This document shows, piece after piece, positions 1-64,000 of a stretch of DNA of 64,000 nucleotides (its first letter is position 1; each line of letters starts with the position of its first letter). This stretch comes from Sphagnum compactum (lineage: Eukaryota): contig OZ234493.1 of NCBI GenBank assembly GCA_965153455.1, positions 28,510,213 through 28,574,212 of the forward strand, given 5' to 3'. Position numbers and translations under genes: made by a program. The notes beneath the pieces were generated by a model. The model saw only the letters and a list, made by a program, of their open reading frames with translations, did not search any database and was not told where the DNA came from.

Positions 1-776
1 GGTTTTGCTCCTGCCCCGATTATTATGCGGGTTTCTTCAGAGTTTTTTCTGCGCCTACGTTCTAGTCTAGTAAACTATCATTGTTCTGTCCAGTCTCGGA
101 TTTCTTTTCCTAGTTCTCACTGGTCTGGCACCGCTCGTCTGCGATCCGAAGGTGGTAGCAACATTTTTGATATTTCCTCTTTCAGAACAATTTCCAGTTG
201 ATTTTTGGGGCTGCTTGTCACTAGTAGTTTTTGAGCTTCCATTACCGTTTGATCCTCGTGTGCAGCTTCATGCACTGTTCACTCTTCGTTAATTTCGCAG
301 CAATTTGCAAGAATTTCGTGAGCATCAGTCCCTGTACAGCGAGCCCCTGATGATGCGATTTTGGAGCTGGTCTGTGCTTGAAGCCTTTTGTCTGCTCCTT
401 AATTTTCCTCCATGCACCGGGGCGGGGCTTTGATGAGAGATCGGCTGTGTCCTGTAAGAAGATTGATCGCCGCTGGGGGCAGTAAGCTCATCCTTGCAGG
501 TTTCTGACCCGAGTCTCGATTTGCAGCAGTACGCTTTTCTGTTTGCCTCTAGCGGGGAGAAAAGAAGTTTGATCTTGAACAACGGCTGAAACAGGAGCAT
601 GAAACTTGTGGCAGCTTGTGGAAGCTCGCCTCCTCTCTCGTCGAACTCGGCGCGCCGTTTGCCCTCTCAAGAATTCAGAAATCAAGTACCGCAATCGGCA
701 AAGCTGGTGGCAGCACGGACACACAGGACACACACGCAGAGGAAAACAAAAGTGCGACAGAAGTGTTTTGGAGGAA

Positions 777-3700
777 ATGCAGCAGCAGCAGCAGCAAGAA
801 GATCATCACTACTCTGGCATGGACTCTTTCGTCATGTGTGGGAAATATGTCCGATACACAAATGAGCAAGTGGAGGCTCTGGAGCATGTGTACCACGAGT
901 GTCCCAAGCCAAGCTCCATACGCCGCCAGCAGCTCTTTAAGGATTGTCCCATCCTTGCACACATTGAGCCCAAACAGATCAAAGTCTGGTTCCAAAACCG
1001 CAGGTATGTATGTGTTGGGCATGTCCTCATCCCCCCCCCTCCCCCCCCCCCCCCCCCGGCCAGGCATGCATTCATTCAGACAGATTTCACAGTTTGCAGC
1101 AGATGATGATGATGTCCTGGTGCATGCATTCATTCATACACATAGATTTCACATTGCTGCCTTCAGCTACTAGAAAATATATATTATGCCTCCTCTGTTT
1201 GCAGGTGTCGGGAAAAGCAGCGACAGGAATCATCAAGGCTTCTGAGTGTGAATGCAAAATTGGCAGCTTCGAATAAGCTCCTGATGGAGGAGAATGAGCG
1301 GTTGTCAAAGCATTCTTTGCAACTCACTCTTGAAAATCACATACTATGCCAGGAGCTCCGACAAATGCCTGCTGCTAGTCTTGGTGGCATTCGTAACCAG
1401 CTTGATCAGGTGAGTGAAATTGCAGATATATATGAAAAGCTTGCATGAGTGGAGAAATGAAATGTGGTACCTGTACTAAGAAATTTAGCATTTTTATGTG
1501 CAAATCATGGGGTGCTGGTTGTTGTCTGTGTGCAGGCAGCTTTGGCCTCCACCGAAACCAGTTCTGATTCAGTGGTCTCTGGTGGTGGGCTGCATCCACA
1601 AGCCACTCCCCAACATTCTCCACGAGCCCCTAGCCCTGCTGCTGATGAGTTAGTCGTTTCTCTCACTGAGCTCCAGTAGGTTTTCTCTCCCGAAAATATG
1701 TGAATATCTTTCTGCTCTTAAACCCTGGATTTTTCTCATCATTATTCAATTTGTATATATTTTTTGTCTTCCCAAATCTGCAAGCTTCCTGTGGTGGAGC
1801 TTATTGCAGTTTGTTTTTTGGGGCAAAGTTCACTGCTTTCTACTGTAGCTCTTACTTTGCTATTGTATTTGCCCTTGTTGGGGATCTAGTATTCCATGTG
1901 CTTTGGATGTTTTGAAAGAGGCTGCCATCTTGATTCTGCACAGACCATCCTTTTATGGTCAAGTCATTAGCCATTGGGTGTCTCAGGCTAAAGACTAGAC
2001 GTGGTCTTTCATGACCAATTGTAGAGTTGGCATTCTATTTTGACAGCAGTGGGTGTGTGTTGGCAGACTGTTGTCAATTGCAGAGGAGACTGTAACAGAG
2101 TTTATTTCAAAGGCCACGGGAACTGCCATTGACTGGATTCAGTTACCGGGTATGAAGGTGTGTCATGATCCTCAATTGTCCTGCCAACAAATTACAAGTA
2201 CACCATCCCAAACTGGTGCTTGTTGGAGTTTTAGTGGTGTGCAGTCTTGTTTTTCTGGAATCAGGACAACTTGCATGTTTGTACATTGGTGTACTGAAAT
2301 GATGACGAGTAATGTTGGCATGTGCAGCCTGGTCCACATGCCATTGGCATTGTTGCTATTTCTCATGGTTGTCTGGGAGTTGCAGCGAGAGCTTGCAGCT
2401 TGGTGGGGCTAGAGCCCAGTAAGGTAATCTATGAGTTTTTTCATCTTAGTCTCCTTGAAACACATGCACCAAAGTTGTTGATCAGGAAGTGGGGATAAAA
2501 GTGTATGACTCCAAAGAAATGTTGTGAATCTTGTAGGTCCCACCCACACACTGCTTTTCAATGCTAATATCTGATCAATGCACAATATTGTCTCATTCTT
2601 GTTGAACAGGTTGCTGAGGTTTTGAAAGATAGGCCGTCGTGGCTCCCAGACTGCCATCGTTTAAGTATCTTAAGTTCTTTTACAACAGGGAATGGAGGAA
2701 CTGTGGAGCTCATATATACACAGGTCAACGAGACTCTGATCTGCTTGCTCTCATGTTTTCTTTGATCTCTCACCAAAGGCATCAAACTTTTATGAATTTG
2801 TAGATCTAATTTTGGATTTGTAGTTGTCTACAAGCTTCTTTTAATGTTGTATGCCAGTAATATGTCCCCAAGTTTCCAATCCCATTGTAACTTCTGTTGC
2901 TCATAACTCAGGCTGTGCCCTCTGCCTCTGTTTGATTCAGAACACCTGAATCCTATTGACAACTCCAAAATACTAATGTGGTTCTGGTAGACTTCACAAA
3001 TGTTTCAAGATGGCTACTAATGTTTCTTCTTGTGCATGTGTGTGCAGATGTATGCACCCACGACACTTGCTCCTCCACGGGACTTCTATACACTAAGATA
3101 CACTACTATCTTGGAAAACAGAAACATGGTGGTGGGTGATCAACACTATAGTCTCTTCTGCTGTGAGGTTCAGTCTATTTTATCTGACAGATGAGGAACT
3201 TCTGACTGGAATTGATTAGCACAGAAAGTGCCATGTCTAGTATGCAATTTCATGACAAAAGAAATTCAGTGGAGTGTCTTTCCCAGATTTGTGAGCGGTC
3301 TTTAAGTGGAGCACATGAGGGGCCAATGCTTCCTCCTGTTCAGTCTTTTGTGAGGGCAGAGATTTTACCCAGTGGTTACTTGATCCGTCCATGCGAGGGT
3401 GGAGGATGCATCATTCATATTGTTGACCACATGGACTTACAGGCATGTTTTAATCACCTATACCTTAGACCTCTGAACCCTAAATCCATAACTCACAATA
3501 CCAAACTTTTTCTCTGTGCTATTCTGTGACTTCCCTCCCCATGAACCTCTGATACACTACAAACTCTGTACTCGTACCACCTCACATCAGTTTGAACTGA
3601 GCTAGGCTAAAGACATCATCCAAAATAGAGTACATGTTACCTGTTGCTGGATATACCTAACCCAAAATGATCAGTCAGATGCTTCAGCATTTTTCTCTGA

Positions 3701-6700
3701 ATATTTGGCTCAATTGTCGCTGTCTTGTCTGCAGCCATGTAGTGTGCCAGAGGTACTGCGCCCCCTCTACAGGTCCTCAGCGATCCTTGCTCAAAAGACA
3801 ACAGTCCGGGTGAGTTTGATCCACATGAAATCCTACTGGAACATGGCAGTAAAGTTACAATTTCATATATTCTGATACTACGGTTTTTTTCTCTCTTTCT
3901 TTACCTTGGCAGGCTCTGAGACATCTGCAGGGACTAGCACAAGAAGCTAGTGGGGATAATCCCCCACAAAATGCTCAACAACCTGCTGCTCTTCGCACTC
4001 TTAGCCACCGCCTTTCTAGGTGTGTAATTTGGAAACCCAAGGAGATGAGGGAATTGAAATGGGAGGAAATCATGAACCAGGCTAGTATGACTGATTGAAA
4101 GTGAGAAGGCAAAGCAAAGGAGATGTCAAATGGTGATAGAACTTCATGTGTGCTACCTTATGTTGTAAGTCCACTGTGAATTGATCAAGTTTATCTTTTG
4201 GTGGGCTATCAGGGGATTCAATCAAGCAGTGAATGGATTTTTGGAAGATGGCTGGGCTGCAACAGTCAGTGATGATATGGATGATGTGACTGTGATGATT
4301 AATGAGTCTCCCACCACCAAATGTGGCCAGTTTGGTTCAGAACAGCTCCTCTGTACTCTTGGAGGAGGGATCTTGTGTGCCAAAGCATCCATGCTCCTGC
4401 AGGTTAGACCCGCTCTCTAAGATATTTTTTCTGTTCACTATACTCTTTTCTGGGTGTTTTCATATGCATCCTTCATGCTGTGTTATTTAACTTTAGGATG
4501 ACAATTCACTGCAGAATGTGCCTGCAGCCCTGCTGATACAATTTTTGCGGGAGCATCGGTCAGAGTGGGCTGATTGTGACATTGATGCTCATGCTGCTGC
4601 TGCTTTCCACAATACCACCCATAGTGACACTACTGGTCACTATCAATTGTCCCTCCCTTTGGCCAAATCCAGTGAGCAAGAAGAGGTCTTTGCCTTCACA
4701 TTCCTTTCCACTTTCACTGCATTGATTCATTTATTTCGAGATATGCAGTATTTTCCTTCTCTTTCTGCTTTGGAATTTCTGTACTTCATTGCAAAACCTC
4801 AACTTAGTGATAGGGCATGGGAAATCCGATTTGGGTGCATAGATTCTGGAGGTGATGAAACTTGAACAAAATGCAGGAGATGCAAATGGTATCCACTTGA
4901 GAGATAATTTTCTACTCCAAGTACGGTTTTTTTTTAATGTTGGGTTTCTGAAATCCTTTGCATTCTGTTACCCTCTGCTCTTTCAATTCTCAACATGAAG
5001 TTTAAATTCCTAATATTACATTCTTGTAGCAGGCCAACCAGTATATACTTCTATACTACATGTTGTTCATTTTCTTTCCTAGAACTGATCAAGATTGGGT
5101 TCATTGGGAACAACAGCTATGCAGTGGGATTGATAAAAATGCAGTTGGGGTGTGTTCCCAACTTGTATTTGCACCTGTTGATGTGACATTGTCTGATGAT
5201 GATCCTCTTCTACCATCTGGTTTCTGTGTGATCCCCCTTGACTGTCACATTGTTGTAAGCATATTCTCGAACCATACCTCATTTCCTCTTCTGAACTTCA
5301 ATTTTTTCACATTCCAAGGTGTGCTTTATATACTTGCTTGTACAGGTACAATGTAATCTTAACCTTGACAAGGTTCTTTCAGCTTGAATGAGGGTAGTAG
5401 TGAATTTTTGGAATAGCTAAGTCTCTGTGCTAGCCAACATGATGAAGGTGATGATCTGACATTTTGTGATTGAATCTCATAAGGTTATCACTGCACCCAT
5501 TCTTACCATGTTAGTCTTGGTTTTTCTTGGAACCAACTGACAGGAAGTTTACAGTATTTCAAACTGTTGTGGAGTTTTCTCTGCAATCTCATGGATAATG
5601 TGAAGATGTTGCAGGGTGGCTCAGGGTTATCACAGACCCATGATCTGGCTTCAACTCTTGAAGGAGGGCCAGAGGTTACTGGGCGTAGAACTCATGAGAC
5701 TGGAACAGTGTCGTCCAACCACTTGCGGTCTGTGCTAATGATAGCATTTCAGTTTGCTTATGAGGCACAAACCCGAGAAACATGTGCAGCTGTTGCCCAC
5801 CAGTATGTGTGCTCTGTGGTGGCTTCAGTTCAGGTACTTTTACACCTTCCAAGAAAACCACTGCTTCTCACCCCTGCCCACAACTATGCCAACCTATGTG
5901 ATCCATAACAGGCTGATGTAGTAGAGCTGTGGATCTGATCATTCTGAAAGGCAATGAATATATTATTAAGTAAGGGATGATGGCCGAGTCTCTGAGCTGC
6001 TCCAGTTGTTAACTGTGTTGTAATCTGATCTCCCCACTTTCCATTGGTCTTCATTCATCTTCTCCCTTTTGTCTGCTGTAATCTGTTTTTTCTTATTGAT
6101 GTGCCTCCTCTCTTGTTTTTTGCTTTTTTCCCTCAGTGTTTTCTCTATGTTTCCCCTGCTGTGGTGCAGTGTGCTAGCCAGTATCCTGGCTGAGTTTTCC
6201 CTTCCCATTGTTTCCAGACTTGCAACAGAAACTCAGCATGCATGCTAGTGGTTACATCTGACCTGTACCCACTGTAGGTGCTGATGAATTCAGTGGGTAA
6301 GTTGTGATAGATAAATCACTATGATACATGTTACTGTTGGTGGTACCTAAACAAGTGAGAGACTGTCTGTGTGCTATTCATACTGCTAGTCTTATTATTC
6401 TTTTCATTCTAGTTCTTCCCTTCTGGGTTTTTCTTCTTCCTGATTCTTCAGTTCTTTTCTGGGAGTCCTCGGATGACATAAAAAAGCAAAGATTTTTTAC
6501 CTGGTCTTGGTTTTCCTTTCACAAATGATGAGATTTCTTGATACTCATGAGAGTTATTTCCATTATGGCAGCGTGTTGCAATAGCATTGGCCCCTGCACA
6601 TCCAGCCCCCAGGCAGAGTCCTACCTCTGCCAATGCAGCTGTCCTTGCCCGACACGTCCTTCAAAGCTACAGGTATGATAGCTGACCTTGGAAGAATATA

Positions 6701-9294
6701 AGTTTCAGTGTTGTAACTGATTGGTCTTGTGAAGAGAGAAGGGCATTCTTTTAATCTGCCATCACCATGTAATGAGCTCTTTCTCTGCTCCTTCTCTTGT
6801 TGCCCCTTCAGCAAAAAAGCCAGTTGCATTGCATAGCAGCCACCTCTACCAACACAATGTGTAGAGTAAGGACCTTGAATAAGGCTGTCTCATGTGGGGT
6901 CCTCATTCCCAGAACAGCCCTGTTTGAGGTCCCTACTGGGCATAAAGAACCAGTAGAATTTTTCTTTCATCAATGGATGACTGTGAGACATTTGAGAGGA
7001 GAGGAGGCACCTTACTTAAGGTTGGAGCCTTATGCCTAAGGTGCTATCCTTCTGTTGAGGCAGAAATTTAGCTGAGGGTCAGGCACCTCCACATTGAAAA
7101 AATTCGACCATTTCCTTATGTCTAGATGCATCACTGCAGCATAGAGACATTGGGTACTTTATTTTCGCATATAGCATGACTTGATCATCTTAAATAAGAA
7201 GAATTCTATTTACAGTACTGAAGGATGTCTAGTCATGGAATTGAATAATAACTCAAAGCCAGTGTTATTACAATGGGATACTGTGTAGATCAATTGGCTG
7301 ATATTGCTTGTGACTGTACAGACTCAATTTGGGCATCGATCTAGTGGAAATAGATGCTGGAGATGATGACTCACAATTCAAAATCTTTTGGCAACACTCT
7401 GACGCCATTTTGTGTTGTGCCTGGAAGGTAGCCTCAATATCCTTAATTTTCAGAGAAGTCTTTTACAACTCTGTCTAAACCATCAACCTAAGGTAGGTAC
7501 ATGAACACTGTCCCAGAACAGAAGGTAGGTACACAGTCAAATCATACCACTGATTGTAGCACATTAAACTGCAGAATTTCGGATGTAGATGTTCTGGTGA
7601 CTGTCTGGTGGGTGGATGAACAATGCTATTTGCTTTGAACATTGCAGGGTTCATAGATTTAGAGTGACGTGTAGATACAAGGAGACTTATGAAAGGTCTG
7701 ATCTGAAGCCGCAGGGATTTCCACAGTTCTTATTTGCGAATCGAGCAGGTTTGAATATGTTGGAAACAACATCTGGGGCTTTACAAGATATGCTTTGGGA
7801 AAAGACACTGGATGAAGAAGGGCAGAAGACTATATATGCTGACTTCACCCAGGTCTTACAACAGGTAGGATTTTCCTAGCTCATTTCATAAAGAGATTTT
7901 GGAAAAATTTCCTTGAATTTTGAGTGTGCTTAATTGTGTGAAGCTGGCTAGAGCTCTCTTAGCATGCATTCACTGAGTGTGACACACTTGCACAACGTGG
8001 ATTATGCTCCCTTAACAGCTGGGTTTTGCTTTGTTTTTTAATGAAAAATATTTGAATTTTGTGTTATTGAAAATTTGCCAAATTTTTCTACAAAATTAGC
8101 AAAATTAGTCAAATTTACAATAAAAACAAACAATTGCAACCAATTTGTTTGTTGGAAAAAGGACAAAGTTTGTCAGAAAAAAGAACACTAATTAACTCCC
8201 TTCTTTTTTCAAGAATTCCAAATTTCTTTATGAAGAGTAAGGGACTGACATGTGGGGCCTCACAGCTTCTCACTTCTCACCCAAATTCACTCAGGCAGTA
8301 GCCCTTGTTCAGAGGACATAAACCTGTGAAGCTTCTTTGAGTGGGAGCCTTAGCCGACATTTCCTTCTTTTCATCACAGGCTAGACAACCTTTCCCCAGG
8401 TTCAGTTTCATTTTTAAATAATCCTTCAAATATTGGAACAAATTTATGTGAAAATATTAAGCTGAGGTGTTGCAAATGGTCATAATTATGGAAGGCTACA
8501 GTATGAATAAGTCCATTACTCGTATAACAATATTACAGTAAACCACTGTAGATCATGAAAAATACAATAATTCCAAATCTGAAAAAGGAATTGCTTTTTT
8601 GAAAGAAAATAATTATGTGTTTTGTCAACATGAACTCTAACCCTAGGCTACAGCATTGATCAGCAGTGACCCTGAAACCAAGTAGGTGATATATATGAGT
8701 ATGACAGACATGAACTGTGGACGACCTTAGGACACAGATCAGTGTACTGAAACCAACGCACATGCATATCTAATACCTAAAATTTTGTTCCTAATGTTTC
8801 ATGCTGCCTGAATTATCAGATGTCCTAGTGATTGCAGTATGAAACGGCTGATGAAAGCAATGAAATGACCATTGTGGGCGGGCATTCTCTTTTGCAAAAT
8901 GCCTCCACAAAGGGCGGCTTTGTAATTTGTAATTACCTATCGTACTGGCATGTCTCAATCATTACACTGGGTAATGCTCTGGCAGCAGCATATTACACCC
9001 TGGACAGACACCCTGGACCTCAGGCTCTGCCCTCTCTTCACAGTGTGTAATGCCCTTCTGTGTTAGGGGATTGCCTTAACACAATAGAGATCTGTCTCCC
9101 AAACTAACCACTTTATATACCCAAGAAAATGTGTGCTATTTCTACAGGGGTATGCATATCTACCTGCTGGTGTGCGTATTTCAAGTACGGGGCGGCGGGT
9201 GAATTATGACAAGGCACTCGCATGGAAAGTTGTGGCCAAGGATGACAGTATTCAGTGCATTGCTTTTCTGTTCATGAATTGGTCATTCAGTTGA
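777..9294 (+). CDS. Class III HD-ZIP transcription factor (homeodomain, leucine zipper, START, SAD, MEKHLA), 19 exons, about 855 aa, intact frame
   Basis: Exons 777-1003, 1205-1409, 1536-1648, 2067-2157, 2328-2423, 2610-2723, 3048-3131, 3287-3442, 3735-3809, 3913-4019, 4213-4402, 4515-4685, 4843-4920, 5117-5254, 5615-5833, 6572-6672, 7322-7427, 7715-7864, 9148-9294 sum to 2568 nt with no internal stop. Motifs GKYVRYT..QVEALE, IKVWFQNRRCREKQ, KATGTAIDWIQLPGMKPGP, MYAPTTLAP.RDF, LPSGYLIRPCEGGG, LCAKASMLLQNVP, FLREHRSEWAD, FANRAGLNMLETT, AWKV...CIAFLFMNWSF. Start could also be the in-frame ATG at 819. Confidence 0.95.
2147..2337 (+). promoter_or_regulatory. miR165/166 target site split by intron 4 (variant sequence)
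   Basis: Spliced sequence CGGGTATGAAG|CCTGGTCCAC (2147-2157 + 2328-2337) versus the complement of miR166, GGGGAATGAAGCCTGGTCCGA; 14-nt core identical. Confidence 0.85.
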
Positions 9295-10471
9295 GCTCTT
9301 TCCAGTCTCCAGTATGTAGGCTGTGGAACTCACAGAACAGGGAAGAAAATTTTATAAAGACGAATGCTAGGGAAAAACATCTGTACATCAATGGCAAGAA
9401 GAACCAGTTGAAATTTTGTATCATCACTTGGTCAATACACTACAGAGGTTGCCTCCAGGTCTTCATAAGCTATTGCTTAGGAAGTATTCAGAGATAATGC
9501 TGAGATCTACTGTCTTATTGTTGGAATTGCAGCAGTTTTAATGGCTGAGCTATATACTGTAGAGTGGGTCAGTGATGTGCACAGTAATGGAAGGTGCAGA
9601 GTCTGAATTTCAATGAATTGTGGGTTTACCAGTATTTCAAACCTCTTAAGTTGATAGGTTGTGTAACAAAGGCCTATGTAATAATAATGGTAAACAGTGA
9701 CCCCCCTCTTTGTGTCTTCTGTAATTTCAGGTGCCATTTGAGATCTGGGGGCATCAGCCTTGACCCTGAAGCACACAAAGAAAACATCAAGTTTGAGGTT
9801 TCTGCACTCTTCCATTTCTGATGGGTTCAACATGTGTAAGTACCTATACAGAAGTCAGAGAACTTTAGAATTACTGAGAAAATGCAATTTGATGTTGTTT
9901 AGTCGCTCACGACATGTGTGAGGAGAACTTTGTGGTTTCATCTATTACTATGTACACTATGTGGCATTTATTGTGGCATATGTTATACTAAAATGGCAAT
10001 TTGACATTAGGTAATGCCGCATATTACACATTGTTTGGGTTCGTTCAAAATGTGTAGAGATACAATTTTGCAATTACACATCAGTTGTAAGATTTTGCCA
10101 TTTGTGACTTCCATTTTGACTAGTGGACTTTTGTGCCATTGGTCCAAGTGCGATCATCTTCAAGGCTTAAGGGATAGAACTTTCAAAGAAAACCTCTTCA
10201 ACTAACTGCAGCTCACAAGATCCCTATATAATTCAGTGAATATGAAGAATAATAAGCCATACGAGTCAACAATGTTGCAGGGTCTACAATAATTGTGTTC
10301 CCAGTTTTCAGTTTTCTTATTCTGGTGTTTTGTGCAAGGATAACAGTAAAATTGTTCCATGATTTAATTTGATTTGTCCTGGTATGGATAATTGCACACA
10401 ATTGAAGATGGAAATTATGTGTTTTCAAGTGGCAATCTAACAGGGTGCTGAGAATTTGTGATGAGAATTTG

Positions 10472-10948
10472 TCTAGGGTAAATTGGCCGGTGACTGAACA
10501 CTTAGGCACTCAGGGCAGGCTGGATGCAAGGGGAGGGCTCCGAAGTTTTTGGTGTCCAAACAAAACTTGAATACTTCCTATTGGCGCATTTGACGCACTA
10601 AAAATCATCAGAAACGGAATAGAATTGAGAAAGTTGCAAGGGGTCAAAATGAAGAAAAGTGAAAAAAGATGCATATTGCAATTCGAAAAAATGTATTTTC
10701 TTTATAGCTCTCTTTTGTCTGGTCAGAAAAATGAAAAAAGATGCCTATTGCAATTCGAAAAAATGTATTTTCTTTATAGCTCTCTTTTCTGGTCCTTTGG
10801 CTTTGCATTTCAAAGATGAGTTGTAGAGCTTGAGAAGGTGCTCCTGTAACATTTTAAGTCACTCAAAATGGAGAAGAATTGAGAAAGATCTGCCAAAGTG
10901 TTCGGTCATCGGCAGGCAATTGGCCACGGGCCTGTTTTTACCCTAGAT
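10472..10948. mobile_element. Non-autonomous TIR DNA transposon (MITE-like) with an internal ~70-bp tandem duplication
   Basis: Left end tctagggtaaattggccggtgactgaacacttaggca is inverted relative to right end tgccaaagtgttcggtcatcggc...tttaccctaga; duplicated gaaaaaagatgc.tattgcaattcgaaaaaatgtattttctttatagctctctttt at ~10661 and ~10733. Confidence 0.7.
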
Positions 10949-11751
10949 AAAAATTGTTATCAGTGAATAAGTGACAAATTCTGCTGGAAACTGGCTTCTT
11001 GAGCAAAGTTGGAACGAACTGTGTGGCAGTCTGTACCACTCAATCTATATCTGTCAACTTTGGACTAGGTAACTGGCAAGAGCACTCAGGTTATCGTGAA
11101 TTGTCAAGGCACGCAAGTGCTGAGACTATACACACGAACTTTGACATGCTGAGACTATTCACAATAACCTGTGTGCTCGAGCTGGTAACCTATATAACCG
11201 GCTGGTTACCAGTTGTTGTGTGAGAGCAGTTAGCATACAGGTTATGCATAGAAGAGGTTGAGTTATGAGGTTTGGTTGGTATTAGGAAGGTATGAAACTG
11301 TCAAGATGCCAACAACATATGTGATATAATCGGGGAGCTCTTGTACAATCGCATGCTGCCATGTTAGTGAGAAACTCCTTACAATTACAATTGTTTCTCG
11401 AAATGTCTTTGCAAACAAAGAATTTCCTGAAATAAATTATCAAAAAGGATCATAGCTTTACTGTTATTGGCCCACCTCTCTCTCTTCTATACACAATCAA
11501 TCCAGAGCCTTCAAATTAACTGTTTTCAACAGGTCTGAAAAATACCCTACTGAAAGTTGGGGCAGGTGGCAGGAATCATGGGAAATACAATACACTACAA
11601 TGCAATACAAACTGTATTGTGTGTTCTGCTGTGTCTGGTTTTATTTTAAGTACAGAAAAATTAGAAAAACCCAAATGAATCCTGGACTCACAAGTTGGGG
11701 GCGTAGTTTTCTTCTCTCATGCTTGGACGATTAATGTCAACTCCAGAGAAT

Positions 11752-13066
11752 TTACATGCACTCCCAGATTTGAAAACGCATGCAAGTATTGTCATTGTGG
11801 ATTCGGTATGGTGTTCCTTGACACAGTAGCAAGGCCTAATGTGTACAGACAAAACATTATAAACACAATGTATTACAACACGATGATGAAGCTACAAGGT
11901 AGCTGGACTTACTAAGCTATGCCCATGGATCCAGAGAGAGAGAAATATGGGAAAGAAATTCAAAACCAGTAATATACATGGGAGTGACCCAAATGACAAT
12001 CTAGAGCTAGCAAATGGAACAAGACGTTGACACTAGGATTTAGCTAGATGACTTGAATGATGACAAACAAAAGAATTAGCAACTTGGTATGTGTGTCTGT
12101 GTGTACATGTGTGAAAGTTTGAAGGTGGGCGTGGTCTAGTTCCGCAACCAACCTTGAGATAGTTGCTGTGGTTAAACGTGAAGCGGTGGTACATGCCTGG
12201 TGGTAACACAAATAAATCACCTTTCATGATCTCAATGCTGATCCACTGTCCATCAAAGTCTCGCTCATCTTCCTATCCTGATCACCACAACAACAACAAC
12301 AACAACAATCGACCACCATAAATATTGCAAAATTTAATAATAGAATTTCAACGTCAATTTAGATCTAGATTCTATATTTACCACTTGCAGCAGCAGCAGC
12401 CGACCATGCATCATAGGGTCGTCCAGCGGCTGACTCCTACAGCTCTAGGCAGTGAGTTCCTATTAGTCGCCAGAACTAAGCAGGATTCTTAAAATCTTCT
12501 ACTTTACTGTCTGACCTCTAGCCAAAATTTGCTCCTTCCTCTTGTGGATGACCGCCAGTCCAACTACTTGAAAAAATTGCAAAATGAAAAAACCCCTGGT
12601 TTTGTCCAATGATAATTCTGGAAGCCTGCAGTAGTGCTAGCAGCTCGTTTTAATGGGGTGGGAAAATTTTGTTATATGTACCTATCCCATCAAGGATGAA
12701 GCGAATCTCTTCGTGCTCTGTGAAGAACGTCAAAGTTATTCTCGGCCTGCCAGGAGCCACTGTTAGCACCTCCTGCGATTTCCAGCCATGCAGCCATCAT
12801 CTGGCATTAGATAGATGCATGATAATCTACAACCAGTCTCCATATATTCACCATCCACACGTGAGGCAGGGTAAGTTACTTTCATTTTTTCCTAATGAAT
12901 TGCAAAAAAATTATATGCTGCAACTTATTGAAAGAATTAAATGTTCAACTGGAATTTTTCTGTTGGGAGTGTATCGATGAGGAAGGTCTAGAGGATCTTC
13001 AATGCATGGGTTATAGTACCATGCTCGAACGTGTTCTGAAGCCTGATCTATCAATCTAGTCCCCAT
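11752..13066 (-). pseudogene. ARD: Acireductone dioxygenase (methionine salvage / Yang cycle) pseudogene
   Basis: Minus-strand pieces: MGTRLIDQASEHVRAWYYNPCIEDPLDLPHRYTPNRKIPVEHL (from 13066); ...TFFTEHEEIRFILDGIG (12772-12682; EHxHxxEEIR motif shortened by deletion); G*EDERDFDGQWISIEIMKGDLFVLPPGMYHRFTFNHSNYLK (12277-12153, in-frame TAG); weak last exon ALLLCQGTP (11835-11752). Confidence 0.85.
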
Positions 13067-13157
13067 TGAGTACTCAATTCCTTGGTAGATCCATCAATAA
13101 ATATACAACCGTGAGAGTTGAAAACACAATAGAAGGAGTCACAAATGTCAAGGTAAA

Positions 13158-14091
13158 TGATGCGCTCTCAAGCTCCTTGAGAAACTCAAATGTGAGTCTG
13201 GTTTGAAAATAGCGGAAGGGTAAGGAGTTGGGGACACACTCCCTAGCTCGCAGCACTTTGAGAGGGTAGAAGGGCGTGCTGGAGCTCCGGGATGAAATTA
13301 GGAAGAATTACAAGCAATCAATCACTCACGTAAATCTACACAAAACCAAACAACAAGTTGGTTAGTGCATAGCGAAAGCACTTTTGGTGCTAGGACAGGC
13401 CACGGGCAACTTGGACTCACAAGACTCACTATAGCCCAGACTCGAGGGAAGCCACCACCTTCCCCCATATAGTATACTTTGTGCCTGGCCATGGGGCTTG
13501 CGCCCAAATGGCTTTTTGTCCGAGGACTCCCAAGTGGGAGTCTTGAAATTCTCACCGCTAGGACTCCCGTGACTTTGAGGGCCCATAACTTTGCATGCCC
13601 ATAACTTTGCGTGCAGACCTCTGATTGAGATAAGGTTTGAGGCAAAGTTGTAACCCTCGTCGAGAGCTTTCGAACGATATGTTGCACGCCACCTACACGC
13701 AAGGGAATCGGGTCAATTCCCGACTTTTAGTGATCGAGAGTTAAAATTGCCAATTTGACTCCCGGCCCTTCTTTTGACTATAACTTATGTTATAAGCATC
13801 TAAATGGGTCATGCAAGCCCATTTTAAACATCTACATTTCAAGATTTTTCCAATGATATGAAGACCTCCTCAATCCATTGAGTTTTGGCCCTTGCAATCG
13901 CTCTCTAAAAATTCGGGAATCCACCAAGACTCCAACTCCCAAAATGGGAGTTCCCTTGGGAATGTGAAGGGACATTCCCTCACACTCTCCTACACTCCCG
14001 GGAGCACGACATGTGACTCACGGGCCTCCTCTTGGCCCGCACCCTTGCAAGTTCTCACCTTGGTCGCGAGCCCAAGGCTAGGGTTGCGACA
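13158..14091 (-). mobile_element. Solo LTR (Gypsy-like termini), 934 bp
   Basis: TG...CA ends (minus strand TGTCGCAACCCTAGCCTTGGG...GAGCGCATCA), near-perfect 5-bp flanking duplication gtaaa/ataaa, GC-richer than flanks; a truncated second copy lies at 55724-55848. Confidence 0.7.
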
Positions 14092-16854
14092 ATAAAAGTC
14101 TTTTCCCAAGGATTACGCATGACACTTGTCATTTTTGTGTTGGTTTATAATCTAAAATTGTTGTGTTTTGGATACACAATTTCACATTGCATGTTAGATA
14201 TAAATACATTTTTTATTACAATTTTATTTTATGTCATGTATACTATACATTCATGCCCTTTATCAAATAAATATTAACAATTTTTATCAATTTAAATCAT
14301 TTTACCCTTCTAATCATCAATGGTAAAATCCTTTCCAATTTTCAAAGAAATGGTGCACATTTGGTAGAAAAAATGGACATTTGAAAAAAATAGGGACTAT
14401 CTATTTTTGAAGTTTGAGTGCTTTGAACATGTAAAAACATTTTTTATTTTTGTTAAGCTTTGAGCATGTAAACTTTGTAATTTATGGAAGATATTCCAAA
14501 AAAAAATGACAATCCAAACTATTATATTTCTCTTGTTATTTTTTCAAACATACAAAAATGCAATTTTGAATGTTCACTTACTTGGGTGGCTCCTTTGATT
14601 GTGTTTTCACCCTGAGATTATTTGAAGTTACATCAATGTGAACACTCGGCCATTGATAAAGATGAACCCTTTTGTAAATATTCTATTGTACATACCGTGT
14701 AGTTTGGGACTTTACATACATCTAGTGCACACCAACTGTTTTCACAACAAAGTTTGTGGTCGTTAAAGAGAATCTTTCGAAGGAAGAAAAAAATAATTCC
14801 AAAAGCTAAGGGATCAAATGAATCAAATGTCCATGTTGTCAATGGAGATTTTTTCATATAGTTCAATCCAAAAGCTAGCTAATTATGGCATAGAGTGCGA
14901 ACAACTTGCTTTCAGCCAATTACAGATATGTGTAGAGATCAAATGGGTGTATATGTTCATACATTACTATGTGATCACTTTGATTCCCTGAAGATTAACC
15001 CATAAAGATACCATATGCATGAGTGCCAATTATTCTGAAAATTAAATAGTCAACATCAATCACAAGATGCACTCTTACAAGTTAATGTTTTATGCACCCA
15101 TGCATGATGTAAAACACCATGATTAGTACTACTTCATGACGTCTACAAGAACAACAATTTTATAACAACCAAAGTTAAGAGTTTTTCCAACTACTTATAA
15201 GGTCATAATTGATTTTTTGTGTTTTTATTAGTTTTTATCAATTGTAGCTGTGTAACAAAAATAAAAACATGAACATCGAAAGATGGATTTGCTTGTTTAT
15301 ATCAAGTAGTTCATAAACTATTAGTGAGACACCACTTTCACAATGGGTAATACTAACTAAATGGTACGTATTTTAGTAACAAAAAGTTTAAGATCCCACT
15401 TCAAGAAAAAATAACCCCCTCCTTTAGGGGATGGAAAATTACAATTTAGAACATGACCTTTGAATACAATACGAAATTTTCTTGAATATAAGATGTAGTT
15501 TGAAATAATTCGAATTGGAACTAATGGTTACTAGTTAACCTTCAATTAGCCTTTAATTCTTTTTTTTTTTTTCAAAAACTTGACCATGGGTTCTAGTTTT
15601 GATTTCACACATGAATAAAACCCACAACCTAGTTTTGGGTTTCAAGTTCTTGAAACCATTTAGTTCTAGTTCTAAAACCAGTTCCAATTCCATTTTTAAC
15701 AATTGGAACTAGAACCTATGCAGTTCTAATCTACAAAATAGGGTATGTAGCTACCCATCATTAATTCCCAAATGCATATTAATGTTGTGGGGGGAACCCT
15801 ATGGATTTTAACATATCAACCAAAAAAAATAGGATTTAAAGCATTTCCAATCTAGGTAAACATAAAAGTATGTATAGGCTTTACCAAATTATCTCTAGTT
15901 AAGGGTGAACTTAACTTATCATTAGTTAATGATGAACTATTTTGTTGAACATAATATAAAGGTTGAGGTGTAAGTATTAATCATTTAAACTACGTTTACT
16001 TTGGATATAAATTGGTGAAAACAAGTAAATCAAAATATGTATAGTATAAGCTCAAATATGCAACGTTAATAAACATATGGAGAAAAATAAAAGTTTGCAC
16101 CTTGGAATTTATAAATGAAATTGAAAACATACTTCACAAGGATGGGGGATGGGGATTTTAAGTAAATGGAAAACACTTTCATCAACTTTCAACATCATTG
16201 TATGGCAATTGAAAATGATCTCCATTGAACTAGATGACAATTTAATATTTGATTTCCATTGTTGGATGGTGATTGAAAGTGATCACCATTCTTGAGTTGA
16301 AATCTTTTTTGGTTGCTAGTCATTGCATGGTGAAAATCATTTTCAAATGAGAGAAGATGAGGTGAAGGCGAAAGTTGAATATAAACGCAAAGATGATGAA
16401 GAAAGAGAATTGAAAAGAAAGGGGATGATGAAAGAAATAACAAAATTGATGATGACAACTAAGAAATCAAACATTCAATGTCTAAGGGAAGGCTCGAAAA
16501 ATGAAAGAAATAAACCAAGAAAACAGTAGATTAAAAAAAAAATTATGTTTTAAACAAACAAAAAGGAAATTACATTAGCGCAGGGCGTTAAGAAATTTGG
16601 CCATCAATGAAAGACCATTATTGAATTGAAATGCATATTTGAAAAAAATTATATGATACATTAAGCGCAAAGCCAAAATGAAAAAACCTTTCTAAACGAA
16701 TCAACCAAAATGAATTTAAAACCATTGTGGAGCCTTGTGTGTCATCTTCCAATCTTGGATTTGCACAATAAAACATAGACACTAATAGGATTTTGGAATA
16801 AAATAACTATGTTAATAACTAAATTTATAATTTTATTGAATCAAATGACTATGG

Positions 16855-18256
16855 CTAGTAAAGTTTTGCCGAACAATTTGTTTAAGTAAATCAACAACAC
16901 ATGGTGTTAAGTTGTGTTCAAAACAACTATGTACAATGTTCACATTGATTTATAATTTGTTTTAAAAATGTAATCATTTTATAATTATTTAAGGCACATG
17001 TAATAATGTTATAATCATTTACGATACTATGTAGTTATATTGTAATGTAGAATCAAGTTCAAAATTTCATTAGAGGGAATTGAACCCTCATCTTCATAGC
17101 CATGCATCAACTCATTAATCATTCAACCAATACTTCAACTTATGATATATTATGTCATCGCATAAATATAAACATGTATATTTCAAATCTTATGCATTAT
17201 CATGTCATTATTTAATTATGTAAGTTCATAATAAATTAATTTCACATTTTAATTACATATTTTAAATTATTTAGATGAATATTTTTAATTCAGTATAAAA
17301 ATTTGATGTTTTAAAATTCTGATTTCAGTTATAAATTAAATATAATTTGTAATTTGTAGTTCATTTTAATATTTAATATTTACTATTTTATTTGGTTCAT
17401 ATATTGGGATTTTTTTAATAATTAATTTAAACTGATTTAATATTTCTGAGCCATAAATTAAAAAGTGAAATCAAGATTTTGAATTAAATTTGATGCATAT
17501 TTTTAATTCCATAATTTTATAAAAATTATAATTTTCAAATTTTTAGATGTAAATATATTATATCGATTTAGAATATTTATTTCAAAAACTTCAATGCAAA
17601 AATTTTAGCTATAAACATACACATAAATATACATGATTTAATTTTTGAAATAAATTTAATTATCATTTATTAAACCTTTATACATGTATGCATGTCATAT
17701 GTAGAAATAACAAACTTAAATATAACATTTTTATAAATCCCTAGAAAATGAATTCACTTGAACTTCATATACACATGTGTTTTCATGTAATAATGCATAC
17801 GAGTGTAGGTAACCCATGGCTACGCCACTCCAGCCACCCCCAAGAAAAGGAGGGAGCACCCAAAAAAAACGAAAAAAAAAAAAGAAAAAAAAACACCTCC
17901 CTTCACTCCCCTGCCCAACAAAGGCCATGGTTTTGTTACCCAGGGACATGAGACCGTGGCCCGGTCCTTCCCCGCCCGTGCCCCCCCCCCCGTGCTAACC
18001 CCCCCACCCCACATGGACCAGTGATTATGATGGGGGGCCACCCGTGCTGGCCCCCCCTACTGGCCCCCCCCACCCCTGCTGGCCCCCCCGCCCCACATGG
18101 ACCAGTGATTATGATGGGCCAATCAGAAACACTGAGCAGCAGCAGCAGTTAGAGGGTTTGGACGAATAACTACCACCTTCACCACCATCATCCAAAAAAT
18201 TCATTCATCAAAGACAGACAGACGCATAGACACCATGTTTGTAATTATATATAAGA
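16855..18256 (-). mobile_element. Non-autonomous Helitron, about 1.4 kb
   Basis: Minus-strand 5' end A|TCTTATATATAATT...GCGTCTGTCTGTC; 3' end ttaaacaaattgttcgg-caaaacttta-CTAG (decayed hairpin 10 nt before CTAG); internal GC-rich block with duplicated ccccacatggaccagtgattatgatggg. Confidence 0.6.
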
Positions 18257-21200
18257 TATGATTATTGTCATTATAAAACAACTTATGAAAAACTTTATGA
18301 ATGTACTTGTTAAATTATATTTTATGATGTATGATGTAATTAGTATTCACATTTTTGATATAACTCACAATATACAATTAAGTTATGACTACAATTATGT
18401 TAATTTGATTACATATTTACACCATATGATACAATTACACATGTTAAATTTAAATTGATGCACATTAATTTTTTTCACATCATATCTTAAATAATATTAC
18501 ACCTTTTTTAATAGGTGGTTACATAAGATAACAAATCATTTTAATATTATAATAATATTATTATTATTGGTTTATCACTTTAATAATTTTACATCTTTAG
18601 CTTAAAAGTATATAAAATTGAATTTATGTTCACATTATATTAAACATTCATTTCATTGATTCATTAATTATAATAATTACTAAATTGTAATTACACATAT
18701 TGTCACATAAGTTAAATAGTTGCAAATATAATTCATAGTTTTTTTTTTTAGTTGTTAAGGATCACCAATTTATAAAGTCATTGCATAAAACATGAATTCT
18801 TTTAATGAAAAATGTGTTATAATATTTTTGTTGTTATGCACATAGGTTGAAATTGTAATTCTCACCTACACATTAACGTGTAAATGTTGAGATGTGTTTG
18901 TGTCTTTAGTTTTTCCGATCAATGCCATAAAGTCCTAAAGATTACATGAATGGTGTGCAATAATTAATGAATTTGCACCAGTTCTAACCGAATCCCAATT
19001 TGTTATTCATTCTTTTGAATGTGGTACATGCATGTGATGATAGATAGTTTAAACATAGTCCAATATGTCAATATGGAACATGTTCCAAAACATGGAAGAT
19101 GCAATACATTTCAACATCAAAATGTTAAGCTATAGATCTTGCATAAAAACGCAACAACACGATTTACACAATTCACCATGTTATTAGTTTCATTCATATA
19201 GTCACTATTGTGAAGAAAGTATTTCATTTGTTGTCTTTTCACTTAGAATAAAGATTAGATAAAAGTACTCATGATTACTTGTTGAAGAGAGTTATTCATT
19301 TCGCTCTAATTTTCAAATGTGACCATTTATCTAAATATAAAACTTTGGTGGCTAAAACATTTCATTTTTGAAAAATTCAAAATGGTTGTTTCTTGGAATC
19401 TAATGGCAACTTACCCTAATAGTCCACAATGAACTCTCATTTCTTTCAGTTAAGTCATATTTGTATACATGCATTGTGAACTGAGATGCTAGCATACATT
19501 TTGCTATTGATGGTCATTAAGATGGATGTGATTATCAATAATGTTCAATATGCTCATCAATTTATTCTATGTTTTGTATTAAACATATTACTTTTTGGAC
19601 TAATTAATCTAAACACAATTAATCATTCCATACTACTAACCTTGATTTTATAATAATTTGTATCACTATGTTAAAACAACAAAACAAAACTATTATATTT
19701 TTGTAATAGTGGTACATTCTTGACATGGAAATTAATATAAAATTGGTACGAGATTAATATCACCCTAAGTCCTCAAATCATCATATAGGTCTTTGCTACC
19801 AATATTGATACCTTCATTGATACTAAATGTTAACACTTAAAATATATTAGACCAACACCCCTCTTAGCAACTATCATGCATGACATCATTAATGCAACAA
19901 ACCTATTACTATTGCACAAATTAACCATGTTAGTAAAACAATTGCAATTTTTGTTAATATTTTAACCAATCAAATTATAATCTTTGTTATTGGTCATTAG
20001 TAATAATGATTTCGCATATAGAAACTAAGTTATGATTTATGATATCCTCTTCCACTTCTTCCATATAGGACTATTTTAATTGCTATAAAGTTTGGTAGGT
20101 TTTCATCATCACATTGCACTAATACATGATGTTTGACAATCCAATAATTTTTGTACATTATATACAAAAGTATTGGATTGTCACACATGAATGACAAAAT
20201 GTTTTTATATGTAACTGTCAAATTATATCTTTATCCATATATCTAGTCTACTAATATAAATCCATTTAGAGAATGTGACTATAGAATTATATGCACAATT
20301 ATCTAAATTTTGTAATATTGAGATTTTATGCCTTGTCAAGTAAAAGTAAAAACAGGATACGTACTTGAATTTAATTTCATTAACTAGTTTAGAACACAAG
20401 TACACAAACAACCTCAAAAGAGTCTTATTTATGAATCATGTGCATTCTCTAAATTGTTAGATCTTTCCATGTTTTAACATTTGGTTATAAAAATAGGTTG
20501 TATGTTATGAATCAATGTCATTGAGCTGATTTCTAAAACATGTTTAATATACTATCGTATGGCCATATACCCTTTAATGTATCACATGTTATACAATTGG
20601 ATTTGAATTTATTATCAATAATCAACACCAAAAGATCTGAATGTATTGAAAATCATTTTTTCATAATGAAATCCAAATGTCCTCATGTCTTATATGTTAA
20701 TTACACATCATCATTAGTTAATGACATGCCAAAACATGTCTTCTGTTTTAAGAATCCTCTTCAACATAACTTCCTCAAACTCTTTTGTCTCAATTCATGT
20801 GCTAAAACCAACAACCAAACTAATTTCATAATCATGAAGTATCACTGATGACAACCCTTTCCAAGGAAGTAGGGTACATACCATTTGCATCCAGGGAGGC
20901 ATGTTATAACAGGTTGTGTGAGCTGAAGTGAAAGCATCTTGGGAATTGCGTCATTACCTGTTCAAGCATTTGTCAATCAACTGATCACTATAACAAATCC
21001 ACAATCAGTTTTAAAAACAAGAAGAAAACTATTCACCAAAGGTAGGATGCAACAAAAAATGTCAATATTTTCAGCCACCTTGGCAGCCTGCCCTAAAAAG
21101 CTCAATGAGGCTTAAAAAACAGGTTTTAACTCTGAATGGACTCATGGCTACTACAAAGGCAACTACAGAACAACATTTTCATGAGGAGATTCTTCGATGA

Positions 21201-21467
21201 GATATAATAGATGAATGGTGCCTTTACTTGATCCAGCTCCTTCTGATACATCCAAGAAAGATCTCAAGACATTTTCTGTGGTATGCAATATTTTCCTACC
21301 ATCTGACCAAGACTGCCTCTGATCCAGCGGTACTGCATTTACTGGTTAACTGGTGTGTTAAGATCCAATACACCATCCAGTAGCTGTATGGATCAAAAGG
21401 GAGGCAAGGGGCAAACCTCTTCTTCTATACAACTGAATCTTTAGCTAGATCAACCTTCCCAGATTCA

Positions 21468-24400
21468 TTAACCAAAGTTGGTGAGAACTTTGCCAATCAC
21501 ATGGTCCCCATACACCACAGGTGTGAACCTAGGCACTGCACTCGCTGTTTGTTGCTTACAAATCTCAAGGGGCTCCACAAGTGCATCAAAATTTGGCTGC
21601 ATCAACACAAGTGACCAAAGACTTAAGGACAACAAACAACAGATTGTAAGCTGGCCATATCTGTTTCCTTTCAAGTGAAGTAAGCAAAAAAAGGGGCCAG
21701 GAGAATCAAATCGGTCTGAACATGGAATCATTCAACACCAATGCTACTAGAGTCTCTTCCTAACGAGGAAACAAGATATGGATATGAGTATGGCTTACTT
21801 CATAAAAGAAAGGGACAGAAACACGATACTTGGAGTCATCATTCATGACTCGATGCAATGTTGACTGATATAACCCATTGGTCCAAATCTGTATAATCCA
21901 AAATTTGTACCTCTTCAGCTCACATTATTTTCTCAACATGTTTGTCCACATGAGCAGAAAGATGGTGATGTAAGAGGCAATAAGCACTATAATAGGAGCC
22001 TGAGCTCCAATAAGCAACAAAGTACTGGAAAAAAATTAAAATGGTTACAATGTTGTAGAGAAGGTTGGACTAACAAAGAGCAAACACATGCAACTGCCTA
22101 TTACATAAAAATTGGTAAATGATAGGCCATTTCTTGAACATTCCACAACCAGATGTGTAGTGAGATAGCACCTACACAAGAAAAACATATGATGTTCAAG
22201 AGCAAGAGGAGTAGAAAAGATAGGTAGGGTACCTTAAGCATATCGCCAATATTAACCACAAATGTTCCCGGGATTGGTTTTGCCCATATCCAGTTCCCTT
22301 CATTGTTTTTCACCTGTTTTTAGCAAGTTCGTGACTACTATTCATTAGTGCTTGGATCTATCCCCATGAAGCAAAGAGGGAGAGGTAGGGAATAAAGACA
22401 TAATGCTTCTACGGTACGGAAACTGGATGCACAATGCTAAACCAAGTCAGCGAAAGGAACCTGCAGTGCAGGAATAGTTGGGTCTTGATTGACCAGTGTC
22501 AATAAGCCTGCACATCCGAAGATGTTCAGTTAACTTCTGGCCATGTTTCATCTTTTGACACATGACATCTGGCTTGCAAAGTTTCTTCATCCAACAATAA
22601 GGCTATTGAAAGGCCTGCCTTGACCATACTATTCCTCATGGCACCATACAGAAAGTGATTCAGTCTTTCCCTTCTATACAAGGCTGGAAGATACAGAGTT
22701 TACAGTATGACTTTGATGCATATCTGCCAGCATATCCAACCATGAGATTGTTACATACACCCATTAATCAAACAACCAATATGTGGATAAATACCATAGT
22801 CAGTGTGGTCACCACTGCAGAAGTGTATTCCAAAGTATAAGGGGACCAGTGTCCAGCCACAAGGAAACCCAGCAACCAACACAAAGAACAATCATCACTG
22901 ATTAGAGTGGAGTCATTTAGGACAGTTGCAAGCTGAGTGAGAAACTTTAGGGCAGATGACTGCAATGTATTTGATGCACAAGTTACAGGTCTGAAGAACT
23001 TCAATACTCCTGTTGCACAACCAAAACCCTAACAAGAATATCTTCCATATCTCAAACTTACAGCATTTGTCCTGAAGTATAGACCCAGATTCAGGGAAAA
23101 AACGACCAGGCTTCTTCTCCAGCCACGCTAAGATAGAAAATAAACATCTACAAGCATTGAAATATGGGGGAAAAAGCTGCATGAAGACTTACCAGCCAAC
23201 TTCAAAGTCTGATTTTTTCATTGGAGGGTATCCAATAACTCTCAGAATCCAGAAAGGGTCACCAGCCCTTTTTCCACCAAATGCATCTTTTTTTCCACTT
23301 AGAGCTAAGGCTATGCCTTGTATTATTGCTTCTCCCAAATCTAGACAACAACATGCACCCCAATTAATCAGCTCAATGCTTCAACCACATCCTTGAGGGA
23401 GAGGGTGTGGGGATAATATTCATATTCAAAATCTAATGTCAGCCACAACTGTTAGATGATACAGCAGATACATGAGGCTTTGCTAGTCTGAATGTCATTG
23501 AACAAGGCATCATAAATGGATATTGAGCTACTCCAGGAATCAACCAGCCTGTTTGGGTATGGTGGCCTTAAGGATTGAGAAGTGAATACTGGATTACTCC
23601 CTATGGAAAACACTTGCAGGAAACAGGGGAGACACTTAGTTGGCCAATCCAATGTGATTGAGTGGCTCTGCACCTTGTAGGCCTATTTGCCTCAATTTAA
23701 AAGTGGTCACTCTCTAACCACCGTTACAGGGGCAATATGGTTGCCTGACTCTCCCTCAAGGGTTCATCCCAAAGTACCAACATGGATTTTGGTAACTGGT
23801 TCACCTGCTGGCCTCTGATATTGCTCAGTTTGCTATAGTAGATAACATTTATTGTGGCCTAGTGGTGAACTGACCCACCCAAAACCACTCACCAGGGGAC
23901 CATGAGCTACAACCACTTGGGATGTTGGATTGATGCTAAAACAGTTGCAAAATCAGCTGAGTGTCAAACAGACAAGCCTCTGAGACAACAAGAAATGAAT
24001 ACCTGTCATGACATTAACATACTCTTCAATCAGAGGTCGAAACCCACTTGGTTCATTAGGCCTGTATACACCACAGCACATGGAGCTCTTGCTATCATGA
24101 GTGATATGCTGTGCATGAGGAAACTAAAAGATGAAGAATGAGCAAGAGAATGCACATCCGTCGATGCTGGGGTTGGTGTGCAGTTTCATAAGGGACAAGA
24201 GAAAATGGACTGCTGTCCCACTCACCACTGATTTGAACCCATCAAAGGATTTTCCTTCCTTGTTGACAACTTTTGGTTTTCAAGCTCCCTGAAGTACTGG
24301 AAAATTGAAGATATACTCCCAAAACATTAAAAAAAAGAACTCCCCATTCATCATTTCAAAAGATACTACAGGAGTTAACAGATAGATTTTTGGCACTTTC

Positions 24401-26337
24401 TGGATATTTTGGAGTCGTACAAGAAACTCAAGAATTCTTCAAAGAGCGGTGATACAAGAATCAGCCCCATTGACAGAACAGATAAAATGCACATAAAGAG
24501 GATATTCTCTACAACAGGGAGATGTTGTGGTACATCAATGGCCTCATGCAGGTCAGGTTGTCCTTTGGTGATATTCTGTCCAAGTTTCTGGTATCCTCTG
24601 CCATTATTAACCCCACACAAGTGCATGATATGTGTTAGACAAGTATGACAAGACTGCTCTCATCAGACCAATTCCTCCTACGCTTGGCACACCTCCTTTT
24701 TCAACATGTGTTCCTAGTAATGAACTAAATCAGAGATGGACCATACTTGCTCTATTGCTATGGGACCTCCTATGCAGACAAAGAATTTGCAAAAAAATTC
24801 AGAGCCAAGATTCAAGAGCCTCTCACAAAATTATCAAACAGTCTCTGACAACCTGAATCCTGTATCACTGCTCATAGCAATTTGGAGCTTATCTTCTTCA
24901 GGTAGAGCAAAGAATTTGTAGCCCACATCCAGCACCTGTTCTAGCAGATGAGGGGAAACCCCATGTCCTTTCTACAGTCAGAAAGTTGCAAATTAGTCAA
25001 GCCTCTGAAGACTTCCATTCCTTTAGGTCTCTGACTGTGTAAAGGTAAAATGTATGGAGATCCCTGGGACTGAATACAGTCATACTCCTGGATACAGGTG
25101 GATTGAAGCTGCTGTGAAAATGACCTCGTCTCAGTATGTGGTGCATGTATGGGAAGAAAACCCTAAAAGTCATTGAGATTCCAGTCTTAAGAGAGAGTAC
25201 TTGAACCTGTTCTTAACAGCAAACATGGCTGTGCATGCTACCCTAAAGTTTGAGGTCTAACCAAAGTCACAGTGCACATAGTGAGACAATGTGCCTGAGA
25301 TGTTTTGACAATTTTCAAATGAGGGGTTACACCACAAGGACCCAAAGTGCTTAGAGAAACCTCATTCATAAGACAACAGACCTTGAGATGTTTAGGCAGC
25401 CTTTCACAATTCAAGCACAATAATGAACACCATTCAAAAGCCCAAAAAAAAGAACAAATCCAAGCAGTCTGGGGAGGAGGACACCAACCACATAGAAGAA
25501 GCCAATTTCACGGCAAGCCTCATCAAGTTGTCGAACCACATTCATCACTTGTGGATCTTCTGCCATGTGAGGATCTGCCTTCTGCTGAACAAGAGGCCCT
25601 ATATCTGCTTAGGTACATACATCCATTTCCCATCATCAGTGTTGATAAACAGGTGCTCCCTTTTATCCTTACATGGCCTCTGAGCTAGTTCTTGAATCTA
25701 GAGATTCTGTACTGGTCTCCATGAACTTTCTAAGATGCAAGAACTCATTTCACCATCATGCAGTTGCCCTGATTGCAGTCATTAAGTACAGATTCTGGAG
25801 CTAGGTCACAGGAATGGAGCAATCTTTGACGCAAAATTGTTGCCTCTTGATTATTTCTGATGTGTGCTCCAACTTTCGAAGAGCATGAGTCAGAAAAACT
25901 AAGAGTAAATCAGCTTGTGACAAAACTCAACCTAGAGAAGACACAGACTGTGTCTTCTTACAAAGGAAGACGACGACGACGACGACGACAATGATGATGA
26001 TGATCACAACAAGAGAATGCAGCGCTTCTTCTTGTTCTATCCATTCATAAATGCTGAATTTGGTTCAAATCCACAAAAGCTTGATCATGATTTTCCAAAA
26101 GTGTTGGAAAAAAGGCGATTGTCTGTCTATTTGTCGCGCCCCCCTCCCCCAACTTGCATAGGTTTTCTGCTTTAGAAAACACAAGAGGTAAAGTCGGGGT
26201 CGATGCACCTCTTCCTCCTCCTCCTCCTCCTCCTCCTCCACTACTACTACTACTACTACAAGAGACACAAAAGCAACACACAAAAGCAGTGATGGAAAGA
26301 AGACGGACAAACCTATAACAGGAATTGAGTCGGCCAT
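21468..26337 (-). CDS. 2-oxoglutarate/Fe(II) dioxygenase, DIN11/At3g50210 (2-ODD-C23, homoarginine-6-hydroxylase-like) family, 12 exons, about 322 aa
   Basis: Exons 26337-26313, 25604-25489, 24971-24853, 24597-24534, 24296-24226, 24061-24003, 23340-23193, 22814-22795, 22507-22461, 22313-22233, 21888-21799, 21596-21468 sum to 969 nt. Motifs IPVIDI, LDEACREIGFFYVKGHG, GYQKLGQNITKGQPDLHEAID, AGDPFWILRVIGYP, CGDHTDYGLLTLVNQD, NIGDMLKIWTNG.YQSTLHRV, YRVSVPFFYE, YGDHVIGKVLTNF. Confidence 0.93.
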
Positions 26338-26611
26338 CTTCGAAGTGCCAAAACACTGCGCACAATGACGTTGAGAGCTTGCAGGGGTCGCATCAGATGA
26401 TCTTCACGCTCTTAGTAGTTAGTGCCCCCCATTGCAAAGTGAAAACAACAACACCACAAGTAATGTACCAAAACCCGAATTATGGAAACTCAAATATTTC
26501 ACCATGTAACCATATAATCTTCAAAAAATCCTCTCAAAGAATCCAAAATCCTTCAACATATTATATAACTCTCTAACAAATCTCAAGCTTCAACACAAGG
26601 CAAAATAGAAA

Positions 26612-27330
26612 TTTCATGCAGCCAGCCAATGGGGAAGGCTCAGCATGCACTCAAAGTGCCTTGATTTTTTTTTCTTTTGAGTTTTAGGTTTGGGAGGAGG
26701 GAGGTTTTTTTGCTTTTTTTTTTCCCTTTGTTCCAAACATGTTCCCTTCAAGTTCCCAACGAGTTCCCGTCATGTTCCCAATGTGTTCCCCAATGGTGTT
26801 CCCAATAGCACCTCGCTTTAATCCCAAAGTCCTCCCCTTCTCAGCTATATAGGTGGGCCAAAGGGGGGAGGCACTCCATCTTTCCATAGAATCTTTAATT
26901 TTTGTGATGGTCCAATCAAATTGGCTCATTTCACAAAAAGAAAAAGTTGGACTTGTGAGACACCCCCAATTAATTAATATGGAACATAATAAGTACCCCC
27001 AGAATAGGGTGTTCTTTGCAGAATAGGGTATTAGCCCAGGCCAAAAATGGTTCTAACTCTTTTTGGGAACAGAAACTCCATGCAGCCAATGTGAAGACCC
27101 AAGGGCATGCAAGCACTCAAGGTGCCTTGCTTTTTTTTCTTTAAGTTTGGTTTATTTTCATTTTCCCCTGGGTTCCCAATGTGTTCCCACTATGTTCCCT
27201 TCAAGTTCCTAATATGTCCCCAACATGTTCTCCATAGCACCTCAGTTTTATCCCATATGCTTTGGCAAATGTTGTCCTCCTTTCACATATATAATTGGGC
27301 CAAAGGGGGGGAACTCTATACTTATTTGAA
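26612..27330 (+). repeat. Two tandem degenerate copies of a dispersed repeat upstream of the dioxygenase
   Basis: catgcagcca..caatg.g.a.g..c..catgca..cactcaa.gtgccttg and ccaa(t)atgttccc / catagcacctc / gggccaaaggggg blocks recur at ~26615 and ~27079. Confidence 0.6.
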
Positions 27331-28778
27331 AAATCTCATTGGCCACCAAAACAAATATTTGTACCTACGGACAAGCCTGTGATACTACTACAACATTTGA
27401 GTGTCAATTTACGCACCTGAACTCAAAACAATTCAAAGCTCCTATTCTAACAATCCAATTGGCCATACAAGCTTTTTTTTTTCATCCCTAGGTACATAGA
27501 CCCCTTATATTTGCATTTTTTTTGCAACACTAATCCTATAGTTGTTTGGTTAACAACATCAACAATGAGACAAAAAAATTTCACAAATTTAGAGTTATTT
27601 ACACTTTTTGAAGATATAATAGGGAAAATGGTGTATCATCAACATAAAAAGCTTTGGATGTTTTCAACCATATGTGTGTAACAAACAAAGATTATAACAT
27701 TAGTGTAAAAATATATCCCCAAATATAATATGAAAAGGTATGTGGAATAGGATGGCATCTATGGGGGTGTAAAAGAAAGCTATAGAACCAATGAGATTGT
27801 TAGAATGGGAGCCTTGAGTTGTTTTGAGGATGTAACTTCAATACACTTCCAATTAAACCTTGTAATAGCCTCATAGGCTTGTACCTAGGTGCAAAGAAGA
27901 AAAAATGTGGTCGATAAGATTGTTCAAGTGAGGGCTTTCAATTCTTTTGAAGTTGTCTCCATGAACTAGTACTTACATGTTGCATGCAAAATACATGCAA
28001 TTTGCAAGTAACATTCAACAAAAAAATTTTGGAGCTTTTGACACATTATTTTCAAATTTTACTTGAGGTGCACAAACTAACAATTTTGTATCCAATTTCA
28101 ACCTTGCAATCTCCTCTTTATACTGAAAAAAGAATTTTGAATATTATATAGACTAAGGGTTATATCATTAGTGTACAAGATATACCTTCATATCCAAGGG
28201 AAAATATTATTCTTTGAAATCAAAAAATTACATGAATAAAAGTATAAAAATCCCACATATTGGTTGTTGGGATTATAATTTAATTAATTTTATAATAAGA
28301 TCTCATTTCTTGTCAAAATCAAATTATAACTTACATAAAATAAACACAAACCTAAGTATTCAAAACAATTAATAACAACTTATGTACAATAAACTTTGTG
28401 AAGTTATTGTTGTCCGAGTAGATGTTATTAGGTGGGAGAGATGTGACATTTTTCATTTACACCCTTTAATGAGACATTCTTTAAGGAGAAAATGAAAAGA
28501 TAGCACAAAAAGAACATTTCAATCAAAATTATATATTCAAAATGAATATATTCTATCAAAATTCAATGCAAATACAAAATTTAAATAAAATTTAAAATAA
28601 ATAAAAGATGTGAACATTTTAAAATTAGATAATAATAAGGTGAGGAATTTGTATCCTCCCTCACATACCCTCCGAAACAATATCCATTTTAATTCACAGT
28701 GTCAAAAACATTTAACATAAAAAGCTCTCCCATGGAGAAATATACAAGATATGTGAAATTGGCTAAAGCTTGTGCTTA

Positions 28779-29148
28779 GAGCATCTCCAGCTGTGCTCAG
28801 TATGTGATCCTGCACAGTACAATTGGAGGAAGAAAGTCAAAATGTGTCCATTTGGCTTAGGAAAACGGATTGAGCTCAGCATAATTACACAGTTTGGTGA
28901 AGGGCGCATCAACACTATCCACCTGCAGAAAAGAGTGTAATAGATGTGATATGATTGCTGCTCAGTGTTTTTTATTAGCTCATCCTAATAAAATGATTGG
29001 TCCAGGTGGTTTGCTATTAGTAGTCCCCCTACCTGTTTGCTGTCCCAATTTCAGTTTTATGGGTGGGGTTGCAGAAAAGTAAATAACTTGACTTGGATGT
29101 GAAAAATATTTTTGCAGGTTCACATTCTGAGTACCGCTGAAGATGCTC
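28779..29148 (+). mobile_element. Tourist/PIF-Harbinger MITE, copy 1
   Basis: TIRs GAGCATCTCCAGC...GCTGAAGATGCTC with exact TTA target-site duplication (28776-28778, 29149-29151). Confidence 0.85.
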
Positions 29149-29854
29149 TTAAGGCCAGAAACAAGGCCAGCATGGCCAATGAGATTATTAGAATGGGAGC
29201 CTTTACTTGTTTTAAAGAGTTCACTGCAGTAAACCTGCCATTGAAATGTTGTCAAACAACATTCCAACACATTAGGTACTTGTGCTCTTTGGTAATCTTA
29301 CCTACATACAAACAAACAGAGGTTATATTGTTATTATGGAAAGCCTTGAATCAATATGAGTTGATTGCAGTAAACTAGCACTAAATGTTGCAGAGCACAT
29401 CAAGCAGCAAATAATACATGAGACTTGACTCACAGTGCAGCAATTGCAGTAAAATGCAGAGAACAAAAAAAAAAGAGATAGTATGTACTTTCAAAGACAA
29501 ACAGATCAAGCCAAGTATGAATCAATTCAATGGCAAGTGTAGGCCTAATTAGGGGCCCAGCATTTGCCAAAGCCACGGAGTGTCTTGAGGATAGCTGCCC
29601 CCAACACCAGTGTACAATGGGAATTCCTTGAAGCAATTCAAAGATCTCTGTTCATATCAAGCAAGCATATTACATGATAAGAAATTTCACCAAGGACTTT
29701 GAGACATCTTGCAAAGAGACAACTGCATGCTTTCTATTCAACAAACTACCATGTCCAACAGCAAATCAAGTTCTTCTTGGATGAGACCATATGTTGGCAT
29801 CATATCCTCAAACCCCTCCTAAAATCAGCGGAGTTGAAACCTAGTAGACAAGCT

Positions 29855-31036
29855 CTATGCAGCACTTTTCTCCCACTTCAAGGGTTTCACAACTTCCCAG
29901 GTGAAGTCAGGGTCATCTCGGCCGAAATGGCCATAGGCAGCAGTCTTCTGGAACCTCTTGTTGCCACCACGCTTGAGATCCAGATTGATGGACATCATAC
30001 CAGGCCTGAAGTCAAAATTCTCCTTGATGATCTTCAGAATTTCGGCATCAGGGATCTTCCCAGTGCCATATGTATCAACGAAAACAGACAGGGGCTCTGG
30101 CACACCAATGGCATATGAGACTTGTACAATGCAGCGGCGTGCAAGCCCAGCAGCCACAATGCTCTTGGCGGCTTGCCTGACAATGTAGGCACCACTACGA
30201 TCAACCTTGGTAGGGTCCTTACCAGAGAAAGCACCACCACCATGGGCACCCCATCCTCCGTATGTGTCAATGATAATCTTCCTCCCTGTCAAGCCAGCAT
30301 CTCCATGAGGGCCACCGATCACGAACCTCCCTGATGGGTTCAAGTGAAAGATGGTATTCTCATCGAGATACTTCTCGGGGATCACTGGCTTGATGACATG
30401 CTCTCGCAGATCAGCAGCAATCTCATCATTGGTAACTGTCTCATCATGCTGAGTGGATATCAAGACGGTGTGTACTCTCAGTGGCACCATGGCACCACCA
30501 TCATTCTTGTATTCTATAGTCACTTGGGTTTTTCCATCAGGTCTCAACCAGCCACAAGTCCCATTCTTCCTCACCTCTGTCAGCTTAGCTCCGAGTTTCG
30601 TGGCCAAGACGTGAGTCAATGGCATCAACTCCTCAGTTTCGTCTGTGGCATAGCCGAACATGTGACCCTGGTCACCAGCACCAATGTCCTCAGGTCTCTT
30701 GGTGAGATGGCCATGGACGCCCTGTGCAATGTCGGGGCTCTGAGCCTCGATGTTCATCAGCACCTTGCATTTGTCAGCATCCAGACCCACAGCGTCTGAG
30801 GTGAATCCGATCTCCCGGCAAGTATCCCTCACGATTTTCTCGTAGTCGACTTCGGCCTTGGTGGTGATCTCTCCGAATACCATCACCATGTTGGTCTTGG
30901 TGCAAGTCTCACACGCCACCTTGCTGTCCGGGTCCTGCTCAAGACACGCATCTAGCACTGCGTCTGAGACTTGATCGCAAAGCTTGTCTGGGTGTCCCTC
31001 GTTCACAGATTCGGACGTGAACAGAAAAGTCTCCAT
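29855..31036 (-). CDS. MAT: S-adenosylmethionine synthetase (methionine adenosyltransferase), 393 aa, intronless CDS with a 5'UTR intron (31355-31039)
   Basis: [60 protein letters not shown]; an AG acceptor 2 nt before ATG 31036 and a CAG|GTATAT donor at 31355. Confidence 0.98.
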
Positions 31037-31960
31037 CCCTACATCCCGAATCACAAAACCCACAGCAGAAAAAAAGCTCAGTACAAAACTAGACCAAAAA
31101 AAACCCCATTCACTTTGAGTGGAGACAAATCCGAGCTAAATAAAACTCCAAAACCTCAACCTCCATATTACTCAAACATGTACAGCGACAAGGTTACAGC
31201 CACAACAGAACGTTCTGTTGACGGAGAAACAGAAGAACCAGAAGCAGGTAGGAAGTGAAACAGTGAACCCAATCTAAAAGAAAAAGAAGTTAGAGAAGAA
31301 GAAGAAGAACCAGAAGAAGAAACACGGAAGAAGGAATATACTATACACCATATACCTGGCGAGAACTTCGTAAGCTTCTCCTTGGAAATGCGACAAGAAA
31401 GAGAGACCAGCCAAGGAAGTCGGACTGCGAAGGAAGAGAGGAGACTCTGCCGGGGAAAGCTCGCGACGCTCTGTTCTTGTACACGAGCAGAAGAGAGGAG
31501 CTTTTCTCGCACAGTAGCGGCAACGTCCAGAGGTGCGAGACGAAATCTGAACCGTCCCCTCAATTCGACGGTGAGGATTAGATCAGGCTTGTCTATATGA
31601 TGACCGTAGTCCTGCGCCCTCACCCCACCCTCACGAGTCACAACTGTAACAATGTAACCGGCAATAGCCGGTGACTCAGCTGCAACTTCCCCGAAGTAAG
31701 ACGTTATTACAACCAATCATATATTTTGTTGCGAAATTATAAAAGTAAAAATGGCATATTTTGCCGTTTAGTGCTTGCTTTTTTGGGAAAACAATATTGC
31801 CAAATTTTCGGAAATTATTGAAAACTTTTCGCCACATTTTCATTCAGATTATACAGAGGGGAGGGCAATTTTTTTTTACCAGTGTGTAAATAGGGTATGT
31901 TGGTGGAATTACCATAAATGATTGCTTCTGGTTTTACTACCCCAAGCCTTTTTGGTGTAA

Positions 31961-32348
31961 TAGCATCTCCAGCGGTGCTCAGTATGTATGTGATACTGCA
32001 CATTAAAATTGGATGAAGAAAAGTCAAAACATCCCATTTTGGCTTAGGGAAAATGGTTTTGGCTTCAGCATAATTTCACAGTTTGCGGTGGCTGGTGAAA
32101 GGCACAGTAACGCTGTGCACCTGCATAAACGAGTGTAATAGATATGATCTGACTTTTGGATCAGTGTTTCTAATTGGCCCATCATAATGATTGGTCCAGG
32201 TGGTTTGCTATTAGTAGTTGTTCCTCACCTATTTGCTGTCCTAATTTCAGTTTCATACATGGGGTTGAAAGAAAGTAAATAACTAAACTTGGATGTGAAA
32301 AATATTTTTGCAGGGTCACATACATACACTGCACCACTGGAGATGCTT
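31961..32348 (+). mobile_element. Tourist/PIF-Harbinger MITE, copy 2 (same family as 28779-29148)
   Basis: Ends tAGCATCTCCAGCGGTG...CACCACTGGAGATGCTt; internal sequence (gattggtccaggtggtttgctattagtagt, cttggatgtgaaaaatatttttgcagg) shared with copy 1; flanks TAA/GAA. Confidence 0.8.
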
Positions 32349-32667
32349 GAAGGGATTGTAAGAGTGGTGACCTCACTTCCACATTTTCACCTGCATTGTC
32401 TTTAGAAGAAGAAAATATAACCCAAGCTTCTACTTGTATACTTTGAAGCCAAAACAAGTCACAAGGTATCTACTTGCATAATCTTCAACGGTGGAAGAAA
32501 ATGTAACCCAAGCTCTTGATGCAATTTCAAGCCCAAACAAGCCACATGTAAAGATCTACATGTTAAAATCCCAATATCCTTTCAACTTGCTTCTAAGCAT
32601 TGTAAATATCCCATGCTTAGACTAAATCAAAGGTCTACAAGCTGAAATCCAACATTTTGTGGGCTTA

Positions 32668-32999
32668 GGGCAACTTTAGACGAGGCTCCAAGCTCCAGGG
32701 ACCAATGAATTCAAGCAATCTTATTGGTCAAAAGCTTTAAATTGGTCCCAAGGCCTTTAGACGAGGGTCCAAGACCAAAAAGTGGCCAATTGAGGCTAAA
32801 CCTACATGGCACCTGTTTTGAAGGGAAAATCAATTGGTTCAGGCCAAAAAACAGTGCTAAAAGGAGAGCTCCAGATTTGGAAAACCAAGAATCGAGCTGA
32901 GGACCGCACTACAGTCCAACTCAAGGATTCAATTTGCTTCAAATCAGTCCAAATTGGTTCCTAGGAAATTGGACTCTGGACCCTCGTCTAAAGTGGGCC
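32668..32999. mobile_element. Harbinger-type MITE
   Basis: TIRs gggcaactttagacgaggctcca...tggaccctcgtctaaagtgggcc; preceded by TTA; internal third copy of ctttagacgagggtccaag at ~32755. Confidence 0.7.
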
Positions 33000-33156
33000 T
33001 TCATATGGCCACAACTGGACTGCACTCAAAACATAAAATCATTATTTGATGCTCCAGAGGTGAAATGATTTCTGTATATCTACAACCACAATGGGACATT
33101 TCTATATTGAAGGATCAGATTCAAGAGGACAAGAGATCGGATTGGAAAGAATATGA

Positions 33157-33369
33157 AGGTGCATTCACACCTAATGTTAAGTCAGTGTTAAGTGAAAATC
33201 TAGGTGGCATCTTAGGTGGTACCCGATGTTAAATGGGTGATTGTTTAATATTAAGTGAATGTTAACTTAACATAAAATCTTTGTGATAAATAGGTTTAGT
33301 TCCTAAATGATTAGCTTGGTGTGAGGGGACTTAATACTAGAGTCCTTAACACCAAGTGTGAATGCACCT
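33157..33369. mobile_element. Harbinger-type MITE, 213 bp
   Basis: TIRs aggtgcattcacacctaatgttaag...cttaacaccaagtgtgaatgcacct; flanks TGA/TTA. Confidence 0.75.
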
Positions 33370-34840
33370 TTAAGCCTTTTAAATGCAATTCTCCTCCAAT
33401 TTTATCCAGTTATACTTTGAAGGTTTTATGAGATGACTACTAGCTTTGTTTTTTTTTCTCTGCAGATTTTGTAGGTTTTTTTTATTAAAAAATTTAGGAA
33501 ATTCTTGGATGTTTTTCTAGTGTAAATTCTCTTAATTTAACCCAAAATTTTTGGAAAAAGTGACCCAAATATGATGCTGCAAAATTGGAAAAAGAAAAAG
33601 CCGTATTTGCCTATGTGTCCATGTTAAACCATGGATACATAATGTGTTCCAACCTGAGGTTAAACATGTGTTTCATATCATACTTCTTTATTGATCTTTT
33701 GTAACTGCGGGTTACTTATTCAAGCTTCTATTAATTAGTGAATGGATGCACCCACAATGGAGAAAATACTCTCTCTCTCTCCCCATCCCCCCCCCCCCCT
33801 CTCACCTTCCAAAACCCAAAAGAAAAAACTATGAACCCCTCGCCTCAGTAGCTGAAAGAATTTTCTATTTTCAAAATTGATAGTCACCATTTTCAACCTC
33901 AACTAATAACCTCATTATAACTTGAGGGTACTTATTTATTCAAATTGTTCATAGTAGTCACCATTTAAGAAAGATTCACAACAAGGCCATGTTAGATTTA
34001 AAATATCCCACCCAACTCCAAAAGTGATCATCAATTCAATTGCTCTAAGAATTTGCACCATTTAATCATGTGCTTGAAATGGCCACGACAATTGCAACAT
34101 GGAAATCTTTAATGGCCATCGAGCACTAAAATATGAATACAAGCATTTTATGACTCAAAGTGCCAATGAACGTGTCACACATTTGAACTATGTATGTGGT
34201 TGAGAGCTTTCACAAGCCAAACACAATGTAGCATGGAAAACGTCAATGTATCACTTTTTGTTTTTGGAAACCTTGACTCAAAGATTTTCTTATCTTGTGA
34301 CATCTCATTTTTGAACCCTACTCATACACTCACCAAAACACAATAGACATTGCCAAGTAGAAGAATCTTGGAAAAGATAAAGTTGAACTACAAGGCTAAT
34401 GAAAAGACAAAAAAAAAAAAAGTGGTGATGGATAAACTATGTTCAAGATAGGGTAGTGAATGGCACCTAAAGTAATTGCAAGAGGGTTGTTAAGGGTTGT
34501 TGAAAACTTAGAAAGCTAGCTAGGCTAATAGAAAGGTGGAAGGCCAATAACTAATGGCATGATGTTTTAAGGACTTCCATTCAATTCATTTGTCTCGTAC
34601 AAGCTTACCATTAGCCAAATTGGTTTTTCACATGTGCGATGACTTTTAGGAAGGTTTCTTGGCTTTGTCATTAGAATCTTGGATTGGTATCACCTTTTGT
34701 GTGGGATATTCGTCGCTTATCTATTGTAATTAGTTGATAATTTGGTGTGCTATATTTTTTATTACTAAAAACCAATGGCTTACATCAAAGGCTTTTAATT
34801 TTAAAATAATATCATCAAATCTATGTGGGGAAAAAAACTA

Positions 34841-35140
34841 CCTTTTGAAAATGTCCAAAATGGGTTGTACATATGTTGTCACAATGTGCACCATGTTTTC
34901 TTCTAGATTGTGAAGCCCGAAAAATTTTGGTTCCCAACCTCCCATTATCTTTTGAAAATGTCTAAAATGGGTTGCACATATGTTGTCAAAATTTGTGCCA
35001 TTTTTTCTTGTAGATTGTGAATCTTGAAAATTTTTGGTTCTCAACCATCCCATCACCTTTTCAAAATATCCAAATTTGGTTGCACATATGTTGTCAAAAT
35101 GTGTGCCATGTTTTCTTGTAGATTATTAAGCCCAAAAAAT
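34841..35140 (+). repeat. Tandem repeat, about 107-bp unit, about 2.8 copies
   Basis: cttttgaaaatgtc.aaaatgggttg.acatatgttgtca.aat.tg..ccat.ttttcttgtagatt recurs at ~34841, ~34949, ~35056. Confidence 0.8.
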
Positions 35141-35349
35141 GGAAAAAGATTGGAGACATGGATTATAATGATAATGGAATAATACCATGGCATTAAGATG
35201 GTATAATGGTTTTCAACAATACCATTATACCTTGGTAAGTTCAACATTAATTAAGAAACACTATTTATAAAAATGTTGAAATTTCAAAGAAAAAAAACTT
35301 GTTTTGTGAAAAGAATAGAATGTCTCGTATGGAATAAATGGAAATATTT

Positions 35350-36495
35350 TATTATCAACATGAAGGAATACAATTCATTAAGTAAGTAGTTGTATATATT
35401 ACCTCTATCAACAAAAGGAAGGGTAGTTGAACTTTTGCAGCCATATTCCTTCTATGTTTAAGATCATGTAGTTCTTTCATTCAGCCATTATGTTTTGGTG
35501 AGGCATGTTCGTTATTGTAAATTTTTTTTGAATGCTTTCATTTTGACAAAAAATATTGAAAGCCAAAGATAGAAACTCCCCACCATGATCGATATGAAGT
35601 ACGTTGGTCACCAAGTTTGTTTCATTCTTTATTTGATTTTTCGGTATCTTGAACTTATCAAATGTGGATGTTTTATTTAATAGAAAAAAATCCATGTTTT
35701 TCAAGAGCAATCATGTATAGAAGTTAAGAAATATTTGGACCCTCCTAAAGATGAATGCTTGAACATTCGACAAAGATCTACATGCATCAATTTTGTTCTT
35801 ATGTTTGTTCAAGGCTTTTGTAGCAACAAGTTTTTGCAGCTTGATCATTATCACCAATTGCATATTCTTCATCTTCATCAACCACCTCTACTATTATTGT
35901 GTTACTTGCAACATTAATTTCATTGTTAGTAGCTTTGACCACATCCCAAACTTCTTCTTTCAACAATATTATCTTTATCTTGCCTTCCAAACCATGTAAT
36001 TTGATGGTCCTTGTAATTTGTTAAAACAATCCATTGAAATCATGTTATGCTCTTGAGCCATAAATTTGTTATCATGATAATAACTTGTGAATCACAAATA
36101 TGAAATAAAAATAATAATAACATGATTAAATTGAAAAATTAATAATTATATATGTATTTGAACTATTCACTCAAGGACTTAGATTGCACAATTCAGATTT
36201 GAAAAAAAACATTTTTAACATGTGTTATGATACCATGAAGGAAAGATGTAGAATCTCGTTTATCTACAAGAAAACATGTTGATTACAATGAGCTTGGTTC
36301 TCAATATATAAATTAAATTTTTAAAAAAACCAGCGTAAATAATATATGTTCACTACAAGTTTCATTTTTAATTTTATCGTAACTTACTACTAGAAATCCA
36401 CCATCACCACCATTATTCAAACTTCTCTACTCTTTTAGAATGTTTTGTATTTCGTGTCAGGTTTGATAGATGTGTACATGTGACTAATATTAACA
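35350..36495 (-). mobile_element. Degenerate Ty1/Copia 5' half: 5'LTR (36495-36236), PBS TGGTATCA, gag remnant, integrase core remnant
   Basis: LTR begins TGTTAATATTAGTCACATG and ends CA immediately before TGGTATCA (tRNA-iMet PBS); gag-like LQGPSNYMVWK..KIILLKEEVWDVV; integrase HIDHGGEFLS...PHQNIMAE. Confidence 0.8.
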
Positions 36496-36529
36496 TGCAA
36501 ACTAGTGATTAATATTAACATATATATAT

Positions 36530-39500
36530 ATATTGTCAAAATGAAGGCATTTGATGACAACTTACAATAGCGAACACAACTCATCAAAACAAAATGGCTG
36601 AATGAACAAAATAAGGAATACATAAGTTCAACTACCTTTTATTTTGTGGACAAAGGTAGTCATTACAACCATTTACTTGATGAATTGCAATTCTTCAAGT
36701 TCATTGAATGGATTCATTCAAGAACATGTTTATATTAATAAACCCTCAAGACTAGGACACTTGAATATGTTTGGTTATCTAGACTACATTCATGTGCCCA
36801 AGTACAAAAGTAAAAAGCTAGGTCTTAGAGCTAAGTGAAGTATTTTTGTTGGGTATGACGATGCTTCAAAGGCATATAAGATCTATAGTCCACAACTGCA
36901 AAAAATTGTTGTCACAAAGGATGTTGTCTACAATGAATCAATTATGGGAGCACCCTATTTGAATGAGAAGAAAACTTATTAAATATTGTACAAAAGGATT
37001 AGTTGTGTTGGTTTTGGAAGTTTCTAGGAGATGAATATTTAGTGAGCCAAGGAAGGGGATTAAAGAAAGTGATTGCCGCTAATGATGATCAACATGAAAC
37101 TAATGGACCATTGCTACATCCTCAAGAATGTTCATCATCTGAAAAAGTTGACACCTTGTAAGCTATTTCCTCATCATCTAAATAGGTTGACAACCCACAA
37201 GATAATTCCTAGGACTTTGAACAATCTATTCCACTTAAACAACAACCACAACCTTTAGTTTTAAAGGAGTCATTTCAATGACTTTGAAATGCATTGTTTT
37301 ATTCCAAGGACTATATGTTTGCAACCAAATGTGTGATGGACAAACCAGTGGCATATGAAAAAGTTACAAGTCGTCTAGATTGGAGAACAACCATGCATCA
37401 AGAACATGATTCAATCATCAAGAATCATACGTGGGATTCACAAGATCTACTAAAAGGAAAGATGGCCATTACAAATAAATGGGTGTTTAAGACCAAATTT
37501 GTTGTAGATGGCACTGTAAAAAACTAAAAGCTAGGATAGTGGGTTAGGGTTTTGAATAGATTCAAAGAATTGATTTTTATGACAGCTTTGCTCCCATTAT
37601 AAGGGGGGCAACCATACAAGTTATAGTAGCTTTAGCATTGCAACGATAGTGGGAGATCAAACAATTCAATGTGCAATTTACTTTCCTTCACGAAGAACTA
37701 TTGAAGAATTATATATGTTGTAACCAAAGGGGTTTGAAATTAAGGGACATCAACATTTGGTGTGTAGTTTGCGAAATTTTTTGTATGAGCTTGGTATTCC
37801 AACACAAACTATTTCTTTTGCAAACACAATTTGACACATAATGAGTTAGACCACAATTTATTCTATAATGTTTCAAAAGAGGGTTTGATTATTACATTAA
37901 TTTTGTATGTTGATGATGTATTATTCATAGGAGATAATACCACCAAATTGTTTAGTTTTTAAGAAAAACTATAAATATAATACAAAATGTCCTATTTTGG
38001 ATTAGCAAAAATGTACATAGGAGTGGAGTTGTTTTGTTTCCCTGCATGCATCATGTTAATTCAATGTCGATTTGTTGAAACAACTTTTGAGAGTGAAAGC
38101 ATGGTAAGTATACAACTAAATGTCCTTGAACAAAAATGAAGTAGAAAATGAAACAATTTTTAACAAAAACACAAGAAGTTATATTCAAATTATATTTAAA
38201 TTTCATTTTGAAACCATGGTGTTTTCCATGGGGTTTATATTAAATTGACTACAAAATTTGAAAAACCTTGGCATAATATAAAGTAGGGAACAAATATTTT
38301 TGAATTTGACTTGTCAATATGGTGTTCAAAAGTACTTTTTCATTAAAAAAATTTATGAAATATATTTGTATGAAGTTATAACATAATGATCATTGTATAT
38401 TCAAAGGAAGGAAAATAAATAAAATTTACTTTTTTTTTGGTAGTATATATTTGACACATATTTGAAACAAATGTTACACTGCAAAAAATAGGCTTCAAAA
38501 GTTACTTACATTTAAAAAAGTCTACTTGAAACCAAATTGTACAATGAAAAATTAAAAAATTAATTCATAAAAGTGAAGAAGCATGTTGTTTTTATCATTT
38601 GAATAAAAATATTGAATGTATAATAATTTTGTGATGGGTTTTGGTCCTACTTTTTATTAACTTGACAAGTAGACTGCCAAGGACATTGAATTGTACACTT
38701 TACCATGCTTTCACTTTTGAAAGATTTTAGACATCTAGTTGTCATTCTATTGTCACACCTATGAAAGAAAAAGCTCAACTATTTAGTGATATGGGTTCGA
38801 AATTGATAGATTAAACCAAATACCCAAAACTTGTAGGAAATTTCATATACTAAACCGTTATTCATTTGAATCTATTAAACTATGTGAGTTGCATGAACAA
38901 ATTTGTTTCAAGTCTTCAAGCAACACACATGATTGTTGCAAAAAATATTTTCAAATATATTAGAGGAACCACAAATTATGGAATATTTTTCTCACGAGAT
39001 GGAAAGGATGCTTTTGTTTTTTATGTCGATGCAAATTAGGCAAGAGACCTTGGCAAGTGAAAATCCACAATTGGTCTACTCATTGTCCAATATTATGGAG
39101 TAGTCATCTTCAATCCATTATGGCATTATCTAAAATAAAGGTTGAATATTATGTTTTACCGGAGGTTGCAAGATAAGTCCCTTGGTTATGAGCCTTCTTA
39201 GTAGAATTACAAGCCAAAGGAGATGAACCCACAATGATACAATTTGACAACTAGAGTGCATTAGAACTTGTAGAAAATCCAATTTTGCACATTAGGACCC
39301 AACACATAAAATGCAACATCATTTCATTTGGGAAAAAACTCATGATGGAAAGATAGTAGTGGATACACATTCACAACAAAATAGGAAGCAAACAATTTTT
39401 ACCAAACCGTTAGGCAAACATCATTTTAAAAGGCTTAAAGATCAAATAGGTGTCTTTAATAAATCAAAATTTGAACACCATTAATGAGAATGGCGTCTTC

Positions 39501-39846
39501 ATGTTTCCAAATATGAAGATGTTCAAATTGTTACAATAGTCAAATGATGCATAGATTATCAAAAGAATATCAAATTTGAAAAGTGTAAAGGAAGGTGTTA
39601 ATATTAGTCACATGCACATGTCTATCAAACTTGACACGAAGTAAAGAATATTTTTAAAGATTATAATGGTGGTGACGATGGACTTCTAGCAGTAAGTTAT
39701 GATAAGATTGAAAATGAAACTTGTAGTGAACAAATATTATTTATAGTGATCCACAATTTAGATGTTCTAGATCTAATGTATATATTGAGAGCATTGTAAT
39801 GAACGTGTTTTCCTACAAATAAACAAGATTATACATATTTCTTTCG
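36530..39846 (+). mobile_element. Degenerate Ty1/Copia 3' half: integrase end, RT, RNase H, PPT, 3'LTR (39596-39846)
   Basis: MFGYLDYIHVPK...KKLG, FVGYDDASKAY, EHDSIIKNHTW...NKWVFKTK, ILYVDDV, ENPILH.RT.HI, FTKPL; purine tract aaaggaagg before TGTTAATATTAGTCACATG, which is homologous to the minus-strand LTR at 36495-36236; many stops and frameshifts. Confidence 0.85.
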
Positions 39847-40049
39847 TATGGAATCTTCAAAATTAAATTAATTATTTGATAGACATGTGTTGAATCTACC
39901 CCTCTACTCCAATATGTATTGTTTGGCACCCCAAATCAGCAATGTTGAATCATTTGATGTTAAAGCATAAGCAAAGTCAAATTTATTGGGTTTTTGGTAA
40001 CATGTCAACCTAGTTATATCATTGATCCTTGTAGTGAGGACATGGCCTT

Positions 40050-40420
40050 CTTTGTTAAGGACAAATGAAGATAATGAAAGCAACTCTAGAGGGTAGCCTT
40101 TACGCTTCAAAAGGACTAAAAAGACTGAACATTTGTAAACAAAGAAAACCTTATAACTACAAAAGCCTCTAGGATCTCTAAATTTCACTAGAAATAAATG
40201 CCCAACTTCGCAATAATCGAGATATTGGAACAAACATGGGGCATCCTTATATCATGTCCATACATGCAAACCAACTCTTGTTGAGATCGTTTGTCAAAGA
40301 TATTGCAAGAAATACCTTGAGAACTTTGCTTAATTGCTACATCCAAAAAATTACAAGAGAAGCCATTAGTTAGAAGTACAATGTTAACCACAAGGCAATT
40401 TTGGGTTTCTACAATCACCA
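40050..40420 (-). mobile_element. Probable Penelope-like retroelement RT C-terminal (thumb) fragment
   Basis: CNFLDVAIKQSSQGISCNIFDKRSQ...IRMPHVCSNISIIAKLGI, then frameshifted ..FCSYKVFFV...LKRKGYP; fits the FLD.xI..T..[YF]DKR...P...SNI...G...R.CS...KGY pattern of PLE RTs. Confidence 0.55.
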
Positions 40421-40475
40421 AAAAAGTCTTTGTAAAATTTATCAAACTTGGGCTCCATGTTGCCATGCACTAAGA

Positions 40476-40793
40476 GTGATGATCAAATTGACGTAAGGTC
40501 AAAATATTAATGTGTTTTCATTTGTTCCTTGAATCCTACAATATCAAAATAAAATTCCATGATCATAGAGATTTTCATTTTCATGCCATTGTCAAAAGAG
40601 TCATTGTCCAATTTACCAAACTTGGACTCCACACTACTCCGCAATAGTGTGACGATCAAATTGAAATAAGTTGGAATATTAATATATTTTCATTTATTCC
40701 TTGAATCCTACAACATCAAAACAAAATCCCATGATCGTATAAATTTTGCATGCCATTGTCAAAACCAAAAGAGTCTTTCTCCAATTTACCAAA
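40476..40793 (+). repeat. Direct duplication, about 170-bp period
   Basis: gtga.gatcaaattga..taag...aatattaat.t.ttttcattt.ttccttgaatcctacaa.atcaaaa...catgccattgtcaaaa...ccaatttaccaaa at ~40476 and ~40648. Confidence 0.8.
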
Positions 40794-41472
40794 TTAAACG
40801 CATGATGATATGATCTAATCAAAGGAGGTGAAGGCCCAATCCTGAGGATTGAAGAAACCACAGGTATTACTCATTCTCATTGGTTTCACTGCATCCTAAG
40901 AAAGAGTCTATATTGGAACCTAAGATTGCCTTTCATGGTTCTTCCTTGCCAGCTCAATGAACCATGCCCAGGTGCATGGGCACCAATTTGTTTTGGCATG
41001 GCACGAAAGACATGAGATTACACATTCTTTTCACAAAATCCAATGTGTGGAAGAAAAAAAGCGAAGCAATATCAAAATGCAGCCATAACAGTGAACACAA
41101 ATTAATCCATTCCATCAGTACTGAAAATAACTGCACCGATAGCCTTCACTGGGATGAAGGAGTGCTAGGTCTGCTTGAGAAGGATTGAAACATATATTGT
41201 AGAAAAAGTAACAGGAATGGTGTGCGAAGAAAGTCAGGCTCATAGTTCACTTAAATCCTGGCAGGTCTATGGCCATAAGATTTAAGTTAAGAAAAATATC
41301 AAGAAAAGCAGGGTTGAGTCAACAAACCTTAGTCTTGTACATGAGGAAGGGAATAATTTTGCTCATTCTATCCTAAAATGGAGCACCCAATCCATCCACG
41401 GAATCTTGTGAAGGCTACATGATACACAAGGTTAATAGGTACAATACCCACTATGGGTGTTGTAACTTGTGA

Positions 41473-44400
41473 CTAAGCTCTCCGGTACTCATCTCCACAG
41501 TCACCAATCACAGTCAGCAAGTCCCGGCCTTTGCTTGCGATTGATGAAATTCTTTCTAGATCATCCTCATCCAGCCTTAGCTTGAAAATCGCCTGTGAGT
41601 CCTTGAGGTGCTCCGAGATACCCAATCTCACTCCAATCATGGAACTTGCAACCGATGGCTACAAATGCCAGAACAAACATTGCAATGTATTATCTTTGAA
41701 AGACATGGATGGCTTTGAGATCAAGAGAAATCCATGTCAAGATCGTGCAACAAGAGGCATATTTCTGCTCTTGTAGGCAAAATTTGTAGATGTGAATAGA
41801 GGATTAACGCCTTTTTTTCATTTCCAAAACACAACCATTTAACACTTTGTAAGATGAACAAGTCAGCCTTGAAGCATCCCCAGCACCACTGTGATGATTT
41901 CCTAGTGTGATAGATGAGTTTTGAAAGCTCTGGATTGATGTGATTGAGTGATACCTGGTCAAGGATGTATCGCACTGCCACAGTTGCAATGGAAGTCCCA
42001 TGCTTGGAGGCTACCTTCTTCAAAGTGTGTAGAAGCTCTTGAAACAAACTCCACCCTCCCCAAGCATCTACCATCTGCATTTTCAACCAGGGAAATTGAA
42101 AAAGGCTTAACATTTATCTCTCCAGATCCTCAAAACAGCTGCTAAGAATATCCAATATACAGGTTTTGTAAAAAATCACATTTTATGCCAAAACCTCTGT
42201 CAAGGTGAAAGAAATAAGTGGTAGAACATTGTTGAGATGGTCTGTTGGGAGAGCAGAGGGCTACAAAGATGCAATGAAGAGGGAAAACAGCATCAAAAGA
42301 TACTAGCAAAAAAGCAAATGCACTGGACCAAATAGTACCCGCTTATATTTCTGAAGTGATGGTGTGTCAAGTGCAGGGCCAGCAAAGGGTATAGAGATGT
42401 TGGCATCCAAAAATTTCTCAGATAAAAGCCCACCCATCACTGTCCCATACCTGCCTCCATCCAGCAAAATCTGGTGAGCTTAGCTATGTCCCTTTTGGCC
42501 AGATTTCGTTCAAGGACTGAAACCCAACTGCCAATTAAGGAATCATCTGGAAACATTTGAGAACTAGGTGTATAGAAAGTTCAAACATTTCTAAAGCCAG
42601 CATGGATATGACTCTCTACATTCGCAAAACTGCAAGTGGAAACATCACTGCAACTTTCAAGAAATACCCATGAGAAGGAAAATACAGTACGTTATGAGCT
42701 TCACTCCAGTTAACTGACAAAGCTCAGCCATCTGCTTTTGAGGTCGCATGTCTACCACTGAGTGTTGCACCTGCAGTTGGACAAATACAAAACAAAGCCC
42801 TTATCTGTTGTCAACAAAGAATGAGTTACAGCTTTAGGGCCTTCAGTTCTGCAAAATGTACAGAGACCTCCTGAAACTGACTAGAGAACTGATTGATCTG
42901 CAGAGAGCAGCTAAACAATAGAATGACCAAAAAGCATGTGGATAATAGGAAGGAGAAATTGAATTTCAAAACAAAGAAATGAAGAAAGTTGAGTGGACTA
43001 GAATACAGGACCAGTGTGAGAAACCTGCCTGGTTACTGACAATAGGAATGCCCTTTTCTAGTATGATTTGCAGCCTCTTGGTGTCAAAATTGGTTAATGC
43101 CAGGGTCTTGATCTTACCTGCGCAGCATAGCATCCAGACATTCAATGATAAGAGTTCTGTACTAGAGTACTAATCTTCTAGATTTAGATCTAATATTTTA
43201 GTCTTGGGCATGAGCTGATTCACATAAATATTATAGCAAAGACATCAACATGTGATAAGATAAAGCTCAAAAGCACATTTACAGCAACCGCATCCTGTTT
43301 CATCTTCACAGCCCCTATCAGAATCCATGAGCCCCCAGTTGAACTCTTCTACTGGATACTAACCACCTTTATGATCATGAAAGGAATATGCAGCTTACCA
43401 CTGCTCATGGGAATCATTGCTGCAAAATTTTACACAAAGTTTGGCTTGCAGAGTGTAGAAAGATCTTGTGACAATTGTAAAAGTAGTGAGCTCCTGACCT
43501 TCCTCTTTTAGGTCAGTCATGTGCTTTAAGGCATCCAGGTAGCCTGGATCTGAATAGTCCCACCTGTGCCCTAAACAGATATTAGCTCCAATCTACTTGA
43601 CAATACAAGGACAATGCACAAGTTTGACACCCTTGATGTCCTCTGTCGATGTCCGATCAAAATGTAAAAACACAAATGACCACACATTAGTAACATAATT
43701 ATTACAAGGTCAATATTCCCACATAGAGTGAAACATGCAAATTACAAAATCTTTCAAATTCATAATCACCTGCAGCCATCAAAGCAGCTGGAGCTTTGGA
43801 GATTATAAGTAGAGAAGTACCAGTGAAATTGAAGCATGTCAAGGGCTTTGACATCCATGCGTTTTCGAGAGCGATCAATATTAGACTCCACATATGCTCT
43901 CGTCATCTTTATGGGAGGTGGTACCCACTTTGTCAGACTTCATCACCCAACCCAATCCCCAAAACAACCATGGATGATCACTTTCAATTCCAGAATGCCC
44001 TTAAAAAAGACCATTCAGCTTTCAGCGGGATGATGTCATATAAAGAATCTCTCCTGGAAATTATCTTGATGGAACCAGCTTAGACATGAGTCTAGCTACT
44101 GAGAGGAGACCTGGTAAGTCCATAAACAATTGCAGTCAGGAACCGCAAAAATTGCGTTGGGAACTTACCCTCTCACATGAGAAGCAGCCTCATCCCCACG
44201 CTGTTTGCGAATTTTGTTGATGAAGATGCCATATAGATCTTCGGCCGGTCCATCTGTTTCACACAAATTCAGGCATGCCCATATCATTCCATGCTTCTGA
44301 TGAAAGATCAATTTGCCTCCTTTATTCACTCAGTTGGGATTTCCAATTACACTTTGAAGGAATTCTGACTAGTGATATCATGACATTGTTGCCATACATC

Positions 44401-45334
44401 AACTCCCATCATCAAGAGCTCTTTATGAGAAAGGAAATCTGCACCATCTAACTATACATACTTTCCTCTTGACATATCTAGCAGAGCAACCAATTTTGAT
44501 AGGTAAAAATGGAGAACAGAATTGCACAGAGCCCAAGAACCACAACAATAGCTACTCTAGTGACTGGAGCTCTAGACAATGAATGGGATACTGATATTCA
44601 AGTGAGACTGACTCAGAAAATATTTTTCTTTCATCTGTTCATTTAGGTCAGAATCCTGATGTCTTAGAAAAAGTTTCAGCTAACTACTGAACAGTACAAG
44701 AATCCATCCCTCTGGAAAGCTCTTGAAATCGTTGCTACCCAAGTCACTAGAATGTGTGTATATTATATAAGTTTCTTCAGAAAGTGGTCTGCGAGAATAT
44801 TATTGGGTCCTGATGAAAGAGGAAAGACAGATGAGTGGGTCATGGGTAGGGTGGGCATGGAGGATAGATTAGCAAGGAAAGAAAGAGGAGCTGCTGCATG
44901 CAGCAGCAAAACATACAGTGGTCAGCCATATCAAAGGTGGTGAAGCCGGCATCCACATGACGCAACATGGCATCCACAGCTTCGTCACGTTCAATCTTCC
45001 CCCACCCACCACTGGTTTGCCACATACCGTTCACCACGCGACAAATCTGCAGTCTATCACTTCCATTCTGCACAACAGCCTCATGCTGCTCACGGTCGTC
45101 AATAGCTGCTGGCTGAGTGCCAGCAACTTCTGCTGCAGCTTCACTCCTCACCACCGCTACTCTTGTGCTAGTCTTGCAGATACCTTGAATTCTACTAGTT
45201 GTTATGGGTAGACGAGGAGTACTCCTGCTTCTGCTGCTGCTGCTGGAGTACAAGCTACTTCCACCTCTGCTAGCTGCTGTGCTTATACATGACTTTGCAG
45301 TTGAAATTGCCACAGGAGATGTGATCACTGCCAT
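41473..45334 (-). CDS. Aldo-keto reductase, At2g27680-like, with a probable plastid transit peptide; 9 exons, about 423 aa
   Basis: Exons 45334-44917, 44253-44169, 43937-43821, 43563-43499, 43117-43029, 42770-42691, 42450-42339, 42074-41955, 41658-41473 sum to 1272 nt. Motifs NGMWQTSGGWG, FDMADHYGPAEDLYG, LTKWVP, LDMLQFHWWDY, ALTNFDT, VSNQVQHSVVD, YGTVMGGLLSEK, GDCGDEYRRA; Ser/Thr/Arg-rich N-terminus. Confidence 0.95.
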
Positions 45335-45394
45335 TTCTTCCTCAATCTTCTTCCAAACACACAACACTCTCTCTTCCTCACAAGCAATCAACAC

Positions 45395-45433
45395 CCTCTT
45401 CTCTTCTCTTCTCTTCTCTCTCTTTTCTTTCCT

Positions 45434-45471
<38 letters not shown>

Positions 45472-47520
45472 CACACTTTTTCTTTTGGGAATTTTGTGAT
45501 GTAGCCAAACTGGCAATGAAGATTTAGCCAATTTTGGCTACTAGCTAAATATGAAATTAGAATTTTTTAAAATATCCTTCCATATTTTTGGCTACAATAT
45601 ACTTGAATCATGTATAGAAGAAGTCTGGTGATTTTTCTTAAATTTTGGTTCAAATTCTCTCTCTCTCTCTCTCTCTCTCTCAACACTTTTTTTCCCTTTT
45701 TTTGGTTAATTTCATGATGTAGCCAAACTTGCAATGATCCACAAGCAATGAAGATTTAGCCAATTTTGGCTACTAGTTAAATATGAAATTAGAATTTATA
45801 AAAGCATCCTTCTATATTTTTTGGCTACACCATACTTGAATCATTTTATAGAAATCTGGTGCTTTTTCTTAAATTTTGGTCAAAATTCTCTCTCTCACAC
45901 ACACTTTTTCCTCTCTTTTTTTGGTGAATTTTGTGATGTAGCCAAATTGGCAATGATCCATTAGAATGAAGATTTAGCCAATTTTGGCTACTGGCCAAAT
46001 ATGCTTGAATCATGTATAGATATTTGGGTTTTTTTTTTCTTCAACTTTGGTCAAATTCTCTCTCACACGCACCCTGCTTTTTTTTGTGGGCTGAATTTTG
46101 TAATGTAGGCAAAACGGTAATGAAAATTTAGCCAATTTTGGCTACTGGCCAAATGCGAAGTTAGAATTTATGAAACATCTTTCTATATTTTGGCTATACC
46201 TACTTGAACCATGTATAGATAAAAAATTTGTCATTTTCTGGCTATTGAAAATCTAAAAATCCACTTCATTTCAGCAATTTTAATTTTTAATCTAGCTTTT
46301 TGGTTAGATATAGCCAGCAGAAAAAGGCTGCTTCTCATACACTCACTAGGGTTTTCTTCTTCTTTTTTTTTCTTTTTTTTTCCCAAATTTGTGGTTTTGA
46401 AAATTTGGCAGATTTTTCAAATTTCTTAGCATTTTTTTTCGAATTTATGCTAAGAAAAGGAATCTTTGCCACTTTTTTTTGGGTCCATTTTCTTGTGTAG
46501 TCAAAGTGGCAATCATCCATAGAAATATTTAGCCAATTTTGATTACAAGCCAAATATGAAAGTAAATTTTTTTTTAAAAACATCCTTCTATATTTTTGGC
46601 TACCCACTTGAACCATGAACAGAAATCTGGCGAATTTTTTAAAAATGTTGGTTGAACTCTGACTGTTGAAAAACTCCCAAAGAAAAACTTGATTTTACAA
46701 AATCTTTTAAATTTAAATTTTCACTTTTTGGCTACGTATAGCCAGCAAAATTAAGGTTGCAAACAGGGATTTTTCTATAAAACATTTCCTGCAAATTTTG
46801 TGATGTAGTCAATCGAGCAATCATCCAGAAGAAGATTTAGCCAAATTTGGCTATATACGTGAAAGTAGAAAATTTTAAGAACCCGTTCAAATATTTTGGC
46901 TATCTTCCAAACCTGTGTCATAGAAAATCTGGTGAATTTAATTTTAATTTTTTTCCAAAATCTGGCTACTAATTAGGGCCATTTATATCACAAAAAGTAA
47001 TTTGTATATGTCAAAATAATATTTCTCAAAATGCTAAATAAGAAAGTTGAGTTTACAATACTCTCAAGTCATCAAAGTGGGTTGCCATTGTATTATGTGT
47101 TTTTCATTTTTCCTTTTTTTCAATTTTTTGCATTGTTTTTGGTTTTTTAAATAGGATTTCAAGAACAATTTTATTTTATTTTTTGGACAAAAGAATTGAG
47201 AAAGTTTTGGGACGTTTTGGTTTTTTAAGTTTCAAGTTGACTAGTTTTGCTAATTTTTGGGAAACGTTTGTCAAAATTTTGAGATCACAAAATAGGGTTT
47301 CCACACATACAAAGGATTTTTTTGTGGAAAAAAAAGGCCATAATTGGCAAGATTTAGATTTTTTTCAACTGCCATATATATTTTTACTATAGGTTCCAAC
47401 AAGTAACCAAAATATAAAAGGATTCTTGAAAGAAAATTTACTTTTGCATCTGATCAATAGCCAAAATTGACTATATCTTATTGCATCTGATGTAGCCAGT
47501 TTGGCTACATCACAAAAAAT
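45395..47520. repeat. Array of a dispersed repeat (ttgtgatgtagccaaa...gaagatttagccaa.tttggcta) with (CT)n tracts, directly upstream of the AKR start
   Basis: Copies start near 45492, 45713, 45931, 46098, 46493 and 46798, with an inverted copy at ~47390-47516; a related inverted copy sits in the ARD pseudogene intron (~12460-12580). Confidence 0.75.
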
Positions 47521-48077
47521 TGGAAAAAAAAAAAACTCGCAAATTTGTCCATAAGAGTAACCAGAATGATCTACCAAGAGAATTATTGAACTTTTTACAA
47601 AATGATAAATAACCTACACATTTAGTAGGAAAATTTATAGAGAACCAAGAAAACTCTTACAAATCAATAATTATTGAATTCTTAAATTTTAATAACTTGC
47701 CTAAATGTTTGAAATTTTTTCATCCATGTAGGGTATTGATCTTGAAACCCTAAAATTTCATCATTGCATGCAACCCATATGTGGGACCAAGCCTATAATA
47801 AGCTACTTATAATGACATTCAAGGTGGCTCTTTTCTTTAAAACAAACAGAAAAGTGTGGATGCACGACTCTCCCCTCCCCTCCCCCCCCCCCCCCCCCAA
47901 GTAATAATAGAAATGTTAATAAGTACCCCCAATTTAACAAACACGTAGACCCAAAGTTCCAATGTCTTCTTTTTTTCCAACTTTTTTATGTTGCTCAAGT
48001 GGCGATTATGGTAGGCAACTTTTGAAATAAAACTTCATTTCGTTTTGGCAACATTTTTCAAAAACAGAGTCTGCAAG

Positions 48078-48420
48078 GTGCTGATACAATTTTCAAGTAT
48101 GATCTGCACCACATACAATTAGATGCAACCCACATTCTTGTTGTCATGGGGTGTTGATACAAATTTTAGGTTTGATTTGTACCACATACAATTAGATGCA
48201 ACCCACATTCTTGCTACCATGGGGTGTTGATACAATTTTCAAGTTTGATTTGCACCACATACAAATGGATGCAACCCAACTTTCTTGCTGCTTGTGGAGT
48301 GTTAATGTAGTTTCCAGGTCTCATTTGTAGCACATACAAATGAATGTAACCCAATTTTCTTGCTACCATGGGTGTGATGTAATTTTCAAGTACGATTTCA
48401 ACCACATGCAAATGTATGTA
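48078..48420 (+). repeat. Minisatellite, about 73-bp unit, about 4.5 copies, decaying toward the 3' side
   Basis: gtgttgatacaattttcaagt.tgat.tgcaccacatacaattagatgcaacccacattcttg.t..catggg repeated head to tail. Confidence 0.85.
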
Positions 48421-49639
48421 ATCTTATTGCCATTGGGTGCTAAATGCATGGTTAACATAGATGTTATAGTTGAAAGTCATTCAAAAGGCATGTATGCTTG
48501 TGAACAAATTTCTAAACCTTAAAAAATGGATGGGATTTGTCAAGGTTTTTATTGGATGTAACTTGTTTGACATGTATGTAAAACTGGCAATAAGAAAATA
48601 TGGCATGAAATGATTGTTTGTGATTCAAAAACTTATATTAAAATGAACAAATACAACATTGTTTCCATTTTTTTAAGGTTTGGTTTTGGTCATGTTTCAA
48701 TTCTAATGTGATTTTTAGATATGACTTTTCACAAAATAAAATGTATGCAACCCACATTATTGTTGTTATGGAGGCATGTGTCGAATGCATGTGTTCCAAC
48801 ACAAATGCAGTTGAAAATCAAGGCAAGTACATTCATGAACAAACCATTGATGATGAATGAGATTCATTTGCTGGAAGTAATTTGGTTCATGTACATGCAA
48901 AATGTGGCAATTAGGATATGTGGTAAAATGAACACACTGTTTTTCCAATCCTCAAGTTGAAACCCATCTTAAACCACCCACATTGAAACACATTAGAATA
49001 CCACTATATTACACATAGTCATGTTTACACCATGTGTATAAATTTCCATATGTGTCCACCTTGAAGTGTAACCACTCATGGAGCACACTTAATCTTTGGG
49101 GACATTGAACATCATTAGTGCATCATTTAACCTTCATGAACTATTAAAATTCAACATAGTGGACCAATGCATTAAACCAAAAGTTCCACTACACCAATAA
49201 TTATAATATAAGGGGCCAACAATTTCACTAAACTAATCCACTAAATCAATAATTCCACTAAACCAACAATACCATTATGCTAAAAATTACACTAAGTCAA
49301 TCCACTAAACCAACAATTCCACCAATCCAATCCACTAAGTTTCACTATAGTCAATATATGGTGGAATGGGACAAGTCCCATTCCACCAAACTCCATTAGA
49401 TTCCACCACACATAATTTTATAAGATTAATTTTAGTATAAATACTGAATATTTGGTGTCCCACGTGGACAAGAATGGAGTTTAGTGGAATAAGTCGATGC
49501 ATGGTGGAATCTTAGTGGGGTCTTTCCCATGCATTCTACTTCATTAGCACTTCCACTGAAAATTTCCAATAATCCACTCTAATGGAGTTGGCCCAATTTG
49601 AGTGGAACTTAAATGGAATGTTCAATGGATTGGGGACAT

Positions 49640-50520
49640 GTTCTGTAGCAGTGCATGTAATAGACCTTAATCAAATGAAGAGCATATTGGTCATGGATTT
49701 GCTTCATGACACCAATTTTGATGTTTTGGAAAACATTGACATTGTTTGCCCCAAAAGAAATGATTTTGTTGGCAATATAGTCCTTTACCAAACTATTATT
49801 TGTCACCACTGCTTCCATAATCATCTTAGTTAGGTTATTAGTTATACCCTAATCCTTCTACCACTTGGTCCAAAGAAATGAAAATTGAAATTCTTACCCA
49901 ATTTTCCACCACATAACAATGGATAAATAACCAAGACTGGTTATCACAACTCAAGGCAACATACCGAACAACCCCTATAGCAACTATGGTTGCCCGCATC
50001 ACCTTTTGATGCATGAATTCAACCATTGTCCATCTAAATTATCACTCCAACGTTACTTGTTATTTTTGAGGACTACCAAGAAGTCATACAAAGGCCTCAA
50101 TGCTTCATATTCCAACATTGGATGTCCTTGCCGCAACAAATGCAAAATTGTGGCAAATTATGTCATTGCACTTGCAACTTGGGTAGTAACAAATTCATGA
50201 CATGAAAAACCAATAATGTTTGGTTATTTACATGCATGGAATCCTTGGAGTAATACTAATCCCTTCTTTTCACACCAGTCATGATGTTCTTCTCAACATT
50301 CTTATGACCTACATGCTTATAAAGTGATTCCCACTTAACAACCAATAACTTATCTTTCTTATCCACCTCATTGTAACTTTTGCATTTGACTATATGTAAA
50401 CTACCATTTGACCCCATACACAATTATGCCCATGGAAGCTTTTCAACCCAAAAGTCTTGAAATTTCTTGTGGCATCATAGTTTTGTTTCTTGACCTTTAA
50501 CTTGGGTTGGATAGTGGGTA
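49640..50520 (-). pseudogene. Degenerate hAT-type (ZNF862-like) transposase remnant
   Basis: Frame-broken pieces LHLLRQGHPMLEYEAL..YDFL, RYVALSCD..NQSWLFIHCYVVENW.R, KIISFGANNVNVFQ..K.GV..QI...MHC. Confidence 0.55.
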
Positions 50521-50574
50521 GATCAGATTCATGGGTGAGAAAGGGATCATAATCTTTCGTAACAACATCATGAG

Positions 50575-51910
50575 CTCCACGCATGTCACAAGCATTGAAG
50601 GACCACATATGGGCCCAACTAAGCTTAGGTTACACGACCAAACAAATATATGACAAACATAAAGCAATTTGGTGGGAACGTGTGAATGCGGGTCAAAGCA
50701 TGACACGAGATGATTTCATTCGGCTTCAAAACATTGCATATTTGGATCGGAAACATAAGAAAGGGAATTGACATTTACACACCAACCTTGCAATTTCAAT
50801 TCGGTTTTGGGTTCTCCAACATTCGGAAGATGTGTTCTTTTTCCAAGATGTTGGTGAAATCCACGGGACTCAAGTCCCATTCACCATAGGTATTCAAACA
50901 CCAATTCAATGTGAGTCCATGCTATCATATGGTCACAATGGTGCCATTTCTATGGATGCCACATTTGGCACAAATGACATGAAATTCCATCTATTCACCT
51001 TGATGGTGTTTGATGATCATCGCACGGGTGTCCCTTTAGCCTAGATCATTACAAATAGGTAAACAGTTCAGGATTTGATCGAATGGTTAAAACCATTAAA
51101 AGATAAACTGTTATCACACATGCCACATTGGAAACCATCATGTTTTCTCGTTGATGATGCACCTCAAGAATTGAAGGCATTACGGTTAGTTCTATACCTA
51201 GTACCCATTTTGTATTTATTTCTTTAGATGTTTTTTACTATCTTTCATAAAATTCTTGATTATTTCAAATGCATTTGATGGTGTACTAATGGAGATTTTA
51301 TTGCATGTGTCTTTATTAGGGTCATATGGGGTATGGACAAGGTTCCCATCTACCTTTGTTGTTGGCATGTTTTAAAAGCATGGCGCTTACGTGGTACTGA
51401 AAAAATCAAAGATGTGGAAGTGCGGGGTGGAATCCTTCAAAACTTTCATGATGTGATGTGCATGTCCATCAATCATGGAGAAACAATTGATGACTTCAAA
51501 GAGCGTGGGAGGGTTGCTGTGAGAGAAAACCTTCATAAACATAGGCCTGGTGATGCGTGGACAAATTATTTCTGGACTTATTACCATTAGTTTGGTAATT
51601 GATAATACTTATCATGGTTTAATATTCAAAATTCTTTTGTAATATTGTTATTTATCCTTGTGCATTGTGTTTATGTTTGTAGAATTATGGATGGTGGGTG
51701 TTTGAAGAGTGCCCCATTCCAACCAAACGAGCATTGAATCATAACATGGTGCGTTGAAATGTTAGCTTGTTCTTGACACAAAAGGCCTTAGAGGGCGTAA
51801 GATTGAGTGGTTGGTGTGATAATTAACAACAACCATTGCACGCCACTACATGCACACATTAGAAATGAAAAAAAATGGTTTCATAAAAAACAAGGTTATG
51901 GAGGCCATTA
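50575..51910 (+). pseudogene. Degenerate MULE (Mutator-like) transposase remnant with apparent introns
   Basis: ISMDATFGTNDMKFHLFTLMVFDDHRTGVPLA*II, FLVDDAPQELKALR|gttag, ag|..PIYLCCWHVLKAW, IES.HG.LK; premature stops. Confidence 0.75.
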
Positions 51911-52259
51911 TTATATTTGAACTTCTAAGAACGTGGGAATTGCGGTGTGCCATTTTAAAAGTGGTTTAAGATTGGAAACAAAAAGCCAAGGCTAAAATCA
52001 AATGGGTAAAAGAAACCAAATCTAAAACCTACAAGTAGATAACAAAAATTTTAAAAGGAGGAAGTTTAAGCTTGGTAAGCCATGATCAAATAACATAGAA
52101 AAAATGTAAAAAATTAATAAAGATAATAGGATATTGAAAACCTTAACCCTTTACATGAAGTTGTAGCAACCAAGTAGGGTATTTGTTTTTGGTGATTCTC
52201 TCACAATTTTGTAATTGAAAAATCTAAAAAAATGATTATCTCATAAATGTTAGGGTAAT

Positions 52260-52760
52260 AAGATCCTTTGAAATATGAAAACACAATCAATATCAAGGGA
52301 ATCTCATGGATAACAAGAAAAAATGAAAGTGCATTAAATGTAAGAAAAATAGTAAATGGGATGTTTACCAAAATCCCAATGAACCATGAAAACAACATTT
52401 CGTCCCTTCAAAACTTGAATAGTGACTCTAGAAAAAATGTTTATTTCAAAGATGTAATTAGGGTAACAAGATATTTTTAAATTTTTTTAAAAATGGATAT
52501 CAAGGGAATCCTCATGGACAACAAGAAAAAATTGAATCGCATTAAAATATTTAAAAAATAGTAAATGGGATGCTTAAAAAATCTAGTGAACCATGAAAAC
52601 AACAATTTCTTCGCCAAAAACTTGAATGAATTTGGAAAAGCTGATTATTTCAGACATGTCAAGGAAACAAGATACTTTGAGAACACAATGGATATCAAGG
52701 GAATCCCCATGGACATCAAGAAAAAATGGAGGTGCATTAAAATGCAAAAATTATAGTATG
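52260..52760 (+). repeat. Degenerate tandem repeat, about 200-bp unit, about 2.5 copies
   Basis: atatcaagggaatc..catgga.a.caagaaaaa.tg...gcattaaa at ~52290, ~52497 and ~52692. Confidence 0.7.
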
Positions 52761-52933
52761 GGAGGAAATGGCAAGCCCAACTATGCATGTAAGGTTATTA
52801 CTATATACCATGTTTGTTGTCCAATAATTTAAGGGAACATTTGAACATGGATTGTGCGTAAGGAGAATGGTGATGAGGTTTGTGCTTGTTGCTCATGTTT
52901 ACGAATGGAGTGTTATGAGATGAATTTTGGTTG

Positions 52934-55723
52934 CATTAGTAGAGAACCCCCTTTTCCAATTACATTTCCAATTCCTTTTCAACTATAATTTTTAATTAAA
53001 AACAACAAACTGAGTTGGAAAATACTATTTGCAACTAAAATCTATTATTTGCAACTGAAAACCATGGCAACTAACGAGTACCAGTCGAAAGTGATATTCT
53101 AGTTGAAAACGTCAACCATGTGTCAACACCACGTCATTTGCCATTTCAAACCATTTTAGTTGTGAATGCTATCAAATATTATGGTTGAAAATCATTTTCA
53201 ACTTGAACAATAGGGTGGTTGAACTTCATCCAATGACATTTCACGACATCGTCAATTTTATATTTCAATATTAAAATAAAAATTAAATTTATATGAATTG
53301 TTCAATTTAAGAATGGAGGATATTTTGACACATGGATTAAAGAGACGATGACATGTGGCAATTATAAATTATTTTAAAATTAAATATTGTTGATAAATAA
53401 CATTAATTTATATCGTCCATCTTGCATCCAATAAGATTTTGTCACATGGACATAAACTTTATATTTCAGTAGGCCTAGGTACCTACCTACCTACCTAGCT
53501 ACCTACTTGATTAAATTTAGGTACCTATGTGGGTAAGTAGGTAAAATATTTACCAAACGACCTAACATAATTAGTAGGTAGCTAAACTACCTACCCATCG
53601 AAACCTATTTACTAAATAAGTTAATTTAGAATAATCTTATTTTATTTTTGGTTTATTTTTAAAGGTCAAACCATTTTGATTGGTTCATCCCAAGTACCAT
53701 TTGTTTTATAAAAATGGTTGGTGCATCTAGTTATATAGTTTGCAAACTTGAAACATATGACAAAGAATATGGGACAAGCATTTTAATGAGATTTTAGTTG
53801 CAACTACTAGGATAAACATGTTAACATCTTAAGGACAAAGACTTATAAATCTTTGTACATTGCTCTGTTGCTTTTCAAGCTCAATAGCATTTTGTAACCC
53901 TTCATTTGGCGCATCTTATGTAACAAAAATCATTCAAATCGATGAAGGAATGAGCAAGATATGCCTTTTCCAAATGAAAGGGGTCATGGGCATGATGTGA
54001 GTTGGCATATATGACCAATTTACAATCTAGACCTTAAGATCTATGGACGCGAATCTATTGTTTTTGGCCTTTAAAAAAGTTTTGTAAAGTTTCAGATGGC
54101 GCACCCAATGCAAAAAAAATTCTCAAATCAATGAAGGAATGAACAAGATATGCCTTCTTTAAGTGAAAGGGGTCACGGGCATGATGTGGGTTGGCACATA
54201 TGACCATTTTGAATTATGGAGCTTAAGATCTTTGGACACCACTTTATTGTATTTACATGAAGCTTTACAAAAACAATTTGACAAATGGTGCATCCAATGC
54301 AACAAAAATTGCTCAAATCAATGGAAGAATGAGCAAGATATGTTTTCTCCAAATGAAGGGGGTCATAGGCATGTGGGTTGTCACATATGATCAATTTGCA
54401 TTTTGGAGTTTAAGATCTTTGGACGTCACTTATTGTCTTTGCACTTCAAAAAGGTTTTGTAAAGCTTCAAATGGTGCTTCCATAACTTTTTTAATTGTTC
54501 AAAACAAACAAGAAATGAAAAAGATATGAAATTTGAACGTAAGGGCGTCTAAATGTTTTTTTTTCTCCTTGAACAAGCTAATCCTCTTCTTGCTTCTTGT
54601 TTTTGGAGTTCCAAGAAATATTATTGTAAATTTTCATTTGGTTCACATGTGGTCATGAAATATTTTCCAAAAAGACAAGAAACTTCAAAAATATGGTAAT
54701 GGTGATAGGCATGTCTACCCTATCCATTAGTTATGCTATACTAACTTAATCCATCTATTGGCTATACTAAATATTAAACATAGAAATATTTAATAAACCT
54801 ATTATCATCATCATTAAATATTTGTTATATATATTTATGGATATTAACTATAATTTTATTAATTAAAAATCAAATAATATTACTAATATTCATTATATAT
54901 TTAATTATAATTTAACTCCTTGTTTATAGTTAATCATATAATTGATGGTAGTAATCATATAAAATAATACATATGTTTGATATTTATAAACATTAATACA
55001 GAAAAATATAATACATATAATCAGTTATAATATTAATAAATATTAATGCTAATATAAATCATATTTATAATTGAATATTAGTTATATGAACTAATTTTAA
55101 TTATAAAATATAATTTTATTAGTGAATAATGGTTGATAATATTATTAATATTGATAGTTACTTATAATTTATACATTTACACTAATTTATGTGAGATACA
55201 ATAACACACACACACACACACACATGTATATAGTTAATAAGTAGGTACCTATTAACTAACTAAAATTAAACCTATGTAGTTAATAGTTACCTATTAACTA
55301 CCTATTAAGGACCTAGTTACTTAGTGTTCTAAATGCACACTAATTAAGTACCTAACTATTAATTAGGTAAGTAACTAGGTAGGTATTTACTTATTCATAA
55401 TTAATAGGTACCTAATATAGGTATGACCCACTATATTTACGAATAGTCCATATAGTTGAAAGATAGTCACGATAAAATTACAATTAGTACATTAGTCCAA
55501 AATTACGTTTCATTCGTATAATTGGCATTTATCATCCATGCCTACGTTTGTGGTTGACCAAAGTAGTTGGACATGGGATTCATCTTTGGATGTTGTCATT
55601 CTCTGAATCAAAACTTCAATTATAACTCAATTGTAGCACCTATAAATATTAGGAATATTTCGTGACTATCCTTTTAGTTGAAACTCAGGTTCAATTGTCC
55701 ACCAAAATCATTGACATTTCAAC
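52934..55723. mobile_element. Possible non-autonomous CACTA-like element containing a ~190-bp x3 tandem repeat
   Basis: Left end cattagtagagaacc resembles a CACTAGTAGAAA terminus; gcaact.aaa subterminal motifs follow; aggtacct-rich tracts near both ends; repeat aatc.atg.a.gaatga.caagatatg at ~53937, ~54126 and ~54316. Right TIR not seen. Confidence 0.35.
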
Positions 55724-55848
55724 TGATGCGTTCCCAAGCTCCTTAACGGACTCAAATGTGAGTCTAAATTAAAAACAACGGAAAAGCAAGGAGTTGGGGC
55801 ACGTTTCCTGGCTCGCAGCACTTTGGGGGGTAGAGGGGCGTGTTGGAC
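55724..55848 (-). mobile_element. Truncated copy of the solo-LTR family at 13158-14091
   Basis: tgatgcgttcccaagctcctt...ctcaaatgtgagtc...ctcgcagcactttg...tagaggggcgtg aligns to 13158-13283. Confidence 0.8.
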
Positions 55849-56514
55849 GAATTAAGGTGTTGAACTAATTAATTTTATGTTTAACAACATTTCAAAGCTT
55901 TTGCCTCAACAAAACAAACATTTGCAAGTTGTAAATGACTTCAATTCTAATTGAAATAACATCAAGAATGTTAATTTTCAATTCATCCACCCACCAATTT
56001 ATGTCGATGGTGTTCCACCAATGTTTAATAAACCCCATGTGTTGTCTCCATTTCCATCATGCTTGTCATTTCTTACCATTTGAGGATTTTGTTCACTTCG
56101 AAAATGGTTGTTGGCCTTCTATTTTTCATGGGTGGAATTTTCCTTGCTTCAATTTCCCTTGCATTTATCTTCACACAATCAACCAACATTCATTGAAACA
56201 AAAAATTTAATTTTACAAGTCCTTCAATTTCATGACTCCAACATCTATTGGAATGTGTCCTTTGAAAAGTATTGTTTCGATCCAATTTGCATGGACTATT
56301 CCAAACAATGATTTTTTATTTTTATTTATTTTCCATTTTAAATTTTTTTGTGAAGTAGATGGTTTGGTAATCATCCATAAGGAAGATAAAAAAAAATAAG
56401 AGTCTTGTTATATTTTGGTTACATGTTAAAACGTATTGCTTAAATTTGGCAATTTCAATTTTTTTCTTTCATAATGTGGCAACTTTAGGCCAAGAAAAAA
56501 AAACTTTGTATGAG

Positions 56515-56553
<39 letters not shown>

Positions 56554-59459
56554 GAAAGATGTGAAGTTTTGGCCCAAAAAAAACACTAATTCCAAGGGAT
56601 TAATTACATTTGACCACAACATGCCAAATCAAATCCCATTGATATTTTAAATTCTTCATTAATGATTCGCCTACAATTCTTAGTCTATGCAAATTGTAGT
56701 ACATTTGTTTCTTCTTTCAAAATGCCATAAATTTTTTGGCCATTGCAAATGTATGAATTCATATTGAAAAATGTGGAAAAAATTACCTGCAAAGGTTATC
56801 ACTCCTTGTTGATTGCAAAAACTCTTCCTTTCCTTGTTGCTCCTATTAGACACCCCTTTTTCACATCCACGGTTGTCCAAGGTTAAACAAAACCTCCCAT
56901 TTGGTCAAAGAAAATTGACTTTGTGGCCAGTGACACTTTAAGGTTGTATCGTCTTTTGCAATGTGCAGGCTCTAGGTGGACATCAACAAGGCCATGGGGG
57001 CTTATATATGTGCAAAATGATGAGCATGTTTTTTTTCATTTCTTCAAAAGTATGTAAAGAATATGTTGCCATTCCATCACCAAATATAGCCCATTATTGA
57101 AGATGTCGTAAGTCGAAAATATCTGTGGTACAATTTAAACTTGTAGTAAGCAATCCAATTTCTTGAGCCAACTTCAATTCATATTGAAGTGCATTTTATG
57201 ACCTAAAATCAAATGGTGTAAAATTAATGAACCAAAGTCTTTTTGGCAATGGATTCACTTTTTTCTTCTTTTCCTTTCTTTCATAACTTCCATCCATCAT
57301 CAAAAATTTAACATTACACATGAGTAAACTAATGATACATGCCAAACCTAAAAAAATATAGATCTACATTAGTTCACAAAGGTTCTTTTTCCAAAGCTTA
57401 ATGTGATTTGGAGGCAAGGGAAAGAAAATGTGTGTATTTTTTTTATTTTTTGTATTAAGGGAAGATTTTCATGTTGAATTTTGAACCTTTATCCTTTATA
57501 TGGATGACTTTAAGGACAAATTTCAAAAGTCAACATGAAAGGCCAAAACTAAGCCCAATAGCAAGTTCAAAAAATGTGATTTTAAAGATAATTTCAACAA
57601 ATATTATCCAAAGGTATATGTTATAATTATAATCTAATTGCATGTCACACCTTATTGTGTTACAAAGTTTATACTACAATTAAATGGTAATTAAATTCAA
57701 TGACCAAAGTTACATTCACCTAACAAAAGGTATCATGCAACTATAATTTAATATTGTACCATTACCCAACCACATTAAACTCGTTAACAAATATCATTTC
57801 AAATTAAGCAAATTGTTTATTGAAGCAAAAATTGATTTATTCAACATTTGTTAAAACTACAATTGTAGTTTCAATGGTCATTTACACACTTGTAGTTTTT
57901 AAATAATTTCCATCATTACTAAATTACATTTTTACATTTAACTTATTATCAATTTATTCAAAACTATTGACATTACCAAAATTTTGCAAATTTTTTTGAT
58001 GCACCTCTTTACGTAGGGTGTTGAATGGGAAATTTAAACAATCCCAATGATAAGAGAAAAGGGCAAACTTTTTTTTCATGATAAATTTTTTTCGTGTTTG
58101 TATTCAAAATTTTATTTGAACTTGATATTCACATATTGGCACTTTGTTTCAAATACCCACAACATGTTCTTCCACATTTCATGAATTGTTTTCAATATCC
58201 AATGTTTTCAAAATGTACAAATGTTCTTAGTTAAATGTAATTTTTTTCACATCAAATTTCCTTCATCATTCAACTTGGCCAAACTTTAATGGGTGTTACA
58301 TTATGAATGTCACACATATAATATATAACCAATTGTGTAACTAATTTGACTAGCTTTAAAAAAACTATGGTTTGAAAACAAATCCATAATTCCTAAACTT
58401 TCTAATTTTCACCTTGTGTTATGAAACAACTTGGCATTACTTTGAATAAAAATCTCTCCAAAAAATCAAAGACATAACAAATGGAAGATTGAAATGTACC
58501 TGTAATTGATAGCAAACATTCCACAATATGTAACCACCAAACTTTGTTGTCTCTTTATGTGACCTCCAACATGAATAGTCATGAACATTTTAAATTCACA
58601 TTCCCAAAAAAGACTAGATCAACTTATATATCCTTTAACTTGTTTCAAATACATTGGAGCTTCAAGTGGCATCAAGTGGAGTCTGTTGCTTCAAAAGGTT
58701 TCCATATACAATCCTTCCAATTAAAACCCACATAGTGCGACTTGCCTATGGGTATAGAAAGTGTACTTGAATAGTTGAGAAAAGTCATATATTTCATTCG
58801 TAGAATGATAATCATAAGCATGATGCTAGAAATGAATCTACGTACATAACTTGAAGTACATTCCAATAAATCGATAATCTCCATTGCATTTGTTCATGTT
58901 CAATAAACTTTGGCCAAGAGGATTTTAGAAGATACCATCAATGATCTTGGTGAAAATCTTTCCATTATCATAATTTACAAAGGTAGGTAGATTATTTTAG
59001 CACGTCTTTGTTCTTAGTTTCTTGTATAAATTTTCCAGTTGGACCATAATAGCTCCAAGATATTTCATCAATGTCAAATTGCAATTGGTAACGTGGGATG
59101 CATTTCCAATGTAAGTGCCAACATCCTTTCACTTGTAAGGACTTTCACCTTTAAACCATCCAAATTGCACCAACCAACTTCCAACATTCTTCACCAAAAT
59201 GAATATTTTTCACCTCCAAACCATCAAGCTCAAGAAATCATTTCAATATCTTTTTGCTCATATCTCCTTGTCAAGTTACAAGCTTTTCATTCTCCTTCAC
59301 AAGGTTGTGATTGTCGAACGTACAAGTGGCAACAAGACATTCAATCTCAACACCCAATCTCCATTTACTCAACGAGTATTCAATACTTCCAAACCATTTT
59401 TCCACTTGTCATCCCTAATGAAGTTCCGGCTTGGACCCACAACACCTGATGTTTCTTCT

Positions 59460-61920
59460 TCAAAATGTGAAGCATGAGAAGTCTAAACTTTTTGTCCAAG
59501 GTTTCCACTTGAAGTTTAATTCCCTAACACCATCTTGAATTGTTTCAACAAATTCGATACTAGCAACTGGACTACTTGTGTGGATGTTGATTTCCAGGTT
59601 TACTAAAGTTTCCTGCATCTCTGTTCGGAGTTTGTTTAGTAAGGTTACACTAGTTGTGAGCATTTGCGGAATCATGTGGAGGATCAAAGTTTTCACTGGT
59701 GGCCACCTTTTCAGTTTTTTCACTTCTTCAATGTTGGTTTCCATAGAATGCCATAGCCCAGGCCCAATATTCAAGATTGCGAGATTAGGACAGTGAGCTT
59801 GAAGTGTTTCGAAGCTAGGAATGTTCAACATCACCTCTTTCAATGCCCCGAGCCACTTTCCATCCTCACCCAATGCCATGCAGGGTATATCTAGAAACAA
59901 TTTGTTCAAGAACCAATTCCCTTTCACAAGCTTGGAGAGTGCAAGAAAGTTTGATGCCCCATATAGTAGCTCTTGCAAGTTGAACATATTTGAGAAACTG
60001 ATTTCAGAATACTTGCAGACCTCCAAATTGAAGGCAACAAATTTTAAAGTAGGTGCAGATATACACAATTCCTCAGGGCATGCCATTTTCAACTGCAGCT
60101 TTGACAAGTTGGGCAAATCAAGTTTGACAACCCCGGCCTTCGTTGAGAGTCCAAGGCATAGAACTTTGAGTTGCTGTGAGCTCAAGCAACCAGTTTTGAT
60201 TCCAAAAACTCCCAACAAAGCTAAGGTTTGCAAATTTTCCATCTTATTGCTTATATCATCCAAGGCATCTTCATTCATTTTAACACAACGGAGTGTGAAG
60301 CTTGTTAGCTCTGGCATTGGTTCGCAATCCTTTGCATCAATGAGCATATTTCTCAAATCAATTGTCTTCAATCTCTTGCCTATTCCACATCCAAAGAACA
60401 CCATCTAAAGGTGAGGGTCTAGTTCAAATTCATCCATGAAACATGACCAAAAAGAATATGTGGAAAGGACTTTTTGTTGTTTAGGGTACCTGCTTGAAAA
60501 AGATTTCCATATAGCAAGAAGTATTATAGAAAAATAAAAATTCATAATGTTTGGGACAAGATTTTCAATATAGGTGAATTTCTCATAATAATTTAGGATA
60601 GAAGATAAAAAACTCACAATGTTGGGACAAGATTTTCAATATGGTTGATTTTCTCATAATGGCTTGGATCCCGTAGTCCACTATGCAAAGATGTTGTAAA
60701 GTTTTGCCCACTGATGGCACCCATTCTCTCAAATGTCGTGGATCACTCAACCACAGATCACATTGTTGTCTTTCTTCTGCAGGAACAGACTTTGATTGCA
60801 GTTTAGGATCAATCTCAATTCGGAGTTGAATGAGGCATCGCTTTGATTTAAGATCATGCTCCAATGCTTGTCGGAATGGGGTATATTGCTTCAGTTGTTG
60901 TTTCTGTTTCGTTTGCCAATCTTCACATGTTGCTTTCCGAGTTTTAGTACTTGATTCATCTTGCAAGGCTTTTGTCATATCATCATCTTCTCCCTTGTCT
61001 ACTGACTTTGAATTCTCTCCAACAATTTGTTGATGGGAAATCTCTTGATCTCCATGTGCAACTCTGTGACCCAAATTCCTTTCAGAGATTGCATTGCCAT
61101 TATGCTCACATGTTAAGGAACCTTGCCCTTCATTGCCAACATCGGTTAGCTCTTGATCTCTATGTGCACCTTCAGGAACCAACTTCCTTTCAGAGATTGC
61201 ATTGCCATTTCGCTCACATGTAAAGGAGGAATTGTGCACAACAATGCCCTCAAGTGAAGAAGAAGAAGAAGAAGATGTGTAAGCCTTGTGGTCAAACTCC
61301 GCACTCTCTGAAGTTCTTTGAGATCCGTTCCTGACGTGATTGCCTCGAGCTCTTTCACGTGCATTTTCAGAATCTGAAGATTGCTGGGCCGCAGCGTCAT
61401 GTTTAAAACGATCAGCATTCAAACAGTTTCGAGATCCCCCCCCGGTTCTTCTCCTGCTTGTCGAGGCATCGTGGGTTCTCTCACGTATCCATGACTCTTG
61501 CTCTTGACTGGCCTGCACGTTCTCGCGTTCTCGCGGAGGGTGGGGCCCTCCATCTCGATCGGCATCGACGTTCCCTGGAGGAGTTGTTGCCTGGGATCTT
61601 GTATCGTCCCTTAGGTCGTTGCGTAGATCACTTCCGAGCATTTCTCCACGGATACATTCTTCTTCGGAAGTCTTAGCGATGATGTTTCCCTTGTTCTTCC
61701 TGGCGTTTTCATGATCGATAGCACGGGCAACGCACCGAAGCGACGGGACGTTCTTCCCAGCATCGTTGAAAACCTTACAAACGCATCTGGCTATTGCAAT
61801 ATGTCTGGAGTCCTCAAGATGCGAAAAGATAGCATCAGCAACGTCATTTGTGATCTGCACAGACATCGCCACATTTACGGCATCAGAATGAAACTTCTTC
61901 TCAGTGCCCTTCACCTCCAT
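59460..61920 (-). CDS. F-box/LRR protein, At4g29420-like, with a long low-complexity insert; 2 coding exons (61920-60618, 60379-59460), about 740 aa
   Basis: F-box ITNDVADAIFSHLEDSRHIAIARCVCKVFN; TPFRQ...DLWLSD...EWVP.VG..LQHLCIVDY.IQ...RKS.IL.ILSQHC|KRL..IDLRN; MPELTSFTL; LLGVFGIK. Splice CAT T|gtgag...tag|GC. The ORF-track start at 61995 is a GTG right after an acceptor (tag|GTG). Confidence 0.85.
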
Positions 61921-62712
61921 GACCACGAAGAAGCAAACAAAGCCTTTCTTCCACAGCACGAAACTTGCTGATGGAACTCGGCAGAAGTCGTCCACCTATT
62001 ATGCGTGCGACGAGGCGCAGCGAGGCCGAAGAATTCAAGTACTACTCTCTCAGGATAATATTGAAGAAGATTTTTCTGTACCTCATTTATGGGACAATCA
62101 GACATCGCTATGTCCTCGACGAAATCTCTTTTTACGCGCTTCTTCTGTAGCAGGAAACAAATAAACAGATGGAAATTTGTGAGAATCGTCTCCAAATGAT
62201 CTTCGAAAACTTCTTTCTTTAGTGTTTCTTCTTCTTAGTGTTCCAATTCTTGTGCTTCTGGAGACCTTCTTTCTTTCGTCTTCTTGTTTCTTAGTGCTCC
62301 AAATATTCTGTTTCTCCAATTCAAGTGAGCATACATCACATGCAGAAGGAGAAAAAATCGAAATCTAAATGCCAATTCACTCGGTTAAAAACGGCAACAA
62401 ATATCTCATACGCTAAAACATGAGTATTAAACAAACCAAATCTTATCACAGGAAGCCATCAAAACAAGAACGTGACTACAAAAAACTATCAAAATACTCT
62501 CAGGAGGGGAAAAAAAAAGAAGACAGAATTCTCACGAAAGAATAAAGAACTTTGCTTACTACTTCCAATGACATGAGGATTTTGCAATCTCCAGCGTCGT
62601 CGTCGTTCTGTCGTTCGGTCGTTTTCTCTGATTTCCCACAAACAAATTGTACTGACACCAATGTCCGACAGATTGGCACTCTTTTCTACCGACAACAACT
62701 TCCGATTCCAGC

Positions 62713-62885
62713 TTCTAAAAAGTTCGGCAGTCCAACTTTCTACCGACGAAGCAGTCGGGAGGAAGTGCGTTTTGCCGACAATTGGTAAGTGTCCGAGGTT
62801 CTAAAAAGTTCGGCAGTCCAACTTTCTACCGACGAAGCAGTCGGAAGGAAGTGCGTTTTGCCGACAATTGGTAAGTGTCCGAGGT
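62713..62885 (+). repeat. Near-perfect ~86-bp tandem duplication
   Basis: ttctaaaaagttcggcagtccaactttctaccgacgaagcagtcgg[g/a]aggaagtgcgttttgccgacaattggtaagtgtccgagg occurs twice with one difference. Confidence 0.9.
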
Positions 62886-63296
62886 CACGCCAGACTAACA
62901 CTAGTACGGACGAACTCCGGAGGTCCGGCTATGGCGTGAAGCTCAAGCTCAGTTATGGAGCAGCAAGAAGGAGGAGGAGGAGGAGGAGGAGGAGGGCGTC
63001 CAAAGGAAGAAGGAAGGGAATGAATTGATGAAGAGGAGAACAATAAGCAAAACTTATGTCCCAAGAGCAAATACAACAGGAAGGGATTTCGCATCAGGTA
63101 CAGAAAAACTTAACACCGACAACGCTAGATTGGAATTTCTCTCTATCTCTCCCTATTGCCAAAATTTCTTTCAACGCAACGAACTAAGATTTGTGTCCAA
63201 GAGAACGAGCAGGATGGATTTGCGTGAGGAATTTCTCTCTTTAGATTTCGGCCTTCAAGCCCATATATACTCTCACTCCTCGGGTGATTCTTCACA

Positions 63297-64000
63297 TCTT
63301 ATATATAAAGTGCCTTGTCTGTCCGTCGAGGTCCTGAAAGTCGAGGTCTTGTCCGTCCGTCGAGGTCCTGAAACCCAGATCGGGACCCGTAAAAGTAAAA
63401 TAACCACCCAAAAACCTGCCTGGCTCCTCTTTTCCGGGTTTTCGTGAAACCCGGCAGTTCTGTGCACGAAAACCCGGCAGTTCTGTGCACGAAAACCCGG
63501 CAGTTCTGTGATTATGTGGATGAAATATTATACGTTTTTAGTTCCGTCCAATGAGCTCAGAGTTCTGCATGGGTGGTTATGAGGATGAGATATCATGTAT
63601 TTGTAGTTCCGTCCAATTAGGAGGAATGATTTGTGGATGAAATATTGTAGTTTTGTCCACTTAGAGTTTTGGATGGATTGATTATGTGGATGAAATATTT
63701 ATGTATTCGTAAGTTCCGTCTAATGATAAGTTTTGCATGGTGATTTATTTGGATGAAATATCATGTATTTGTAATTCTGTCCAATTAGGAGTTCTGGATA
63801 GATGATTATGCAGGTGAAAATATTACGTATTTAGAGTTCCATCTAATTAGGAGTTCTGGATGGATTGATGATGTGGATGAAATATTATGTATTTATATAA
63901 TTCTATCCAATTAGGAGTTCTGGATGGATGATTCTGTGGCAGCAGGGCGGCTCTGAATGGTGCCCCTGCTGGCGTTTATACCAGTAATGTTCCATCTAAT
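63297..64000 (+). mobile_element. Helitron 5' portion with internal tandem repeats; runs off the window
   Basis: A|TCTTATATATAAAGTGCCTTGTCTGTCCGTC 5' end, similar to the end at 18256; gaaaacccggcagttctgtgcac x3 (63446-63510); about 6-7 copies of a ~65-70-bp gtggatgaaatatt...ttccgtccaattaggagttctggatgg unit. Confidence 0.6.

Follow-up and report, generated by a model that had tools for sequence, protein, structure and literature searches.

The pairing of miR166 with class III HD-ZIP transcripts, which encode leaf-patterning transcription factors, is among the oldest and most strictly conserved miRNA-target relationships of land plants, and single base changes in the target site cause dramatic dominant phenotypes in flowering plants. 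Dominant gain-of-function alleles of PHB, PHV, REV and ICU4 and of maize Rld1, together with engineered versions of the site carrying silent changes, were reportedly described by Emery et al. in 2003 and Mallory et al. in 2004. The class III HD-ZIP genes of charophytes are said, after Floyd et al. in 2006, to predate the conserved miR166 site.

The portions of PMC4788410 used here report miR166 in the moss Physcomitrella and in liverworts, and describe slicing of Marchantia MpC3HDZ1 by Mpo-miR166a at positions 10/11, backed by 56 degradome reads. In the same portions, partial cleavage under miR166 overexpression is described for a C3HDZ1 site of Marchantia engineered to carry three mismatches (PMC4788410). 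How individual guide positions contribute is treated in the relevant passages of PMC11194062. There, g1 is held in the MID pocket of Argonaute and the opposite target base (t1) is unpaired, and dinucleotide mismatches in the seed lowered binding by Arabidopsis AGO1 more than 10-fold while tail mismatches caused no such drop. Those passages also summarise Mallory et al. 2004 as having found the largest drops in miR165/166-guided PHB cleavage with single seed mismatches (PMC11194062).

Here we analysed a window of 64,000 nt of Sphagnum compactum DNA that carries a class III HD-ZIP gene with two changed bases at the end of its miR166 site. We found that the resulting amino acid change is shared by all members of one Sphagnum-specific paralogue lineage, designated H, that span the site. 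The changed bases probably weaken but do not abolish microRNA control.

Results

A spliced gene model was built with the S. balticum protein P0004 as template, and one junction was set by hand (Table 1). The coding sequence of 19 exons (2568 nt, 855 aa) contains no internal stops, and usable splice sites were found at all 18 introns. The predicted protein aligns end to end with P0004 at 97.2% identity (831/855) and is 83% identical to the sister paralogue. When intron 8 was restricted to GT donors a 17-residue insert resulted, which was found in no orthologue. The alternative splice site of exon 3 also has counterparts in other species, as the annotated isoform pairs of S. fallax (852/861 aa) and S. 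magellanicum (854/863 aa) differ by exactly this nine-residue insert.

Table 1. Features of the H gene and its miR166 site in the window.
Feature	Position	Strand	Remark
Class III HD-ZIP gene, Sphagnum 'H' paralogue lineage	777..9294	+	ATG to stop; homology-guided splicing against P0004
Exons 1-7	777-1003, 1205-1409, 1536-1648, 2067-2157, 2328-2423, 2610-2723, 3048-3131	+	
Exons 8-13	3287-3442, 3735-3809, 3913-4019, 4213-4402, 4515-4685, 4843-4920	+	
Exons 14-19	5117-5254, 5615-5833, 6572-6672, 7322-7427, 7715-7864, 9148-9294	+	
Alternative 5' splice site, exon 3	1649..1675	+	Donor after 1675, not 1648; adds 9 residues in frame
Target site 5' half, end of exon 4	2147..2157	+	Opposite guide positions 21-11
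Intron 4, GT...AG, 170 nt	2158..2327	+	Splits the site between the bases opposite g11 and g10, the slicing position
Target site 3' half, start of exon 5	2328..2337	+	Opposite guide positions 10-1
Two departing bases	2336..2337	+	A opposite g2, C opposite g1
Intron 8, non-canonical GC donor (GCATGT), AG acceptor	3443..3734	+	Protein then matches P0004

A search with exon 1 (777-1001) returned class III HD-ZIP proteins with PF00046, and the best matches were Sphagnum proteins. Pfam domains were called on the orthologue P0004 as a stand-in for the spliced window protein. We found a Homeodomain at the N-terminus (E = 2e-15), START at residues 187-393 (E = 9.5e-43) and, C-terminal to START, MEKHLA at residues 714-855 (E = 1.4e-39). 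The leucine zipper region beside the homeodomain aligns with that of relatives. The assignment to class III HD-ZIP made in the initial annotation is thus borne out by the three domains on the orthologue and by the tree described below. The H gene is already present in public Sphagnum genomes, where it is annotated as a hypothetical protein; its named orthologues are BDL97_08G073700 (S. fallax) and CY35_08G069700 (S. magellanicum).

A tree from an alignment of 32 rows by 829 columns, made by quick search with SH-aLRT as its only support measure, placed the window protein with other Sphagnum sequences in a clade that lies within the moss C3HDZ proteins. In that clade the six rows of H group as sister to c2, which represents a canonical KPGPD copy, and SH-aLRT is 100 both for the H clade and for the pair. 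The stem of the H clade is 0.15 long as against 0.038 for c2. The gene had been proposed to be a paralogue, and this tree identifies it as a member of a Sphagnum-specific lineage. A charophyte origin of the gene is ruled out by the Sphagnum matches together with the tree.

All 11 members of the H lineage that span the site read KPGPH, and they come from six named species and one environmental transcript fragment. In each of the three remaining Sphagnum paralogue groups, every member covering the site reads KPGPD. The change had been thought natural, and its presence in every one of these H members indicates that it is indeed natural and also old. Among 225 motif-bearing proteins the last residue of the motif is D in 210, H in 11, E in three and G in one. 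The earlier statement that the site encodes PGPD across land plants therefore does not hold universally, and the motif is much more eroded in several divergent paralogues of other plants.

The two halves of the miR166 site lie on either side of intron 4. Exon 4 ends in ATGAAG (2157) and is followed by GTGTGT, and the intron ends in TGTGCAG. The exon 4/5 junction is in phase 0, with the codons for P G M K before it and those for P G P H after it. No miR166-like 21-mer with three or fewer mismatches was found on either strand of the contiguous window DNA, and the site is therefore confined to spliced RNA. Removal of intron 4 is seen in the environmental fragment P0387 (91 aa, from a 1344-nt contig), which runs from the end of intron 3 through exons 4 and 5 into the start of intron 5 without intron 4, is identical at 63/63 aligned residues and reads KPGPH.

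The spliced 21-mer (2147-2157 joined to 2328-2337) and its mismatches at guide positions 1, 2, 17 and 21 were confirmed exactly as they had been given. The first departing base, A2336, falls at the silent third position of the Pro codon CCA (2334-2336) and was seen in this window alone. The second, C2337, opens the His codon CAT (2337-2339) and changes Asp to His at residue 216. An assembly error had been named as one way in which the finding could fail; for position 2337 we reject it because His occurs in proteins of six other species.

Against miR166 as written in the initial annotation, the positions without a pair are g1 (U/C), g2 (C/A), g17 (U/U) and g21 (C/C). Pairing is Watson-Crick throughout g3-g16, as had been claimed, and again at g18-g20. 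This gives 17 pairs over 21 positions at the conserved PGMKPGP place, or 17 of the 20 pairable positions (g2-g21). The duplex energy of -34.6 kcal/mol is 78% of that of a perfect match. For a version of the site ending in GG the corresponding values are -37.0 kcal/mol and 84%, the H site being 2.4 kcal/mol weaker. Under a mismatch penalty scheme with weights doubled at g2-g13, the H site scores 5, or 4 if g1 is left uncounted, compared with 2.5 for the GG-ending site.

Classical plant target prediction reportedly uses a penalty cut-off of about 4, a value attributed to Allen et al. in 2005, and the H site with its penalty of 5 lies above it; on a strict reading the site would be lost. Another rule, said to be that of Schwab et al. 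in 2005, requires g10-g11 to be paired and tolerates no more than one mismatch within g2-g12. The H site conforms to this rule, as g2 is its sole mismatch within g2-g12 and g10-g11 are paired. Of the two new mismatches only g2 should count, because g1 does not pair inside Argonaute.

The possibility that the gene is not expressed, which had been raised as a further way in which the finding could fail, is weakened by environmental transcripts. At least one intron was removed in 8 of the 12 fragments examined, showing that the gene is transcribed and spliced. Full-length H models of 839-863 aa were found in five named species. In S. jensenii the model breaks off at 499 aa, where it runs into intron 7, and this truncation may be a matter of annotation. 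Tails without homology were found on 6/8 H fragments and also on 6/11 from c2, 1/2 from c3 and 5/12 from c4, and intron retention is thus not a distinctive mark of the H paralogue.

Changes have accumulated on the H lineage at roughly three times the rate seen in its sister copy. In a relative-rate test with c3 as outgroup, 67 changes were unique to the window copy and 24 to c2 (binomial p = 7e-6), and three other species triplets gave 68-73 H-unique changes versus 22-24. Replacements of R by Q, H or C, the kind produced by CpG transitions, account for 12/67 changes on the H lineage versus 0/24 on c2. When the same pairs of species were compared, H copies differed at 23-38 of about 820 columns and c2/c3 copies at 7-11.

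Of the variable columns of the H clade, 18/60 lie in columns that are invariant outside Sphagnum, compared with 2/44 for the other three paralogue clades pooled (Fisher p = 0.0009). We conclude from these counts that purifying selection on the H lineage is relaxed. The H share of 0.30 cannot be told apart statistically from the 0.40 expected under neutrality (p = 0.115), and the H copy may for this reason sit nearer decay than function. That value includes S. tenellum, whose copy carries 17 private changes, eight of them in conserved columns; without it the share is 10/43 (0.23), below the neutral 0.40 (p = 0.028). At ten positions the H copy departs from a residue that the 26 remaining rows of the tree alignment all share (R37H, N62H, K83Q, T159S, R260H, W364C, R393Q, G444D, R677H and R681C).

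The ratio of observed to expected CpG is 0.32 in the coding sequence and 0.13 in the introns; TpG and CpA are overrepresented. Since the depletion is found across the whole window, it cannot be called gene-specific. A heterochromatic or transposon-rich setting as the cause of the CpG decay is unsupported, as Pfam scans of 135 ORFs of at least 70 aa beyond 9.4 kb showed ordinary genes only and no transposon domains.

Discussion

We put the chances at about even that the altered site reflects erosion of a redundant duplicate in which miR166 control is attenuated, not lost. Under this reading a Sphagnum-specific duplication of a class III HD-ZIP gene was followed by relaxed purifying selection and by numerous replacements, to which CpG transitions contributed substantially, and the miR166 site would have eroded along with the rest of the H copy. 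We assume, following the initial annotation, that the ancestral codons were CCG GAT. The silent change of CCG to CCA would then be a CpG transition that cost the site its pairing at g2. Next to it, a change of G to C would have turned Asp into His opposite g1, which is left unpaired inside Argonaute. What remains is a site with one extra mismatch at the edge of the seed and an unbroken duplex over g3-g16, the slicing position included. We infer that canonical miR166 is present in Sphagnum; it would still recognise and slice the H mRNA, less efficiently than the mRNAs of the KPGPD paralogues. Control would then be reduced in degree, and the redundant copy would tolerate this without having escaped from miR166. 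How far slicing is lowered is entirely a prediction.

It is also conceivable, although we consider it rather unlikely, that the H mRNA is sliced and repressed in the same way as the canonical paralogues and that the site varies by neutral drift. The continuous pairing at g3-g16, the small energetic cost of 2.4 kcal/mol compared with the site ending in GG and the agreement with the rule attributed to Schwab et al. would all fit. So would the unpaired state of g1 in Argonaute, but g2 lies in the seed, where mismatches are the most harmful for AGO1 binding and PHB cleavage according to the passages used here (PMC11194062); work from 2014, as cited in a part of PMC7293048, also counts against equal repression. 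A matching microRNA could restore the lost pair, and a Sphagnum miR166 isoform fitting the site at position 2, or at positions 1-2, would make a dedicated guide. We regard this as very improbable indeed. What speaks for it is arithmetic, the penalty dropping from 5 to 3 with U at guide position 2. The three KPGPD groups, if they carry the usual site, would be mismatched to a guide of this kind, and we found neither a miR166-like sequence, including MIR166, nor a match to any Rfam family within the window. Among the papers listed in searches of the literature, judged by titles and abstract openings, none dealt with Sphagnum miRNAs, miR166 included, or with the class III HD-ZIP genes of Sphagnum.

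Two other readings take the fast evolution of the H copy as their starting point. If the variant were a fixed natural escape from miR166, the gene would be more widely expressed, would have taken on a new role and would be a wild counterpart of phb-d/rev-d. Fixation across six named species is consistent with this, the ten changes at otherwise invariant positions could mean new function, and the penalty of 5 exceeds the reported classical cut-off. We nevertheless hold such an escape to be improbable. The intact pairing at 17/20 pairable positions, all of g3-g16 included, argues against it, the replacements resemble relaxed constraint and CpG decay more than directed change, and the dominant angiosperm alleles reportedly hit more central positions. 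The partial cleavage of the Marchantia site with three engineered mismatches, as described in part of PMC4788410, likewise weighs against escape. Erosion is the simpler account because the whole protein evolves under relaxed constraint. The copy might also be turning into a pseudogene whose site changes, like those of its protein, have no regulatory meaning as its product no longer matters. The near-chance share of within-clade changes in conserved columns when S. tenellum is included, the many private changes of that species and the truncated S. jensenii model point in this direction. Against it stand the intact 855-codon frame, the full-length models in five named species, the three Pfam domains on the orthologue, the spliced transcripts and the significantly lower share obtained without S. 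tenellum, and the S. jensenii truncation may stem from annotation. Decay of this kind is distinctly improbable. We keep erosion with weakened control as the preferred explanation.

With the variant fixed genus-wide in one paralogue group out of four, nature offers a test of how much seed-edge pairing matters in vivo, and equally of the way in which miRNA control over a duplicated target is lost by drift. Should the effect be nil or small, as we expect, the case is one of ordinary relaxed constraint after duplication. There is a slim chance that a class III HD-ZIP copy with a naturally weakened site has been kept since before the subgenera split and that its protein changes reflect new function, not decay. 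Were that so, wider or stronger expression of H would contribute to a trait specific to Sphagnum, such as the leaf with two cell types or the capitulum, and the H copy would be the equivalent, fixed in nature, of the dominant alleles phb-d and rev-d.

Compared with the canonical land-plant module, of which Marchantia MpC3HDZ1 is an example, the H copy belongs to the same family and has the same domain order, with the site at the start of the START domain. It also has an intron-split site that spells PGMKPGP, with pairing at the slicing position intact. It differs in its last two target bases, which leave g2 unpaired and change Asp to His. As in the dominant angiosperm alleles, the base changes of H fall within the same 21-nt site, and one is silent, as in the engineered versions. 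Those alleles are new mutations or constructs with strong phenotypes and reportedly lie more centrally, whereas the H variant occupies the margin of the site and has become fixed throughout the genus. Any effect of the H variant would be buffered, because H is one of four Sphagnum paralogue groups.

Further parallels at the protein level are other divergent class III HD-ZIP paralogues, which like H are lineage-specific extra copies with a changed PGMKPGPD. We found KPGPG in Orobanche (P0036), KPGPE in Lupinus (P0088), Cunninghamia/Cryptomeria (P0284) and Phaeoceros (P0031), KPCPD in Diphasiastrum (P0285) and K-LGSD in Actinidia (P0293), and largely eroded motifs in Abeliophyllum/Forsythia (P0292) and Henckelia (P0296). 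With one residue and two bases changed, Sphagnum H is the mildest of these altered copies, the others being compared as proteins only. It alone carries His, the sole replacement among D, E, G and H that alters the first base of the codon, opposite g1. Like the charophyte genes, the H copy has a site that departs from the land-plant consensus. Unlike them it is nested inside moss sequences, and the state of its site is therefore derived by loss, not ancestral.

Target site and splicing

We found that positions 2147-2157 spliced to 2328-2337 form a 21-nt target site, and the joined sequence reproduces exactly the 21-mer written in the initial annotation. The reading frame across the exon junction is P G M K followed by P G P H. 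When the pairing with the miR166 of that annotation was recomputed, guide positions 1, 2, 17 and 21 (g1, g2, g17 and g21) were unpaired and Watson-Crick pairs were formed at positions 3-16 and 18-20, the same mismatch list and the same paired stretch 3-16 as first described. The exon 4/5 junction coincides exactly with the slicing position, falling between the target bases that face g11 and g10. No miR166-like 21-mer with three or fewer mismatches was found in the unspliced genome sequence of the window, and no Rfam family scored above threshold anywhere in the window.

Features of the HD-ZIP gene and its neighbourhood
Feature	Position	Strand	Basis
Second in-frame exon 3 donor, 27 nt downstream, +9 residues	1649-1675	+	isoform pairs
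Exon 4 end	2157	+	window sequence
Intron 4, GT-AG, 170 nt, splits target site	2158-2327	+	window sequence
Exon 5 start	2328	+	window sequence
Pro codon CCA	2334-2336	+	in-frame reading
His codon CAT	2337-2339	+	in-frame reading
Intron 8, GC donor (GCATGT)	3443-3734	+	homology-guided model
Acireductone dioxygenase exon (ARD family, E = 1.2e-10)	12036-12272	-	Pfam
S-adenosylmethionine synthetase ORF, intronless, 426 aa, all three Pfam domains	29858-31135	-	Pfam
Aldo/keto reductase exons, two ORFs, E about 1e-6	within 41724-45466 and 59463-61995	-	Pfam
314-aa ORF, F-box-associated LRR match	within 41724-45466 and 59463-61995	-	Pfam
Long 470-aa ORF, no match	within 41724-45466 and 59463-61995	-	Pfam scan
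AT-rich intergenic stretches, G+C 0.27-0.33	14001-20000, 34001-40000, 52001-58000		

The gene and its protein

An exon 1 query retrieved class III HD-ZIP proteins, the top five matches being Sphagnum or peat-bog sequences, and Pfam found Homeodomain, START and MEKHLA all present in the S. balticum orthologue P0004. Together these bear out the class III HD-ZIP identity first assigned. The homology-guided model spans 777-9294 with 19 exons and encodes an intact 855-residue protein. Orthologues from five named species match it at 95.7-97.4% identity (never fully), the closest canonical paralogue at 83%. Restricting intron 8 to GT donors yields a spurious 17-residue insert, and that choice was rejected. 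Annotated isoform pairs nine residues apart in S. fallax and S. magellanicum match the alternative exon 3 donor; several environmental fragments end at a TAG just past its 27 nt, which fits either intron 3 retention or donor use. Intron 1 carries a C run of about 27 nt with a single interrupting T (1029-1057), at which two environmental fragments of genomic origin from this gene, P0002 and P0003, translate to far shorter proline runs, so that the tract seems to differ in length among Sphagnum lineages. The gene is already known, as an annotated hypothetical protein in public Sphagnum genomes. Among the literature matches listed, no paper on Sphagnum class III HD-ZIP genes or Sphagnum miR166 was found.

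The KPGPH variant is old and expressed

The orthologue cluster at 90% identity has 27 members, 15 of them listed. Among those listed, KPGPH was read in all 11 site-spanning proteins of this Sphagnum-only group (the H lineage). Six named species supply 10 of them, as gene models or isoforms (S. balticum, S. tenellum, S. fallax, S. troendelagicum, S. magellanicum and S. jensenii), and the eleventh is environmental fragment P0387. In the three other Sphagnum clusters (c2, c3 and c4), all members that span the site read KPGPD. The initial annotation had proposed a natural paralogue, and this distribution agrees with it. It had also raised an assembly error at 2336-2337; the His codon (2337) is backed by the proteins of relatives, while the silent base 2336 is read in the window alone.

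P0387 runs from the last part of intron 3 through exons 4 and 5 into the beginning of intron 5, matches the window protein at 63/63 residues, and has intron 4 spliced out, which confirms the splice that creates the target site. At least one intron was removed in 8/12 environmental fragments, which therefore derive from RNA; the other four were unspliced. The suggestion that the gene might not be expressed is weakened by spliced RNA of this lineage. Many H-lineage fragments retain an intron at one end, and since fragments of other paralogues do likewise we draw nothing from retention. The KPGPH variant is real, old and expressed.

Rate and constraint

In a quick IQ-TREE search (32 rows, 829 columns, support as SH-aLRT only) the six H-lineage rows formed one clade (support 100), sister to the canonical c2 clade (support 100) within a Sphagnum group embedded among moss sequences. 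Stem length is 0.15 changes per column for H and 0.038 for c2. With c3 as outgroup, relative-rate counts were 67 for the window's copy versus 24 for c2, and 68-73 versus 22-24 in three further species triplets (p < 1e-5 in all). Compared across the same pairs of species, H copies are separated by differences at 23-38 columns, and c2 and c3 copies at 7-11. Ten replacements fixed in H fall at residues invariant in 26/26 other rows (R37H, N62H, K83Q, T159S, R260H, W364C, R393Q, G444D, R677H and R681C); the reverse, a c2-fixed change at an otherwise invariant column, occurred at zero columns of the tree alignment.

Sites invariant outside Sphagnum make up 18/60 variable columns in the H clade versus 2/44 in the other three Sphagnum clades pooled (Fisher p = 0.0009), against a neutral expectation of 0.40. 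Leaving out the fast S. tenellum copy gives 10/43, below neutral (p = 0.028) and above the paralogues (p = 0.014). These shares show that purifying constraint on the H lineage is clearly relaxed yet still present. Private changes number 17 in the S. tenellum copy, P0230, and 4-9 in the remaining five H copies; of the 17, 8 fall in columns that are invariant outside Sphagnum. The excess points either to faster decay of P0230 or to errors in part of its gene model.

CpG signature

Transitions at CpG (C to T or G to A) turn CGN arginine codons into Gln, His or Cys codons. Such replacements account for 12/67 in the H lineage versus 0/24 in sister c2. For the window gene, CpG observed/expected comes to 0.32 (CDS) and 0.13 (introns); TpG and CpA stand near 1.5. 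Depletion is window-wide (0.12-0.95 per 2 kb, and 0.12-0.3 across much of it), with 0.15-0.22 over the gene body (2001-8000), 0.51 in the neighbouring SAM-synthetase ORF and 0.65-0.95 at 60-64 kb. CpG loss and the 12 arginine replacements suggest long-standing CG methylation over the HD-ZIP gene. If the ancestral site codons were CCG GAT, as we presume from the initial annotation, the change opposite g2 would be a CpG transition, the commonest mutation type in this sequence, and that opposite g1 a G-to-C transversion.

The acireductone dioxygenase exon and the S-adenosylmethionine synthetase ORF, both encoding methionine-cycle enzymes, lie on the same strand with 18 kb between them. ORFs of at least 70 aa in the three AT-rich stretches gave zero Pfam matches at E <= 1e-5.

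Expected effect on miR166 control

According to excerpts of PMC11194062, the guide's first base sits in the MID pocket with the opposite target base unpaired, and in Arabidopsis AGO1 an A opposite g1 gives only about two-fold more affinity than U. The Asp-to-His base, opposite g1, should thus matter little for targeting, so that the new mismatch to consider is the one at g2, where the seed begins. The same excerpts state that dinucleotide seed mismatches cut AGO1 binding more than 10-fold, and about 1000-fold at positions 4-5, that central and tail mismatches are without effect on binding, and that single seed mismatches gave the largest loss of miR165/166-guided cleavage (Mallory et al. 2004). 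Work on position effects by Liu et al. is summarised in a portion of PMC7293048. In the part of PMC4788410 consulted, a C3HDZ1 site from Marchantia into which three mismatches had been engineered is still partially cleaved under miR166 overexpression. The window site has a duplex energy of -34.6 kcal/mol (78% of perfect) versus -37.0 (84%) with a GG ending, and a mismatch penalty of 5 (4 with g1 uncounted) versus 2.5. Slicing of this mRNA by miR166 is predicted to be weakened and still retained.

That the change has no measurable effect is a doubtful reading, favoured by the position of the mismatches at the site edge and by the small energy loss. Full escape from miR166 with a new role would be the interesting case, if true; the variant is fixed across species and the protein changes are many, but pairing is retained and the replacements follow a decay-like pattern, and we regard it as improbable. 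Decay of the gene would explain the near-neutral distribution of changes when S. tenellum is counted and the truncated S. jensenii model. Intact reading frames, the presence of all three domains and spliced transcripts speak against it, and make it quite improbable. A Sphagnum miR166 isoform matching the site has the pairing arithmetic and nothing else in its favour, and is very unlikely. We class the window gene as a rapidly evolving, lineage-specific paralogue of a familiar miRNA target in which the site has undergone mild erosion.

Comparison with other plants

The motif was carried by 225/426 proteins, a set of best matches and cluster members with isoforms included rather than a random sample. 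PGPD, described initially as general across land plants, holds for the 210 ending in D; 11 end in H, 3 in E and 1 in G. All 11 H-ending motifs belong to the Sphagnum H lineage. KPGPE occurs in P0088 (Lupinus), P0284 (Cunninghamia/Cryptomeria) and P0031 (Phaeoceros), and KPGPG in P0036 (Orobanche gracilis). Eleven long proteins without the motif were aligned, and some were identified by name. Extra copies that have diverged and show an altered or eroded motif occur in Diphasiastrum (P0285, KPCPD) and, as REVOLUTA-like proteins with the motif largely eroded, in Actinidia (P0293), Abeliophyllum/Forsythia (P0292) and Henckelia (P0296). Sphagnum is thus not alone in having a lineage-specific paralogue that departs from PGMKPGPD, and loss of the miR166 site in extra HD-ZIP III copies might merit a systematic survey. 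Compared with the Diphasiastrum, Actinidia, Abeliophyllum/Forsythia and Henckelia copies, the departure in the Sphagnum H lineage is the mildest.
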